A stretch of 64,000 bases of DNA from an uncultured Nitrospiraceae bacterium. Lineage in GTDB: Bacteria > Nitrospirota > Thermodesulfovibrionia > Thermodesulfovibrionales > UBA6898. Every line of letters starts with the position of its first letter. The first letter of the stretch is position 1. The stretch is taken from NCBI GenBank assembly GCA_963811165.1, contig CAWEQH010000001.1, positions 480,001 through 544,000 on the forward strand, given 5' to 3'. Of the stretch, positions 1 to 64,000 are shown one piece after another. Under the pieces are notes generated by a model. It worked only from the letters and a program-made list of their open reading frames with translations, had not been told where the DNA came from and did not search any database. A program made the position numbers and the translations under genes.

Positions 1-298
1 GAAGCCTATAATTCTTTCTTACCGGATTGGTAAGAGGCATTCTCTCATCTTCGATCAGATAATCGTAGAAGGCATGGATGCAGCCGAAATGACAGTTGAT
101 AGTCTTTGGTTTCATTCTCCTTCTCAATAGATGGTCCATATACGCATCGGTTTCTTTGTGGGTTATTTGCTCCAAAGAAACCTGCGACCAGACATTGAAG
201 TGACCGAGGATATTCATGTAGTTTTTTACAGTGTTGGCCGAACAGTTCCTTCGCTTTAGGAACCTTCGGTACCTGGCAATCAAATCAGTAGGCCCCAT
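1..298 (-). CDS. Tyrosine recombinase (XerC/D-like), N-terminal part; runs off the window
   Basis: Manual translation from ATG at 298: MGPTDLIARYRRFLKRRNCSANTVKNYMNIL...MKPKTINCHFGCIHAFYDYL...NPV, typical of an integrase SAM-like domain; overlaps the stop of the upstream recombinase by 14 bp. Confidence 0.8.
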   Translation of the reverse strand, partial: MGPTDLIARYRRFLKRRNCSANTVKNYMNILGHFNVWSQVSLEQITHKETDAYMDHLLRRRMKPKTINCHFGCIHAFYDYLIEDERMPLTNPVRKNYRL

Positions 299-1281
299 TA
301 ATGCCTCCTTGTTCGATGATTTCCATGGCACGGAAGTATTCCTCTTCGCGGCTCTTATCTGTCAGGCGGGCATATCGTCGGGTCATCTCTATGTCTCGAT
401 GTCCCAACAGAAGTTGCAAGCATTCCAGGCGCATGCCGGCATTGAGCAGCTCGCTTGCGAAGGTATGCCGAAGGCTGTGGATTGTGTAGCCTTTGTGTTG
501 GAGCCCTGTTTCTCTCAAGTATCGCGTGAAGATATTACGGGCCGAGGTATAACACAAGTGACTCCTCAGACCATGAAAGAGATATTCTTTTGTCTTATCT
601 CTCTTTTTAAGCCAGAGCCCTAAGGCCATCAGTGCATCATCACTCAGATAAACCACTCGCCCAAGATAGTTCTTTTCGCCCTCATAGATATGTATCTTCC
701 TCTCACGGACATCAAGATCTATCATCTTCAATCTGAGAAGCTCACCGATTCTCATGCCTGTCCGTAAGAGCACGAGGATCAGGGCACGGTCACGAATCTC
801 CTTAATGACACCAAGAATCTTTCTGACATCGCCCGGCGCAATGGCCCTCGGCAGGAAATCCGGCACTTTGAGTTTTATCTTGCGTTTGAGTATGCGTCCG
901 TCAATGATATCCTGTTCGATCAGAAAACGAAGAAAAGCAAAAAGGCAATGAAGCCGTGTTCTGACCGTGTTGATCTTAAGCCCCCGATCCTGCTCGCGTT
1001 CGACAAACGCCTCCAGGTCGTTACTGGCAATCGCCTCGATATGACTCTTCCCCTGGCCACCATAGAAAATGAGAAAGGAACTCACAGCGACGAAGCTGCC
1101 TTTAAGAGTACTTGGCCTGTGGTTCATTCTCCACTTGTTGCGCATGTAGCTATCAAAATGCTCTCTGGCGGGAAGGTCTAACTTGGAGATCCTCTGAAGA
1201 ATACGATCAATCGGGGGTCTGATAATTTACTACTTCTATGTCACTGACGATTGCCCTGAGAATTGAACCTGCTTTGGTCAT
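285..1281 (-). CDS. Tyrosine recombinase (XerC/D-like)
   Basis: ORF 285..1145 has R (TGMRIGEL), K, HSLRH, LGH and catalytic Y (TRRYARL). GGAGGAG RBS plus ATG at 1281 joins the frame if one G is removed from the G5 run at 1213-1217. Confidence 0.9.
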
Positions 1282-1479
1282 TGCTCCTCCTCTTTCTATT
1301 TGAAAAAGCAGGATTTATCATGACCCTCAGCGGTCCTAAGGTTCAATCCATTTTGTTACGTATAGCACCGATAACTAGTGATGTTTCATTTAATTGCGCC
1401 ACTGAAGATTATCTGGTGAGCCTTCCCCGAATTGATGGACACACCTAAAGATTTGTAAGATGGAAAAGGAGGTGTGTGT

Positions 1480-1782
1480 ATGGGGAAAGAGGATAGGCGT
1501 CGTCATTTCACGAGAGAGTTCAAGAGGAATGCTGTTCATCTTGTGACGGAGAAGGGTATGCCGGTAGGGAAGGTAGCTCGGGACCTTGATATTCATCCCA
1601 ACTTACTTCATTTATGGAGAAGGAGGTTGCTGAAAGACGGGGAGAAGGCATTTGTGGGGAAAGGCCATTCAAGTCCGGAGGGAGCGGAGATAAAGCAGCT
1701 TCGGAAGGAATTGGAAAGGGTGAGGGAAGAGAGGGACATTTTAAAAAAAGCCTTGGCCGTATTCTCCAAACGCAGCAGATGA
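1480..1782 (+). CDS. IS3 transposase OrfA (HTH)
   Basis: RRHFTREFKRNAV...VARDLDI...ERDILKKA; A7G slippery site at 1743-1750 with OrfB in the -1 frame. Confidence 0.92.
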   Translation: MGKEDRRRHFTREFKRNAVHLVTEKGMPVGKVARDLDIHPNLLHLWRRRLLKDGEKAFVGKGHSSPEGAEIKQLRKELERVREERDILKKALAVFSKRSR

Positions 1783-2635
1783 AGTACGGGTTGATGGAAG
1801 AGCATCGGGAGAAGTACAGGGTGGGAAGCATGTGCAAGGTGTTAAAGGTATCCAGGAGTGGGTATTATGCGTGGCGCAGCCGTCCGCTTAGCAGGAGGCA
1901 AAAGGACAACCAGGAGTTGCTGGGACACATACAGGAGATCCACAGAAGAAGCAGGAAGCTGTACGGGAGCCTAAGGATCACGGCTGAACTCAATGATGAG
2001 GGTGTCAAATGCGGGAAGAACCGGGTAGCCAGGATCATGAAGGATCATGCCATATGCGGGGAAGTGAAGAGGAGGAGGTTTAGGCGGACTACCGATTCAC
2101 GGCATGATTATGCTCTGGCGGCAAACCTGCTGATTGGCAAGAGACAGACCGATGGGGTATGGGCATCAGATATTACGTTTGTTCCTACTTCCGAGGGGTG
2201 GTTGTATGTGGCAGCTGTGATAAATGTGAAAAGCAGAAGAGTTATAGGGTTGTCCATGAGCGATAAACTTTCTCAGGAACTCGCCTCTGATGCGCTAAAA
2301 GCGGCAGCCAGCAGGCAGAGCCCTCCTGAGGGGTTGATCACCACTCCGATCGAGGCAGGCAGTACGCGAGTTATGCATATCAGGAGCTTCTCAGAGAATA
2401 CGGCATTACTCCGAGTATGAGCAGAAGTGGCAATTGCTATGACAATGCCTATGCGGAGTCATTTTTCGGAACGCTCAAGACGGAATTGGTCCACGGTGAG
2501 AAGTACCGTTCACGGCTTGAGGCAAGGCTTAGTATCTTTGAGTACGTAGAAGTGTTTTATAATCGTCAGAGGAGACACTCGGCATTAGGGTACAGGAGCC
2601 CAGAGCAATTTGAACGGCTCCTTGATGAAACTTAA
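1779..2635 (+). CDS. IS3 transposase OrfB (DDE), 1-bp deletion near 2339
   Basis: WASDITF, GWLYVA, (H)HSDRGRQY restored by adding one [27 protein letters not shown]. Confidence 0.9.
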
Positions 2636-2827
2636 CCAAGTGTCCACATTATCGGGGAAAGCTCATGGAGAAACAAACATAAAGAAGGGTGAGAGAAAAT
2701 CTCACGCCCTTTCTAGTACCATACAAACGAAATTTATAGTTACCACAGGTCTCAAGATTCTGTCTCAGTGTTATTCATATTTGTGATATAGTTTGTTATA
2801 TGGTATGCATACGGCTGAACGCATAGC

Positions 2828-3415
2828 ATGATGAGAGTGACTGAGAAACTCAAGAAATATGTGAAGAGGAGAGAAGCTGTTTTCTTTCTTATTCTGCTAA
2901 GTAGTTTATACAGTTGTATTGGGATTGGGAGGGAAAAAGGTATCCTTTACCCAACGGAGGAAAGGAAAAAACAAATCTTAACCTGGGCGACTTCTGAAAA
3001 AACCAAGGTGGATAGAGGGACACTCAAGAACAGCGAATACTGGAAACAGTTCTATCGAAAGTCGATTGAAATGAGACCCGACTTGGACGATTTCCTCTAT
3101 TTTGCAAACGAAATGATCAAGGTTTCGAGAATCTTTGAAGAAGGTAAGATAACGAAGGAACAATTTGAGGATAAACATCGCCAGCTAACTGCCCTTCTCG
3201 CTCGGGAAGAAAACAGACGCGCTCAGATGTTCTCTCTCTCCAGAATGAACGACTATGAAGCAGGAGTCTTTTATGCTTACCTTGGGAGTTTGTTTTTGGA
3301 CTATCTCAACGACCTTCAGAGGCAATTAAATGCGGCCGGGTCGCAATTCGAGAGCAGCCACTGTGCCTTTTTTGGGGACAGGATTCAATGCACTACTCAG
3401 GACTCGCCTTTTTGA
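2828..3415 (+). CDS. Hypothetical protein, probable lipoprotein
   Basis: 195-aa ORF; basic N-terminus, hydrophobic stretch, then LYSC. Confidence 0.55.
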   Translation: MMRVTEKLKKYVKRREAVFFLILLSSLYSCIGIGREKGILYPTEERKKQILTWATSEKTKVDRGTLKNSEYWKQFYRKSIEMRPDLDDFLYFANEMIKVSRIFEEGKITKEQFEDKHRQLTALLAREENRRAQMFSLSRMNDYEAGVFYAYLGSLFLDYLNDLQRQLNAAGSQFESSHCAFFGDRIQCTTQDSPF

Positions 3416-3622
3416 ATTAGGGTCCTGAGGGTAGCATATTTTCCGGGGTCGACAATTGGCCGGGGCGATGCCCAGCGTTATCTAATACTACACATACTCT
3501 TAATCGATGGGGCCAGCACCGAACAATTATTTCAAAAGGAACCTCACGCCAATGTCAAAGATCGCCGGTGTAGAGTACAGCAGTCATTAAGACAGGGCGT
3601 GATTCCCCCGATCGCATAGTAC

Positions 3623-4678
3623 TTACATATTGCCCTCATGATCATGATGCTGCATAGGCTGTCCTCCCCCGCCGGTATGCCCGAGATGGGAGGCATGGCG
3701 TGCAGGTATCTCGTGCCGGAGTAAGGCAGCGCACAATAGTACGCCGATTATCAGAATTGCCTCGACTTTTACGCCTCGCCTGAACCGCGAGGCGATCCGG
3801 CCCCCGTTTCCACCCGGCTGAAGGCCTGGAAAGAACTGAAGCGCGATGCGGGTGAAAATTCCCCGACCTTCTGGGGAGGCCCCTGCCCATTCCTGCAGGA
3901 GCGGGACGCTGACATACCTATTGAAGCCGCCGAGATTTATGAGGACAAGGAAGAGCACGACCTTCGCTATGACGGTCCAGCCGTAAGGCGACCCTAGTAA
4001 CGCGTGTATGCTCCCCACATATTTCCACGCGTTATAGAGCGCGGTAATTGCGACTATGCCGACTGCAAAGCCGGCCAGCGACGAGAACCTGCCTGCAACT
4101 CTTGAGATCAGGGCAGGGGTAGGCTCTCTCCGCCCTATGAGATCAGGAAGAACAGAGACGGAAAGCACCATGAGACCGCCTCCCCACACCGACGCTGCAA
4201 GCAGATGGAGCCAGTCCATTATCTCCGGCAGGCTTAAATCACCTGCATCGGATGCGTGCCCGGAGGCGCTTGCCGTCATAGCGACTACCAGTCCGAGGAG
4301 GAGCATGAAAAACAGGAACACCCGTGTATCACGATATCGCACAGCCATTTTCGAAAGCGCCAGCAGGAAGAGTGCCCCAATGCGGACGATCCAGACGCTT
4401 CCATAGTGGGTCCGGAAGAGGACAGTAGGCAAGACCGAAAAAAAAGCAGGAAAGGGTTGGCCGCTCATCTCAGCCGTCCTCGAAAACAGCTCGACTATGC
4501 TTCCTGCGATCAGGAAGGCCAGCCCGAAACAAAACAACGTCCACATCCTCGGGACGAAATTCTCCTGATATGAAAATTCGTCTTGAATCGAAGGCGTAAA
4601 AAACCAGAGACGGCAGACGATCACCCCGATACAAAAGGCAAGGGATATGAGTTCTAACCATTCGGGAATAACATGCAT
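3623..4678 (-). CDS. copD: CopD-family copper inner-membrane protein with His-rich C-terminal tail
   Basis: Multi-TM; T.YG..W..R, SGHA, WLHLLAASVWGGGL, YG...K, NR motifs; follows copC. Confidence 0.88.
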   Translation of the reverse strand: MHVIPEWLELISLAFCIGVIVCRLWFFTPSIQDEFSYQENFVPRMWTLFCFGLAFLIAGSIVELFSRTAEMSGQPFPAFFSVLPTVLFRTHYGSVWIVRIGALFLLALSKMAVRYRDTRVFLFFMLLLGLVVAMTASASGHASDAGDLSLPEIMDWLHLLAASVWGGGLMVLSVSVLPDLIGRREPTPALISRVAGRFSSLAGFAVGIVAITALYNAWKYVGSIHALLGSPYGWTVIAKVVLFLVLINLGGFNRYVSVPLLQEWAGASPEGRGIFTRIALQFFPGLQPGGNGGRIASRFRRGVKVEAILIIGVLLCAALLRHEIPARHASHLGHTGGGGQPMQHHDHEGNM

Positions 4679-4725
4679 TGACCTCTCACCTCCTGATAAT
4701 ATCTCTTCTTCAGCCTCTTATCACC

Positions 4726-5101
4726 TCATTTTATTGAGAATGAGAACTGTCCGTTCGTCCTGTGCCCATCCCTTGCCACAACGTTCCAGATCACAAGATA
4801 CGTACCCGGCGGCAACTGGGGAAGACTCACCTCAAGTAATTTAGGATCAGCAGGGTCCACATGGTTGTTCCTCTTGTCGATCATCTTGCCGTCGGCATTA
4901 TGCACCATAAGGGTCGAGAATGCCGGCTCCAGATCGCTGTCAAACCAGATGCGGACCTGAGCGGGCGAGCCCGAAACAGTCGAGCCCACCTTAGGGTCCG
5001 AATGGTCCGGGAATGCATGACCCCACGCCGCCCCGGGCAGGACGCGGCAGAAAGACCAGGCAAAAAAACGCAATAGCAGGCCTGATATTTACGGGGCGCA
5101 T
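4726..5101 (-). CDS. copC: CopC periplasmic copper-binding protein (signal peptide frameshifted near 5050)
   Basis: Mature N-terminus HAFPDHSDP, Y.V.W.VVARDGH motif; ATG at 5101 lies directly after the stop of the upstream gene. Confidence 0.88.
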
Positions 5102-5107
5102 TGAGCT

Positions 5108-6077
5108 TTACCTGAAGATAGGCCTGCCGAGACTTTTTGGGAAGAGATCATCAACATACAGATGGACCAGTCCGAGGAGGCCGACGCTGCTCCCTGATCG
5201 AGAGTTTACCGGGATCTGCGCGGCGATCCCAAACTCCATGAACTTGCCCGCCCATACTATCCCTGGGTTCACTGTTCCTGAAATTTGTCCCTTGCAAGTC
5301 GGCGTTCATGCAAGTTTCCATCGGGAACTCCGCCACTAGTATCATTCGGTTAAACGGGGCGCCGAGCCCGATATCTTTTACAAAGGATTGAAGGTACATG
5401 AGACTGTACTGTAAGGAGAATGCCCAGTTCAGAGTCGTGGGGTTTCGTTCCACTATTGTTTCTCCGGTGTCGGGATCTATAGAAACGTTGCCGGATCTCG
5501 TGGGGAAACTGGGGCCGATGACCCCGGTAATTGCAAATGGCCTGAAAAATCCCATCGACGCCGGCAAGTCGCCGAACCCTTTGCCGAAGAAAAGAGCCGG
5601 GGAAATCGTTGTGAAAGAATCGGCTATCTGGTGTGCCCCGGTGCCGCCGATGTCGAAGTCTGTGCCGACTGAAAGGATCAGCTCATGGGGAGCATTCGTA
5701 AGGAACTGCCATTTCGCCCCTATCCCGAGATTGTCCCAGCCATTGGCCGAGCTGCCGTCGGTTGCCCTCTGGTGCAGGTAGGCCTCATGGAATTCGAGCC
5801 CGAAGTTGGGCACGATGCGTTTGGAATAATCGATATCGATTTCCGTGGTCGTCGCGTCTGGTCCCTTTGCACGATTAATCAGTATAGAGAACTCATCCGA
5901 AATGAACGGATCATCCACCTGAAACGTCGTGGGGAAAAACCTCTGTCCTGCAAACCCGTGGGCCCATGACGATGCGGGCGCAAAAAGTACGAACAACAGT
6001 GTAAGGCCGAATACCTTGCGCAATATATCCATTCCGGAGTTTCTGCTATTTCCCGCACTCTCTGCTATTTCCCTCAT
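5108..6077 (-). CDS. Exported, putative outer-membrane protein linked to copCD (frameshift near 5290)
   Basis: Signal peptide, then HGFAGQRFFPTT..VDDP; amphipathic beta strands; an alternative frame continues ...NPGIVWAGK...LYVDDLFPKSLGRPIFR to TAA at 5108. Confidence 0.65.
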
Positions 6078-6170
6078 TTATTCCTCCCAAAGGCTATTAT
6101 AGAAGTATATCACCTAATTGTGACACGGTCTATCGCAGCGCGTAAAAAGGACCATGCTCAGAAACAGTGC

Positions 6171-7715
6171 CTAAAACATTACTTGAACGCCGGCATTAAG
6201 CACCCATGTGGTTTTCATTTGAAGGCCGTTAAGGTTTTGATAGACCGGCACTCCGCCTTCAACTCCGAAGCTGAGGGAGCCCTTCTGAAGGCTCAACCCG
6301 ATCAGACCATCCAGCCTCTGCCCGCCATAGTTGTTTGGGTCGGCATCAGGCGTGGGCGCACCCATGCCCATCCCCATTACAGGATGGATGAGCTTGTCGA
6401 TCTCGGGGTCCTGTCCCTTGATCCGGCCCGTGTCGTTATAAGCAAGCCGCACCCAGGTGCTTAGCGGGCCGAAGGCGCGCTGCAGCCAGCCAGTCGCCTT
6501 AAAGTTGTCGCCGAGGCTGTAATCGTTTTTATTCTTATCTATATGATAGGTGTACATGGCCTGAGCACCCCAGTTCCATTTTGCGTCATCGCTGAGGGCA
6601 CTGTAAGTGAGAGCGGGTTTCAGATCGTATGTGCCTGAGCCCAGCTGCATGTCATAGGGTGCGCGATATACCTTGCGCATCATCACTATGGGTTGGTCGA
6701 TGTCGCCGGTCGGAAGGCTGAGACCGAGGCTGCCGTTAAGGTATTTATTGATCTTGTAAATCCCTCTAAGTTCGGTGTCGCCAAGGCCGCGGGTACTCAT
6801 GGGGTCCTCGCGAGTGATCATCCTGCCTGGGCCCATGTCCATCAGCATTCCCATCGAGTTGACCTGATAATTTGCCATGGCCATCACGGTCAACCGGTCG
6901 GTGATCCCGTACATCAGCATAAACATATGCATATCCATGGTCATGTCGGTAGGTATCATCATGTAATTATACGGCTTGCCCCTATTGTATCCGACGCTGT
7001 CCGGGCCGACGTCCGACGTGCCGGAACGCAGGCCGCTCATATTCATGTGCATGAGCTTGTAGGTCACCATCCACATCCCGGCCGGATGGGTGTGGTATAT
7101 GTCGTCGCCAAATGCCGGGTTGAACAGCATCTGGGAGCCCGGCTCCATTGCCATATGACACATGTCATGACCCATGTGCCCATGATGATCGTGGGCCATC
7201 TCCGCACTCCCTTCCACTTCTTCCTTCGCGGCCTTCATCGCCTGGTCGAAGGAGGATACTTTGCCTCCATTTTCCTTTACGAATTTCTGCGCATCTTCCT
7301 CCTTTATGAATGCCCATTTTGGTACGGAGGTCATGACACCTTCTTTATTGCCGCCGATTACCCAGGTTGCGGTTTTGGCATCTGTCAATTCTTTGGAAGT
7401 GTAATCCGCAACCATAAGCGTCTTGACCTGCTTGTCCTTGTTTTGTTTCATTTCTGCAGCTGCACAGTGGATACTGCAGACCTCAGCGGTGGATCCGTCT
7501 TCATAGCCAATCACCATCCTGCTTTTCGCATAAACGTCCAGGTCCATCCCGCATTGCTTGCAGTGTTTGGGATTCTCTGCCGTATCGGCTGCTCCTGCAG
7601 CAGTGAAACTCAACAGCAGGCAAAAAACCAAAAATATCACGAATCTTTTCACAAGGGACTTTTTATTAAGGGTATAGGCAAAAGATGACGCAAAGAGTGT
7701 TTTTGACCTAGTCAT
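6171..7715 (-). CDS. NosL-like metal-binding domain + His/Met-rich linker + putative outer-membrane beta-barrel
   Basis: CKQCGM...CSIHC...DY...A.WV.G....VM = NosL-like; HDHHGHMGHDMCHMAM linker; HTHPAGMWM..MHMNM, GLGD, SLPTG, MQLGSGT barrel motifs; C-terminal Phe; AGGAG RBS. Confidence 0.72.
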   Translation of the reverse strand: MTRSKTLFASSFAYTLNKKSLVKRFVIFLVFCLLLSFTAAGAADTAENPKHCKQCGMDLDVYAKSRMVIGYEDGSTAEVCSIHCAAAEMKQNKDKQVKTLMVADYTSKELTDAKTATWVIGGNKEGVMTSVPKWAFIKEEDAQKFVKENGGKVSSFDQAMKAAKEEVEGSAEMAHDHHGHMGHDMCHMAMEPGSQMLFNPAFGDDIYHTHPAGMWMVTYKLMHMNMSGLRSGTSDVGPDSVGYNRGKPYNYMMIPTDMTMDMHMFMLMYGITDRLTVMAMANYQVNSMGMLMDMGPGRMITREDPMSTRGLGDTELRGIYKINKYLNGSLGLSLPTGDIDQPIVMMRKVYRAPYDMQLGSGTYDLKPALTYSALSDDAKWNWGAQAMYTYHIDKNKNDYSLGDNFKATGWLQRAFGPLSTWVRLAYNDTGRIKGQDPEIDKLIHPVMGMGMGAPTPDADPNNYGGQRLDGLIGLSLQKGSLSFGVEGGVPVYQNLNGLQMKTTWVLNAGVQVMF

Positions 7716-7820
7716 ATAATAGGATCTCCTTTTCTTAACAGACAGTAAAGAGCATTTTTGACGCTCCTCACTCCTCTATATTTGGAAAAAGCTGCGAATC
7801 GAAGACTTCGGAACTTCGGG

Positions 7821-8108
7821 TCAGGACTTGGGAGGGCGTTCTATTTGGACAAAATACCAGGATGGGGAAAAATACATATTGTCGGGTTCTCTATATTCTG
7901 CAAACTGTAACGGACAGTCCGTGCAGGAAGATTCATACAGGCAAGGAATCTCCGGATTGGCTGATATGAAGGACCCCGAAGCATTGCAAACATCGAGCGA
8001 CGCAATGCACTTCACCTGATTGTGCGAGGCGATAGTAACATGGGCCGTAATCGGCGATAACATCGAAACAACCAGAGCCACGATTATCCACATGCCGCTT
8101 GATCGCAT
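7821..8108 (-). CDS. Small exported Cys-rich leader protein (CxxC + C-terminal RPP), DUF2946/CruR/CutF-like
   Basis: Hydrophobic N-terminus, CTDC, ends QIERPPKS; first ORF of the copper operon. Confidence 0.6.
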   Translation of the reverse strand: MRSSGMWIIVALVVSMLSPITAHVTIASHNQVKCIASLDVCNASGSFISANPEIPCLYESSCTDCPLQFAEYREPDNMYFSPSWYFVQIERPPKS

Positions 8109-8113
8109 ATTTT

Positions 8114-8141
8114 ATTATCCCCGGATATAAAACTATGTCAA
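8114..8141 (-). promoter_or_regulatory. Candidate sigma70 promoter of the copper operon
   Basis: TTGACA-16-GATAAT; predicted start site falls about on the leader ATG (8108). Confidence 0.45.
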
Positions 8142-8303
8142 CGTCAAATTATATTTATGAGGTGTTCTTGCAGAGATAAGTCAATGGATCACCCAGAATT
8201 ACCTTATCCCCCCTCCGGCGGCAAGCGTGCAGGGGGCGGCTTCCGCGCCATTACGAAAAACGATCCTTGATTTTCATCCGGATTACCCATAAAATTAAAC
8301 GCC

Positions 8304-10172
8304 ATGGAAATCAAGATACTAAACGGCAAAACTATACCGGCCGGTGACGGCGAAAGCATCTATAAGGCCTTGAAGGACCACGGGGTCTATCTCGTTGCCT
8401 CGTGCGGAGGCAAGGGCGTCTGCGGGAAGTGCCGTGTGAAGGTACTGGAAGGCGAGACGAGGATCGAATCTGCGGGCAAACTTCTGAAAAAGGATATTGA
8501 GGAGAATATTGTCCTTGCATGCCAGGGCTTTCCCAAGGGTGATATCCTTATTGATATACCGGAGGATTCAAAGCTTATTATCGGTGACAAAATCGCGTTG
8601 TCGAAAACAAAGGATTTGCTGCAGTATCTTCGGACCGTCGAGCCGGCGGTTACTTCCGCCATACGCAGGGTTGTCCTGAACCTTACACCCCCTTCACTCC
8701 AGGACAATACCGGCGACCTCGAACGGCTGAAAAGGGCGCTCCACGAAAAAGGCATCTTTGACATGGAATTTTCCCACAGTTTTATCCTCTCGATGCCGAA
8801 TATTCTCAGGGAGGCTGAATGGGATGTCTGTCTTAGCTATACGGAAAAACACGAGGCAATAGGTCTTTCAGCGGTCTGTAAGACAAAACACTATGGGATT
8901 GCCGTGGATATAGGAACGACAACTGTGGTGCTGTATCTGGTGAACTGTTCGGACGGCACACTTGTTGATGCGGGTATGACCTTTAATTCGCAGATGCGCC
9001 ACGGCGACGACGTGATCACTCGGATTGTCTATGCAACAGAGGGAGGAGGCCTTCAGGAGCTGAGAGACACCATCGTGGATGATATAAATGGCCTCCTTGC
9101 CCCGATTGTAGAAAAAAATAATATCGACATTGAAGATATTGACTCTGCCGTCATTTCGGGGAATACGACAATGACACAGCTCTTCTGGGGGCTGGACCCC
9201 TCTTCGATCAGGGAAGAGCCCTACATCCCGACGGTCAATATCTATCCCGTGTGGAGGGCCGGGACGGCCCGCTTTAAAATAAACCCTCAGGGGCCGGTCT
9301 ATACCATGCCGAACGTGGGTAGTTATGTGGGAGGAGACATCGTGGCAGGGGTCCTGGCCTCCAAGATGCACAAGAATCCTGAAGTTGCCCTGTTCATGGA
9401 CATAGGAACAAACGGCGAAATCGCCGTCGGCAACAATGAGTGGATGATCACGGCCGCATGTTCTATGGGACCTTGCTTCGAGGGCAGCGGCATACGGCAC
9501 GGCATGAGGGCGACGGAGGGTGCGATTGAGTCGGTGAAGATAGACCTTTCGAGTTTCGAGCCGGCCCTCGGCGTCATCGGCGGGGTCTCACCTTCGGGCA
9601 TCTGCGGTTCCGGAATGATTGACGCCATCTCCGAACTTTTTTTTGCCGGGGTGATAGACCAGAAGGGCAAACTTGTTAAAGACCTTGATACGGACAGAAT
9701 CAGGACGGGTGAGGAAGGGCCGGAATTTGTCCTCCACCGCGGTGACCGTAAGGACATCGTTCTTACCGAGGTCGACATCGAAAACGTTATCCGCGCAAAG
9801 GCCGCCCTTTATGCAGGTGTGTCTGTGCTCCTGAAGGAGGTCGGGCTTTCTTTGGACATCGTCGAGAGAATATATATCGCCGGGGGCTTCGGCAATTATC
9901 TCGACGTCAACAAGGCGATCATGATCGGCATGCTGCCCGACATCCCGCTTGAGAAGTTTTCATTTATAGGGAATACCTCGATCGCCGGCGCATACCTCTG
10001 TCTGCTATCCGAAAAGATGCGGACCGAGGCCCAGGAGACCGCGAAAAAGATGACGTATGTAGAGCTCTCTGCCTCGAGGGGGTTCATGGACGAATACATG
10101 TCTGCCCTTTTCCTTCCCCATACCAATATCGAACTCTTCCCCACTGTCAGGGACCTGTATAAGAAGAAATAA
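8304..10172 (+). CDS. ASKHA-type ATP-dependent reductive activator of corrinoid proteins (RACo/AcsV-like, DUF4445) with N-terminal [2Fe-2S]
   Basis: CGGKGVCGKC...LACQ ferredoxin; DIGTTT, GDDVITRI, GNTTM, VGGDI, DIGTNGE, GICGSG, AGGFG. Confidence 0.9.
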   Translation: MEIKILNGKTIPAGDGESIYKALKDHGVYLVASCGGKGVCGKCRVKVLEGETRIESAGKLLKKDIEENIVLACQGFPKGDILIDIPEDSKLIIGDKIALSKTKDLLQYLRTVEPAVTSAIRRVVLNLTPPSLQDNTGDLERLKRALHEKGIFDMEFSHSFILSMPNILREAEWDVCLSYTEKHEAIGLSAVCKTKHYGIAVDIGTTTVVLYLVNCSDGTLVDAGMTFNSQMRHGDDVITRIVYATEGGGLQELRDTIVDDINGLLAPIVEKNNIDIEDIDSAVISGNTTMTQLFWGLDPSSIREEPYIPTVNIYPVWRAGTARFKINPQGPVYTMPNVGSYVGGDIVAGVLASKMHKNPEVALFMDIGTNGEIAVGNNEWMITAACSMGPCFEGSGIRHGMRATEGAIESVKIDLSSFEPALGVIGGVSPSGICGSGMIDAISELFFAGVIDQKGKLVKDLDTDRIRTGEEGPEFVLHRGDRKDIVLTEVDIENVIRAKAALYAGVSVLLKEVGLSLDIVERIYIAGGFGNYLDVNKAIMIGMLPDIPLEKFSFIGNTSIAGAYLCLLSEKMRTEAQETAKKMTYVELSASRGFMDEYMSALFLPHTNIELFPTVRDLYKKK

Positions 10173-11021
10173 TCACAGGTTGACCAGCACGTTGTCTATC
10201 AGGCGGACATCCCCCATCCTGACCGCCACTGCAAGAAGGAGCTCTTTCCTGACCTCATCGGTTTCATCCAATGTTTCGGCGTCGTACACAGATGCATATT
10301 CTATTTTTGTGACGAGTCTCTCTCCGGCGAGCATCTCGCGCATGAGTTCCCTGGTCTTTGCCGGGGTATGAGTTCCCGACCGCAGAGCTTCAGATGCATT
10401 GCTGAGGCACCGGTGTAATACGGTCGCAGCGTGCCGCTGTTGACTGTCGAGGAAAAGGTTCCGGGAACTCATTGCAAGCCCGTCCTGCTCCCGGATGGTC
10501 GGGCAGACGACTATCTCAACGTCGAGGTCAAGGTCTTTTACCATCCTTCTTATGACGGCGGTCTGCTGAAAGTCTTTCTGTCCGAAATAGGCCCTCGTGG
10601 GGTCTGTAATATTGAGAAGTTTCGCAACGACCGTCGTAACGCCCCTGAAATGTCCGGGCCTGAAGGCCCCGCACAGTTTCCCGGATATATTTTCAACCTC
10701 GACATAGGTAGCGAAATTTTTAGGGTACATCAGAGCGCTATCAGGCAGGAATAGGATATCGACTTCCTGCTCGCGGAGTTTCCTGATGTCGTTTTCGGTG
10801 TCTCTTGGATATCTATCAAGGTCTTCGGAAGGGCCGAACTGTGTCGGGTTAAGAAAAATGCTCACTGCCGAGATGTCATTTTCCGTCCTGGCCCTTTTTA
10901 TCAGGCTTATATGTCCTTCATGAAGGGCGCCCATTGTTGGGACCAGTCCCAACGATCTTCCTTTTAATAAATATTTCTTGCAGGTGTCTTGCATGATGCG
11001 CGGTATCCTAATGATCTCCAT
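10173..11021 (-). CDS. panC: Pantoate--beta-alanine ligase
   Basis: VPTMGALHEGH, RPGHFRGV, FGQKDFQQ, DGLAMSSRN, RLIDN. Confidence 0.97.
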   Translation of the reverse strand: MEIIRIPRIMQDTCKKYLLKGRSLGLVPTMGALHEGHISLIKRARTENDISAVSIFLNPTQFGPSEDLDRYPRDTENDIRKLREQEVDILFLPDSALMYPKNFATYVEVENISGKLCGAFRPGHFRGVTTVVAKLLNITDPTRAYFGQKDFQQTAVIRRMVKDLDLDVEIVVCPTIREQDGLAMSSRNLFLDSQQRHAATVLHRCLSNASEALRSGTHTPAKTRELMREMLAGERLVTKIEYASVYDAETLDETDEVRKELLLAVAVRMGDVRLIDNVLVNL

Positions 11022-11164
11022 ATCTCATCCTTTCGCGGTTATTTTATCATAACGAAAAGGTCGGCTGATATTTTGATTCTGGATTTAGATTGACGGGGCT
11101 CCGATTCCATGATAAAAAAATATATATCAACCGGCGACGTGCAAACTGGCCCCGAGGTGGTGCA

Positions 11165-11323
11165 ATGAAATACTATTTCAGCAAAACGCTTACGATGTCG
11201 TTCGAAGAGGGAGTGGATAAGGTCACGGGAGAACTGAAGAAAGAAGGCTTCGGGATTATCACCGAAATTGACGTGAAGGAGACATTAAAAAAAAGCTGGG
11301 AGGTGCATGATGCCTGTACGTGA
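11165..11323 (+). pseudogene. Truncated DUF302-family gene (N-terminal ~45 aa only)
   Basis: MKYYFSKTL...LKKEGFGIITEIDVKETLKK with GAGGTG RBS, then runs directly into the osmC RBS. Confidence 0.65.
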
Positions 11324-11738
11324 AGCAGAAGCGGTTTGGGATGGGAATTTGCTTAAGGGAAAAGGGAAGATGAAATTCGGAAGCGGGGCCTTTGAAGGGG
11401 CCTATTCCTTTTCTTCAAGGTTCGAGTCCGGCCAGGGCACAAATCCGGAGGAACTGATAGGTGCGGCGCATGCCGGATGTTTTTCGATGGCCCTATCCCT
11501 TTTTCTCGAGAAGGCGGGTTTTGTCCCGGAACACATTCGCACAAGGGCAAGGGTGCATATAGACAAGGCAGGGGACGGGTTTAAGATAACCGTTATCGAA
11601 CTTGATACGGAGGCGAAGGTGTCGGGGATCGATGAGAAAAAATTCCTGGAACTTGCCGATGCGACCAAGAAGGGCTGTCCGGTCTCGGTAGCACTAAGCG
11701 GCGCCGAAATAAGGTTGAAGGCCAAGCTGATAAGTTAA
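11307..11738 (+). CDS. osmC: OsmC peroxiredoxin
   Basis: AEAVWDG, YSFSSRFE, TNPEELIGAAHAGCFSMAL, CPVSVAL. Confidence 0.95.
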   Translation: MMPVREAEAVWDGNLLKGKGKMKFGSGAFEGAYSFSSRFESGQGTNPEELIGAAHAGCFSMALSLFLEKAGFVPEHIRTRARVHIDKAGDGFKITVIELDTEAKVSGIDEKKFLELADATKKGCPVSVALSGAEIRLKAKLIS

Positions 11739-11789
11739 TAGAATACACTAATTAGTTTCTGTTCTTAAACTTTATATTGCAAAAAATGC

Positions 11790-11930
11790 TGTCATTCCCG
11801 CAATCCCGAATGTTTTCGGGAGGTCGGGAATCCTTCAACCCCCTCTATCCCCCTTATCAGGGGGACGAGAGTAATTCCCTCCCCTGAAAAGGGGAGGCTG
11901 GGAGGGGTTGCCGGACAAGACATAATGATA
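11790..11930. repeat. Nested palindromic (REP-like) repeat cluster between convergent genes
   Basis: Outer GTCATTCCCG..CGGGAATCC...CCGGACAAG..AATGA; inner hairpin TCCCGAA/TTCGGGA; inner element 11837-11909 AACCCC...GGGGTT with internal hairpins. Confidence 0.65.
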
Positions 11931-11977
11931 GATGAGCAAAGTATGCTAAAGAACTGTTTGCCATCAAAGGAAAACGA

Positions 11978-12880
11978 TCAGGAGGTACCGGGTTTGGCCG
12001 GCACCTCGCTTTTTGCGCAGGGCTTCCCGATAAGGACGGATGATTCCGAATGGCCTAATAGTCTTCTGGAGACGCTGCCCATCATCCCCTTGATCCCCCT
12101 TAAGCCTCTGCAGCCTACTGCGGTCATGTCGGGTTCGAGGGTCTTTTCCATCATCAGTATTTCCCTCGATGGATCTCCGATCCTCAGCAGATAGTCGATC
12201 TTCTCGAACCTGCCGCCCAGATACATCTTTGCCTGTTCGAATATCTTTTCCGATTCATGGTAGGTGGAGGGCCTTCCTGCTAGCTGTTCCCCCGTCTCCT
12301 TCAGGTACTTTTCCGGGATATCCGAGATGAAAGCAGAAGAGGCGTGCATGACAGTAATCTCTGTTTCGGGCGACAGCGGCAGTGCCGCCATAAATTTTCC
12401 CGCCTCCCCGGCGATCTCCGAGCCGTCTGTTGCGAAAAGGACTTTCATTGGCCCCAATGCCTTCCAGGAGGGCCGCTTGAAGACGAGGACCGGCTTGGGC
12501 GAATTAATTGTCACCGCTCTTGTTGCGCTCCCCAAAAAAAGCAATTCGACCCCTTTTACTCCCCTTGCGCCCATTACGATAAGATCGCTTTCGTAAGCGA
12601 TCGCCTTTTCTATAATAGTGGTATCGGGATAACCGCCTTCCTCAACCGTCGTTATCTCAGCCGCGACGGACTTTAATATGTCGGCAGATGTCTTAAGTAT
12701 CTTTGGCGCTACACGTTTGATCATGAGCTTGATCTGAGCATGATAGTCGTCGTCGTAAGGGACTTCGCTTATTACGTGAAGGACTACGATCTCGTCCGTC
12801 TTTGAGAAGTCAAAACGGGACAAAAATCTCGCCGCCCCTTCCGAGTGTTCGGACCCATCGGTAGCAAGTAATACCTTCAT
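11978..12880 (-). CDS. Tandem-domain universal stress protein
   Basis: Two MKVL.ATDGSE repeats; MGARG..G...LGS and VGCRG..G...MGSVS; start moved to MKVLL. Confidence 0.92.
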   Translation of the reverse strand: MKVLLATDGSEHSEGAARFLSRFDFSKTDEIVVLHVISEVPYDDDYHAQIKLMIKRVAPKILKTSADILKSVAAEITTVEEGGYPDTTIIEKAIAYESDLIVMGARGVKGVELLFLGSATRAVTINSPKPVLVFKRPSWKALGPMKVLFATDGSEIAGEAGKFMAALPLSPETEITVMHASSAFISDIPEKYLKETGEQLAGRPSTYHESEKIFEQAKMYLGGRFEKIDYLLRIGDPSREILMMEKTLEPDMTAVGCRGLRGIKGMMGSVSRRLLGHSESSVLIGKPCAKSEVPAKPGTS

Positions 12881-13022
12881 GTCATCACCCCTTGGCCCCA
12901 TCTTATCACGGAATCTGTAAGAGGTATATGAGTGAGTATGCGGGTGAGGAAGTAAGTTTCGGAAAGACACCTGCATGACGCCTCTACACATCCTGTGAGG
13001 GCGTTGAGGCGGCCCGGTCCCG

Positions 13023-14087
13023 TCAATTTTTGTCTTGTTCTCTTATTTCTTCCATCAGCGCCTTAAGAAGTTCCTTCTCCTTGAGCCTCTTTACGATCTT
13101 GCCCTTCCGAAAGAGCAGTCCCGTTCCTTTTCCGCCGGCAATCCCGACATCGGCCTCTCTTGCCTCGCCGGGGCCGTTTACAATACAGCCCATCACCGCC
13201 ACCGTTATCGGCTTTTTAATATCCCTAAGCAGGGTTTCGACTTCACCCGCAAGCCCCCGGATGTCGACCTCGCACCTGCCGCAGGTCGGGCAGGAGACGA
13301 TGTTTGCCCCCCTTTCCCTAAGGCCCAGCGATTTGAGAATTTCATAGGCTACCCGCACTTCCTCCGCGGGGTCCGAAGAAAGTGAGACCCGAACAGTATC
13401 GCCGATGCCTTCCGAAAGAAGGATGCCGAGACCTACTGAACTCTTGATTATCCCGGTGAACGAAGGGCCCGCCTCCGATATCCCGATGTGAAGGGGATAT
13501 CGAAACTTTTTGGAAAACAGCCGGTATGCCTCCACCGTGGTAGGAACATTTGACGCCTTAAGAGAAACTTTTATGTTCCTGAAATTTGCCGCCTCCAGTA
13601 TCTCTATATGTTCCGCAGCGCTTTCAACGAGCGCCTCAGGGGACGGATGAGTGAATTTTGCCAGCAGTTTCTTCGAGAGGGAGCCTGCATTGACCCCGAT
13701 CCTTATAGGGATGCCTCTGTCGTTGGCTGCTGAAACGACTTCTTCGACTTTCCATCTCGCTCCGATATTGCCGGGATTGATCCTGAGACCGTCAACTCCC
13801 TGGCGAACGGCTTCCAGGGCCAGTCTCCAGTCAAAATGAATATCGGCAATGATCGGGATGGTGACGCGGGCCTTTATTTTCCCCAGGGCCTTTGCCGCGT
13901 CGATGTCGGGCACCGCAATCCTTATGATTTCGCATCCCGCTTCTTCCAGGATACAGATCTGTCTGACCGTTGATTTTACATTCCTCGTGTTCGTCTTTGT
14001 CATCGACTGGACAGAGATCGGGAATCCGCCCCCGACCGCCACCGTGCCGACATGAATGACTTTTGTTTTTTTTCTTTTCTTTATCAC
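13023..14087 (-). CDS. ispG: (E)-4-hydroxy-3-methylbut-2-enyl-diphosphate synthase
   Basis: VQSMT, ADIHF, RINPGN, RIGVNAGS, SCPTCGR, MGCIVNGPGE. Confidence 0.97.
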   Translation of the reverse strand: MIKKRKKTKVIHVGTVAVGGGFPISVQSMTKTNTRNVKSTVRQICILEEAGCEIIRIAVPDIDAAKALGKIKARVTIPIIADIHFDWRLALEAVRQGVDGLRINPGNIGARWKVEEVVSAANDRGIPIRIGVNAGSLSKKLLAKFTHPSPEALVESAAEHIEILEAANFRNIKVSLKASNVPTTVEAYRLFSKKFRYPLHIGISEAGPSFTGIIKSSVGLGILLSEGIGDTVRVSLSSDPAEEVRVAYEILKSLGLRERGANIVSCPTCGRCEVDIRGLAGEVETLLRDIKKPITVAVMGCIVNGPGEAREADVGIAGGKGTGLLFRKGKIVKRLKEKELLKALMEEIREQDKN

Positions 14088-14142
14088 GTCTTTGTCCTTA
14101 TGTATTTTTTCTCTTGCTCATTAAGATTTCAACTTTTTGATG

Positions 14143-15147
14143 CTATCCTTCCGCATTCAGTTTCTTTTTGTCTCTGTATGCCTTTACCGCCTCCGTGTGC
14201 TGGCCGAGCGTCACGGAAAAAATGTGGGTGCCGTCGTTGTTGGATACAAAATATAAGTAGGGAACATTTGCCGGATTCAGGGCCGCGATAATCGATTTCA
14301 GGCCGGGGGAGGCGATCGGCCCAGGCGGCAACCCGTTTATCACATAAGTATTGTAAGGGGTTTTCCTTTGGAGGTCCGCCTTCGTAATTTTTTCTTTCGA
14401 ACTCTTTATCCCATATATGCTTGTGGGATCCGCCTGTAGCAGCATCTGCTTATGAAGCCTGTTATGGTATACGGCCGAGATCAAAGGCCTTTCACTGTCC
14501 ACTACCGCTTCTTTTTCTATGATCGAGGCAAGGGTCAATACCTCTGTTTCGGTCATGCCCATCTTTTCAGCCTCCGCACTCAGTTTCCCTGAATATTTCT
14601 CCCGCATCCTGTCTATCATGATCCCGATGGCGTCTTTTGCCTTCACCCCTTTGGCGATCATGTAGGTGTCTGGAAATATAAAGCCTTCAATGCTCGGGGC
14701 CTCTATTTTGTAAGAAGACAGAAACTCCCGGTCCTTTGATATCGTCATCACTTCATCGTAGGTTGCGACCCCTGCTTTTGAAAAAGCAGCCGCAATCTCA
14801 GGCAGGGAGTCGCCTTCAAGGACCTTGACCTCGTATTCGATTATCCGTCCCTTGCGGATGATCTTGAAGATATCCCATGGGCTCATGTTTGACCATATCG
14901 AATAAAAGCCGGCCCGGATCTTTCTGTCCGCACCCGTCAGTCTGCCAAGCAGGAGGAATATCTTTTTGTCCCTGATCAGTTTCTGATCTGAAAGGATGTC
15001 GACTGCCTGTCTGAACGTCGCGCCCTTTGGGATCTCGATTTCCGTGTTCTTAGTTGCATTCTGGGCAGGAACGAACATCTCGAAAGCCGCATAGAGAAGG
15101 GTCATAAAAATAATGGCCGTGAAGATGATAACAACGTTTTTCTTCAT
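14143..15147 (-). CDS. mltG: Endolytic transglycosylase MltG
   Basis: N-terminal TM, EGFIFPDTY, LASIIEKE, LQADPT, YNTY..GLPPGPIASPG. Confidence 0.95.
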   Translation of the reverse strand: MKKNVVIIFTAIIFMTLLYAAFEMFVPAQNATKNTEIEIPKGATFRQAVDILSDQKLIRDKKIFLLLGRLTGADRKIRAGFYSIWSNMSPWDIFKIIRKGRIIEYEVKVLEGDSLPEIAAAFSKAGVATYDEVMTISKDREFLSSYKIEAPSIEGFIFPDTYMIAKGVKAKDAIGIMIDRMREKYSGKLSAEAEKMGMTETEVLTLASIIEKEAVVDSERPLISAVYHNRLHKQMLLQADPTSIYGIKSSKEKITKADLQRKTPYNTYVINGLPPGPIASPGLKSIIAALNPANVPYLYFVSNNDGTHIFSVTLGQHTEAVKAYRDKKKLNAEG

Positions 15148-15212
15148 ATGAGTAGCATGACAAAAGAGACCAAAAAATTGCAAAGGAAGACAGCGGAATC
15201 CCTCATCTATAA

Positions 15213-15472
15213 TCAGAATCTCTTTGGCTCAGAGCCCAGCCTATTGCTAAATATCACGGCTGATGGCGTAGATTTGCGAGAGGTTGCAATGATAGCTGAG
15301 AAATCAAGATCCATCGTTAGTATTGTTCTCTGTTCACTTTCAGCAATATCAACAATCTCTCTGTCTTTTGCCTTAGATAATCCTCTTTCACTTATTCGGT
15401 AAACGTCATGCCCCAGGGGCGAAGATGCGAGAATGTCTTAGGCGAAATCGGCATATCCGCCAGGAACTTCAT
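15213..15472 (-). pseudogene. DUF5615 PIN-like toxin, frameshifted (~15415) and apparently C-terminally shortened
   Basis: Manual: MKFLADMPISPKT..HLR/LGHDVYRISERGLSKAKDREIVDIAESEQRTILTMDLDF; ATGA overlap with the DUF433 gene. Confidence 0.7.
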
Positions 15473-15708
15473 TTATGGCTACCGGATATAGCCACATTTT
15501 TTTCGCTTGCAAGCCATGCGGCATACTCAATGCATTGCCTGATGTCTGCCTCCTCTATTTCGGGGTAATCGGCGATAATTTCCGCATGAGTTTTGCCCGC
15601 CGCAAGAAGCTTAAGGATAAGGGTTACCGGTATTCTCATCCCCCTTACGCACGGCTGCCCTTGAAATACTTCAGGGTCGATTGATATACGGTCCAAGGTT
15701 TTAAACAT
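15469..15708 (-). CDS. DUF433-family antitoxin
   Basis: RISIDPEVFQGQPCVRGMRIPV..IL..LAAG...EIIADYP. Confidence 0.9.
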   Translation of the reverse strand: MFKTLDRISIDPEVFQGQPCVRGMRIPVTLILKLLAAGKTHAEIIADYPEIEEADIRQCIEYAAWLASEKNVAISGSHK

Positions 15709-16229
15709 TTCTGCCTCCTTACTGCTATTTTAACAGCATCGCTCTATAAGTTTCCCGGCACTGGTATCAGCAGACTGTGGTGGGCGAAGTCAAAGTATAT
15801 CCTCTGCCCGGTTCGCCCGCCGATAACTCCGGGACTTCCCCGTTAGATACTTAAGGCCTGCATTGTATAGTTACAGTTACCCTCTTCAAACTTCCCAAAT
15901 ACAAAGATGCAAGGCCTGACCCCGCCATAACATGCTATCAACGGCATCCGAAAAAACGACGGAAAATTTGAGGTAGGATTTTGTACGGGTTCCACCGACT
16001 CAACACTGGCATTATTTTGACAGGGTAATAGTTATCATTCGGAACCTATCGTCCGCCCGATTGCGGCTGTTTGCGGAGTACATGTCGTTATCCCCAAATT
16101 TCTGAATGAGAAGAGAGACCCATTCGGCCGGAGCAATTTGCCCCCGTGTAGTTATGCCGCTCACAGGCGGGCTCAATAGCACCTATCCTCTCTTTAAATT
16201 CGTTAGAGTTCTATTTTCCGGTTGCTTAT

Positions 16230-17237
16230 TTACGGATAATAAATAAAAAACCAATTACAAGTGATATGCGAGTCTCCGTTTGCGATGCTGGTATATATCG
16301 TTGATTCGTTACCAACGAGAGTTTCGGGATCGAGTCTTGTAAATTTATTCTGAGAGATCCGGAGCCATGGAACCACTTGGCCGGCGGGCATATCAATTGT
16401 AAGGGGGGGCTTACCTGGTGCTATCATTTTATAATCCGGCAAAGGCAGATTTCCTTCGCCCCAGTAATACCCCGGGCCCTCGTCAGAAACAACCAGCTGG
16501 TTCGGTTGCGAATAGGGTGGGGCCATCTCCATGTATGTATTCCCGGCTTCAGTGAGTCTCACGCCCGCGGAGTCGATTAATACGGTCACCCAATAGGTAA
16601 GGATGCCATCCCAGAGCTGGTAGACACCAGGAGGGTCAGAGGTATCATTATATCTGCCGAAAGTCGCCCCACCTGTCATGTCCCATACTGTCAGTTGAGT
16701 TGCACCCCCCAGAGAGGCTGTCATCTCAACATGGCAATGTGAAGTGCCCTTCCAGACGTCTTTCATCGGCAATAGTTCGACCAGTTCCACATCATAGGCG
16801 GATTCAGTTGCCGCGACGGTTCTCCCCGGGCCGTTGTCGGCAGCAGTTGACGTGGAGCTGACTTGCCGGGTCGAAACCAACTGGAGAGTTACGGAATAGA
16901 TGTTCGAGCCCCAGAGCAGGGATGGAATACTCAGTACGGTCGAGGCATCACTCATTACCAGTACTGACTCCACAGCGCACGCCTGTGATGTCGGGTGTAT
17001 GCCCGCGAGCGTAAATGATGCGGTCTTACCCGAAAGATTCAGACTAAGCAACCGAAGATCTAGGGCATAAAGGCTGTCACGAAATCTTACGACCGGAATA
17101 TGGGCGACCATGTCAGACGATACGGTCGCATTGCACGCCGGGTCGACTGCTGCATGTGCGCTAAAAGGTAGGCCGCAACAGAATGCAATAATCAGGAAAT
17201 AAAGAATTGTGAGAACTCTGCTCTTTTTTGCTTTCAC
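16230..17237 (-). CDS. Hypothetical secreted protein with two N-terminal repeat-like beta modules
   Basis: Signal peptide ending AHA; long open frame with AGGAG RBS. Confidence 0.6.
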   Translation of the reverse strand: MKAKKSRVLTILYFLIIAFCCGLPFSAHAAVDPACNATVSSDMVAHIPVVRFRDSLYALDLRLLSLNLSGKTASFTLAGIHPTSQACAVESVLVMSDASTVLSIPSLLWGSNIYSVTLQLVSTRQVSSTSTAADNGPGRTVAATESAYDVELVELLPMKDVWKGTSHCHVEMTASLGGATQLTVWDMTGGATFGRYNDTSDPPGVYQLWDGILTYWVTVLIDSAGVRLTEAGNTYMEMAPPYSQPNQLVVSDEGPGYYWGEGNLPLPDYKMIAPGKPPLTIDMPAGQVVPWLRISQNKFTRLDPETLVGNESTIYTSIANGDSHITCNWFFIYYP

Positions 17238-17412
17238 TTATTTCTCCTTTGTAAGGAACATTAAGAAAAGAGACGATGGTCCCGCGGATGATCCTTTGAC
17301 ATGCTTGTCACACGGCGTGACCTCCCCAGAAATCTTCACAACTCTGTCTATACTATGTATGCTAATAACTTGCGCCTTGCCTTTATTTATCACAAGGGGA
17401 GTCTTAAAGTCA

Positions 17413-17447
17413 AGCATATCCGAGAAGCATATCCGAGCATATCCGAG
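17413..17447. repeat. Three near-tandem copies of AGCATATCCGAG
   Basis: Copies start at 17413, 17426 and 17436. Confidence 0.75.
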
Positions 17448-17539
17448 AAGTTTGTTCGATGTTTTTTTACTTGGAATTTTAATTTCGTTTGTGCTTTAGA
17501 AATATCTTTTCGAATATCATAGTAAACTGATCGGAGGGC

Positions 17540-17575
17540 AAAAAAAAGGCGGGGAAAATGTCCCCGCCTTTTTTT
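17540..17575. terminator. Intrinsic (bidirectional) terminator after groEL
   Basis: A8-GGCGGGGA-aaatg-TCCCCGCC-T7. Confidence 0.9.
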
Positions 17576-17596
17576 CGATCTGTATTCGAAAGTGGA

Positions 17597-19231
17597 TTAA
17601 TACATTCCGCCCATGCCGCCGCCCGGAGGCATGGCAGGCATTTCAGGTTTTTCTTCAGGAAGATCCGTGATCATTACGGAGGTGGTGAGCATAAGAGAGG
17701 CGACCGAAGCCGCATTCTGGAGGGCATATCTCGTCACCTTTGTCGGATCGATGATACCGCTTTTGAGCATATCTACATACTCTTCGCTAGCAGCGTTAAA
17801 GCCGTAGTTTGCATCTTTTGAGCTCTTGACCTTGTCGACGATCACCGACGGCTCCAATCCGGTGTTATTGATGATCTGCCGGATCGGCTCTTCGAGCGCC
17901 CTCTTTAAGATATCCACGCCTACAGTCTGGTCATGGTTGTCGAGCTTCAGGTTTTTGAGAGCGCCTATGCACCGAAGCAGAGCAACTCCGCCGCCCGGGA
18001 CAACGCCTTCTTCTACGGCTGCCCTTGTTGCGTGGAGCGCGTCTTCTACCCTTGCCTTCTTCTCTTTCATCTCGGTCTCCGTTGCAGCTCCTACGTTGAT
18101 GACCGCTACTCCGCCGACTATTTTCGCAAGGCGTTCCTGGAGCTTTTCCTTGTCGTAATCGGACGTGGTCTCATCGATCTGGGCCTTGATCTGTTTTACC
18201 CTGCCCTGGATCTTTGCCGGGTCTCCCGCACCTTCGACGATTGTCGTGTTTTCCTTGTCTACGGTGATCTTCTTCGCCTTTCCAAGGTCATTGATCTTTA
18301 CGCTTTCGAGTTTGATTCCGAGGTCCTCTGAGATCACCGTGCCGCCGGTGAGGATCGCGATGTCTTCAAGCATCGCCTTTCTCCTGTCGCCGAAGCCCGG
18401 CGCCTTGACTGCGCATACCTGGATCGTGCCTCTGAGTTTGTTGACGACCAGGGTCGCAAGGGCCTCGCCCTCGACTTCTTCTGAGATGATCATGAGAGGC
18501 TTGCCCATCTTCGCGGTCTGCTCGAGGATCGGGAGAAGGTCTTTCATCGAGGAGATCTTCTTTTCATTGAGGAGGATGAAGACGTCTTCGAGATTGCACT
18601 CCATCCTGTCGGGGTCTGTGATGAAGTAGGGTGAAATATAGCCCCTGTCAAACTGCATCCCTTCCACTACGTCGAGGGCCGTCACCATGCTCTTTGCCTC
18701 TTCGACCGTGATGACGCCGTCCTTGCCGACTTTATCCATCGCATCGGCGATCAGTTCGCCGATCGTAGGGTCATTGTTTGCGGAGATGGTGCCGACCTGT
18801 GCGATCTCTTTCTTGTCCTGAACCGGCTTGCTGATCTTTTTAAGCTCTGCGACGACCGCGTCGACTGCTTTTTCAATGCCCCTTTTAATGTCCATCGGGT
18901 TTGAACCGGCTACAACGTGCTTGATCCCGCCGCTGTAAATCGCATGGGCCAGGACGGTCGCTGTCGTTGTTCCGTCGCCTGCGACATCCGAAGTCTTGCT
19001 CGCTACTTCTCTTACGAGCTGAGCGCCCATGTTTTCATAAGGGTCTTTCAGCTCGATTTCTTTTGCAACCGTGACGCCGTCTTTTGTGATAGTGGGAGCG
19101 CCATATTTTTTGTCGATGATGACATTTTTGCCCTTCGGGCCGAGGGTGGCCTTGACCGCATTGGTGAGCATGGTGATGCCCCGTAATATTGTGGTCCTTG
19201 CCTCCTCATCAAATAGAAGCTGTTTTGCCAT
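17597..19231 (-). CDS. groL: Chaperonin GroEL
   Basis: [17 protein letters not shown] tail. Confidence 0.99.
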
Positions 19232-19275
19232 AATGTTTTTCCTCCTGAATAATGGTTATGTACTATAGTGTAATT

Positions 19276-19539
19276 TTATCCCTCGACGATGCCGAGAATG
19301 TCTTCTTCTTTGATGATCAGATATTCGTTGTTGTCGATATTGACCTTTGATCCGGAATATTTGTCAAAGAGGATGGTATTGCCGACCTTTACCTCTTTCA
19401 CCTCTGAACCGACCGCCTCGACCAGGCCCTTCTGGGGTTTTTCCTTTGCCGAATCCGGGATGTAAAGTCCGCCCGGGGTCCTTTCCCCCTCTTCGGTGTA
19501 CTTTACAAATACCCTATCTTTGAGTGGCTTGAATTTCAT
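19276..19539 (-). CDS. groS: Co-chaperonin GroES
   Basis: MKFKPLKDRV..GGLYIPDSAKEKPQ..EEDILG. Confidence 0.97.
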   Translation of the reverse strand: MKFKPLKDRVFVKYTEEGERTPGGLYIPDSAKEKPQKGLVEAVGSEVKEVKVGNTILFDKYSGSKVNIDNNEYLIIKEEDILGIVEG

Positions 19540-19579
19540 AGACTCTTCTCCTTTCTGAATAGTTCTTGTTTTGGGATTG

Positions 19580-19606
19580 TTAGCACTCAATGCGAGTGAG
19601 TGCTAA
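19580..19606. promoter_or_regulatory. CIRCE element (HrcA operator)
   Basis: Exact TTAGCACTC-N9-GAGTGCTAA upstream of groES. Confidence 0.97.
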
Positions 19607-19714
19607 TATACTAAAAAAAGGAAGGTTTAGGCAAGTTCTTTTTTACGAAGAATAATTTAGGAAAACCGGCTATTACTAAATAAAGCTCTCAATTTATTTG
19701 ATTTTTCGATGAAA

Positions 19715-20620
19715 TCATGAGATGGCTTTTTTTCTTGCGGAGATAAAATTTTCTATGGCTTCCTTATAGAAGTCCGCGATATGTCTCACTTCCGGAAGAA
19801 TTCTTTGATCATATAATTTCTTCCCTTCCCTCAATTCAGGCGCAAAAACGGCATAAAAGTTATTGTTCCGGATGGCCGCATCAAGTTTGGCGGAGTTATA
19901 TAAATAGATGTCATTTATGATCGTCCGGGCAAGCCTTTTTGCCTTTTCAACTTTTTCGTCAGAGAATCCCGAGGCAGAGACAGGCTCTTTTGCGACGGGT
20001 TCGGTCTTCACCTCAGGCTTTTTGACCTGGGCGCGGTCGATGTCCGGGCGGGGCGGTCCCTCGGCCTTTTCCTCCCCCCGGATTTCCCCGAGCCTGTCGA
20101 CCTTGTCGACAAGCTGCGTTGAAAGATCATGGTCCTCAATGTAGTCATCCGCTCCGTAGAGGGAAACGGGCTCTCTCCTGTACTTGTTTCTGTCGTATAT
20201 CGAAGGGACAAGTATGAATTTCATTCCCTTTGTCTCTGCTCTCATCTTTAATCTCTTGCAGATCTCGAAGCCGTATATCTTTGGAAGAGCGACTTCAACA
20301 ATGCCGAGGAAGGGGTATTCTTTTAATGCTTTGACCATCATGTCTATGCCGTCAGCAGCAGTTACGACGGTGTAGCCGTGACCGCTCAGCAAGGAGACTA
20401 TTGTTCTGAGAGTTTCAGGATTCGAATGGGCGACGAGTATTTTTTTGCCGTCAAGGGTTTTCTTCGGCTGTGCCGCAGGCTGTTTTACCACGAGCACGGC
20501 GCTGCATTTAGGACATTTGAACTTAGAGCCCTCAGGGGAGAGTTTCGAATCATCTACCTTAAGGCGTACCTTGCATTTAGGACATATCACTACCACGTCT
20601 GGTTCCTCCTTGGCAGCCAC
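19715..20620 (-). CDS. Zinc-ribbon (MJ0042-like) + atypical receiver domain protein
   Basis: CPKC...CPKC; REC fold with E at the phospho-Asp position (GIVEVALP); C-terminal AKRLARTIINDIYLYN domain. Confidence 0.8.
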   Translation of the reverse strand: MAAKEEPDVVVICPKCKVRLKVDDSKLSPEGSKFKCPKCSAVLVVKQPAAQPKKTLDGKKILVAHSNPETLRTIVSLLSGHGYTVVTAADGIDMMVKALKEYPFLGIVEVALPKIYGFEICKRLKMRAETKGMKFILVPSIYDRNKYRREPVSLYGADDYIEDHDLSTQLVDKVDRLGEIRGEEKAEGPPRPDIDRAQVKKPEVKTEPVAKEPVSASGFSDEKVEKAKRLARTIINDIYLYNSAKLDAAIRNNNFYAVFAPELREGKKLYDQRILPEVRHIADFYKEAIENFISARKKAIS

Positions 20621-21261
20621 AGTTTAATCGTGAGAAGGCCTGCGAGAAAACCGCCCACATGAGCGAACCAGGCGGTACCTCCCTGATGCAGAATTCCCTG
20701 CGTGATCAAGCCGCTCACGAACTGTATAATAGCCCAAAAGCCGATAACTATCAAGGCTGGGATCCTTATGACCTGAATGAAAAAGCCGAAAAAAACTATC
20801 GTATGAATTCTTGCCCTGGGGAAAAGGAGCAGATACGCCCCCAAAACACCCGAGATAGCACCGCTGGCGCCTATCATCGGCATCTCGGAGTGCGGTGATG
20901 AGATCGCATGTGAATAGGCCGCGAATACGCCGCAGAAGAGATAGAAAAATACGAACCTCAGATGTCCCAGCCTGTCCTCGATATTGTTGCCGAATATCCA
21001 GAAGTAGAGCATGTTGCCCCCGATATGCAACAGCCCGCCGTGCATGAACATAGAGGTAAATACGGTGAGCACCGCCGGTATCGGCTGGTCCGAGTGGAAG
21101 CTCAGGAGGTTTTTGGGTATCGCGCCGTACGCAGACACCAGATATTGGCTGTCTCTGGATGACAGGAGTTCAAGGACAAAGAACGATATGTTTAAGGCGA
21201 TAATAAGCAAAGTGACAAACGGAAGGGACCGGGTGGGATTGTCGTCCTTAAACGGAATCAA
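20590..21261 (-). CDS. Rhomboid intramembrane serine protease
   Basis: SMFMHGGLLHIGGNM, GASGA, AHVGGF. Confidence 0.95.
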   Translation of the reverse strand: MIPFKDDNPTRSLPFVTLLIIALNISFFVLELLSSRDSQYLVSAYGAIPKNLLSFHSDQPIPAVLTVFTSMFMHGGLLHIGGNMLYFWIFGNNIEDRLGHLRFVFFYLFCGVFAAYSHAISSPHSEMPMIGASGAISGVLGAYLLLFPRARIHTIVFFGFFIQVIRIPALIVIGFWAIIQFVSGLITQGILHQGGTAWFAHVGGFLAGLLTIKLWLPRRNQTW

Positions 21262-21323
21262 AGCTGTTCCTGCGGATCATTTGTTTCGCTGTGCATAGAC
21301 GATGTAAAGTGATATTTCATATT

Positions 21324-21881
21324 TTACACGACTTTGTTCTTTATCTCATTCAAGGCCGAACCCAGATTGTGCCTGAGAACGGACAGGACCTGGGGCGCAT
21401 TAATGGGAATATTTTCCAGATCGGCCCTGATCTCCCTGGTATCGAAGGAAAGCGGCTTCATATCTTTATCATGATCATAGTCAAAGGTGAAATCTATTTC
21501 CGGGTTCCCGGCGATCAATACCAAGAGCGTTTCTGTGATATCACCCAGAGGTTTCATATCGATGTGAGCCGGTCTGAATTGGGCAGTGACTATCGTGCCC
21601 GTCCCCAACGCCGACTCTATCGTGATATCACCCCCCGTTTCCCTGGCCGATTGAGCGAGAAGGGAAAGACCGAGACCGACGCTCCTTGTCGTGCGCGAGG
21701 TAAAGAAAGGGTCGAGCGCCTTTTTCACAAGGTCTGCCGCCATCCCTTTCCCATTGTCCTTTATCTCGACGACGAAACTATTTTCATCCCTGCGATCGAC
21801 CAGCCTTATTCTAATGAGTGTCGCGCCCGCAGTGATCGAATTTTCCGCGATATCGAGTAGGTGAAGGGATATATCTTCCAT
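21324..21881 (-). CDS. HATPase_c (histidine-kinase-like ATPase) of hyd/hnd-associated regulatory clusters
   Basis: MEDISLHLLDIAENS, DNGKGM, DPFFTSRTTRSVGLGL, HID.KPLGD. Confidence 0.85.
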   Translation of the reverse strand: MEDISLHLLDIAENSITAGATLIRIRLVDRRDENSFVVEIKDNGKGMAADLVKKALDPFFTSRTTRSVGLGLSLLAQSARETGGDITIESALGTGTIVTAQFRPAHIDMKPLGDITETLLVLIAGNPEIDFTFDYDHDKDMKPLSFDTREIRADLENIPINAPQVLSVLRHNLGSALNEIKNKVV

Positions 21882-21887
21882 GGCTTC

Positions 21888-22628
21888 TCAGAAGGCGACC
21901 TTTCTGCCGCCGGCGCCCTTTAGGGCAAGCCGCAGTTCTTCAAAGGTCGAGTGCTGCATGAAGAGGCTTGTTGTTCTCTTCCCAATATCCTCCAGCCTGT
22001 GTGCGTCCGACGAGGAGATCCAGGGCAGATTCCGGTACGATGAGAATTTTATTCTCGCTTCACCGGCGCTTGTCCTGCACGATATTTCAAGCGCGTCGAA
22101 CCTAAGTTCCTGCGGGATGAACCCAAGCTGGCCTATGATCCCGTATCCTTCACGGTCGATATGGCTTGCCACGGCGAGGCCGTTAAAACTGTGGATAAGA
22201 TCGACCACGCGGTCGACCGAAAGACCCGTTGCCCCTATCAGGAGCCTCTTGTTGAAGCCCAGGACCTCATCAACCTCATTCACCACGACTTGCATGCCGA
22301 AGGTGTCCTCATCGTTTTCGCCGGGCTGCAGATTGTCATAAATGACCTCCTGCATTTTAAATGCGTCCTCTATATTTCCGAAGAGGCCGAGGATATGGAC
22401 CTCCTCAGAGGAGTTTATTTCCATCCCGGCAACCACCTGTATGCCTTTTTTCAAGGCAAGGTCTCTCGTGACGGAGACGTTTTCGGCGGAATTGTGGTCG
22501 CATATGGCGATGATGTTTATTCCCAGCGAAGCGGCTTTTTCGACGATGTCCCGCGGTGTCATCGACAGCTCCGCGCAGGGCGAGAGGCAGGTATGGATGT
22601 GCAGGTCTGCGATGAATTCTACCGGCAT
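21888..22628 (-). CDS. PHP-family phosphoesterase
   Basis: DLHIHTCLSPC, CDHN, EEVH, SHIDR, SSDAH. Confidence 0.9.
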   Translation of the reverse strand: MPVEFIADLHIHTCLSPCAELSMTPRDIVEKAASLGINIIAICDHNSAENVSVTRDLALKKGIQVVAGMEINSSEEVHILGLFGNIEDAFKMQEVIYDNLQPGENDEDTFGMQVVVNEVDEVLGFNKRLLIGATGLSVDRVVDLIHSFNGLAVASHIDREGYGIIGQLGFIPQELRFDALEISCRTSAGEARIKFSSYRNLPWISSSDAHRLEDIGKRTTSLFMQHSTFEELRLALKGAGGRKVAF

Positions 22629-22960
22629 CTCAGGCCGAGGGTATAAAGCCTTCCGACGAGTTCAAAGGCCGCAAGAGGACTCGTCATGACCGGAACGTTT
22701 TCAGCCGACGCCTTCTTTAGTGTGTCTTCTGCCGGCACCCTGTTTTTGACGAGGATGATCCCGGCGAGGCCCTTAAGAGACGCGACGGCGACGATGTTGA
22801 GATGGGACTGGAAGGTCACCCAGACGGATCCTGCCTCCGCGTTTGCGATGACATCCGACAGCATGTCGCTCACATAGCCGCCTGTCACCTCCCGTGTCAG
22901 GTCGGTCCCGGGCGTCTTCACTTCAAGGGAAAGGTTTTCTATAAGGTCACACAGTTTCAT
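22619..22960 (-). CDS. DRTGG/HPr-kinase N-terminal-like domain protein
   Basis: GGYVSDMLSDVIANA..VWVT.Q.H.NIVAVA. Confidence 0.85.
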   Translation of the reverse strand: MKLCDLIENLSLEVKTPGTDLTREVTGGYVSDMLSDVIANAEAGSVWVTFQSHLNIVAVASLKGLAGIILVKNRVPAEDTLKKASAENVPVMTSPLAAFELVGRLYTLGLRCR

Positions 22961-23030
22961 AATCCCCCCGCGCGCATATTTTTGACGATGAATCCCAGGT
23001 GCCCGCAATACTTCGAGAACACTTCCCCTC

Positions 23031-23477
23031 TCATGACGTTTGCGGCGGAGGCCCTGCCAGATAAATTATAAACTCCAGGGTCGTCCCCTCGCCTGCCGCC
23101 GACGTTATCGTCAGCTTGTCCACGTTTTTTTTTATGTTCGGCAGGCCCATGCCTGAACCGAACCCCATCTCCCTTATATAGTCAGGCGCCGTAGAATATC
23201 CTTCCCTCATCGCGAGTTCGATATCGGGGATGCCGGGGCCCATGTCCTGAAAGATAACCTTTACCGCTTCCGGCGTGACCGAATAATGCATGATCCCTGC
23301 AACTGCGTAAATAATGGCATTCATCTCCGCCTCAAAGGCCGCAATCGATGCCCTTCTGATTATCTCCGGAGGAATCCCCATATTTTCAAGGACCCCTTTT
23401 AGGTTGCCCGAGGCCGATCCGGCATTTGTGAAATCCTTACCGGTCAGAAAAAAGACTCCATCCGCATTCTGGATCAT
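23031..23477 (-). CDS. Anti-sigma-factor-type Ser/Thr kinase (RsbT/RsbW-like)
   Basis: EAEMN, D.GPGIPDIELAMREGYSTA, GFGSGMGLPN. Confidence 0.88.
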   Translation of the reverse strand: MIQNADGVFFLTGKDFTNAGSASGNLKGVLENMGIPPEIIRRASIAAFEAEMNAIIYAVAGIMHYSVTPEAVKVIFQDMGPGIPDIELAMREGYSTAPDYIREMGFGSGMGLPNIKKNVDKLTITSAAGEGTTLEFIIYLAGPPPQTS

Positions 23478-23830
23478 GATGTTCCCTCGGGCCTGCTTCG
23501 CATCCCCTTCTCGTAAAGCCTGCCGCAGACGTCGAACATCGATAACCCCGTGGCGAGGAGGGGTATATTCTTTCTCTCCGCCATCGCGACCGTCTCGGCG
23601 TCAGGCCTTTTCCCCTGGATGAATACTATCGCCCTGACTTCGGCCACGTCTGCTGTCCTGATTACCTGCGCATTCGTCAGCCCGGTGATCAGCAGAGAAT
23701 GAGTAATGGAAAAGGCGAGCACATCGCTCATGAGGTCCGCGCAATATGCCCTCTTTATCTCCCTGTTCATGTCCTTTTTTCTTGTGAGAATCAGTGCATC
23801 GAGTATGTCTCTGATCTCTCCTATTGTCAT
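23474..23830 (-). CDS. DRTGG domain protein
   Basis: CADLMSDVL..LLITGLTN.QVIRTA..GK.P. Confidence 0.85.
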   Translation of the reverse strand: MTIGEIRDILDALILTRKKDMNREIKRAYCADLMSDVLAFSITHSLLITGLTNAQVIRTADVAEVRAIVFIQGKRPDAETVAMAERKNIPLLATGLSMFDVCGRLYEKGMRSRPEGTS

Positions 23831-23851
23831 GGTAGTATCACTTGCCCGCGG

Positions 23852-26323
23852 TCAGCCCTTTACCGCTTCAATTTTTACCGTATCTCTAAAGGGTGTCCCA
23901 TTTTCAGAAGGACAGGTGAGGGCATTGACCCTGCCGTGAGGGAAATGCATCGACGTAAAGATGGCCCCTGAAGGGACCGCATCGGAGATCCTTGCCTTAA
24001 GGTATACGGCCCCGCGTCTTGAAGATACCTTCACGTGGCTGTTGTCGGTAACTCCGTACTTCCCGGCCTCTTCTTCGTTGATCTCAAGGAAAGCCTCGGA
24101 AACAACAAGGTCGAGGGCCTTTGACCGCGTCGACATCGTGCCGGAATGCTGCAGTACGTCCCTGGTGACGAGGTGCAGCGGATACTCCCCATCTGCCTCT
24201 TCTCCGGGGCTATAAGAGACCGGCTGAAAAATCCTCCTGTCGGACTCTGCGGGGAGCGCCTGAACCGTATTTCTTATGTCGGCAGACACGTCGTCAATAG
24301 TCCTGAATACTATTTCCTTGCCCATCGACAGGGAGAGGTTTCTCAGTATCTGCCAGTCAGGCATGGACTGCCCGGTCGCATCTACCATCCTCTGCAATTT
24401 CTGGGTCACCCCCTCTGCGTTGGTAAACGTACCTTCCTTTTCCGCCCAGCTTGATGCCGGAAGGACCACATGTGCAAACTTCGCGGTCTCCGTCATCGCA
24501 ATGTCCTGAACGATGACAAGTTCAAGAGACTTCAGGGCCCCTATTATCTTAGAACTGTTGGGGAACGCCGAAACGGGATCTTCCCCCATAATGTAGAGGG
24601 CGTGGAGGGAGCCGGGCTTATAAAGCATATCGAACACGTTTTTGCCCACGGCGGTCCCCGCATCGGGTCTTACCCCCATTGTATAAAGGCCAAACGTATT
24701 TGAGTATTCTGCGGGTATCTGGAGTGCATCGGCCTCTTCGCCAAGAAGGGTGATCAGATTGGCGGCCGCCAGGACCAGGTCGGCCCCTTTTGTGTTTTCA
24801 GACAGTCCGACGGTGAAAGAGATCATCCTGTCCTTTGCCGTCGCGATTTTTTCTGCTGTGGCTCCCAGTTCTTCCAGGGAGATCCCGGTCAGTTTTGATG
24901 TGCTTTCGAGTGTGTAATCATTAAGCGCTTTTTCGAATTCCGAGAAGCCCGGTATCTTCGATACCAGCGCCCTGTTGTACAGTCCCTTGTCCATGATGAT
25001 CTTCATCAGCCCGTTCAGTAAGGCAACCGAGGTGCCCTGCCTCATCTTCAGATGAGAGGAACTGTGTCTCGTCAGTTTCGTTTCTCTGCTGTCGGCCACG
25101 ATAAGATGAGACCCCTCCCTTTTTGCCTGCAGGATGTTCAGGCCGTATACCGGATGGGTGACGCTGATATCGGACTCGATGATGAAAATTACTTCTTTGC
25201 CGAGCGGAGCCTTCATGGCGATCGGATGGGACTTCAACCCCAATACCTTATCGAGTACAGCCTGGACCTTCGCATATCCGAAGGCTAAAGAGGAGTCCAT
25301 GTTGCTTGAGCCCACGACGTTCAGCATGAATTTCCGGAGCATGTAGTTGTCTTCGTTGGTGCACCGGTGGGAGCCGAGGGCCCCGACGGAATTGCTGCCG
25401 TGGGCCTTGATGATATTTGACAGGTTTTCGCTTATATAATTCAACGCCTCATCCCATGTTGCGGAAACGAGAACGCCTTCTTTACGGATCATGGGGGTCT
25501 TCAGCCGGTTTTCGCTGTAGATATAATCGATGCCGAACCTGCCCCTGCCGCAGAGGTTGCCTTCGCTGCGTCCGTTGTCTTCCTTCGCACGAGACCTGAG
25601 AACTTTCCCCTCCCTCAGCCCGAGCGTCAGGGTACAGCCGCAGCCGCAGAAAGGACATATCGTGTCTTTTTCTTCGAGGAACCAGGCGCGCGCCTGGAAC
25701 TTGACCGGCTTCGACAGAAGCGCGCCGGTAGGACAGATGTCGATGCATTGACCGCAGTAATCGCATTCCAGTATCTCGCCGAAGGCCGGTTTGACTACAG
25801 TCGAAAACCCTCTCCCGATAAGCCCCAGTGCGCCGCGCCCCTGGTGCTCCGCGCAGATCCTTACGCATTTGCCGCAAAGGATACACCTGTTTGCGGTCAG
25901 CTCTACGAGAGGACCTCTGACGTCGGGCGGAGCCTCTTTGCGGTGGCGTATGAACCGCCCTTCGGGCTTGCCGTATTCATAAGCCAGGTCCTGCAAATCA
26001 CATTCCCCGGCCTTGTCGCAGATAGGACAGTCGAGCGGGATGATGGATCAGAAGAAGCTCCAGCACGGTCTGACGGGCCTTCCTCAGTTTCGGGGTATCG
26101 GTCTTTATCGTCATGCCCGGCGCCACGGGCGTCGAGCATGCGGCAAACAGCCTGGGCTGGCCCTTCCAGCCTCGACAACACAGAGTCTGCAGCCGCCGTA
26201 CGGCCTGAGCCTCTTGTCGTAACACAGATTGGGGATTCTTATGTCGTTTTGCTGTGCGGCCTTGAGGATAGTAGTGCCTTCTTCTACCGATATTTTTTTA
26301 TCGTTTATCGTCAGCTCTATCAT
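23852..26323 (-). CDS. NuoG/FdhF-fold Fe-S subunit (HydA/BfuA position) without H-cluster; frameshifts near 26170 and 26037
   Basis: Reassembled: MIELTIN..IPNLC..GGCRLC..AC [2Fe-2S]; HHPLDCPICDKAGECDLQ; CILCGKCVRIC/CDYCGQCIDIC; CPFCGCGC..C; Mo-bisPGD fold but DSSLAFGY where FDH has Cys/Sec; ATGA overlap with the HydB-like gene. Confidence 0.85.
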
Positions 26324-28191
26324 TTCGTATCTCCCTTCTTTGTCTCTCCTTCCGCAGTTGTGCCGACGAGTTCGGAAGGGTCTCCTTCGAAACCGGCGGG
26401 CAGGATCCTTATCGACTTGAATTTGCAGGCCTCGTAGCAGGTCCTGCAATGAAGGCAGAGCTCCTGGATGATCTTGTGAGGCTGTTTCTTTTCTCCCATG
26501 ATCGCTTTCGACGGGCATGCCCTCAGACAGGCGCCGCATCCTTTGCAGAGCTTTTCGTCTATCCAGAAGGTGGTCAGGTTGCGGCAGACCCCTGCCTTGC
26601 ACCATTTGTCTTTTATGTGCGATTCGTATTCATCCTTGAAGTATTTGATTGTGGTGAGCACCGGGTTCGGGGCGGTCTGGCCGAGACCGCAAAGTGAGGT
26701 GGCTATAATGTCCCTGCCGAGATCGAGAAGCGTATCTATATCGGACTCTTTGCCTTTGCCTTCCGTGATGTCGGTGAGCATGTCAAGGAGTATCTTTGTG
26801 CCGACTCTGCAGGGCGTGCACTTTCCGCAGGATTCATCAGCGGTAAATTCAAGGAAGAACTTCGCGGTGCCGACCATGCAGGTGTTATCGTCCATGACGA
26901 CCATTCCGCCCGAACCTACGATCGCCCCGGTTGCGACGATATCTTCATAAGTAACAGGCGTGTCGAGCAGATGCTCCGGGATACAGCCGCCTGAGGGACC
27001 GCCGAGCTGGACGGCCTTGAATTTTCTCCCTTTCCTGATGCCGCCGCCTATATCATAGATTATTGTCCTAAGCGGTATCCCCATAGGGACCTCGACGAGT
27101 CCGACGTTGTTTATCGCGCCTGTAAGCGCGAAGACCTTCGTCCCCGCGCTCTTTTCGGTGCCTAGGCTCCTGTACCAGGCCGAGCCTTGAAGGATGATAG
27201 GGGATATCTGCGCAAGTGTCTCGACGTTGTTCAGCACCGACGGTTTGTCCCATAGCCCCTTTACCGCAGGGAAGGGCGGTCTCGGTCTGGGCATGCCGCG
27301 CTTTCCCTCGAGAGAACGCATTAGCGCCGTCTCCTCGCCGCAGACAAAGGCCCCTGCGCCAAGATATATCTCGAGATGGAAATCAAATCCTGTATCCAGT
27401 ATGTTATGTCCGAGCAGTCCTGCTTCGGTGGCCTGGTCTATCGCCAGCTGAAGGCGCTTGACAGCCAGAGGATATTCCGCCCTGACATATATATAGCCGT
27501 GATGCGCACCTATCGCCTTTGCGCCTATTATCATGCCCTCGATTACCGAATGGGGGTCGGCCTCCATGACCGACCTGTCCATGAACGCCCCGGGATCTCC
27601 CTCATCTCCGTTACAGAGCATGTATTTAACGTCCGACTTGACCTTCGATGCGAACTCCCATTTAAGGCCGGTGGGGAAGCCTGCGCCTCCTCTCCCTCTC
27701 AATCCAGAGTCCTTCATGACCTTGACGATATCTTCAGGGGTCATCTGGGTAAGGGCTTTTGCGACTGCCTGGTATCCGTCCCTGGATATGTATTCCTCTA
27801 TCTTTTCAGGGTCTATGAGTCCTTTGTTTCTTAATACCCTCAGGACCTGGTGCTTGAAAAACGGGATGTCCTTCATCCTCGGAATCGCGGTCTTTTTTTC
27901 AGGCTCCTTGAACATCAGCTTTTCGTAGGGCCTGCCTTTCAGGAAATGTTCTTCGACCAGCAGAGGAACATCTTCGACCGTTATCTTCTGGTAAAAGACC
28001 TCGTCAGGATAGACCGCCATCACAGGACCTTCAGCGCAATACCCATTGCAGCCGGTCAGAACGAGCCGTATTTCTTCATCGAGGCCTCTTTTTTTCAGTT
28101 CCTGCTGGATCGCCTCCTTGACATTGGCGGTGCCGCTGGCAACACAACCCGTGCCTGCACATAACATTACATTTGCACGAACCTTTTCCAT
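26320..28191 (-). CDS. HydB/HndC/BfuB-type FMN/NADH-binding subunit
   Basis: N-terminal thioredoxin-like [2Fe-2S], [53 protein letters not shown]-terminal 2x[4Fe-4S]. Confidence 0.93.
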   Translation of the reverse strand: MEKVRANVMLCAGTGCVASGTANVKEAIQQELKKRGLDEEIRLVLTGCNGYCAEGPVMAVYPDEVFYQKITVEDVPLLVEEHFLKGRPYEKLMFKEPEKKTAIPRMKDIPFFKHQVLRVLRNKGLIDPEKIEEYISRDGYQAVAKALTQMTPEDIVKVMKDSGLRGRGGAGFPTGLKWEFASKVKSDVKYMLCNGDEGDPGAFMDRSVMEADPHSVIEGMIIGAKAIGAHHGYIYVRAEYPLAVKRLQLAIDQATEAGLLGHNILDTGFDFHLEIYLGAGAFVCGEETALMRSLEGKRGMPRPRPPFPAVKGLWDKPSVLNNVETLAQISPIILQGSAWYRSLGTEKSAGTKVFALTGAINNVGLVEVPMGIPLRTIIYDIGGGIRKGRKFKAVQLGGPSGGCIPEHLLDTPVTYEDIVATGAIVGSGGMVVMDDNTCMVGTAKFFLEFTADESCGKCTPCRVGTKILLDMLTDITEGKGKESDIDTLLDLGRDIIATSLCGLGQTAPNPVLTTIKYFKDEYESHIKDKWCKAGVCRNLTTFWIDEKLCKGCGACLRACPSKAIMGEKKQPHKIIQELCLHCRTCYEACKFKSIRILPAGFEGDPSELVGTTAEGETKKGDTK

Positions 28192-28225
28192 CTATGTCCT
28201 CCGTTTTTTCAGTTTCATTGTCACT

Positions 28226-28610
28226 TTAGTATGTCGACTCGCATCCTGCCACAAGCGCATACTTTTCCACCGGATTTCCGCCTATGATATGTTCCCTGAA
28301 AATCTCCCTGATCTTTTCGTCAGTGAGGTCGCAGTATTTCACCGGCGGGTGGTTCATCAACTCGACCGTTGCAAGGGGTTCTTTCGCACAGAGTCCCGCG
28401 CAGCCCGAGGTAGTCACGATGACGTCGGTTGCGTTTGCTTTTGCTGATCTCGTCCATGAGTGCGGACATTACCGCCCTCGCCCCTGCGGCGATACCGCAG
28501 GTGCCCATATGTACGGTCACCTTCGCCCTGTAGCCGCCTTCACGAAGGGTGAAATCGGCACGATGCTTTTCCTTGATTTTTTTTAGGTCATCTATCGTCA
28601 ATCTCGGCAT
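28226..28610 (-). CDS. HydD/HndB-like thioredoxin-fold [2Fe-2S] subunit (frameshift ~28437)
   Basis: VHMGTCGIAAGA + TSGCAGLCAKEP; frames join on removing one A. Confidence 0.85.
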
Positions 28611-28611
28611 G

Positions 28612-29538
28612 TTAAGCCTCCTTTTCGGCCATTTCTTCCGCCTCTTCGGCCGGAGCCGACTCTAAGACGGTGGTATCAAACTGACTGATTTTTTCGATTG
28701 CCTTTTTGGGCGTCATTGCGCCGTAAGTCTCCTGGTCTATTACCATGACCGGGGCGAGGCCGCATGCGCCGAGGCATCTCACCGCCTCGAGAGAGAACTT
28801 CCTGTCCTCGGTGGTTTCTCCTACATTTATCTTCAGCGTATCCTGGATCTTCTTGATGACTCTCTCTATGCCTTTTACGTAACAGGCGGTGCCGAGGCAG
28901 ACCCTGATGTTGTGGTCCCCTCTGGGCTTCATCGTAAAGAAAGAGTAAAAGGAGACAACACTGTGTACCTCCGCCTCAGGTATGTTCAGCCCTTTCGCTA
29001 TCCTTTTTTGCACTACCGGAGGGAGATACCCCACGATCTCCTGCGCGCGCTGAAGGACCGGTATCAGAGATCCGGGCTTCGTCTTTAATTGGGCGATTAC
29101 CCTGTCCAGTTCTGCGGCCATGGCAGGTGGGAATTCTTCGGTCTTTTTTACCTCCTCCGGTTTCCTGCCCCTTGTCCATTCAACCGCCCGTTCGGTAACG
29201 TCAAGCAGGACCGAAGGCGTGAATGGTTTCGGCACATAGTCTATGATGCCCAGTTCGAGCGCCTCTTTTATGGTGTCCTGAGAGGGATATCCTGTGATAA
29301 TGACGATCCCGACAGAGGGCTTCATCTTTTTTATCCACCTGATAAGGGTGATGCCGTCCACCTCAGGCATCTTCAGGTCGGTGAAGACAAGGTCATAATT
29401 CTCCTGACCTATTTTCATGATCGCTTCTCTTCCCCCGAGCGCCCCTTCCACACTATATCCTTCGCTCTTAAGCACCCTTTCGGCGCTTTTGATGACAACA
29501 AGCTCGTCGTCGACGATCAATATTTTGGGTTCAGCCAT
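28612..29538 (-). CDS. Receiver domain fused to HydC/HndA/NuoE [2Fe-2S] subunit
   Basis: REC: VDDE, TDLKMP, ITGY, KPF; NuoE: LIPVLQRAQEIVGYLP, CLGTAC, CLGACGLAP; GAGGAGG RBS before ATG 29538. Confidence 0.9.
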   Translation of the reverse strand: MAEPKILIVDDELVVIKSAERVLKSEGYSVEGALGGREAIMKIGQENYDLVFTDLKMPEVDGITLIRWIKKMKPSVGIVIITGYPSQDTIKEALELGIIDYVPKPFTPSVLLDVTERAVEWTRGRKPEEVKKTEEFPPAMAAELDRVIAQLKTKPGSLIPVLQRAQEIVGYLPPVVQKRIAKGLNIPEAEVHSVVSFYSFFTMKPRGDHNIRVCLGTACYVKGIERVIKKIQDTLKINVGETTEDRKFSLEAVRCLGACGLAPVMVIDQETYGAMTPKKAIEKISQFDTTVLESAPAEEAEEMAEKEA

Positions 29539-29570
29539 AAAATCCTCCTCACTATATAAACCGTGTATGG

Positions 29571-30338
29571 TTAAATTTTTAAAGCCTCGACGCGTGCCAG
29601 CCAGAGGAGCCAGCCCTCGCATAGGTTATCCCGTACCAGGGCGCTCATCGCAGTGTTTGCCTGATGGTTAAGTTCGACTACCCTTCCCGTCATCGGCGAG
29701 ATGAGGTCCTCTGTCTGCCCTCCGCCTGAGAGTATCTTTGCGAAGGGCTCCCCTGCAGCGACCATTTTGATGGTGTCCGGCAGGTCTATATACATCAGCT
29801 GTCCGCCGAGGAGCCAGTATCTGACGTCGCAGCCGATCTCCCATAGCCCGTTCTTCGATGGTCTGGCCCAGGTCCCCTCTTTATAAAAAATGACCGGGTT
29901 TTCCGTGTCCCTTAAGGACACTATCTCGTTTCTGAACTCGTCGATAAAGGCCTTCCGGAGTATCCAGCCCTTATTGTCGAAGACTTTTTTCGCAACGTTC
30001 ATCATGAACTCGGGGGTGAAGGGTTTTTCTATGAATTCGAAGGCCCCGAGTTTTACGGATTCCTTTGCGTCTTCAAGGGTGGGATACCCGGTGATGATCA
30101 CCACGTCCAGTTTTGGCTGAACTACCTTTGCCTCCCTAAGCACCGTGATGCCATTGATGTCCGGAAGCCGGATGTCGGAAATCAGGAGGTCAAATTCCTC
30201 GTTAGAGATCCTTTTGATCGCATCTTCCCCTCTGTCAGTGGTGATAATGTTGTACCCTTCAGCACCGAGGATCCTTTTGCAACTCAGCGTCACAACAGGG
30301 TCGTCATCAAGTACTAATATCTTCCCCTTGTTTTCCAT
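29571..30338 (-). CDS. Receiver domain fused to a GcvH-like (lipoyl-carrier fold) domain lacking the lipoyl-Lys
   Basis: REC: LDDD, SDIRLP, ITGY, KPF; C-terminal TWAR..IG.D..IDLP..GEPF..SPMTGRVVELN..EGWL. Confidence 0.75.
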   Translation of the reverse strand: MENKGKILVLDDDPVVTLSCKRILGAEGYNIITTDRGEDAIKRISNEEFDLLISDIRLPDINGITVLREAKVVQPKLDVVIITGYPTLEDAKESVKLGAFEFIEKPFTPEFMMNVAKKVFDNKGWILRKAFIDEFRNEIVSLRDTENPVIFYKEGTWARPSKNGLWEIGCDVRYWLLGGQLMYIDLPDTIKMVAAGEPFAKILSGGGQTEDLISPMTGRVVELNHQANTAMSALVRDNLCEGWLLWLARVEALKI

Positions 30339-30373
30339 GACCGACCTCCTTTATTAGGTTCGTGGCTATAATC

Positions 30374-30389
30374 AGCAATAAGGATACCA
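30374..30389 (-). promoter_or_regulatory. sigma54 (-24/-12) promoter of the receiver/HydBC/NuoG-like operon
   Basis: TGGTAT-CCTTA-TTGCT (GG-N10-GC) about 35 nt upstream of ATG 30338. Confidence 0.7.
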
Positions 30390-30724
30390 TTTTTTGAAAT
30401 ACTTTAAAATCAAAAAGATATGCGAGGGGAAGGGCGTCTGTTACCCGCTTGGGACGGAGAAGCGTATAGATAAAAAATACACCCGCACCTGCAAAAAAAG
30501 TCGTATCGCCTACGGACGTAACGATCCGGAGGTGTATATTTTTTTTATAAAGAGAGGACACGAGAATAATGACGGTGCAGGAAAAAAGACACCTTTTTCT
30601 TGACGTTCCCCTTCTTCACCCATATAATTCATCAAAAGACCTCACGCGGCACAAGAAATAATGTTAGGCGACAAGTCCCGCAATCCGCGATTAGCCGACG
30701 ATGTCCAGCTGAAAGGAGCAACGA

Positions 30725-31720
30725 ATGAGAAAAGTAATCGTATCAGTGATGGTATCCATTGATGGCTTCTTTGTCATTTGCTTAGCCCTTGCGGCTTTGA
30801 CTATGTTGGCAGGCTGCAGCCGCCCTGCACCCTATCGGGTGCAGGGGTATGTCGAAGGAGAGTTTGTATATGTGGCATCGCCTTTTGCCGGGGCGCTTGA
30901 GGCGCTGCATGTGCAGCGGGGCTCGCAGGTGAAGGCGGGTGATCCGCTTTTCGCGCTCGACAGCTCGCCGGAAAAGGCAGCCCGGGACGAAGCGAAACGG
31001 CGTGTGGATCAGGCCCGCTCGAATTTGGAAGATGCGGAAAAGGGCAAACGGCCAACGGAAATCGAATCCATAGAAGCGCAGCTCAGGCAGGCGCGCTCTG
31101 CGATGGCTTTTTCCGAGAAGGAATTTGAGCGACAGGAAAAAATGATCCGGAACCCGGGTGTGACAGCGGAGCAGGATTTTGACCAGGCGCGTTCGAAGCG
31201 GGACCAGGACAGCCACCGAGTGGCGCAGATTGAGGCAGATCTGAAAACAGCGCAGCTCGGCTCCCGCATCGACCAGGTCGCAGCGGCAGAGGCTAATGTA
31301 CGGGCCCAGGAAGCGGCGTTTGCCAAGGCGGAGTGGGACCTTTCACAGAAGCGTCAGACAGCGCCGCAGGCCGGTTTGGTTTTTGACACACTTTACCGCA
31401 AAGGGGAATGGGTCGCCGCAAGCAAGCCGGTCGTGGCATTGCTGCCGCCTGAGAATATAAAGGTGCGGGCGTTTGTGCCGGAGACATGGATCGGCGCGAT
31501 TCATCCAGGCGACCGTGTGCAGGTCTTCGTAGACGGCATGCGCGGACCTCTCATAGGGAAGGTGAGTTTCATTTCGCCCCAAGCGGAATATACCCCTCCG
31601 GTCATTTACAGCAGGGAGAGCCGCAGCAAGCTGGTTTTCATGATCGAGGCGGTCTTCGAACCCGGGGCGGCGGCGAAACTGCATCCCGGACAACCGGTTG
31701 ATGTGCAATTTGGTTTTTGA
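30725..31720 (+). CDS. HlyD-family membrane-fusion lipoprotein (YbhG-like)
   Basis: LAGC lipobox, QGYVEGE, coiled coil, ISPQAEYTPPVIYS, LHPGQPVDV. Confidence 0.92.
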   Translation: MRKVIVSVMVSIDGFFVICLALAALTMLAGCSRPAPYRVQGYVEGEFVYVASPFAGALEALHVQRGSQVKAGDPLFALDSSPEKAARDEAKRRVDQARSNLEDAEKGKRPTEIESIEAQLRQARSAMAFSEKEFERQEKMIRNPGVTAEQDFDQARSKRDQDSHRVAQIEADLKTAQLGSRIDQVAAAEANVRAQEAAFAKAEWDLSQKRQTAPQAGLVFDTLYRKGEWVAASKPVVALLPPENIKVRAFVPETWIGAIHPGDRVQVFVDGMRGPLIGKVSFISPQAEYTPPVIYSRESRSKLVFMIEAVFEPGAAAKLHPGQPVDVQFGF

Positions 31721-31723
31721 CCT

Positions 31724-32650
31724 ATGACTGAAGACCTCGCCATAGATGTGCAGGGAATGACAAAGCGCTTCGGAGACCTTACGGCCGTCAACCATGTCGA
31801 TCTCCAGGTCCGCACAGGCGAAATCTGCGGCTTCCTGGGCCCAAACGGAAGCGGCAAGACGACTTTTATCCGTATGCTCTGCGGCCTTCTCCGTGCCGAC
31901 GAAGGCAGCGGAACGTGCCTCGGCCATAATGTAATCACCGAGAGCGGGGCGATCAAGAGAGAGGTCGGCTACATGACCCAGCGATTCAGTTTTTACGAGG
32001 ACCTGAGCATCTCCGAGAACCTCGATTTCGTCGCGCGGATGTATTCCATGAAGAACCGCAGCGAAGCCGTTCATGAAAGTATTGAGCGACTCGGGCTCAC
32101 CGAGCGGAAGGACCAGCTCGCCGGCGAGCTTTCCGGCGGCTGGAAGCAACGGCTTGCCCTTGCCGCATGCATGCTCCATCAGCCGAAACTGCTTCTGCTC
32201 GATGAACCTACGGCCGGCGTGGACCCGAAGGCACGCCGCGAATTCTGGGAGGAGATCCATCAGCTTGCCGGCCGGGGACTGACGTTCCTCATCGCAACGC
32301 ACTACATGGATGAAGCCGAACGCTGCCATCGGCTGGCCTTCATCCTAAACGGCAATCTGCTCTCTTATGGCACTGAAGCCGAAGTGATCGAGCAATCTCA
32401 CCTTACGACCTGGTCGGTCAGCGGTCCCGATTTGACCAAGCTCGCCCAGCAGCTTCGCACCCGGCCGGGGGTGGAGCAGACTGTAGTATTTGGCAATATG
32501 CTTCATGTGAGCGGAGATGATGAGACCGCGCTCGAACAGGCCCTCACTCCGTTTCGGACCGGTCAGTATGAATGGCGCCGGGTCGATTCCGGCCTCGAGG
32601 ATGTATTCATTCACCTTATGGACAGAGCGAAGAACGGCCTTTCGTCATGA
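31724..32650 (+). CDS. ABC-2 transporter ATP-binding protein
   Basis: GPNGSGKTT, LSGGW, LLLDEPT, THYMDEA. Confidence 0.95.
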   Translation: MTEDLAIDVQGMTKRFGDLTAVNHVDLQVRTGEICGFLGPNGSGKTTFIRMLCGLLRADEGSGTCLGHNVITESGAIKREVGYMTQRFSFYEDLSISENLDFVARMYSMKNRSEAVHESIERLGLTERKDQLAGELSGGWKQRLALAACMLHQPKLLLLDEPTAGVDPKARREFWEEIHQLAGRGLTFLIATHYMDEAERCHRLAFILNGNLLSYGTEAEVIEQSHLTTWSVSGPDLTKLAQQLRTRPGVEQTVVFGNMLHVSGDDETALEQALTPFRTGQYEWRRVDSGLEDVFIHLMDRAKNGLSS

Positions 32651-33789
32651 ATAAGAGATGGGATTTTTCGTTCGCGCGTTTTTGGGCGATGGTTGTGAAG
32701 GAGTTCATCCAGATGCGGCGGGACAGGGTGACCTTCGCGATCATGGTAGGCGTCCCGCTCCTGCAGCTTACCCTCTTTGGCTTTGCAATCAACTCCGACC
32801 CGAAACATCTGCCTGCCGCCGTGCTCCTGGCAGACAACGGACCGCAGGGCCGCACGTTGCTGTATGCAATCCGGAACAGCGGTTACTATGACTTCGTCAG
32901 ACAGTTAAAGACAGAATCCGAGGGGCATGACGCGCTCGCACGCGGCGAAGTCCAGTTCGTCATAAACATACCGGAGAATTTCTCCCGGGATCTTCTCCGG
33001 GGCGACAGACCCGCCATTCTCATCGAGGCGGATGCTACCGACCCTGCCGCCACCGGCAACGCCGTGGGTGCCCTGCGCACTCTGATGAACACCGCGTTAC
33101 AGAGCGATCTGAAGGGATCATTAGCCTTTTTGGCCGACGCTGACGGCCCTATCGATCTGCGCGTCCATTCGCTTTATAATCCCGAAGCCATTACGCAATA
33201 CAATATTGTACCCGGTCTCATGGGCGTTGTCCTGACGATGACCACGGTCATGATAACAGCGCTTGCGATCACTCGTGAACTCGAAAGCGGCACCATGGAA
33301 AACCTTCTCTCCATGCCGACGCGTCCCCTTGAGGTGCTTATCGGCAAGATCATCCCCTACATCCTTGTGGGCTACATTCAACTGGCGCTGATCCTCGCCG
33401 CCTCGCACTTTCTTTTTCATGTGCCGATGGTCGGAAGTCTCATCCTGCTGCTTGCGGTGGCGCTGGTTTTCATCGCTGCAAACCTGGCGATGGGCCTCAC
33501 CTTTTCCACTATAGCCAAGAACCAACGCCAGGCCATTCAGATGGCGTTTTTTTTCTTCTTGCCGTCGATACTTCTTTCGGGGTTTATGTTTCCCTTCCGG
33601 GGCATGCCGCAGTGGGCCCAGGTGATCGGGGAGATATTTCCTCTTACCCATTTCCTGAGGATCGTCCGGGGGATAGTGCTCAAGGGGAATGGATTCGAAG
33701 ATGTAATGCGGCAGCTATGGCAGATCGCCCTCTTTGCCGCGGTAGCGCTGACGGTCGGGGTGAAGCGCTACAGGAAAACGCTGGATTAG
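32647..33789 (+). CDS. ABC-2 transporter permease
   Basis: KEFIQMRRDR, RE.ESGTME.L, LLSGFMFP; ATG 32647 overlaps the upstream stop. Confidence 0.93.
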   Translation: MNKRWDFSFARFWAMVVKEFIQMRRDRVTFAIMVGVPLLQLTLFGFAINSDPKHLPAAVLLADNGPQGRTLLYAIRNSGYYDFVRQLKTESEGHDALARGEVQFVINIPENFSRDLLRGDRPAILIEADATDPAATGNAVGALRTLMNTALQSDLKGSLAFLADADGPIDLRVHSLYNPEAITQYNIVPGLMGVVLTMTTVMITALAITRELESGTMENLLSMPTRPLEVLIGKIIPYILVGYIQLALILAASHFLFHVPMVGSLILLLAVALVFIAANLAMGLTFSTIAKNQRQAIQMAFFFFLPSILLSGFMFPFRGMPQWAQVIGEIFPLTHFLRIVRGIVLKGNGFEDVMRQLWQIALFAAVALTVGVKRYRKTLD

Positions 33790-33793
33790 CGTC

Positions 33794-35227
33794 ATGAGAA
33801 TATATGAATATATAAGGCCGCTGCTGCAACTTTCCTGCTGCTGCGCTGTCCTTGTCGCACTCTGCTCCTGTACCGTCGGGCCAAATTACAAAAGACCCGA
33901 TGTATCGAATATCACACCAAAAGACTGGCATTGGAAAATTGCCGAGCCGAAGGACACCGTTCCAAAGGGTGAATGGTGGAAGATTTTCAACGATCCTGTG
34001 CTCGATGAATTAGAAACGGGCGCCGTGGCCGACAACCAAAATCTTCAGGCGGCCGTCGCACGCGTCGATGAAGCCCGCGCCGCCGCAAGAATCAGCCGCA
34101 GCCGGTTTTTCCCGGAACTTTCCCTGGACCCTTTGTTGATGCGGGAGCGCACTTCCGCCAATCAGCCGACGCCGATCCCGATTCCGCCGCCATTTACGCT
34201 GTCTTCAGCACACCTGAACACATTCAGCGTCCCGTTCGATTTGAGTTACGAAGTGGACCTTTGGGGCCGGGTGAGAAGGTCCTTCGAAGCAGCGCGGGCG
34301 CAGGCAGAAGCCGGCGCCTCTGATTATCAAAACGTCCTCCTTACGCTCACCGCTGATGTTGCGGTAAACTATTTCCTGGTCCGTTCCCTGGATTCCGAAA
34401 TCGATACGCTCAGGCGGACTGTCGAACTGCGCAGAGAATCCGTCCGGATCTTGAATGACCGTTTTGAAACCGGCGCTATTTCAGAGATCGAGCTCGCCCG
34501 CGCAAAGACTGAACTGACCATTGCCGAGGCCGACCTGGCCGACACGACCCTGCAGAGGGCGGAGACCCTCAACGGTCTTGCACTGCTGTGCGGTAAGCCC
34601 GCTGGCTCTTTTGAAATTGCTGGCCGCCCGGTGACCGCCCCGCCGCCGCTTGTTCCGGCCGGGCTGCCCTCATCACTTCTGGAGAGGCGGCCGGACATCG
34701 CAAGCGCAGAGAGGAAACTGGTGGCCAGGAACGCCCAAGTCGGAGTGGCCGCGGCAGGCTATTTCCCAGTTCTCCGCTTAACGGGACAGGCGGGATACTT
34801 GTCAGCCAAAGCGGACAAATTGTTCTCAGATGACAGCCGGGTTTGGTCGGTTGGGCCCAATGTCACTATGCCGTTATTTACCGGGGGCCGGACGGCAGCC
34901 GAGGTAAAACAGGCCGAGGCGGCTTATCAGGAAGCGCTCGCTGAATATCGTCAGACCGTGCTTACCGCCTTCAAGGAGGTTGAAGACTCCCTTGCGCAAG
35001 TCGTCCTCCGCAGCGAACAGGCCGTCGCCCAGGGCAACGCGGTTGCCTTGGCCGAACGAGTAGCAAAACTGGTAAATGCCCGCTACGAGGCCGGTGCAAT
35101 CAGCCATCTTGAGGTGGCGGATGCCCAGCGGCAGTTGCTTCAGCAGCAACGGGGTGAGGCGGAGCTTGCGGGCCAGCGCTTTGCCGCCAGCATACGGCTG
35201 ATCAAGGCACTCGGGGGCGGATGGTAG
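33794..35227 (+). CDS. Outer-membrane efflux lipoprotein (NodT/OprM family)
   Basis: SCTVGPNY, WWKIFNDP, YEVDLWGR, LLERRPDI, KALGGGW. Confidence 0.93.
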   Translation: MRIYEYIRPLLQLSCCCAVLVALCSCTVGPNYKRPDVSNITPKDWHWKIAEPKDTVPKGEWWKIFNDPVLDELETGAVADNQNLQAAVARVDEARAAARISRSRFFPELSLDPLLMRERTSANQPTPIPIPPPFTLSSAHLNTFSVPFDLSYEVDLWGRVRRSFEAARAQAEAGASDYQNVLLTLTADVAVNYFLVRSLDSEIDTLRRTVELRRESVRILNDRFETGAISEIELARAKTELTIAEADLADTTLQRAETLNGLALLCGKPAGSFEIAGRPVTAPPPLVPAGLPSSLLERRPDIASAERKLVARNAQVGVAAAGYFPVLRLTGQAGYLSAKADKLFSDDSRVWSVGPNVTMPLFTGGRTAAEVKQAEAAYQEALAEYRQTVLTAFKEVEDSLAQVVLRSEQAVAQGNAVALAERVAKLVNARYEAGAISHLEVADAQRQLLQQQRGEAELAGQRFAASIRLIKALGGGW

Positions 35228-35853
35228 GGTCGTATTACCGGGGGCGGTATTCTGGTAGAAATGTGCATCTGATCAAGACGGGAAAAGGGGATCGAAGAGT
35301 GGCGACAAAAATATATCTGGGAATTCTCGGAATAAGGACTTGAACACTCAGCGGCCCGGAATCAAGGAGGGTGAATGAAAGAGCTGATTCCTGTTGAGAT
35401 AATAGAGAGAAGGATCTACATAGTCCGTGGACATAAGGTAATGTTGGATCGCGACTTAGCTGATCTTTACGGGGTAGAGACACGTGTCCTGAATCAGTCT
35501 GTTCGCAGGAATTCAGAGCGATTTCCTGAAGATTTTATGTTTGCTCTTACCCGCGACGAGATCATGAACTTATCACAAATTGTGATAAGTTCCCGCATAA
35601 AGCATGCCCCCAATGTCTTTGTTTTCACCGAGCAGGGAGTTGCAATGCTCGCAGGCGTACTGAACAGCGGCAGAGCAGTCCAGGTCAACATAGCCATTAT
35701 GAGGACTTTTGTGAAGCTTCGGGAAATGCTCTCCTCGAACAAGGAACTTTCCTCCAAATTAAAGCTGCTTGAAACGTATCTTCTTTTTTAAAACTGCGAG
35801 GAACTCCATATGCTGCAATGATTCGTGGGCGATTTCCGATTTCAAGAAAATGG

Positions 35854-37485
35854 CTACAATTTTACCTTAAGCAGATCGAGAATCTTTTGCTGATTGTTAT
35901 CGGGAGTGCAAACTATTCTGCACGAAGCCCCCTGCATTTGAAGTGTCTGTCTTCTTATGCTCTTTAATCTCTCAATCACATACTCAAATGTCCACTTACG
36001 GTTTTTATTCTTGCCGTCAGACTGAAACAGAGGTTTCAGCCTCTGGTTCATATGCCACTGCAAGTAATAGGCAAGTATGCAAATAAACACATGACAGCGG
36101 ATTCGCTCATCTGTTTTGTGATAAACGGGCCGCACTTCAAGTTGTACGCTTTTTAGGTTACGAAAAGCCTGTTCTACAAGCGCGAGCTTTTTATATGCCG
36201 CAACTATTTCCTGTTTTGCCATCAGCCCGGCAGGAACATCGGAGGCAATTATATAACAGCCGTCAATCAATTCCTCAGCCTCGATCTTATCTGTTTTGAA
36301 TTTCCAGGTGAGATGCCCATCCTGTACTGCCCACTCTACGAATTTCTCTGTCTTTGTCTTTCCAAAAATCTTTCCTACTCTTGCCGCTATCTTCTCGGTT
36401 GTCGACTTCCGTTTTGATTGGGCTATCCTGTCTAATGCTTTTCTGGTGACCTCAAGCAAGCCTTTGCGTGTAGTTGCTTCCCTCGTTGCGGTTTTTGGAT
36501 TACGGCATAAACAGTATCGCCGTGCCGGGTCTTGGGGATCCACTACTTCAACAATCTCCTTTTCATCAAACATGTCCACCTGGATCACCTTGCGTTGCAA
36601 AAGCTCGTTTATCTGACGGTGAGTTAATGCCGATACTGTATTGAGCCCTTTCACATCTTTGACCTTCTCGTAATTGGCATGAGTGACCATTCCGCGATCC
36701 CCAACAAAAATTATCTCCTGTATCCCGTATCTTTTCTGCACCTCAGCTATCTTATCGAGGACCGTTTGGGCATCCTGCGTATTTCCAGGGAAAACTTCCA
36801 CACCCACAGGGCAGCCATCAGGACTGCAAAGCAGCCCTATCACCATCTGTTCATGCCCCCGCTTACCGTCACGGTTATATCCGAATTTAACGATCTCACT
36901 GTCTTCATACTCGCCTTCAAAATAGCTGCTGGTTATATCGTAAAGTACAAGCGCCCCGTTTCGGAGATGCTTTTTCGCCAATGTCATTTGGATCGCATCC
37001 TGCCTCTGTAAAAGACGATCCATAGGCCCATAGCACTGTTTATCTACGTCAACCGCCCCTTCTATCCCGCAGAGTTCCCATAGTGCCGTGTCCTCCCATC
37101 TGTGCGATAACGCCAGCTTGCTGCCGCTATATACCAGACGGCCGACTATCATGGCGAGACAGTCTTTAACCCACTGCTCGGAATATCTCGAATAGATCAT
37201 TTTGTCCAACTCTAATTCCTTCGCCAACTGCAATGCCGCATAGGAAGCGCCGTACTCCTTCGATTCTGTAACTTTTTGAGCGTCGGCTGAACCCCTTACC
37301 AGCACATCGCCTCTGAAGGCGGCCTGTATGAGCTTTAATTGTTCAAGGCTCATATCCTTGATGGTCCCATGAGTTGTGTGTCTGATTTCGCCCTTCTCAC
37401 GGAATGTGGTGCGGATGACCCCGTAACACTTGTTGCCGGAGGTTTGTATTTCGAGGTGGGGACGTGGCTTCTTCTTTAATGGCAT
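35854..37485 (-). CDS. IS1634-family DDE transposase
   Basis: LYDITSSYFEG, FGYNRDGK, FPGNTQD, VGDRGM, YK.L..VEQAFR.LK, RPVYH...RIRCHVFIC. Confidence 0.92.
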   Translation of the reverse strand: MPLKKKPRPHLEIQTSGNKCYGVIRTTFREKGEIRHTTHGTIKDMSLEQLKLIQAAFRGDVLVRGSADAQKVTESKEYGASYAALQLAKELELDKMIYSRYSEQWVKDCLAMIVGRLVYSGSKLALSHRWEDTALWELCGIEGAVDVDKQCYGPMDRLLQRQDAIQMTLAKKHLRNGALVLYDITSSYFEGEYEDSEIVKFGYNRDGKRGHEQMVIGLLCSPDGCPVGVEVFPGNTQDAQTVLDKIAEVQKRYGIQEIIFVGDRGMVTHANYEKVKDVKGLNTVSALTHRQINELLQRKVIQVDMFDEKEIVEVVDPQDPARRYCLCRNPKTATREATTRKGLLEVTRKALDRIAQSKRKSTTEKIAARVGKIFGKTKTEKFVEWAVQDGHLTWKFKTDKIEAEELIDGCYIIASDVPAGLMAKQEIVAAYKKLALVEQAFRNLKSVQLEVRPVYHKTDERIRCHVFICILAYYLQWHMNQRLKPLFQSDGKNKNRKWTFEYVIERLKSIRRQTLQMQGASCRIVCTPDNNQQKILDLLKVKL

Positions 37486-37492
37486 GGCTACT

Positions 37493-37521
37493 ATTATAGA
37501 GTATAACAATAGCTATGTCAA
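37493..37521 (-). promoter_or_regulatory. Consensus sigma70 promoter of the IS1634 transposase
   Basis: TTGACA-17-TATAAT; -10 box ends 7 nt before the ATG. Confidence 0.8.
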
Positions 37522-37955
37522 GTATAAAATGCTAATTTATATGGCTACATTTGAAAGCCAAAAATCCAGTAGCATCTTGCCAAATATGGATTTATTGGTG
37601 TTTTCATAAAAGAAAATACGTTGAAAACAGGATAGAAAAGCATGATGGCGAGATAAAAGCCATTTTCGGCGCTATTCGACAGTTGATGGCGCCGCCGGAT
37701 AAGGCGAAGGTGATAAAGGGATTTGGGAAAGGGAATGAATAGACGGAAGGTCAATAGGCTGAAGGGTTTAGCGTAGTCGCCACTTTTTTTTACCGGATGC
37801 TTTTTGTCATTATGCGTGTGAGTCAATGGTTAACCGTGGCAGGGGCAGGCTTTATATTATTGAATTTGATTGTATTCGCGAGGGTGCAATAACAAAAAAG
37901 CAAGGCCTGACCCCCTCACTGGCCGCAAATTTTAGGGGACGGAAGGTAAACGCCA

Positions 37956-38225
37956 ATGTGCAGAAACATAAAGACCCTCTTTAACTTCGAACCGCCTGTG
38001 ACGGACGAAGAGATCCGCGATGCTGCGCTTCAATTTGTAAGAAAAGTGAGTGGCTTTCATAAACCATCGAAGGCCAACGAAGCTGCATTTTTTGCGGCTG
38101 TCGATGAGATATCGGTGGCTTCAAGAAACCTTCTAAGCTCACTTGAGACGAACGCGCCGCCTAAGCATCGGGAAGATGCAGCTGTGAAAGCCCGGGCACG
38201 CGCTCAAAAGAGATTTTCAACGTGA
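37956..38225 (+). CDS. DUF2277-family small protein
   Basis: MCRNIKTLFNFEPP.TDEEI..AALQFVRK.SG...PS.AN. Confidence 0.85.
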   Translation: MCRNIKTLFNFEPPVTDEEIRDAALQFVRKVSGFHKPSKANEAAFFAAVDEISVASRNLLSSLETNAPPKHREDAAVKARARAQKRFST

Positions 38226-38520
38226 CCTTGGGAGCCTGAGGGACACGAATCAACAATCCGGTGTGATGACCCTTTTGTTGCTTTCCCACTTGCTGTACTG
38301 TCTGTATTTGCCTGATGCCTGTTTGCTTATACACTCCACCTGATACACACTGCGGTTATCATCTCAGAAATGAGGATTTTCGCTTATAGCAGGTAAAATC
38401 TGTTTTCTCTTCCTTCCTGTAGTCCGCATAAGTCGAGAAGGTTGAAATGATACACGATTCACCTCCAACTACTCGCCTGGAGACTGACAACAATTATAAA
38501 GATTAGCGAAAGAAACCATG

Positions 38521-38568
38521 ATTTAACGCTGAATTAAGCGGCTTGACCGCTTGTATGTTTGGTTGGAA
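38521..38568 (-). other. Minimal attC-like recombination site
   Basis: Minus strand TTCCAAC-CAAAC-ATACAAGC-GGTCAAGCC-GCTTAAT-TCAGC-GTTAAAT (R''-L''-VTS-L'-R'). Confidence 0.5.
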
Positions 38569-38710
38569 ATCAGGCACTCGAACCATTTCAATGTGCGGCC
38601 CTCTGGCGTCCTCCTCTTTTGCTATCTCTATAAGGCGCAAAGCATTCTGAGAACCAACGTCCCCAAAACGCCACTTGGACAGGGGGAGGGACGCTGGACA
38701 TCCGGACTGA

Positions 38711-40153
38711 TTAATTTTTCGGCTTGTAAGCAAGAGTCTGGAGTTCTTTTATACTCTGCTTGTCGACAAGCTGGATGACATTGGTTGTTCCTGTCTTTAT
38801 TGAGTGACGGCTGATGGTGACGATAAACTGTTCTTCCGGATTAATTTTCTTCTGCTTTACCGCTCTTTTATAAAAATTCAAAATCGCCTTATCGCTGTCC
38901 TGGTACTTTCTGTCGACTAAAACTGATTCGACACCCCAGACAACGGCCAATCGCCGGTGTGTTTTTTCATTGCTTGTAACTGCAATAATGCTAACCTTCG
39001 GACGCTGACGGGCAATCATCAATGCGGTCAAGCCTGTTTCGGTAAACGTGACGATTGCCGAAACCTCAATTCGTTGGGAAAGGGCAACCGCTGCAGCCGC
39101 CATTGCTTTTCGGTTGTCCCGCATTTCAACAACTTCCCGATACCTTGGATAATATTTCTCTGTTTCGTTTATCGTGGCAGAAATAACTTTTACTGCCTCT
39201 TCGGGAAAATCCCCGACAGTTGTTTCATCAGAAAGCATCACTGCATCCGCGCCATCCAAGACCGCATTAGCAATATCAGAGACCTCTGCCCTGGTAGGAT
39301 ACGGTGAGGACACCATTGACATCAGCATCTGGGTCGCAATGATCACCGGCAATCCCTTTTCCCTCGCCTTTGCAATGATCTGCTTCTGTATAACAGGTAT
39401 GACATATGGTCCCATCTCAACACCCAGGTCCCCCCTGGCGATCATCAAACCGTCCGCTTCGAGAATAATGTCTTCTATGTTTTCCAGGGCGGAACTTTTT
39501 TCTATCTTGGCAAAAACAGGTACATACTCTCCTGCCATTTTAATAAGCTTTTTGGCCTCTCGGATGTCATCAGCAGACTGAACAAAAGAGAGTGCGATGA
39601 GATCTATTTTCTGGGATATACCGAATTTAATATCTTCTTTGTCTTTTTGGGTGATCGCTGACATCTTGATCTGACCCACAGGCAGATTCACACCTTTTCC
39701 AGTGGTAAGCTTCCCCCCGGTTAAGATTCTTACAGTGACCTTGTCGGAATCTATACTTTCAACAGTTGAACGTATAGTACCGTCGGCAAAATAAACCTGA
39801 TCACCAATGGACACCCCATCAAGGATTTTGGGATAGTTGATGGAGATACAGTTCTGTGCCTCTTTGGGAGGGTTTTTTCTCCAGATATCGAGAAGATTGT
39901 TTTCAATCAACTGGATAGGTTCCATCGGCTTTACCCGGATTTTGGGCCCGGAAATGTCCTGAAGCAAGGCTATCGGCCTGTCAAGCTGTTCTGCAAGACG
40001 TCGTACATCTTTGATAAGCTTTGCATGGAAATCATGATCACCATGGCTAAAATTGAGGCGAAAAACATTAACCCCCAGGAGTATCAGTCTTTCAATAATG
40101 GCTTTATCGGCTGTTGCCGGTCCCAGGGTTGCAATTATCTTCGTTCTGGTCAT
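38711..40153 (-). CDS. pyk: Pyruvate kinase
   Basis: RTKIIATLGPA, RLNFSHG, AKIE, ARGDLG, ATQML.SM...PTRAE.SD, DAVMLS. Confidence 0.97.
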   Translation of the reverse strand: MTRTKIIATLGPATADKAIIERLILLGVNVFRLNFSHGDHDFHAKLIKDVRRLAEQLDRPIALLQDISGPKIRVKPMEPIQLIENNLLDIWRKNPPKEAQNCISINYPKILDGVSIGDQVYFADGTIRSTVESIDSDKVTVRILTGGKLTTGKGVNLPVGQIKMSAITQKDKEDIKFGISQKIDLIALSFVQSADDIREAKKLIKMAGEYVPVFAKIEKSSALENIEDIILEADGLMIARGDLGVEMGPYVIPVIQKQIIAKAREKGLPVIIATQMLMSMVSSPYPTRAEVSDIANAVLDGADAVMLSDETTVGDFPEEAVKVISATINETEKYYPRYREVVEMRDNRKAMAAAAVALSQRIEVSAIVTFTETGLTALMIARQRPKVSIIAVTSNEKTHRRLAVVWGVESVLVDRKYQDSDKAILNFYKRAVKQKKINPEEQFIVTISRHSIKTGTTNVIQLVDKQSIKELQTLAYKPKN

Positions 40154-40224
40154 GTAATCTCCTTCACCGATGAATTGTTAAGCTTGCGGCGTATCCGCTG
40201 GTTTTGAGGTTGCAGAATTGATTG

Positions 40225-40284
40225 GGGTCAGAGTAAAATCAATTATATTATTCATCGGTTCCTCAGTTAATTTTACTCTGACCC
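40225..40284. repeat. Short inverted-repeat element GGGTCAG...CTGACCC
   Basis: Perfect 15-bp IR GGGTCAGAGTAAAAT / ATTTTACTCTGACCC. Confidence 0.75.
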
Positions 40285-40786
40285 GAATTATAGATATTCA
40301 TGCTTCCAGACGGTTAGCGTGGCCCGCCCCACTCTCCCCCGTTTTTCAGAAGGCTAACAAGTTATTGAGTAGTTTCTCGTTATCTTACGGAAAGCCGCAG
40401 ACTTTGACAAGGATTTTATAGTATTTTGGGGATATAAGGACACTTCCTAACTCGTTATCTACAAGCAACTATTTCCAAAAGAATGTGACACTACTTACAA
40501 ATACATGAAAACTGCGGACTCCAAGGGGAACTTCTTAAAGTCGCAGGCAGTCGTAAAATGTTGAGTAGTCGGTGGACTCGGTAAACGACCCCTGCGCATT
40601 TCCAAGAATAAACGGCAATATGATCAGTCGCCCAGCCGGTCTCGACTTCTGTGAGTAGTTCCTATCGAAGCTCTCTTCGTTATGGGTGAATGTTTGTGGC
40701 TGTTTCTCGCCTTCATATTTTTCTGAGAGCGTTTTATTTCAAAATAATAATTTCGACGGCGTTTTGTTTCTTAAGGATGGTAACCC

Positions 40787-41737
40787 CTAGTTTAGGGATT
40801 TTTCTACCCGATTTCTTCCGGATGCTTTGGCCTTATAAAGCGCATCATCGGTTCGTCGTGTGAGGCTGAAGACATCGTCGTCATCATTGAGTTGAGCGAC
40901 ACCAAAACTGCAGGTGATTCTCTGCTGTCCTCTGATCCATAATGCTTCTGTTTCCGCCCGGAGGTGCTCCGCAAACAGCGCCGCCGTCTCCAACGCATTG
41001 TGTGTCAACAAAATCATGAATTCCTCGCCTCCCCATCGGGCAAAATAGTCGTGTTTTCTGACATGCTTCGATATGTGCGCGGTAAGTTGCTGCAAGACAG
41101 CATCGCCTATATGATGGCCGCAGGTATCGTTTATCGTTTTGAAATGGTCTATATCGAACATAACGAGCGAGAGGGGAATCTTGTGCCGCTTGGACCTGCT
41201 TATTTCCTTCATAAGCATCTGATCAAATTTCAGCCTGTTATAGATGCCTGTAAGGGGATCAGTCGTCGCCTGCTGCTCAAGGAGTTGATTGGCTTTCTTT
41301 AACGCTTCCTCGGTTTTCTTTTGTGTCGTAACGTTGTCCAGCACGAGAAGAACAAACGTATTATTATCATGGCTAAAGGCAGTTGTTGTCACACTGAAGA
41401 AAACGCACTCTACGCTGCCATCATAGCTGAGTTCCATCTCCGCCGCTTCACCGCAGACATCCTGGCCTTCAAATGCCCTGTATACAGAGTTTCTAATTAC
41501 ACACTCCGTGCACCACTGTGAGCCTCCACATCCTTCAGCTGTCGCATTGGCGTGCAGGCAATGCAGTATTTCCCCTCCTCTTTTCATCAAGACTTTTTCT
41601 TTTGCCGATCCGACAACCTGGGACGCTGCCCGATTCAAATGGATGATTCTCACATCATAATCCACTATGAACAACATAGCCGGCACAGCGTCTATCAACT
41701 TTTGCAGGAATGTGCTATCTTTCACAAAATCATTCAT
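40787..41737 (-). CDS. PAS-domain diguanylate cyclase
   Basis: DPLTGIYNR, DIDHFK..ND..GH..GD, RKHD I-site, GGEEF. Confidence 0.93.
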   Translation of the reverse strand: MNDFVKDSTFLQKLIDAVPAMLFIVDYDVRIIHLNRAASQVVGSAKEKVLMKRGGEILHCLHANATAEGCGGSQWCTECVIRNSVYRAFEGQDVCGEAAEMELSYDGSVECVFFSVTTTAFSHDNNTFVLLVLDNVTTQKKTEEALKKANQLLEQQATTDPLTGIYNRLKFDQMLMKEISRSKRHKIPLSLVMFDIDHFKTINDTCGHHIGDAVLQQLTAHISKHVRKHDYFARWGGEEFMILLTHNALETAALFAEHLRAETEALWIRGQQRITCSFGVAQLNDDDDVFSLTRRTDDALYKAKASGRNRVEKSLN

Positions 41738-42109
41738 GTCAGAACCTGTTCAGCTCCTGTTTTTGTATGGTCCCTATTGCGTTTTTGCTCAAAGCCTTCT
41801 CCATCGCGGCAGGGAGATACGGAACCTTTGTTTAGAAAGTTGCTATAGAATTAGATTTCTCACTTTGCTTTGAATATATGGCCTCTGACACAATATAGTC
41901 AATCCTACCGGGGTAGTGGGGAAAATGCAGGCGGGATGTCTTCCTGGCATATCTTCATAGTCTACGGTCACGCTATCGATGCGGTTTGGGCGAGCGTGTT
42001 ACGGGACAAACTTCTCAGTTATCGCGAATCGAAACTCGCGTTTAGTCCTGCGAGAAGGATAAAGAAGCGGCATGGGCTGTAAGGTCGAATTTATTCGGGA
42101 TGGATTTTA

Positions 42110-43501
42110 TCATTCCGCTTCAGCCGTTCTGGCGGAAATATGATATTTCTTCATCAGGGTATGGAAGTTTGTCCGCTGCATCCCCACGTCGGAAGATGCG
42201 CGCGAGATGTTCCCGTTGTTGCGCCTGAGCGCCTCCATGATGAAGGCCTTCTCGATGCCTTCGACCGACTTGAGTCTCAGGTCTTTCTTTTTTTCCTTGA
42301 GTTCTTCAACAGTCCGCGGAATCGACTCTTCAGAAGGAAGGTCAAGGGAGGTGAGATGTTCCGGTTTGAGTGTCTTGCCCTGGCACATGATTACCGCCCT
42401 CTGGATTGTGTTTTCAAGCTGGCGGACATTTCCCGGCCAGGGATAGAGAACCAGGAGCCTCATCGCTTCTGCGGTGATGTGGGTGACGCGTTTGTTGAGT
42501 TCTTCTGCGTACTTTTCCAGAAAGTGATGGGCGAGATGCGGGATGTCCTCCTTCCGCTCACTCAAGGGCGGCATGTGTACAGGGAAGATGTTAAGACGGT
42601 AGAAAAGGTCCTCCCTGAAGGACCCTTCTTTTGTAAGTATTCTCAGGTCCTTATTTGTCGCGGAAATAAATCTCACGTCGATGTGCACCGTCTTTTTTTC
42701 TCCGAGCGGACGGAATTCACGCTCCTGGAGCACCCTGAGCAGTTTTGCCTGCGTTTGCATATTGAGATTTCCGATTTCATCCAGAAAGATGCTGCCGCCG
42801 TTTGCAGATTCGAGCAGACCTTTTTTATTTTCCGATGCGCCGGTAAAGGCCCCCTTGGTATGTCCGAACAACTCCGACTCGATGAGCGTCTCAGGGATGG
42901 TGGTACAATCGACGACAACGAAAGGCAGGTCTTTTCTAGGGCTGTTAAAGTGAATGGCACGCGCAACGAGTTCTTTCCCCGTCCCGCTTTCCCCAGTTAT
43001 GAGGACGGTACTGCCGGTGCCGGCGACTCTTGCGATGAGCTGGAAAACTTTCTGCATCGCCTGAGATATACCGACAATGTTGCCTAGTTCGTAGTGGGAC
43101 GGTACTATCTCCTTGCTCGCTGCCTCATCGGAGGAGAGTCTGCTTAATGCCCGGGCAACGAGAGCAAGAAGGTCATCGGGGCTGAAGGGCTTTTCTATAT
43201 AATCGAACACCCCCATCTTCATGGCCCTCACCGCGGTATTGACCGTCCCGTATCCGGTCATTATGATTACCTGGGTGTCGGGCCAATTCTCTTTGATCCG
43301 TATGAGTACTTCGATGCCGTCTATGTCGGGCATCTTCAGGTCGGTAAGAACAAGATCCACTCTCCCCGCGTCCAGTAACTGCAGGCCCTCTCTCCCGGCC
43401 TTTGCCGTCCGCACTTCATACCCGGCCGGCTCAAGCACCCGACGGCAGCTTTCTCTTAGTATCTCTTCGTCATCGATGATGAGTATTCTGCCTTTATTCA
43501 T
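42110..43501 (-). CDS. sigma54-dependent response regulator (REC-AAA+-Fis HTH)
   Basis: REC, GESGTGKE, ESELFGH.KGAFTGA, FLDEIG, WPGNVRQL, HTH. Confidence 0.95.
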   Translation of the reverse strand: MNKGRILIIDDEEILRESCRRVLEPAGYEVRTAKAGREGLQLLDAGRVDLVLTDLKMPDIDGIEVLIRIKENWPDTQVIIMTGYGTVNTAVRAMKMGVFDYIEKPFSPDDLLALVARALSRLSSDEAASKEIVPSHYELGNIVGISQAMQKVFQLIARVAGTGSTVLITGESGTGKELVARAIHFNSPRKDLPFVVVDCTTIPETLIESELFGHTKGAFTGASENKKGLLESANGGSIFLDEIGNLNMQTQAKLLRVLQEREFRPLGEKKTVHIDVRFISATNKDLRILTKEGSFREDLFYRLNIFPVHMPPLSERKEDIPHLAHHFLEKYAEELNKRVTHITAEAMRLLVLYPWPGNVRQLENTIQRAVIMCQGKTLKPEHLTSLDLPSEESIPRTVEELKEKKKDLRLKSVEGIEKAFIMEALRRNNGNISRASSDVGMQRTNFHTLMKKYHISARTAEAE

Positions 43502-43530
43502 CCCCAGCAGGCCGTAGTATTATGCAGCTC

Positions 43531-43908
43531 TTATTTTTTGTTCTTATGGTCCAACGCCTTGGAAACGGCGTTCATGAGAGCGTCGGGAGTAAAAGGTTTT
43601 TCTATATAATCGTAGGCCCCGAGCTTTATAGATTTCACCGCCGTATCGACAGTCTGGTAACCCGTAATAATGATGACCTCGACCCCGGGCCAGTCCTCTT
43701 TTATTTTTCTCAGCACCTCGATGCCGTCTATGTCAGGCATCTTTAGGTCTGTAAGCACAAGATCGAACGCCTCCTCCCCCATCATTTTGAGGCCTTCCCG
43801 ACCGTTTTTCGCCAGTTTGACCTCGAAGCCGCCCGGCGTGAGCGTACGGCTGCAACTGGTCCTGACGATGTCCTCATCATCGACTACGAGAATCTTTCCC
43901 TTTTTCAT
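43531..43908 (-). CDS. Single-domain response regulator
   Basis: VDDE, TDLKMP, ITGY, KPF. Confidence 0.93.
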   Translation of the reverse strand: MKKGKILVVDDEDIVRTSCSRTLTPGGFEVKLAKNGREGLKMMGEEAFDLVLTDLKMPDIDGIEVLRKIKEDWPGVEVIIITGYQTVDTAVKSIKLGAYDYIEKPFTPDALMNAVSKALDHKNKK

Positions 43909-45485
43909 GGTGTTTCCTTATAGGCGGGGAGCTTTATAAAGAAGCTCGTGCCTTCGCCCAGTTTGGTTTTTACAGAGATGCTCCCTCCGTGCTCATGGAC
44001 AATGCCGTGACTGACGGCGAGTCCGAGCCCGGTGCCTTTGCCGACCGGCTTTGTCGTAAAGAAAGGTTCGAATATCTTTGCAAGGTTTTCGTCATCGATG
44101 CCGGGCCCTGTGTCCCGGAATTCGATTTCCACCCAATCGCCGTTGTTGTCCCGTATATTTTTCGTAACCATGGTAATAGTGCCTTTGCCTTCAATGGCAT
44201 CGGCCGCATTCATGATCATATTGAGAAATACCTGCTGGAGCTGCGAGGAATCGGCCCTCACCTTCGAAAGATACTCATCAAAATCGGTGACTATTTTAAT
44301 GTTAAAGAAATCGGCCTTGTTCCTGACGATATTGAGGGAATGGTTTATCACATCATTGATATTGGTAGGCGCTTTCTCGGCTGCGGAAGCCCTCGCAAAC
44401 CCGAGAAGCCCCTTGATAATCGTGGAGCACCGGTTGGCCTGTTCAATAATTACCTGGATGTCCTCATTTTCCTCTGATCCCGGCGGAAACTTTTTTAGAA
44501 GCAGGTGCCCAAACGTAACGATCCCGGTGAGGGGACTGTTTATCTCATGCGCGACGCCCGCAGCCATTCTGCCAAGGGAAGCCAATTTCTCTGAATGGAT
44601 AAGCTGGGCCTGGGCCCTGTGTATGGCCTCAGTCTTTTCCTGGACCTTTTTTTCAAGGGTATTGCCCCATTCCACAAGTTCGTTCTTGGCCTTTTTCAGG
44701 TCCGAGGTCATGGCGTTGAACGCCTGTGCAAGTTCGCCTATTTCGTCTTTTGTGTTGATGTCCAGGTGATAATCGAGGTCACCGCCCGCAACCTTTTCCA
44801 TCCCCCGGGTCAGAAGGCTGACGGGTGTGGAGACAAGGTTCCATAGAATAGTGCAGAGCACGACTGAAATGACAAACAGAAAAACGAGGACATAAGCCGT
44901 AATCGCCAGCCCCTGATTTTTTATGCTATTGTCCAAAAGGGCGAGGGAAAGGTTCGCCTCAACCAGTCCGAGGACCCTCTGTTCCTTCGGGTGTGCGTGA
45001 CATACTGAGGTATAGCAGGCGGCCTCATTATAGATCGGCTGGATAATATTGAGCACCCTGAAGTTCTTGCCTTTGGTTATCAAAACGGTTGCCGTATCCT
45101 TGGGGTGTTCACCCCCCGCAGAATGGCAGCCTACGCAGATAAGGGATTTCATGTCAACCGCCGTACCGATGTCTTTTTTGTCAGACGAATAGGCGATCTT
45201 TCCCTTATTGTCGAAGACGCGGACGCGAAGGACCCCCTCGGCAGACCCAATCGCCTCTATTGTCTGCTGTATGAGGAGTTGCTGAAAGGTGAGCATCCCG
45301 TATCGGGTGCTCTTCCTTACGTAATCAACATAGGAATGACCGTATTTTATGGAATTCTGGATAAGCTCGTTTTCCTGATGCCGGAAGAGAAAATACCAGA
45401 AGATGGTACTCCCTACAACCATCAACGTCCCTATAGTGAGGATGAGCTTTCCGGTCAATGAATGTAAGGATTTTCTTACGAGCAT
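43905..45485 (-). CDS. Membrane sensor histidine kinase with periplasmic heme-c motifs and HAMP domain
   Basis: Two TM segments; CVGCH and CYTSVCH; HAMP (DEIGELA.AFN.M); AHEINSPL; FFTTK..GKGTGLGL. Confidence 0.92.
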   Translation of the reverse strand: MLVRKSLHSLTGKLILTIGTLMVVGSTIFWYFLFRHQENELIQNSIKYGHSYVDYVRKSTRYGMLTFQQLLIQQTIEAIGSAEGVLRVRVFDNKGKIAYSSDKKDIGTAVDMKSLICVGCHSAGGEHPKDTATVLITKGKNFRVLNIIQPIYNEAACYTSVCHAHPKEQRVLGLVEANLSLALLDNSIKNQGLAITAYVLVFLFVISVVLCTILWNLVSTPVSLLTRGMEKVAGGDLDYHLDINTKDEIGELAQAFNAMTSDLKKAKNELVEWGNTLEKKVQEKTEAIHRAQAQLIHSEKLASLGRMAAGVAHEINSPLTGIVTFGHLLLKKFPPGSEENEDIQVIIEQANRCSTIIKGLLGFARASAAEKAPTNINDVINHSLNIVRNKADFFNIKIVTDFDEYLSKVRADSSQLQQVFLNMIMNAADAIEGKGTITMVTKNIRDNNGDWVEIEFRDTGPGIDDENLAKIFEPFFTTKPVGKGTGLGLAVSHGIVHEHGGSISVKTKLGEGTSFFIKLPAYKETP

Positions 45486-45560
45486 CTTTTAGGAAAATGT
45501 ATACTATTTCACCCGGTTTATGCAACAAAAAAACCTAAAACTATAGTTTTAATTTTTTAC

Positions 45561-45590
45561 TTGACTTCCCGAACGATTTTCCTTATAACT
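45561..45590 (+). promoter_or_regulatory. sigma70 promoter of the nuo operon
   Basis: TTGACT-17-TATAAC(T). Confidence 0.6.
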
Positions 45591-45635
45591 TATTACTGCA
45601 TGGTAAAACATTATACTATTTTGCCCGGTGCTTTT

Positions 45636-45992
45636 ATGCCGTCGGAATATCTGCCGATCTTGATTTTTTTCATGGTCGCCACGGCCTTCGGGCTAGGTGC
45701 CCTCGTCCTCGGCGAGCTTTTCCGGATAAAGAGACCCTATCCCGAGAAGCTCATGCCTTACGAATCGGGGAACGCGCCGGTCGGCGAGCCCCGCATGAGA
45801 TTTTCAGTAAAGTTTTATATTATCGCAATGCTGTTTGTCGTGTTCGACGTTGAAGCGGTCTTCCTTTATCCATGGGCGGTTGTATTCGACAAGATCGGCA
45901 TGTATGCCTTTATTGAGATGATTGTTTTTATCATAATTCTCCTTGCGGGTTATGTATATGCGTGGAAGAAAGGGGCGTTTATTTGGGATTAA
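45636..45992 (+). CDS. nuoA: NADH-quinone oxidoreductase subunit A
   Basis: [21 protein letters not shown]. Confidence 0.95.
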
Positions 45993-46510
45993 TTCAGGGG
46001 TTAGAGACAGTAACGCTTGTTGAGGTCGAAGAAGGCACGAGAATCATGTCTCCCAATATTATCATTACCTCCATGGATAAACTGATAAACTGGGGGAGAC
46101 GGTCGTCCCTATGGCCGATGACCTTCGGGCTTGCCTGCTGTGCCATTGAAATGATGGCGACGTACGCCAGTCATAACGACCTCGACAGGATGGGGATAAT
46201 CCCGAGGGGTTCCCCGAGGCAGTCTGATTTTATGTTCGTCGCCGGCACTGTTACAAAAAAAATGTCCCAGATCGTCAGAAGGGTCTATGATCAGATGCCC
46301 GAGCCCAGATACGTGATCTCGGTGGGAAGCTGCGCCAACAGCGGAGGCATTTTCAATACCTACAGTACGGTGCAGGGATGCGACACCTTTTTACCGATCG
46401 ATGTATATATCCCGGGTTGTCCGCCGAGGCCCGAGGCCTTTATCGACGGGATAATCAAGCTCCAAGAAAAGATCAAGGCGGAACAGTTCCACTGGAGCCG
46501 CTGGCGTTAA
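45962..46510 (+). CDS. nuoB: NADH-quinone oxidoreductase subunit B (start uncertain)
   Basis: [22 protein letters not shown]. Confidence 0.95.
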
Positions 46511-46591
46511 GGCGGGAGAGCGGCGTTAGCCGGCAGTTCGTAGTCATAGCCTGAAGTTAAATTTTGAGAGAGGAACGCGGACTTAGGGGTT

Positions 46592-47126
46592 ATGGAAGCA
46601 TTACAGGTCGCCGAAAAGATAAAGGAAAGATTTCCTGAAGAGGTTCTTGACGTAAAGGAATTCAGGGGACAGGTGTCCGTTACCCTGAAAAAAGAGAGGA
46701 TACTCGACATCTGCAGATTCCTACACGACGACCCCGAACTATTCTTCGATTACCTTGTAGATGTCTGCGGGGTCGATTATCTCGGGAAGAATGAAAAGAG
46801 GTTCGAGGTCGTATACCATCTCTATTCGATAAAACACCGTCATGCCCTCAGATTAAAGGCAGAAGTGGCCGATGACAAACCATCCATAGATTCAGTCATG
46901 CCCGTATGGATCGGAGCGAACTGGCACGAGCGGGAGGCATATGACATGTACGGTATTGTCTTTAATGGGCATCCTGACCTTAGGAGAGTACTCATGCCGG
47001 AAGACTGGGAAGGGTATCCGCTTGAGAAAAGACTATCCGTTACAGGGCCCGGAAAAGGAGTGGTCCGGCTTCATCGAGATTCTCGATAAAGCAAAGAGGT
47101 ACAGGGAATTCGAGTGGCACGGATGA
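46592..47126 (+). CDS. nuoC: NADH-quinone oxidoreductase subunit C (frameshift ~47020)
   Basis: ANWHEREAYDMYG..F.GHPDLRR...YPL/RKDYPL. Confidence 0.92.
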
Positions 47127-47162
47127 GCACTGAGGATAATAAGGGGCAGAATTTTCATAAAT

Positions 47163-48362
47163 ATGGAAGAGATGGAATCTAAAGAAAAGACGTTCGAGAC
47201 TCAAGAGCTGACGATCAGCATGGGCCCCCAGCACCCGGCGACGCACGGTGTTCTGAGGCTGTTGCTCGACCTCGACGGCGAAAATGTGGTCAAGTGTACC
47301 CCCTATGTCGGTTATCTCCATCGGGGCGTTGAGAAACTCGGGGAAAACAGGACCTATTTTGCTGCCCTTCCTCTTAGCGACCGGCTTGATTACATATCTT
47401 CCATGAACAACAATGTCGGCTACGTCAACGCTGTGGAAAAGCTCTTCGGTATCGAAGCTCCGGAAAGGGCCAAGTTCATAAGAACAATGGTTGCCGAGAT
47501 GGGGAGGATATCTAGCCATATCATCTGGCTAGGAACGCATGTCTTGGACATCGGGGCCACCACTCCTTTCTTGCATGCGATGGCCCAGAGAGAACGCATT
47601 CTCGACCTTTTCGAGATGCTCTGCGGAGCGAGGCTTACCGTGAGTTATCCGCGGGTCGGCGGTGTCCGCAATGATATTTCTCAGGAGTTTCTCGATGCCC
47701 TTTATGAATTTGCTCTTGAGTTCCCTTCGCATATGGACGATTATGAGACCCTTGTCACTGAAAACAGGATATGGAAGGACAGGACGGTAGGTATCGGTGT
47801 CATCTCGGCCGAAGAGGCGATAAACTGGGGTCTTACAGGCGGTATGCTGAGGGGCTCCGGAGTTGATTATGACATAAGGAGATATGCTCCTTATGATGCA
47901 TATGACAAGGTCGAGTTCGATGTGCCTGTCGGCAAGAAAGGCGACTGTTACGACAGGTATCTTGTCAGGGTGGGAGAGATGAGGCAGGCAAACAGGATAA
48001 TGAAACAGTGTATAGAGAAACTGCCTGCGGGGCCTAGTCATGGCGGATGCGCCTAAATTGACCCTGCCGCCCAAGGACATGATCCTCAAGGACATGGAGC
48101 ATCTTATCCACCAATTTATCCTGATTACGAAAGGCCCGTCCGTTGCCGAAGGCGAGGTTTACATGTGCGACCGAGGTGCCCAAGGGAGAACTCGGCTTTT
48201 ATTTTGTGAGCGACGGAACGGGGAAGCCTTACAGGATGAGGGTGAGGGCGCCTTCATTCGTCCATGCTTCGGTGCTTCCGAGGTTGTGAGGGAGGGATGA
48301 TCGCAGACGTTATAGCGAACATAGGGACGATAGATATTGTCCTTGGAGAATGTGACAGGTAA
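47163..48362 (+). CDS. nuoD: NADH-quinone oxidoreductase subunit D (several frameshifts 48030-48300)
   Basis: [22 protein letters not shown]; fragments [20 protein letters not shown]. Confidence 0.92.
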
Positions 48363-48381
48363 AAAAGGTCAAAAGATAAAA

Positions 48382-48850
48382 ATGTTTAATGAAGCTGCAA
48401 GGAAAGAACTGGAAGAGATAAGGCTGAAATACCCGACGTGCAAGGGCAGCGCTCCTGCCGGCCCTTTATGTGGCCCAGAGGGAGTTCGGCTGGTCTGTCT
48501 CCGGACGCATATGAGACGGTGTCGGACCTGCTCGGCAGTGCCGAAGGCGATCGCCCGGGGTGTAGGGACTTTCTATGCGATGTACAAACATAAGCCTGCC
48601 GGCAGAAACAGTCGTGCAACTCTGCACGAATGTCTCATGCATGATCCTGGGCGCCGAAAGACTTGTGGATTTCCTGAAGGACAAATACGGGCTTGAACCC
48701 GGGGGGACGACCCAGGACGGAAGGTTTTCTCTTGTGATTATGGAGTGTATCGGTGCATGCGGCACTGCGCCGGCGATGCTTGTGAATGATGATTTTTATG
48801 AAAATCTGACTGAAAAATACATAGAAGAAATACTTGGTAGATATAAATAG
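48382..48850 (+). CDS. nuoE: NADH-quinone oxidoreductase subunit E (frameshifted)
   Basis: GTFYAMY, CTNVSC, ECIGACGTAP. Confidence 0.88.
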
Positions 48851-48855
48851 ACGAC

Positions 48856-50118
48856 ATGGGAAAGGTACTCCTTAAAAATATAGAAAATCCAAACTCTGCG
48901 GATATAAACGAATATATAAAGGCAGGCGGCTACAGGAGTCTTCCGAAGGCGCTCGGTATGGTGCCCAAGGAGTTGATAGAAGAGGTCAAGAAGGCCGGTT
49001 TGAGGGGCCGGGGCGGAGCAGGGTTCCCGGTCGCCATGAAGTGGACCTTTGCCTCTGCAGACCCCAAATTCCCAAAGTACCTTCTGTGCAATGCAGACGA
49101 GGGTGAGCCGGGAACCTTTAAGGACAGGCCGATACTCGAAAAGAACCCCCATCTTCTTATCGAGGGGATGGCTATTTCAGGGTTTGCGCTCAGCGCTGAA
49201 TACGGTTATATATATCTCAGGGGCGAATATCCTGCCGCAAAGCATATCTTGAAAAGGCGATCAGCCAAGCCTATGAAAAAGGTTTCCTCGGGGACAATGT
49301 TGCGGGCAAGGGAGTGAAATTTCACCTTGCGGTACATCAGGGCGCCGGGGCTTACATATGCGGCGAGGAGACGGCGTTGATCGAGTCCCTCGAAGGCGAC
49401 AAGGGGCAGCCGAGGATCAAGCCCCCTTTCCCGGTGAATGTAGGTGTATTTTGCGAAACCGACTGTCGTCAATAATGTCGAGACCCTTTCGAATTTGCCG
49501 TATATCATCGAGATCGGCGGGGAGGCGTATGCGAAGATAGGAAGCCCCGACTGTCCCGGACCCAAGATCTATTGCGTCTGCGGACATGTGGAAAAGCCCG
49601 GAGTGTATGAGCTGCCAATGGGGACCAATCTTAAGGATATTATCTACACGCATTGCGGCGGGATAAAGGGAGGCAAAAAGTTGAAGGCGGTCATCCCCGG
49701 CGGGATATCGACGCCGGTGCTTCCCCCGGACAAGATAGATTGTCCCATGGACTTCGTAAACATGCCGAAACACGGCAGCATGCTGGGCTCCGGCGCCGTG
49801 ATTGTCATGGATGAGACGGTCTGCCTCGTCAAGGTCTGCTATAGGGCACTCAAATTTTTCGAGCATGAATCATGCGGCAAGTGTTCGCCGTGTCGTGAAG
49901 GGACAGGATGGTTGAGGAAGATATTGGGAAGGATCGATAGCGGAGAGGGCACGGAAGGAGACATTGATCTTTTGCTGTCCATCTCAGCGAATATGCTCGG
50001 GAAGACCTTCTGTCCTCTAGGGGACGGGGCAGCATCTGTTGTACAGAATTTCATTAAACATTTCAGGTCCGAATTCGAGGATCATATCAGAAATAAGGCC
50101 TGCACAGTAGCAGGATAA
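48856..50118 (+). CDS. nuoF: NADH-quinone oxidoreductase subunit F (frameshifts ~49255, ~49450)
   Basis: [49 protein letters not shown]. Confidence 0.92.
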
Positions 50119-50128
50119 CGGACAATCG

Positions 50129-52711
50129 ATGATAAAAGTAACGATCAACGGAAAAGAGATAACCCTTGAAAAAGCGGTCACGGTACTTGAGGCTGCCAGG
50201 TCAGCCGGGATCAAGATTCCGACGCTCTGCTATCATGAGCAGCTTGAAAAGTACGGCGGCTGCAGATTATGCCTTGTGGAGGTCGAGAAGATGCCGCGTC
50301 TTCAGACCGCTTGTACCCTGATGGTCACAGACGGCATGACCGTCAGGACTGAAACCGAGGCGATCACGAATGTAAGAAGGAGCATACTCGAATTTCTCCT
50401 TATCAACCATCCGCTTGACTGCCCTTACTGCGACAAGGCCGGCGAATGCGAACTTCAGGACCTGGTCGAAAAGTACGGTCCTGCAACGAGCCGCTTCAAA
50501 GAGGCCAAGAGAAAAGTGCCTGAAAGCCTGGAAGACCCTGTCATTGTCAGGAATATGGAGAGATGCATAGTTTGCACAAGATGTGTGAGGATGTGCGAAG
50601 GCGTTCAGGGTGCGGCGGCCATAGCCGTCATAGACAGAGGCGGCCACTCCCATATCGAACCCTTCTCGGGCGGCAAGTTCGATTGTGAATACTGCGGCAA
50701 TTGCGTTTCTGTCTGTCCGGTGGGAGCCATAATGTCGAGGCTCCACAGACACAGTTACAGGCCATGGCAGATGGTAAATGAAACTGAAACAATATGCCCT
50801 TACTGCGGGGTCGGTTGTACCCTCATAGTGCAGGTCCGCGATGATGTCATAAAAAGGGTCGTCCCCCGGATAGGTACGGCAGTCAATAACGGACTTCTCT
50901 GCTCCCGCGGACGGTTCGGCTACGAGTTCGTCGGACATAAGGACAGACTCACTTCGCCGCTGATTAGAAAGAACGGCGTCCTTGAAGAGGCGACATGGGA
51001 AGAGGCCATCAGCCTCGTTGCCAAAAAACTTGGAGAGATAAAGGGAAGTTTCGGAGGCTCTTCGATCGCGGGGATAGCCTCGCCGAGGTGCACAAACGAG
51101 GACAATTACGTTTTCCAGAAGTTCATGAGGGTCACCCTCGGGACTAACAATATAGACAGCACCGCCAGGACAGGGTATGCAGGGGCGCAGGGCTTTATCG
51201 AGAATATCTTCGGGCAAGGGTCTACGGCAAATCTTATCCCCGGTATTTCAAAATCCGATGCCGTCTTTGTCGCCGGAGGCGATCCGACTGCGATAAACCC
51301 TATACTGGGGCTTCAGATAAGGGCCTGTTCAAGAAAGGGAGGAAGTATTCTCACGGTGGGCCACATAAAAGGGCTCAGGCATTATACGCCCGTGGAATTG
51401 AGGCCTTCACTCTTTTCGGAAGCTGTCTTGCTCGAGGGGATCGTATCGGCCCTGAAGGACAAGAAAGGTCTTCCAGGAGCGAATCAGATCCTGGAGGAAA
51501 AGATAAAAGATATCGCTGTCTCCTCCGCAGATGTCGTTAAAAGTTGCGGCGTTTCGGAAAAAGACTTTACCGCATTCATCGACAAGCTCTCGGGCTCCTC
51601 TAACGCGTCGGTAGTTATCGGCAAAGAAATCGTCCAAAGCGACGGCGGTAATTATAAGCTCCTGCTTTTGGCGGCGATTACGTATCTCATAAACGGCAGG
51701 GTCTATCTGCTTTCCGAGCGTGCGAACGAACAGGGGCTTTTAGACATGGGGTGCGCGCCGGACCTTCTGCCTGGATACAGGCCGCTCGGATACGCCGAAT
51801 TCAGAAAAAAGTATGAAATAGTATGGAAGACCCCGGTCCCGGAGCGGCCCGGTCTTACGATATTTGAAATGATCGGGGCCGCAAAGAGCGGATCCTTAAA
51901 GGCGATGTACATAATGGGCGAGAACCCGGTGTTCAATCTGCCGAACTCTAAAGAAGTAGAGGCCGCGCTCAAGAAGGTCGATTTCCTCGTCGTGCAGGAC
52001 ATATTCCTTACCGAAAGCGCCAAACTGGCCGATGTGGTGCTTCCTGCCCTCAGCTGGTCGGAAAAGAACGGCACTTACACAAACATGGAAAGAAGGATCC
52101 AGCGCCTTAGAAAAGCGGTGGGCCGCGAAGGCATGGAGGACTGGAGAATCATTTCGGAGATTTCAAAAAATATGGCCTCCAAGATGCACTATGCGGACGC
52201 AGAGGACGTTTTTTCCGAGATAAGTAAGGTCTCTCCTCTGCACAGGGACCTCTCCTATGGCGAGATAGGAAAAGAAACCGCAATATATCCTTATAAGGGA
52301 GAGCCTCTCAGGGGCGTTACAGGAGAGATCCGGGCAGAGAAGAGCAGTTCTGTCGCAGTGGCGGGTAAACTCTATCTGAGACTCGAAAGACCTTTGTTCC
52401 ACTCAGGGACACTCAGCAGAAAGGCTCAGGCGTTAGTAAATATATATGCCGCGGCAGTGGCGAGGATAAGTCCGGCCACGGCAGACAGGCTAGCCCTAAA
52501 CGAAGGCGATGTCATTAAAATATCGACGGTGCCCGGGTCCCTGGACCTCCCGGTGGCTGTCGATAAGGATGTTGATGATTCTGTGGTAATGCTGACGAAC
52601 AATTTTGAGGGCAAGGGGGCATTCAGCCTGATAGAATATTCGATCGACCCTGTTACAAAGGCCCCTGTCATCGACGGAAATGTCGTAACGGTGGAGAAGG
52701 TGGGCAGATGA
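50129..52711 (+). CDS. nuoG: NADH-quinone oxidoreductase subunit G
   Basis: GGCRLC, HPLDCPYCDKAGEC, 2x[4Fe-4S], CPYCGVGC; operon position. Confidence 0.93.
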   Translation: MIKVTINGKEITLEKAVTVLEAARSAGIKIPTLCYHEQLEKYGGCRLCLVEVEKMPRLQTACTLMVTDGMTVRTETEAITNVRRSILEFLLINHPLDCPYCDKAGECELQDLVEKYGPATSRFKEAKRKVPESLEDPVIVRNMERCIVCTRCVRMCEGVQGAAAIAVIDRGGHSHIEPFSGGKFDCEYCGNCVSVCPVGAIMSRLHRHSYRPWQMVNETETICPYCGVGCTLIVQVRDDVIKRVVPRIGTAVNNGLLCSRGRFGYEFVGHKDRLTSPLIRKNGVLEEATWEEAISLVAKKLGEIKGSFGGSSIAGIASPRCTNEDNYVFQKFMRVTLGTNNIDSTARTGYAGAQGFIENIFGQGSTANLIPGISKSDAVFVAGGDPTAINPILGLQIRACSRKGGSILTVGHIKGLRHYTPVELRPSLFSEAVLLEGIVSALKDKKGLPGANQILEEKIKDIAVSSADVVKSCGVSEKDFTAFIDKLSGSSNASVVIGKEIVQSDGGNYKLLLLAAITYLINGRVYLLSERANEQGLLDMGCAPDLLPGYRPLGYAEFRKKYEIVWKTPVPERPGLTIFEMIGAAKSGSLKAMYIMGENPVFNLPNSKEVEAALKKVDFLVVQDIFLTESAKLADVVLPALSWSEKNGTYTNMERRIQRLRKAVGREGMEDWRIISEISKNMASKMHYADAEDVFSEISKVSPLHRDLSYGEIGKETAIYPYKGEPLRGVTGEIRAEKSSSVAVAGKLYLRLERPLFHSGTLSRKAQALVNIYAAAVARISPATADRLALNEGDVIKISTVPGSLDLPVAVDKDVDDSVVMLTNNFEGKGAFSLIEYSIDPVTKAPVIDGNVVTVEKVGR

Positions 52712-53763
52712 ACGATATCCTTAATGCCATGACTACGTCGGGATTTCTTGCCACGGCAATTAATATCGTTTTCATTCTCCTGAAGATCGCAGCCGTCATC
52801 GCGGTGGGTCTCCTCCATGTCGCTTACGCAACCTATTTTGAGCGCAAAGTCATGGCACATATGCAGGTAAGGATAGGTCCAAGGGAAGTTGGTCCATTGG
52901 GTTTGTTCCAGCCCTTCGCAGACGGAATAAAGCTTTTTTTCAAGGAGGACATCATCCCCCAAAATGCGGACAAACCGTTGTTTTATCTTGCTCCTGTGAT
53001 ATTCTTTGTCTCTGCGCTTACTTCCCTGTCTGTGCTGCCTTTTTTTGACGGGTTCGTGATAGGCAACATAAACATAGGACTCCTTTTCCTCTTTGCAATG
53101 TCTTCACTTGGCGCATACGGTATCGTTCTTTCGGGATGGTCATCGAACTCTAAGTATGCTTTTTTGGGGGGGCTCAGGTCTGCATCCCAGGTGATAAGTT
53201 ATGAAATCTCCATGGGGCTTAGCCTGGTAGGCGTCATGATGATGTCAGGGTCGCTGAACCTGATGGACATCGTGAGGGCTCAGCACCATTATCCTTTGGG
53301 CATGTTTGCAGTACCACAGTTCCTTGGCTTCTTTGTATTCATAGTTGCGGCCTTTGCGGAGACGAACCGGCTCCCCTTCGACCTTCCTGAGGCGGAAAGC
53401 GAGCTCGTTGCCGGCTATTTCACCGAATACAGCGGCTTCCGTTTTGCCATGTTCTTCCTCGGCGAATACACGGGCATGCTGGTGATGTCATCTATCGCGG
53501 CCCTCTGCTTTTTGGGGGGGTGGGCACTTCCGGATTTCATTACGGCCAGCTTACCTGTTTTTCTTGCCAAGGCCCTCGGGCTCTTTTGGTTCCTTTTTAA
53601 AGTGTATGCCTTTATGTTCCTCTATTACTGGGTTAGATCGACACTGCCGAGATACCGCTACGACCAGCTTATGGCGATCGGATGGAAATTGCTTATCCCT
53701 CTGGCGCTCGCAAACATCGTAATTACGGGGCTGGCAAAAATGTGGTTTAAGGGATTACTATGA
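52708..53763 (+). CDS. nuoH: NADH-quinone oxidoreductase subunit H
   Basis: ERKV.A.MQ.RIGP, AETNRLPFDLPEAESEL. Confidence 0.97.
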   Translation: MNDILNAMTTSGFLATAINIVFILLKIAAVIAVGLLHVAYATYFERKVMAHMQVRIGPREVGPLGLFQPFADGIKLFFKEDIIPQNADKPLFYLAPVIFFVSALTSLSVLPFFDGFVIGNINIGLLFLFAMSSLGAYGIVLSGWSSNSKYAFLGGLRSASQVISYEISMGLSLVGVMMMSGSLNLMDIVRAQHHYPLGMFAVPQFLGFFVFIVAAFAETNRLPFDLPEAESELVAGYFTEYSGFRFAMFFLGEYTGMLVMSSIAALCFLGGWALPDFITASLPVFLAKALGLFWFLFKVYAFMFLYYWVRSTLPRYRYDQLMAIGWKLLIPLALANIVITGLAKMWFKGLL

Positions 53764-54320
53764 AATCGGGAAAATTAATAAGGACGATATTCTTTGTAGA
53801 GATTTTAAAAGGTCTTGCCTTTACCTTAAAGACTATGTTGTTCACCAAGCCTGTCACGAGGCGGTATCCAAAAGTCGCTGTGCCGGCACTTCCGGGCTTC
53901 AGGGGACTGCACGCCCTTGCAAAAAACGCTGAGGGAAAGTTGAAGTGCGTCGGCTGCGGTCTCTGCGGCGCCTATTGTCCCTCAAAATGTATCCATATCT
54001 ATACATCTGAGGGCGAAGATCATGCCAAGGTCGTCGACAGGTATGAGATAGATGTGCTCAGGTGCATCTTCTGCGGATTCTGCGTAGAAGCGTGTCCCTT
54101 CGGGGCGATCACCCTGAGCGAGCACTATGAATATTCGAATTATAAGAGAGAAGATTTCTATATGACAAAGGACAAGCTCCTTGGGAACTGGGATAAATAC
54201 TTTGCGGGGCCGAAGGGCGAACGTTATTTTAAAGATTTCTGGCAGCCCAAGTCTGAAAATTTTACCGGAAGCGAAGGACAGGCGATGTTCAGCAAAGTGA
54301 AAGTGAAGGAGAAGAGATAG
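53760..54320 (+). CDS. nuoI: NADH-quinone oxidoreductase subunit I
   Basis: FRG.H, CVGCGLC..YCP, CIFCGFCVEACP. Confidence 0.96.
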   Translation: MKSGKLIRTIFFVEILKGLAFTLKTMLFTKPVTRRYPKVAVPALPGFRGLHALAKNAEGKLKCVGCGLCGAYCPSKCIHIYTSEGEDHAKVVDRYEIDVLRCIFCGFCVEACPFGAITLSEHYEYSNYKREDFYMTKDKLLGNWDKYFAGPKGERYFKDFWQPKSENFTGSEGQAMFSKVKVKEKR

Positions 54321-54323
54321 GAA

Positions 54324-54836
54324 ATGCTGCCTAAATTGTTCTTTGGATATTTTGCCGTGGTGATCACCGTCCTTTCTGTCCTTGTGGTGACAAGGAGAAA
54401 CCCCGTCCACAGCGTCATGTGGATGCTCGTTCTCTTTTTCAACCTCGCAAGCATGTACCTCTTCCTCGATGCCGAATTTATTGCGGCGATACAGGTGATA
54501 GTCTATGCCGGGGCGATACTCGTCCTCTTCCTGTTCGTCGTTCTTCTTCTGAACCTTAGGGAAGAGTTGTTGGCAAACCGGTTTATAGGCTCCTGGCCTG
54601 CCGGGCTGGTTATCGCACTGGCACTACTGGGCGGCATCGGTTTTGCCGTGAGTTCCTTTGTGCCCGGTATTTCAGGGAGGTATACGATCGACTATATACA
54701 GAAAGAGACCTTCACGAAGGTCTTGGGGCAAGTCCTTTACACCGAATATCTTTTTCCATTCGAGATCGCTTCTTTAATCCTGCTGATCTCGATTATAGGA
54801 GCCATCGTGCTTGCAAAGAAAAGGACGGGGGCTTAG
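54324..54836 (+). CDS. nuoJ: NADH-quinone oxidoreductase subunit J
   Basis: NPVHS, QVIVYAGAILVLFLF, PFEIAS. Confidence 0.95.
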   Translation: MLPKLFFGYFAVVITVLSVLVVTRRNPVHSVMWMLVLFFNLASMYLFLDAEFIAAIQVIVYAGAILVLFLFVVLLLNLREELLANRFIGSWPAGLVIALALLGGIGFAVSSFVPGISGRYTIDYIQKETFTKVLGQVLYTEYLFPFEIASLILLISIIGAIVLAKKRTGA

Positions 54837-54839
54837 CGC

Positions 54840-55142
54840 ATGGTCCCCTTACACTGGTATTTAATGCTGAGCGCTGCGGTTTTTACGATAGGCGTATTCG
54901 GATTTCTTACGAGGAGAAATATCATTATCATGTTTTTGTCCATAGAACTCATGCTTAACGCGGTCAATATCAGTCTGGTGTCTTTCAGCCATTACCTTCA
55001 GGATATGAGGGGCCTGATCTTGGTCTTCTTTATTGTTACGGTTGCGGCGGCCGAGGCGGCGATAGGGCTCGCGATTATCATAGCCCTCTTCAGGAACAAG
55101 ACCACTGCCAATGTCGATGAAATGAACGAGATGAAGGGATGA
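54840..55142 (+). CDS. nuoK: NADH-quinone oxidoreductase subunit K
   Basis: [21 protein letters not shown]. Confidence 0.96.
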
Positions 55143-55152
55143 AAGGAAGGAT

Positions 55153-57072
55153 ATGCATAATTATCTGCTGATACCCTTTTTACCGTTTGCGGCATTTCTG
55201 ATCAATATCCTCTTTGGCCGTGGCATCATAAAAGACAAGGCCCACTGGGTCGCGATCATCGCCGTGGCCGGTTCCTGGGTAGTTTCCGTCGCCACGCTCC
55301 TCGATGTGATGTCCGGGAAGACATTGAACGAAAACCTCTATACGTGGATATCGTCGGGAGGGTTCCAGGTATCTGTCGGTTTCCTTATCGACCAGCTCAC
55401 TGTGGTGATGCTTATCGTAGTCACCACATGCAGCACGCTTATCCATATATACTCCGCAGGCTATATGCACGGCGACAAGGGATATTACCGCTTCTTTTCG
55501 TACCTGAGCCTCTTCACCTTCTGCATGCTCATGCTGGTTATGGCGAATAATTTTCTTCAGCTCTATTTCGGCTGGGAGGGCGTAGGTCTTTGTTCCTACT
55601 TCCTCATCGGCTATTATTTCAACAAGAAGTCCGCCTCTGACGCCGGGAAAAAGGCGTTCATCGTAAACAGGTTCGGCGATTTCGGGTTCGGCCTCGGAAT
55701 CATTATGATATTCCTCACCTTCGGCACGGTATACTATGAGCCTGTTTTCAGCCAGGCTGGAGCTTTTGCGGCAAAGACCGTGAACTTCCTGGGCTACGAT
55801 GTCCACCTCATGACCCTTATTGCGCTGCTCCTTTTTTGCGGTTCGGTGGGTAAGTCGGCCCAGATGCCGCTTCACGTCTGGCTGCCGGATGCGATGGAAG
55901 GCCCGACGCCGGTCAGTGCCCTCATCCATGCCGCTACGATGGTGACCGCGGGCGTATTCCTCGTTGCCCGGTGTAACGCGATATTCAGCCTCTCCGAAAT
56001 CGCTTTGACCGTGGTCGCCCTGGTCGGTGCGATAACATCTCTGTTTGCGGCGACTATCGGTCTTGTACAAAACGATATAAAGAGGATAATCGCTTACTCG
56101 ACGATAAGCCAGCTCGGCTATATGTTTCTCGCTTGCGGCGTGGGAGGATATACTGCCGGTGTATTCCATCTGTATACGCATGCCTTTTTCAAGGCCCTTC
56201 TCTTCCTCTGTGCCGGCAGCGTTATGCATGCTATGGCCGGAGAGCTGGATATACAGAAGATGGGCGGATTAAAGAAATATATGCCTGTCACGTATCTGAC
56301 TATGTTTATCGCATCGCTGAGTATCTCCGGTGTCCCCGGATTTGCCGGATTTTTCAGTAAGGACGAGATTCTCTGGCTCGCCTATTCCAGTCCAAACCCG
56401 GCAGGCAGGCTCGTTTGGCTCATCGGGACCTTTGTTGCCTTCCTTACCGCGCTCTACTCATTCAGGCTTATATTCCTTACCTTCCATGGGAAGTTCCGCG
56501 GCACTCATGAGCAGGAGCACCATCTGCATGAATCTCCGAAGTCGATGACGATTCCGCTGATACTCCTCTGTGTTGGGGCTGTTGCTTCGGGCTGGGTCGG
56601 GATACCGCATCTGCTTGGAGGCGGGGCGCACTTCACAGAATTCATGAACCCGGCGCTGGGACATTCTGAAGGCCACGGTACCAATGCTGAAGAATGGATG
56701 GTGATGGCAGTCTCAATTATTGCGGGCCTCTCCGGAATAGGGCTTGCCTATTTCATGTATCTCAAGAGGACGGACATTCCTGTCAAACTTGCGGAGCAGT
56801 TCCGGGGCGCACACAGGATCCTTTTCAATAAATATTATGTCGATGAGTTATACAGTTTTATACTGATAAGGCCTACGATCTGGATAGCCAAAAACGTCCT
56901 AATCGGGATCACTGACGCGAAGGTGATAGAGGCGATAGTCAACGGGGTCCCCGCTGCTATCGGAGGGTTCAGCAGGCAGTTACGGAAGGTGCAGACCGGA
57001 TTTCTTCATCACTACGCAACGATAATGGCGACGGGCATACTGATAATAGTTGCCTGGATGCTACTGAGGTAG
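55153..57072 (+). CDS. nuoL: NADH-quinone oxidoreductase subunit L
   Basis: GKSAQ.PLHVWLPDAMEGPTPVSALIHAATMVTAG. Confidence 0.97.
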   Translation: MHNYLLIPFLPFAAFLINILFGRGIIKDKAHWVAIIAVAGSWVVSVATLLDVMSGKTLNENLYTWISSGGFQVSVGFLIDQLTVVMLIVVTTCSTLIHIYSAGYMHGDKGYYRFFSYLSLFTFCMLMLVMANNFLQLYFGWEGVGLCSYFLIGYYFNKKSASDAGKKAFIVNRFGDFGFGLGIIMIFLTFGTVYYEPVFSQAGAFAAKTVNFLGYDVHLMTLIALLLFCGSVGKSAQMPLHVWLPDAMEGPTPVSALIHAATMVTAGVFLVARCNAIFSLSEIALTVVALVGAITSLFAATIGLVQNDIKRIIAYSTISQLGYMFLACGVGGYTAGVFHLYTHAFFKALLFLCAGSVMHAMAGELDIQKMGGLKKYMPVTYLTMFIASLSISGVPGFAGFFSKDEILWLAYSSPNPAGRLVWLIGTFVAFLTALYSFRLIFLTFHGKFRGTHEQEHHLHESPKSMTIPLILLCVGAVASGWVGIPHLLGGGAHFTEFMNPALGHSEGHGTNAEEWMVMAVSIIAGLSGIGLAYFMYLKRTDIPVKLAEQFRGAHRILFNKYYVDELYSFILIRPTIWIAKNVLIGITDAKVIEAIVNGVPAAIGGFSRQLRKVQTGFLHHYATIMATGILIIVAWMLLR

Positions 57073-57079
57073 GCATATA

Positions 57080-58618
57080 ATGGAACAGGCAATGACAAAC
57101 AGTTTGGGATTCCCGATTTTAAGCACCTTGATATTCCTGCCTGTCGCAGGCGCGGCACTTTTGCTTCTGATACCCAGGTCCCGGGAGGGGCTCATTAGAG
57201 CTTTCACACTTGCCTTAAGTGTAATAACATTTATCATTTCGCTTCCGCTCTTTACTAAATTCGATAAGTCTACTCACGTCATGCAGTTTGTCGAACGGCA
57301 TCAATGGATACCTGCCTGGAACGTCAATTATTCCCTCGGGTTAGATGGAATAAGCATCCTCTTTGTTCTGCTTTCGACGCTTGTTATTATCTTGTGCGTG
57401 CTCATATCGTGGAATGCGATAAAGACGAAGACGAAGGAGTTCTATATTTCGCTCCTTATCGTGGAAGGGGCGATGATCGGAGTATTCTGCTCTTTGGACT
57501 TCTTCCTGTTTTATATCTTCTGGGAGGCGATGCTCATTCCCATGTATCTTCTGATTGGTGTATGGGGCGGGCCAAACAGGGTCTATGCCGCCGTGAAGTT
57601 CTTCCTTTATACCCTTGTGGGAAGTGTGCTGATGCTGGTTGGAATAATCGTGCTTTATTTTTACTCCGGAAGGACCTTTGACATTGTGGAACTGTCCACC
57701 CGCACATATCCTTATGAGATGCAGCTCTGGCTTTTTTGGGCCTTCTTTGCCGCTTTTGCGGTCAAGGTCCCCATGTTCCCTGTCCACACCTGGCTCCCGG
57801 ATGCACATACTGAAGCCCCTACGGCAGGCAGCGTGATACTTGCCGCCGTACTTATAAAAATGGGGGCCTACGGTTTCCTGCGGTTCTCCCTCCCCATCCT
57901 GCCCGAGGCTTCAAGGGCGATGACCCCCGTAATGCTGGTATTATCGGTGATTGCGATCATTTACGGCGGGGTGATCTGTCTCGCCCAGACTGATCTCAAG
58001 CGGCTTATCGCCTATAGCTCGGTAAGCCATATGGGCTTTGTAACACTCGGGATCTTTGCACTCAATATACAGGGAATGGAGGGGGGTATCCTCCAAATGG
58101 TGAACCATGGAATCGTCACCGGCGCCCTCTTTTTAAGCGTTGGCGTCATCTACGACAGGACTCATACCAGGCAGATTGCGGATTACGGCGGAGTAGCTTC
58201 GGTGATGCCTCTCTATGCTTCTTTATTCATCGTCTTTACCCTTGCGTCGATTGGTCTGCCGTCTACAAACGGCTTTATAGGAGAGTTCCTGATAATTTTG
58301 GGAGGGTTCACCGCGAACCAGTGGGCCGGTGTTCTCGCCGCGACGGGTGTCATTATCGGCGCCGGATATATGCTGTGGCTCTATCAGAGGGTATTTTTTA
58401 TGGAGACGAACCCGAAGGTCGCTGCCCTTCATGATATTGACGCGAGGGAGATTATCACCCTTCTTCCAATGCTTGTGTTGATATTCTGGATAGGCATCTA
58501 TCCGGACACCTTTCTGGGGTTCCTGCACAAGTCGGTGGAGCATCTTATCGACAGAGTGAATACGGGCGGCATGCACGGGCCGACGATCGCCAAAACTATC
58601 ACAGAGGTTATCAAGTGA
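57080..58618 (+). CDS. nuoM: NADH-quinone oxidoreductase subunit M
   Basis: KVPMFPVHTWLPDAHTEAPTAGS, AYSSVSHMG. Confidence 0.97.
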   Translation: MEQAMTNSLGFPILSTLIFLPVAGAALLLLIPRSREGLIRAFTLALSVITFIISLPLFTKFDKSTHVMQFVERHQWIPAWNVNYSLGLDGISILFVLLSTLVIILCVLISWNAIKTKTKEFYISLLIVEGAMIGVFCSLDFFLFYIFWEAMLIPMYLLIGVWGGPNRVYAAVKFFLYTLVGSVLMLVGIIVLYFYSGRTFDIVELSTRTYPYEMQLWLFWAFFAAFAVKVPMFPVHTWLPDAHTEAPTAGSVILAAVLIKMGAYGFLRFSLPILPEASRAMTPVMLVLSVIAIIYGGVICLAQTDLKRLIAYSSVSHMGFVTLGIFALNIQGMEGGILQMVNHGIVTGALFLSVGVIYDRTHTRQIADYGGVASVMPLYASLFIVFTLASIGLPSTNGFIGEFLIILGGFTANQWAGVLAATGVIIGAGYMLWLYQRVFFMETNPKVAALHDIDAREIITLLPMLVLIFWIGIYPDTFLGFLHKSVEHLIDRVNTGGMHGPTIAKTITEVIK

Positions 58619-58649
58619 GCAATACGCAACCGAGTTCCAGGAGGTTCCA

Positions 58650-60068
58650 ATGCAGTTTATGATGCCACTTAGACCGTTAACGCCCGAGATTATTATGACC
58701 GTCCTGTCGCTCGCCATCCTCTTGTCGGACCTCTTCATAAAGAGGAAAGAGACGATAGCGTTACTGAGCATAATATGTGTGTCCGCAGTGGCCTATTCCT
58801 TCAGCGGTTCCCTCGGCATTGCCTTCAATGGGATGTTCATCTCCGACGGCTACAGTATGTTCTTTAAGATTATCTTTGTCCTGAACGTCATCCTCACCGT
58901 CCTTATTTCGATAAAGTATATCGCCATCGAAAAAGTGAACCTTGGAGAATATTATAGCCTCATACTCTTTTCAACCCTGGGGATGATGATCATGGCGTCC
59001 GCAGGAGACTTGATCGTCGTTTATCTCGGCCTTGAGCTCATGGCACTGAGCACCTATATCCTTGCCGGATTTCTCCGCCACGACGTGAAATCCAATGAGG
59101 CGGCAATAAAGTATTTCCTCCTAGGCGCGTTTGCATCGGCATTTCTGCTCTACGGCACTTCCCTGATATACGGCCTGACGGGGACGACGAACCTCAAGGC
59201 CATTGCTCAGTATATCACCCTGCATGGACTAATGGGGAATCCCGCGCTTACGCTGGCGATGGTCTTTCTTACGATCGCGTTTTCCTTTAAGATTGCCGCT
59301 GTCCCGTTCCATATGTGGACCCCTGATGCGTATGAAGGCGCTCCTACATCGATCACAGCCTTTATGTCGGTTGGGCCTAAGGCGGCCGGTTTCGCGGTCA
59401 TGGGGAGGGTCTTACTTGATGCGCTTTATCCGATAAAACCCCAGTGGACGCCGGTACTCATCCCGATAGCGATACTTACTATGGGTGTAGGAAACATAGT
59501 CGCGATTTCACAGACCAACATAAAGAGGATGCTGGCCTATTCCTCAATAGCCCATGCGGGTTACGCCCTTTTGGGCATCATCGCAGGGACCGCCGACGGG
59601 CTCGCCGGCGTTATGAATTATATGATGATCTATGCCTTTATGAATATCGGGGCCTTTGCCGTTATTATCATGCTGAGGACCGAAGGGTTTAAGGGAGATA
59701 AGATCACGGACTATGAAGGGCTTTCGAAGACCCATCCGGTAATTGCGGCATTTATGCTTGTCTTCATGTTCTCTCTTACCGGGATTCCTCCGACTGCAGG
59801 CTTCATGGGGAAATTCTATCTCTTTATGAGCGCCATAAACGCCGGATACACATGGGTGGTGATTATTGCGGTAATATTCAGTGCGATATCCGCCTATTTC
59901 TATCTCCGCATAGTCATGTATATGTATATGAAAGAGCCGAAGGAGGCTGTAGCGATTACAACCTCTCCTTCAATGGGCCTGGCGCTTGCGATAACTCTTG
60001 CCGGTGTGGTAGTAATAGGCGTGCTCCCGGCCCCTGTCGTCCATCTTGCGCGCATTGCGTTTCCGTAG
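58650..60068 (+). CDS. nuoN: NADH-quinone oxidoreductase subunit N
   Basis: FKIAAVPFHMWTPDAYEGAP, KRMLAYSSIAHAGY; GGAGG RBS. Confidence 0.97.
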   Translation: MQFMMPLRPLTPEIIMTVLSLAILLSDLFIKRKETIALLSIICVSAVAYSFSGSLGIAFNGMFISDGYSMFFKIIFVLNVILTVLISIKYIAIEKVNLGEYYSLILFSTLGMMIMASAGDLIVVYLGLELMALSTYILAGFLRHDVKSNEAAIKYFLLGAFASAFLLYGTSLIYGLTGTTNLKAIAQYITLHGLMGNPALTLAMVFLTIAFSFKIAAVPFHMWTPDAYEGAPTSITAFMSVGPKAAGFAVMGRVLLDALYPIKPQWTPVLIPIAILTMGVGNIVAISQTNIKRMLAYSSIAHAGYALLGIIAGTADGLAGVMNYMMIYAFMNIGAFAVIIMLRTEGFKGDKITDYEGLSKTHPVIAAFMLVFMFSLTGIPPTAGFMGKFYLFMSAINAGYTWVVIIAVIFSAISAYFYLRIVMYMYMKEPKEAVAITTSPSMGLALAITLAGVVVIGVLPAPVVHLARIAFP

Positions 60069-60094
60069 TTTTCATCCGGGAATATTTTTTCTCC

Positions 60095-61069
60095 ATGCAT
60101 AAATTCCTCTATGGTAAGGGCCACGGCCTCTATCGCATTCCCCCTTTCAGGGATGCCCATATGCATTTCATGGTTGACGGCCGGCAAGCATCCCTTCGGG
60201 ACATTTTAAGGATAGGGGAGGTATACGCCAAAAGCGGCATTTTTTCTGCAAATGACATGGGACACCGCACCGGAATAGGTATGGATGCAAAAGCCCTTTT
60301 GGCCGGGAAGATCGCGATGAGGACAGCATGGGCTGCAATATGCAAAACAGGGGGTTATGGAGAATTTCTCGGAAAAAGTGTCAGCGGGAAGGAAGAGATC
60401 AAAAGGGCAGTAAAGGAAGTGGCAGATGCCGGCGCAGATTTCATAAAGGTCATAAACTCAGGGGTTGTCAGCTTCACCGCTCCATCGCCCGTGACTACCG
60501 GAGGCTTTACACTTGAAGAACTCAAGATTATTCAGGCCGAGGCAAGGGAAAGGAACCTGGACATTGTATGCCATGCAAACTCTGACCCTGCCATAAAAGA
60601 TGCGGTAGTGGCCGGTGCCATCTCGATCGAGCATGGATTCTTTGTTGCCACGGAGACGCTCCATATGATGGCAGAGTCAAAAGTCTCGTGGACACCAACA
60701 ATATTTGCGTTATCGGGGCAGACAGCGACTCTCGCCACGTCTGAAAAAAAATACGTCGAAGGTATCATCGAAGACCATCTCTATTCTATCAACACTGCTG
60801 CATCTCTCGGCGTCAGACTTCAAACGGGGACCGACAGCGGCTCACGAGGCGTCAATCATGGCGGATCGTTTTTTGAGGAACTCCGGCTTTTCAGGAAAGC
60901 CGGTTTTACTGGAGAGCAAATACTCTCTGCGGCATGCATGGATATAAGTGAAATCGAAAAGGGGAATTATCTGGTGGTAAGTGAAGACTTTATTGAGACG
61001 GGAAAAATTGAGGGGGTGTATGGAAAAGGGAAACGCATCCTCCCACAACGACAAACGGCCGCCTCTTAG
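60095..61069 (+). CDS. Amidohydrolase-superfamily metalloprotein (start uncertain)
   Basis: DAHMH, GADFIK, CHAN, SIEHG, GTDSG. Confidence 0.8.
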   Translation: MHKFLYGKGHGLYRIPPFRDAHMHFMVDGRQASLRDILRIGEVYAKSGIFSANDMGHRTGIGMDAKALLAGKIAMRTAWAAICKTGGYGEFLGKSVSGKEEIKRAVKEVADAGADFIKVINSGVVSFTAPSPVTTGGFTLEELKIIQAEARERNLDIVCHANSDPAIKDAVVAGAISIEHGFFVATETLHMMAESKVSWTPTIFALSGQTATLATSEKKYVEGIIEDHLYSINTAASLGVRLQTGTDSGSRGVNHGGSFFEELRLFRKAGFTGEQILSAACMDISEIEKGNYLVVSEDFIETGKIEGVYGKGKRILPQRQTAAS

Positions 61070-61278
61070 GCTGTGGATTGAAGGCAACCTTACCGGGAAA
61101 ACAGAATGCGTTGCCCAAAATATATAGAGAAGCGTTGCTATTTCAGGCCTTGCCCCTGTAAAATACTCACATAGTCTCTCTGCATTGAACGGGTATCTGC
61201 ATCCATGGGGCTCGCACTCCTGCCTTTCAGGAATCGTCGCAGCAAATCAAAGAGACAGAATAAGAGGAGAACATAATC

Positions 61279-63093
61279 GTGAAGCGTGAAGATTTGAGAA
61301 ATATTGCTATTATTGCCCATGTCGACCATGGCAAGACAACGCTCGTCGACGGGATGCTGAAGCAGTCGGGCCTGTTCCGCTCGAATGAAAAGGTGCAGGA
61401 AAGGATGATGGACAACATCGACCTTGAACGTGAACGGGGCATCACGATCATGGCGAAGAACACTGCTGTCCAATATAACGGCTGCAAGATAAACATTGTG
61501 GATACGCCAGGCCACGCCGATTTCGGTGGCGAGGTGGAGAGAACGCTAAAGATGGTCGACGGCGTTCTTTTGCTTGTGGACGCTTCGGAAGGGCCCCTTC
61601 CCCAGACAAGGTTCGTCCTTAAGAAGGCCCTCGAGCTGGATCTTCCCCCGATTCTCGTAATCAACAAGATAGACAGGCCGGATGCCAGGATACAGGAAGT
61701 GCTCAATGAGGTGTACGACCTTTTTATCGACCTGGATGCCACAGAAGAACAGCTTGAATTTCCGATCGTTTACACAAATGCAAAACTCGGTGCGGCGAGA
61801 CTCTCGATGGAGGAAGACTCGGAGGGAGACTTGCGGTGCCTTCTGGATTTGATTCTAAAGACGATACCTGCTCCTGAAGCGGACGAAAACGAAGTCCTGC
61901 AACTGCTGGTGACGAACATAGACTATAACGATTATGTCGGCAGGCTCGCCATCGGCAGGATATTTTCAGGCTCCGTCAAGGTCGGGGACTGGGTTTCGGT
62001 GATCAAGAGCAAAGAAGAAGCGGACAAAACGAAGATCACCTCTCTCTTCGGATTTCAGGGCCTCGACAGGGTCAATATCGAGAGCGCTTCCGTTGGCGAC
62101 ATTGTCGCCCTTGCCGGGATCGAGGGGATAAATATAGGCGATACAATAACGGATCTGGAGCGGCCAAAACCACTGCCCAGAATTAAGGTGGATGAACCGA
62201 CGATATCGATGGTCTTTTCGATAAACACCTCACCCTTTGCGGGGAAGGAAGGTAAATACGTTACGTCCAGGAACCTCAGGGAGAGGCTCGAAAAGGAGCT
62301 TCTTTACAATGTGGCGATCAAGGTCGAATTCGACAACACCGATTCGTTCAAGGTCATGGGCAGGGGAGAACTGCAACTGGCCATCCTCATCGAAATGATG
62401 AGAAGAGAAGGGTATGAACTCTCCGTTTCGATGCCCGAGACGATCACGAAGGACATTAAAGGAGTGCTCCATGAGCCGATGGAACATCTCGTGATCGATG
62501 TGCCCGATGAGTTTGTCGGTGTGGTGACCCAGCAAGTGGGGATGAGAAGGGGGAAGATGCAGAAGATGACGAACAACGGCCACGGCAGGGTACGCCTCGA
62601 ATTCAAAATAGCATCGAGAGGGTTGATAGGCTTTCGAACCCAGTTCCTGACCGATAGCCGGGGGACCGGACTTCTCAACCACATCTTTGACGGATATGAG
62701 CCATGGCAGGGCCAGATCTCGAAGCGCTCCACAGGTGCAATCGTCGCTGACAGGACAGGCAGGACGACCACTTACGCACTCTTCCATCTGCAACCCAGGG
62801 GCACTCTCTTTATAAAGGAGAACACTTCTGTATATGAAGGGATGATCGTCGGTGAGAATTCCAGAGAAAGTGACATCGACGTGAATGTAACAAAAGAAAA
62901 GAAACTTACGAACATGAGGGCATCAGGGGCCGACGAGGCGCTACAGCTGATACCCCCGAGGATACTTAGTTTAGAGCAGGCGATCGAATTTATTAAGGAA
63001 GACGAGCTGGTCGAGATTACCCCGGCGTCCGTCCGTATCAGGAAAAAAATCCTTGATGTGAATAAGAGGCCGAAGAACAGGGACAAAGTCTGA
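61279..63093 (+). CDS. typA: Translational GTPase TypA/BipA
   Basis: [41 protein letters not shown]. Confidence 0.98.
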
Positions 63094-63177
63094 GTCTGAA
63101 TTTCACCGCTCGGGCCGGACAAAAGGGGGATACATCTTTTTCCAGTCGACTGGGGATAAAGCCGGCGAAGAGGGTTT

Positions 63178-64000
63178 TTACTTTATCTTATATTCCTTGA
63201 TCTTTGTCCTGAGGGTGTTACGGTTTATACCGAGGACCCTGGCAGTTTTGAGCTGGTTCCCGTTCGTTTCCCTAAGGACAATGGATATCAGTGCTTTCTC
63301 GACCTCAGAAAGCACGGTGTCATAAAGATTGAAATTAGTGACTTTTGTCATATCTTTCAGATATCTCTTCAATTTTTCTTCCAGGAAGTCCTTGATGGAA
63401 TAAGAGGCATCTTCTTCGATGAGGAGATCTTTTTTTTCAATTACCGTCCCCGTTGAAAGCACGCAGGCCCTTTTTATGACATTTTCAAGTTCCCGGACGT
63501 TGCCGGGCCAGTCGTATTTTAGGAGTGCCGCCTTTGCCTCTTTGGAAAGTTCTTTCTCTCCTGTTTCCAGTTTATTAACGGCATCCCTGAGAAAGAATTT
63601 TGTCAACAGAGGGATGTCCTCCTTCCGCTCTCTCAACCGGGGCAATTTAATCTGGACCACGTTGAACCGGTAGTATAGGTCCTCTCTGAAAAGTCCCTTC
63701 GCAACCTCTTCAGGGAGGTTCTTGTTTGTCGCGCCTATTATGCGGACATCCCCCTTGATAAGGTCATTGCTGCCCAGCGGGCTGAATTCCTTTTCCTCAA
63801 GGAAACGGAGGACTTTTGCCTGCAGACCGGAGTCCATCTCGGCTATCTCGTCAAGAAATAAGGTGCCGCCGCTGGCAGACTCTATCTTTCCTTTCTTATC
63901 GGATACGGCCCCCGTGAAAGCGCCTTTCCTGTAGCCGAAAAGCTCGGACTCGAGCAGTTCCTTCGGGATAGAGGCGGAGTTGATGGCCACGAAAGGGCCG
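63178..64000 (-). CDS. sigma54-dependent Fis-family activator, NtrC-like; N-terminus outside the window
   Basis: [44 protein letters not shown]. Confidence 0.9.

Follow-up and report, generated by a model that had tools for sequence, protein, structure and literature searches.

The window analysed here, 64,000 nucleotides from an uncultured Nitrospiraceae bacterium, carries an operon that is, judged by its sequence, a real Bfu-type set consisting of a receiver-fused BfuC, BfuD, a BfuB that shows all the hallmarks of bifurcation, and a BfuA that resembles NuoG. The operon probably encodes a HydABCD-type module with a NuoG-like large subunit that would dock on NuoCDI instead of NuoEFG and connect NADH and ferredoxin to menaquinone in a reversible manner. 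The HydC-, HydD- and HydB-type genes, followed by the NuoG-like gene, lie on the minus strand where the original prediction had placed them (Table 1). The identity that it gave to the HydC-type subunit is correct, but it had missed the N-terminal receiver fusion of this subunit and the receiver-GcvH-like gene in front of it.

Table 1. Features of the Bfu-type operon and the nuo neighborhood, in positions of the window
Feature	Position	Strand	Remarks
Second HATPase accessory gene	21324-21881	-	
Accessory block downstream of BfuA	21324..23830	-	five genes
PHP accessory gene	21888-22628	-	
Second DRTGG accessory gene	22619-22963	-	
Anti-sigma-type HATPase accessory gene	23031-23477	-	
DRTGG accessory gene	23474-23830	-	
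BfuA, NuoG-like subunit	23852..26323	-	~822 aa when intact; frameshifted in assembly
BfuB, HydB-type	26320..28191	-	623 aa
BfuD, HydD/HndB-type small thioredoxin-like subunit	28226..28610	-	3' end approximate
REC-BfuC	28612..29538	-	receiver fused to NuoE/HydC [2Fe-2S] domain
REC-GcvH-like protein	29571..30338	-	
Candidate sigma-54 (-24/-12) site	30375..30389	-	37 bases upstream of REC-GcvH
Sigma-54 response regulator	42110-43501	-	
Single receiver	43531-43908	-	
Membrane sensor kinase	43905-45485	-	two CxxCH-like motifs
nuoA-N, likely partner complex	45636..60068	+	NuoG 50129-52711, NuoI 53760-54320

Gene content and bifurcation features

The large subunit had been described as a protein of ~820 aa. 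It is an intact gene of 817-826 aa in relatives but not an open frame in this assembly, where extra bases at 26040, 26165 and 26168 break the reading frame. The BfuD frame is 127 aa in relatives but, due to one extra base at 28444, 96 aa here. All four extra bases are absent from the contigs of 4/4 read sets (two studies, ~97% alike), which represent near relatives and not the same strain, and the window's nuoC, nuoD, nuoE and nuoF show the same kind of break, as does dsrA. The reading of BfuA and BfuD as real pseudogenes was therefore rejected.

BfuB combines an N-terminal thioredoxin-like [2Fe-2S] cluster (B5), the FMN/NADH site, B1 and a C-terminal 2x[4Fe-4S] region (B3/B4). The B2 ligands of the Bfu family are C438, C/T476, H525, C531 and C536 in A. 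mobile numbering (Schut et al., 2022, PMC9304861, cited here and below from excerpts), and the window protein has C438, T476, H525, C531 and C536, as matched by motif and numbering and not by alignment to A. mobile HydB. Bifurcating beta subunits are recognized by A/E232 with M234, by F367 and by GGPSG (Losey, 2020, PMC7311640). All three are found in the FMN/NADH site of the window BfuB (A-F-M, the F367 equivalent and GGPSG), whereas the NuoF of the nuo operon has none of them (T-F-K, Y and GGIST) and also lacks B3/B4. Among 106 full-length BfuB proteins, A-F-M is kept in 101, the F in 102, GGPSG in 101 and B2 as well as B3/B4 in 104; the FMN/NADH loop is missing in five copies. The NuoE/HydC domain of BfuC carries the C1 [2Fe-2S] ligands C214, C219, C255 and C259; a BfuC with C1 and a BfuA with at least A1 and A2, as the Bfu family requires, are both present. 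With the published motifs, the B2 ligands and B3/B4 in place, the HydABC/Bfu-type core originally proposed holds, and coupled NAD(H)/ferredoxin/third-substrate catalysis by the operon product is predicted.

The receiver of BfuC is intact, with an acid pocket, phospho-Asp54 and Lys104, and its phospho-Asp motif is found in 104 of 108 distinct homologs. The window copy of REC-GcvH lacks what we take to be the lipoyl-lysine motif. BfuD has zero Pfam or NCBIfam matches, and HydD is the name that we presume for such a small thioredoxin-like subunit independently of any family match. The sigma-54 site search gave 34 matches in the window against 50 expected, i.e., not above chance; a similar candidate site is located upstream in 4/13 relatives. 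Genes of the DRTGG, PHP and HATPase types flank [FeFe]-hydrogenase C-D-B-A operons elsewhere, and in 22 of the 55 metagenome loci mapped the A gene has an H-cluster motif.

The NuoG-like subunit and its possible partners

BfuA contains the clusters A1 (N1b), A3 (His-ligated N5), A2, A4 and A5 (N7). Its 20 Fe-S ligands are invariant in 112/112 homologous ORFs, including those of A3 (H94/C98/C101/C107) and A5 (C222/C225/C229/C257), which identifies it as a Type 3 BfuA. The predicted absence of an H-cluster and of a Cys/Sec Mo ligand is borne out: the H-cluster domain of [FeFe]-hydrogenase HydA is absent from BfuA, and the Mo-domain fold has no Cys/Sec-His pair, since the Mo-ligand Cys/His position reads G-Y and 0/112 BfuA carry the Mo/W ligand motif. 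The six motifs said to be shared with the resident NuoG occur in both proteins, although a frameshift interrupts HPLDCPxCDKAGEC in the BfuA of the window.

An intact BfuA relative (90% identical) passes the NuoG profile TIGR01973 marginally (471.2, cut-off 470.05; the resident NuoG scores 504.8) and fails the Fdh-alpha profile TIGR01591 (468 against a cut-off of 666). The N5 motif together with the R-x-W motif is found in 108/112 BfuA and 19/19 operon NuoG, and the N5 motif in 0/17 Mo-FDH-type representatives. In PDB comparisons, the first 299 aa of BfuA score highest against the 75-kDa subunits of complex I (240 bits), followed by FdsA (200), HydA (181) and NiFe HydA (174). A clade of BfuA with FDH is rejected (p-AU 0.026), although in one of two trees a split with a support of 95 groups BfuA with the FDH side. 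The assignment of BfuA as NuoG-like, and not FDH, is thus supported at the sequence level. The intact relative shares 34% identity over 828 columns with the resident NuoG, and the trees do not make BfuA its sister; given this identity and the separate clades, a recent duplication of the neighboring nuoG was rejected.

Over its full length, BfuA has FdsA as its best PDB match, which would fit an unlikely alternative, a Type 3 Fdh-Bfu enzyme (HylCBA-FdhF2-like) in which BfuA is a wire only, a separate Mo/W formate dehydrogenase feeds A3 and formate is the third substrate. An Fdh-Bfu type with an A1-A5 BfuA is described in the excerpts of Schut et al. (PMC9304861), and that of G. acidurici resembles the window set in joining a Bfu core to a Mo-domain-like A subunit. 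Among 40 distant loci, BfuA is immediately followed by fdhD in 12 and by a GAF-domain gene with weak FlhA/NifA matches in 11, and in other taxa an FDH-like gene seems to come after similar cassettes (L289, L294). However, no orphan FdhF was found in the host genome, whose Mo-domain matches comprise a Sec-FDH accompanied by C and B genes of its own, an FDH-N of the Tat type and the NuoG-like genes; fdhD is not among the recurring neighbors of the 79 closer loci; and a formate-fed enzyme leaves unexplained both the cassette in the nuoEFG slot (G242) and the private nuoD and nuoI (G381) described below.

It is quite unlikely that the product is a soluble redox-balancing module acting with NfnAB and NADPH, comparable to Stn/Nfn-Bfu, which likewise have a Bfu core and a Mo-domain-like A subunit, and that a common control by the sensor kinase is all that places it close to nuo. 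For such a module speak the nfnAB genes inserted in 6/79 loci, the fusion of BfuB to a GltD-like FAD/NADPH domain in two, and the lack of a physical nuo link in many genomes. Yet BfuA itself is without the GltD domain, 73/79 loci are without nfnAB, the complex I-type N5 surface is kept in BfuA, and BfuA still needs an outlet where BfuB bears the NADPH domain. G001 was considered as a NiFe-Bfu and rejected, its two extra genes being NfnAB.

Linkage to complex I

The nuoA-N cluster reported at ~16 kb from the operon is complete in gene content, though with nuoC-F frameshifted in the assembly. Part of this distance is taken up by an ~11-kb block of efflux, transposase and kinase genes (30.7-41.7 kb). 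Where close relatives lack such a block, the Bfu operon continues from the sensor kinase, which stands head-to-head with nuoA at ~100 bp; the regulator, receiver and kinase (42110..45485) lead straight into the Bfu operon in relatives. The two CxxCH-like motifs are present in 49/51 sensor-kinase homologs.

The host, a sulfate-reducer-type Nitrospirota bacterium, has menaquinone and ACS genes. No H-cluster ([FeFe]) gene was found in its genome (95% complete), and both NiFe hydrogenases found there have their own partner subunits. HydSL is absent among the recurring neighbors and the ORFs scanned in the mapped loci, in which single unmatched ORFs were annotated in part. There are two nuo operons, the second of E. 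coli type. Each has its own NuoEFG, so this genome has no headless arm, and in the window bfuABC does not sit inside the nuo cluster in place of nuoEFG, which is kept. Complex I as the partner, a central point of the original prediction, is favored by gene order and by NuoI/NuoD conservation in relatives, but not by a vacant arm in the window genome itself.

BfuA lies <=25 kb from nuoD in 40 of the 123 genomes with both positions listed, spanning 11 families in which gene order common among kin is not independent evidence. The two genes are on different contigs in 79/123 and 60-234 kb apart in four. The cassette is located inside nuo between D and E with NuoEFG kept in G193, directly before nuoA in G196, and in the nuoEFG slot in G242, where a search for a NuoF/NuoG ortholog gave none. 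In G381, it has its own extra nuoD and nuoI, and the main nuo operon is headless. Among 26 genomes chosen for lack of an obvious operon NuoG, a NuoF ortholog was found in five and is missing in 21, all of which have BfuA; in the 15 of these 21 with the operon viewed, nuo is headless or holds the cassette. BfuB is the sole NuoF homolog at E 1e-60 in G390. A headless operon was not accepted as a general sign that the N-module is absent, since G222, G359, G409 and G419 have a NuoF ortholog at another site; a relocated nuoEFG can serve such operons. G093 was rejected as an in-operon Nuo-Bfu, since its gene of 589 aa looks like a fusion of NuoE and NuoF and has T-F-K and Y.

The motifs compared between complexes were defined post hoc from the alignment. 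That of the first NuoI cluster, C..CG[LM]C, is present in 43/43 partner-bearing copies and 0/6 partnerless ones. Between Bfu-only genomes and a partnerless set of about four lineages, the conserved columns kept are 93% versus 72% in NuoI, 95% versus 86% in NuoD, with losses clustered at 288-322, and 93% versus 91% in NuoC. NuoI and NuoD residues lost by partnerless complexes are kept where BfuA is the only candidate. Presumably these motifs lie at the interface. The loss of EFG in Bfu-only genomes may, on the other hand, be too recent for divergence.

Docking on another complex I-like arm, either Ehr/Hyf-like or the second, E. coli-type Nuo, is very unlikely. The host genome does have that second nuo and an operon at C1:641-648 kb that we take from its sequence to be Ehr/Hyf-like, and the cassette of G019 follows an Ehr/Hyf-like operon. 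Among the mapped loci this arrangement was seen once, compared with 40 links to type-1 nuoD, and BfuA occurs in 2/26 of family f11, for which the best match to the NuoD family mostly reaches no more than ~1e-80.

Energetics, known systems and implications

In the favored docking on NuoCDI in place of NuoEFG, the module would combine electrons from reduced ferredoxin and NADH to reduce menaquinone and pump protons. In analogy with the scheme of Schut et al., electrons would pass along FMN-B1-A1-A2-A3(N5)-N6a-N2-menaquinone, with ferredoxin entering via B4/B3-B2-C1; run in reverse by the proton gradient, both NAD+ and ferredoxin would be reduced. From the E' values in the excerpts of PMC9304861 (NADH -280, ferredoxin -500 and menaquinone -74 mV), we calculate ~40 kJ per 2 electrons for NADH alone and ~61 kJ for NADH plus ferredoxin, while pumping four protons takes ~58 kJ if 150 mV is assumed. 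The module would therefore provide the cell with an input of high yield, or with reduced ferredoxin to supply its Wood-Ljungdahl pathway.

The original prediction had NADH oxidation by quinone drive ferredoxin reduction, or the reverse. The first direction is not supported, as NADH and ferredoxin are on the same reaction side in the characterized Bfu enzymes (PMC9304861, excerpts) and no energy is left for pumping; "the reverse" survives only as NADH + reduced ferredoxin <-> menaquinone. A complex I-docked enzyme that sends one electron of NADH to quinone and one to ferredoxin, like EtfABCX, is accordingly highly improbable. The predicted wiring does offer a ferredoxin arm (B2-B3-B4) and a quinone-bound route, but this stoichiometry matches no Bfu enzyme in the excerpts of PMC9304861, whose potentials give a net driving force of ~-14 mV before any proton is pumped, so that such a split leaves no energy for pumping by our own arithmetic.

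Due to an earlier proposal, the system cannot be called new: replacement of NuoEFG by BfuABC was put forward as Nuo-Bfu, a predicted 14-subunit bifurcating complex I with BfuB clades 38 and 39, the latter from Planctomycetes and Nitrospirae (Schut et al., 2022, PMC9304861, excerpts). The Nitrospirae members may include the BfuA-bearing family studied here. The excerpts agree with our set in the BfuBC core (B1-B5 and C1), the Type 3 BfuA (A1-A5), menaquinone as the predicted third substrate and BfuABC in place of NuoEFG, and G242 has exactly this operon layout. In contrast, the window cassette is a separate operon beside a nuo with non-bifurcating NuoEFG, its BfuC has a receiver domain, and it is accompanied by BfuD, REC-GcvH and accessory genes of the hydrogenase type. 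The points of difference are that the cassette exists side by side with a canonical NuoEFG, in most cases in an operon of its own, and that it has a phospho-receiver. Literature searches for receiver domain + NuoE + bifurcating and for SfrAB + NuoG + complex I gave no match, and the excerpts of PMC10203281 (Thermodesulfovibrionia + complex I + bifurcat) do not mention the cassette.

HydABCD/HndABCD and the NiFe-HydABCSL of A. mobile share the C-D-B-A order, the B2 ligands, A-F-M/F/GGPSG and the DRTGG/PHP/HATPase neighbors, and NiFe HydA is also an H-cluster-free wire. Unlike these systems, the cassette has no H-cluster and no HydSL beside it, and BfuA is a better match to complex I 75-kDa subunits than HydA is. 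The cassette likely arose when a NuoG-like gene took the place of HydA in an operon for a bifurcating [FeFe]-hydrogenase. Cyanobacterial HoxEFU with NDH-1 (PMC9414918) and the 11-subunit complex I "docking platform" (PMC11238625), both as excerpted, similarly have a diaphorase-like module apart from the membrane arm as a proposed input; HoxU, however, is short and serves HoxYH, whereas here a full NuoG homolog is found and the arm often has its own EFG. The mycobacterial orphan response regulator Rv3143/MSMEG_2064 is likewise a receiver protein acting on complex I at the protein level, but is a free NuoD-binding protein in the excerpts of PMC9274095 and not a receiver fused to a [2Fe-2S] C subunit.

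In cells with both modules, the Bfu module would exchange with the resident NuoEFG, i.e., the two may swap on one membrane arm, and phosphorylation of REC-BfuC by the linked sensor kinase would control the module. The receiver sits on the subunit that is presumed to gate bifurcation by moving. It is conceivable, though doubtful, that Thermodesulfovibrionia have one complex I with two exchangeable heads (NuoEFG and a bifurcating one), between which a heme-binding sensor kinase chooses via a phosphorylated receiver on the mobile C1 subunit, so that yield and direction are switched at the protein level, with some lineages keeping only the bifurcating head and some having converted it into a flavin-less ferredoxin adapter.

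Nuo-Bfu has so far been a prediction. BfuABCD, being soluble and made up of four subunits, can be expressed by itself, and this family provides natural experiments with both heads, the bifurcating head only, neither, or, in one case, a private NuoD/NuoI. This also bears on what feeds the 11-subunit complex I enzymes (PMC11238625, excerpts). If the proposed function is true, complex I couples ferredoxin and NADH to menaquinone, solving the energy shortfall of NADH-to-menaquinone pumping, and anaerobes obtain reduced ferredoxin by reverse electron flow.

Gene content and probable assembly errors of the Bfu cassette

The four genes originally predicted at 23852-29538 are present on the minus strand: a NuoE/HydC-type gene (BfuC), a small HydD-type gene (BfuD), a 623-aa HydB-type gene (BfuB) and a NuoG-like gene (BfuA), the last split into several frames in the window assembly. 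Relative to close relatives there are three extra bases in the 5′ end of BfuA and one in BfuD. These bases (26040, 26165, 26168 and 28444) are absent from contigs of 4/4 read sets (two studies, ~97% alike) and are therefore most likely assembly errors. Further breaks against close relatives affect nuoC, D, E and F; with single-base frameshifts in these genes as well as in dsrA, the assembly seems rich in errors overall. The six motifs proposed to be shared with NuoG were found in both NuoG-like proteins, one interrupted by a break, and an intact BfuA relative and the NuoG at 50129 share 34% identity.

Overlooked in the original prediction were a receiver (REC) domain fused to the C subunit, a receiver-GcvH-like gene upstream of REC-BfuC, and DRTGG, HATPase, DRTGG, PHP and HATPase genes after BfuA. 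In the window an ~11-kb block interrupts the conserved kinase-Bfu operon. The closest titled records belong to Thermodesulfovibrionales and other Thermodesulfovibrionia (Nitrospirota).

Coordinates of the cassette, its surroundings and related loci (L, mapped loci; C, contigs of the same genome)
Feature	Position	Remark
REC-BfuC	28612-29538 (-)	
BfuD	28226-28610 (-)	
BfuB	26320-28191 (-)	
BfuA	23852-26323 (-)	
nuoA-N	45636-60068 (+)	
nuoC, D, E, F	46592-50118	single-base frameshifts
dsrA	C8:231910-234154	single-base frameshift
REC-GcvH-like fusion	29571-30338	Atlas also has clusters dominated by Ignavibacteriota
Inserted block	30725-41737	efflux genes, DDE transposase, pyruvate kinase, PAS-GGDEF gene; absent from most mapped relatives
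BfuB without normal flavin/NADH loop	L104:3688-5598	
BfuB without normal flavin/NADH loop	L185:10896-12803	
BfuB without normal flavin/NADH loop	L189:6910-8754	
BfuB without normal flavin/NADH loop	L191:6720-8594	
BfuB without normal flavin/NADH loop	L193:7007-8881	
Mini-operon of G381	L192:3422-11180	nuoD, nuoI, 149-aa ORF, REC-BfuC, B, A
247-aa TPR gene	L257:2184-2927; L259:3057-3800	in nuoEFG slot of headless operons facing cassette
Second Bfu-like operon	L002:8255-17234 (C10:390-399 kb)	adjoins nfnAB, near acetyl-CoA synthase
Cassette with GltD-like domain	L052:7454-14323; L112	FAD/NADPH domain on BfuB instead of B3/B4; nfnAB inserted upstream
Cassette after Ehr/Hyf-like operon	L053:2884-18125 (G019)	directly downstream, same strand

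Cofactor motifs and ancestry of BfuB and BfuA

BfuB carries an N-terminal thioredoxin-like cluster, the B1 cluster, two C-terminal [4Fe-4S] motifs and a B2 cluster with all five positions filled (C438, T476, H525, C531, C536), the BfuB cluster features by which Schut et al. define Bfu (2022; PMC9304861). The sequence criteria set out by Losey et al. (2020; PMC7311640), A-F-M, F and GGPSG, are all three present as well; in a close relative, the operon NuoF reads T-F-K, Y and GGIST at these places and lacks a ferredoxin domain. Each feature is kept by 101 to 104 of 106 full-length BfuB from mapped loci. Judged by these motifs, the BC core is classed as bifurcating-type Bfu.

Five BfuB copies have the flavin/NADH loop (G-D-E-G-D-P-G-A-F-M-D) deleted or altered with Fe-S ligands intact, one of them in a genome (G310) with a headless nuo, an operon that lacks EFG; such copies are possibly flavin-less, ferredoxin-only adapters. 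The module is duplicated in tandem (B-A-B-A) in L103 and L104, the latter with one degenerate BfuB, and in L038, L040, L058 and L066 the BfuD gene is gone and BfuB begins with a BfuD-like domain, as if two thioredoxin-like domains had recombined. Outside the class, the A gene carries an H-cluster motif in 22 of 55 mapped metagenome loci (the longer ones among 80 matches listed). Many of these loci share the accessory genes, suggesting that the C-D-B part derives from a hydrogenase. Receiver-less C-D-B cassettes with DRTGG/PHP genes lie inside, after or opposite nuo genes in the metagenome loci L280, L277, L286, L289 and L315.

In BfuA, 20/20 Fe-S ligands are invariant across 112/112 ORFs (several ORFs per genome are possible), and G stands at the Mo-ligand position. 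An intact relative narrowly passed the NuoG cut-off and failed that for formate dehydrogenase (FDH). FdsA is the top PDB match of full-length BfuA; for the Fe-S half, the complex I 75-kDa subunit leads with 240 bits, followed by FdsA (200), HydA (181) and NiFe HydA (174). Two motifs common to this half and to 75-kDa subunits, HPLDCPxCD..GECDLQD and SKP..F.AR.W, both drawn up after inspection of the alignment, occur in 108/112 BfuA and 19/19 operon NuoG. The motif of N5, the His-ligated cluster of NuoG, was looked for in 141 representatives with lengths of 720-1000 aa (from 150 matches listed) and seen in 0/17 with the Mo Cys-His pair and 87/124 without it.

BfuA forms a clade among Mo-less proteins, outside the FDH clade, in both trees (FastTree, 122 rows; IQ-TREE quick, 35 rows). 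An exclusive BfuA+FDH clade was rejected (p-AU 0.026). The neighbouring NuoG is not its sister; deeper order differs between the trees, and in the IQ-TREE tree a split with a support of 95 places BfuA on the same side as FDH. We read BfuA as a NuoG-like wire and as an ancient paralog rather than a recent duplicate.

Distribution and proposed docking on complex I

BfuA orthologs at ≥63% identity occur in 47/54 genomes of the family (hand count). With four candidates scored per genome, matches at E 1e-165 were obtained in 140/221 class genomes, including 0/15 and 2/26 in families f6 and f11; a 401-genome phylum sample gave a single weak match outside the class. Most close relatives share one layout: nuoN...A, a kinase head-to-head with it, a receiver, a sigma-54 regulator in some, REC-GcvH, REC-BfuC, D, B, A and the accessory genes. 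BfuA positions were listed for 134 genomes, 123 of them also with a nuoD position. The two genes lie ≤25 kb apart in 40/123 (11 families), 60-234 kb apart on one contig in 4/123 and on separate contigs in 79/123.

Rearrangements among relatives are informative: the cassette sits between nuoD and nuoE in G193, runs into nuoA in G196 and is flanked by nuoD and nuoH in G242, whose BfuA is 70% identical to that of the window's nearest relative. A genome search of G242 found no NuoF or NuoG orthologs, and its layout is Nuo-Bfu as defined by Schut et al. In G381 an extra nuoD and nuoI precede the cassette; the main nuo operon, which stands apart from it, is without EFG and encodes divergent NuoD/NuoI.

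We searched 26 genomes picked for having no obvious operon NuoG or a headless operon. A NuoF ortholog was present in five (four displaced, one in place) and none was found in 21/26; BfuA is present in all 21, and the nuo operon was headless or held the cassette in 15/15 viewed. Several of the 21 carry an E. coli-type nuo as well, or NuoF homologs linked to FDH, and in G390 BfuB is the sole NuoF match at E 1e-60. The NuoI motif C..CG[LM]C is found in 43/43 copies whose operon has NuoG or BfuA as partner; a basic residue takes its place in 6/6 partnerless copies. G381 has one copy of each kind, the partner-type adjoining BfuA. Of the columns conserved in EFG-bearing operons, Bfu-only versus partnerless operons keep 93% versus 72% in NuoI (15 and 6 rows), 95% versus 86% in NuoD (15 and 8 rows) and 93% versus 91% in NuoC; the NuoD losses are concentrated at 288-322. 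The scored NuoI/NuoD residues presumably face NuoG. NuoG contacts NuoCD and NuoI (PMC8357420). This conservation favours Bfu docking on complex I but is only suggestive, since the partnerless set spans about four lineages.

Candidate partners, energetics and prior predictions

Against a role as complex I head, both nuo operons of the window's genome, including a second, E. coli-type one with its own EFG, already have a head. The genome is 95% complete and encodes acetyl-CoA synthase, the frameshifted dsrA and menaquinone genes; a search of it found no [FeFe] domain. Its NiFe hydrogenases (periplasmic-type and four-gene soluble) each have their own small and partner subunits, and its FDHs are an FDH-N and a Sec-FDH that comes with C and B genes of its own. 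Rnf and an Ehr/Hyf-like operon, both named from their sequences, are also encoded. No orphan catalytic subunit was found among these candidate partner enzymes. Elsewhere, fdhD lies just after BfuA in 12/40 distant loci, which would fit FDH as partner, nfnAB is inserted in 6/79 and a GltD-like domain sits on BfuB in two, which would fit Nfn, and the cassette of L053 would fit another membrane arm. The L052 and L112 cassettes represent an NADPH-type version in which BfuA is unchanged in kind, and a BfuB with a GltD-like domain is already described (PMC11406978). The second Bfu-like operon of the window's genome comprises C, a 779-aa B with a C-terminal extension, a 203-aa Fe-S gene and a 673-aa NuoG-like A that lacks the N5 motif.

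For Bfu as a complex I head, the expected chemistry follows from Bfu enzymes, which have NADH and ferredoxin on one reaction side and reach the third substrate via BfuA (PMC9304861). With menaquinone as third substrate, the module would confurcate NADH and ferredoxin. By our own arithmetic, a mean donor of -390 mV yields about 61 kJ for each electron pair, which would cover the pumping of four protons if 150 mV is assumed, versus about 40 kJ for NADH alone; Schut et al. made this argument in words (PMC9304861). The reverse run would supply reduced ferredoxin and NADH to the Wood-Ljungdahl pathway; the acetyl-CoA synthase gene occurs in 207/221 class genomes, so presence of the pathway does not discriminate. 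NADH oxidation by quinone driving ferredoxin reduction, the direction first proposed, is unlikely, as it nets about -14 mV before pumping. The BfuC receiver is intact in 104/108 homologs and the linked sensor kinase has two CxxCH-like motifs in 49/51; phosphorylation of the receiver may control the module, and in Rv3143 there is an earlier example of a receiver that acts on complex I (PMC9274095).

Schut et al. (2022; PMC9304861) already predicted Nuo-Bfu and named Nitrospirae among its carriers, which may include this family, so the cassette is a variant of a predicted kind and not the new system first suggested. In our literature search the term 'Nuo-Bfu' was confined to a single paper, and inputs encoded in trans were suggested earlier for NDH-1 (PMC9414918) and for 11-subunit complexes (PMC11238625); the search, mostly without subscription papers, returned none combining receiver domain, NuoE and bifurcating. 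The Bfu module is real, conserved and intact in nature, and it probably acts as an alternative bifurcating-type head of complex I. The new points are its coexistence with canonical NuoEFG, the receiver fusion, and relatives in which Bfu docking on complex I can be tested.
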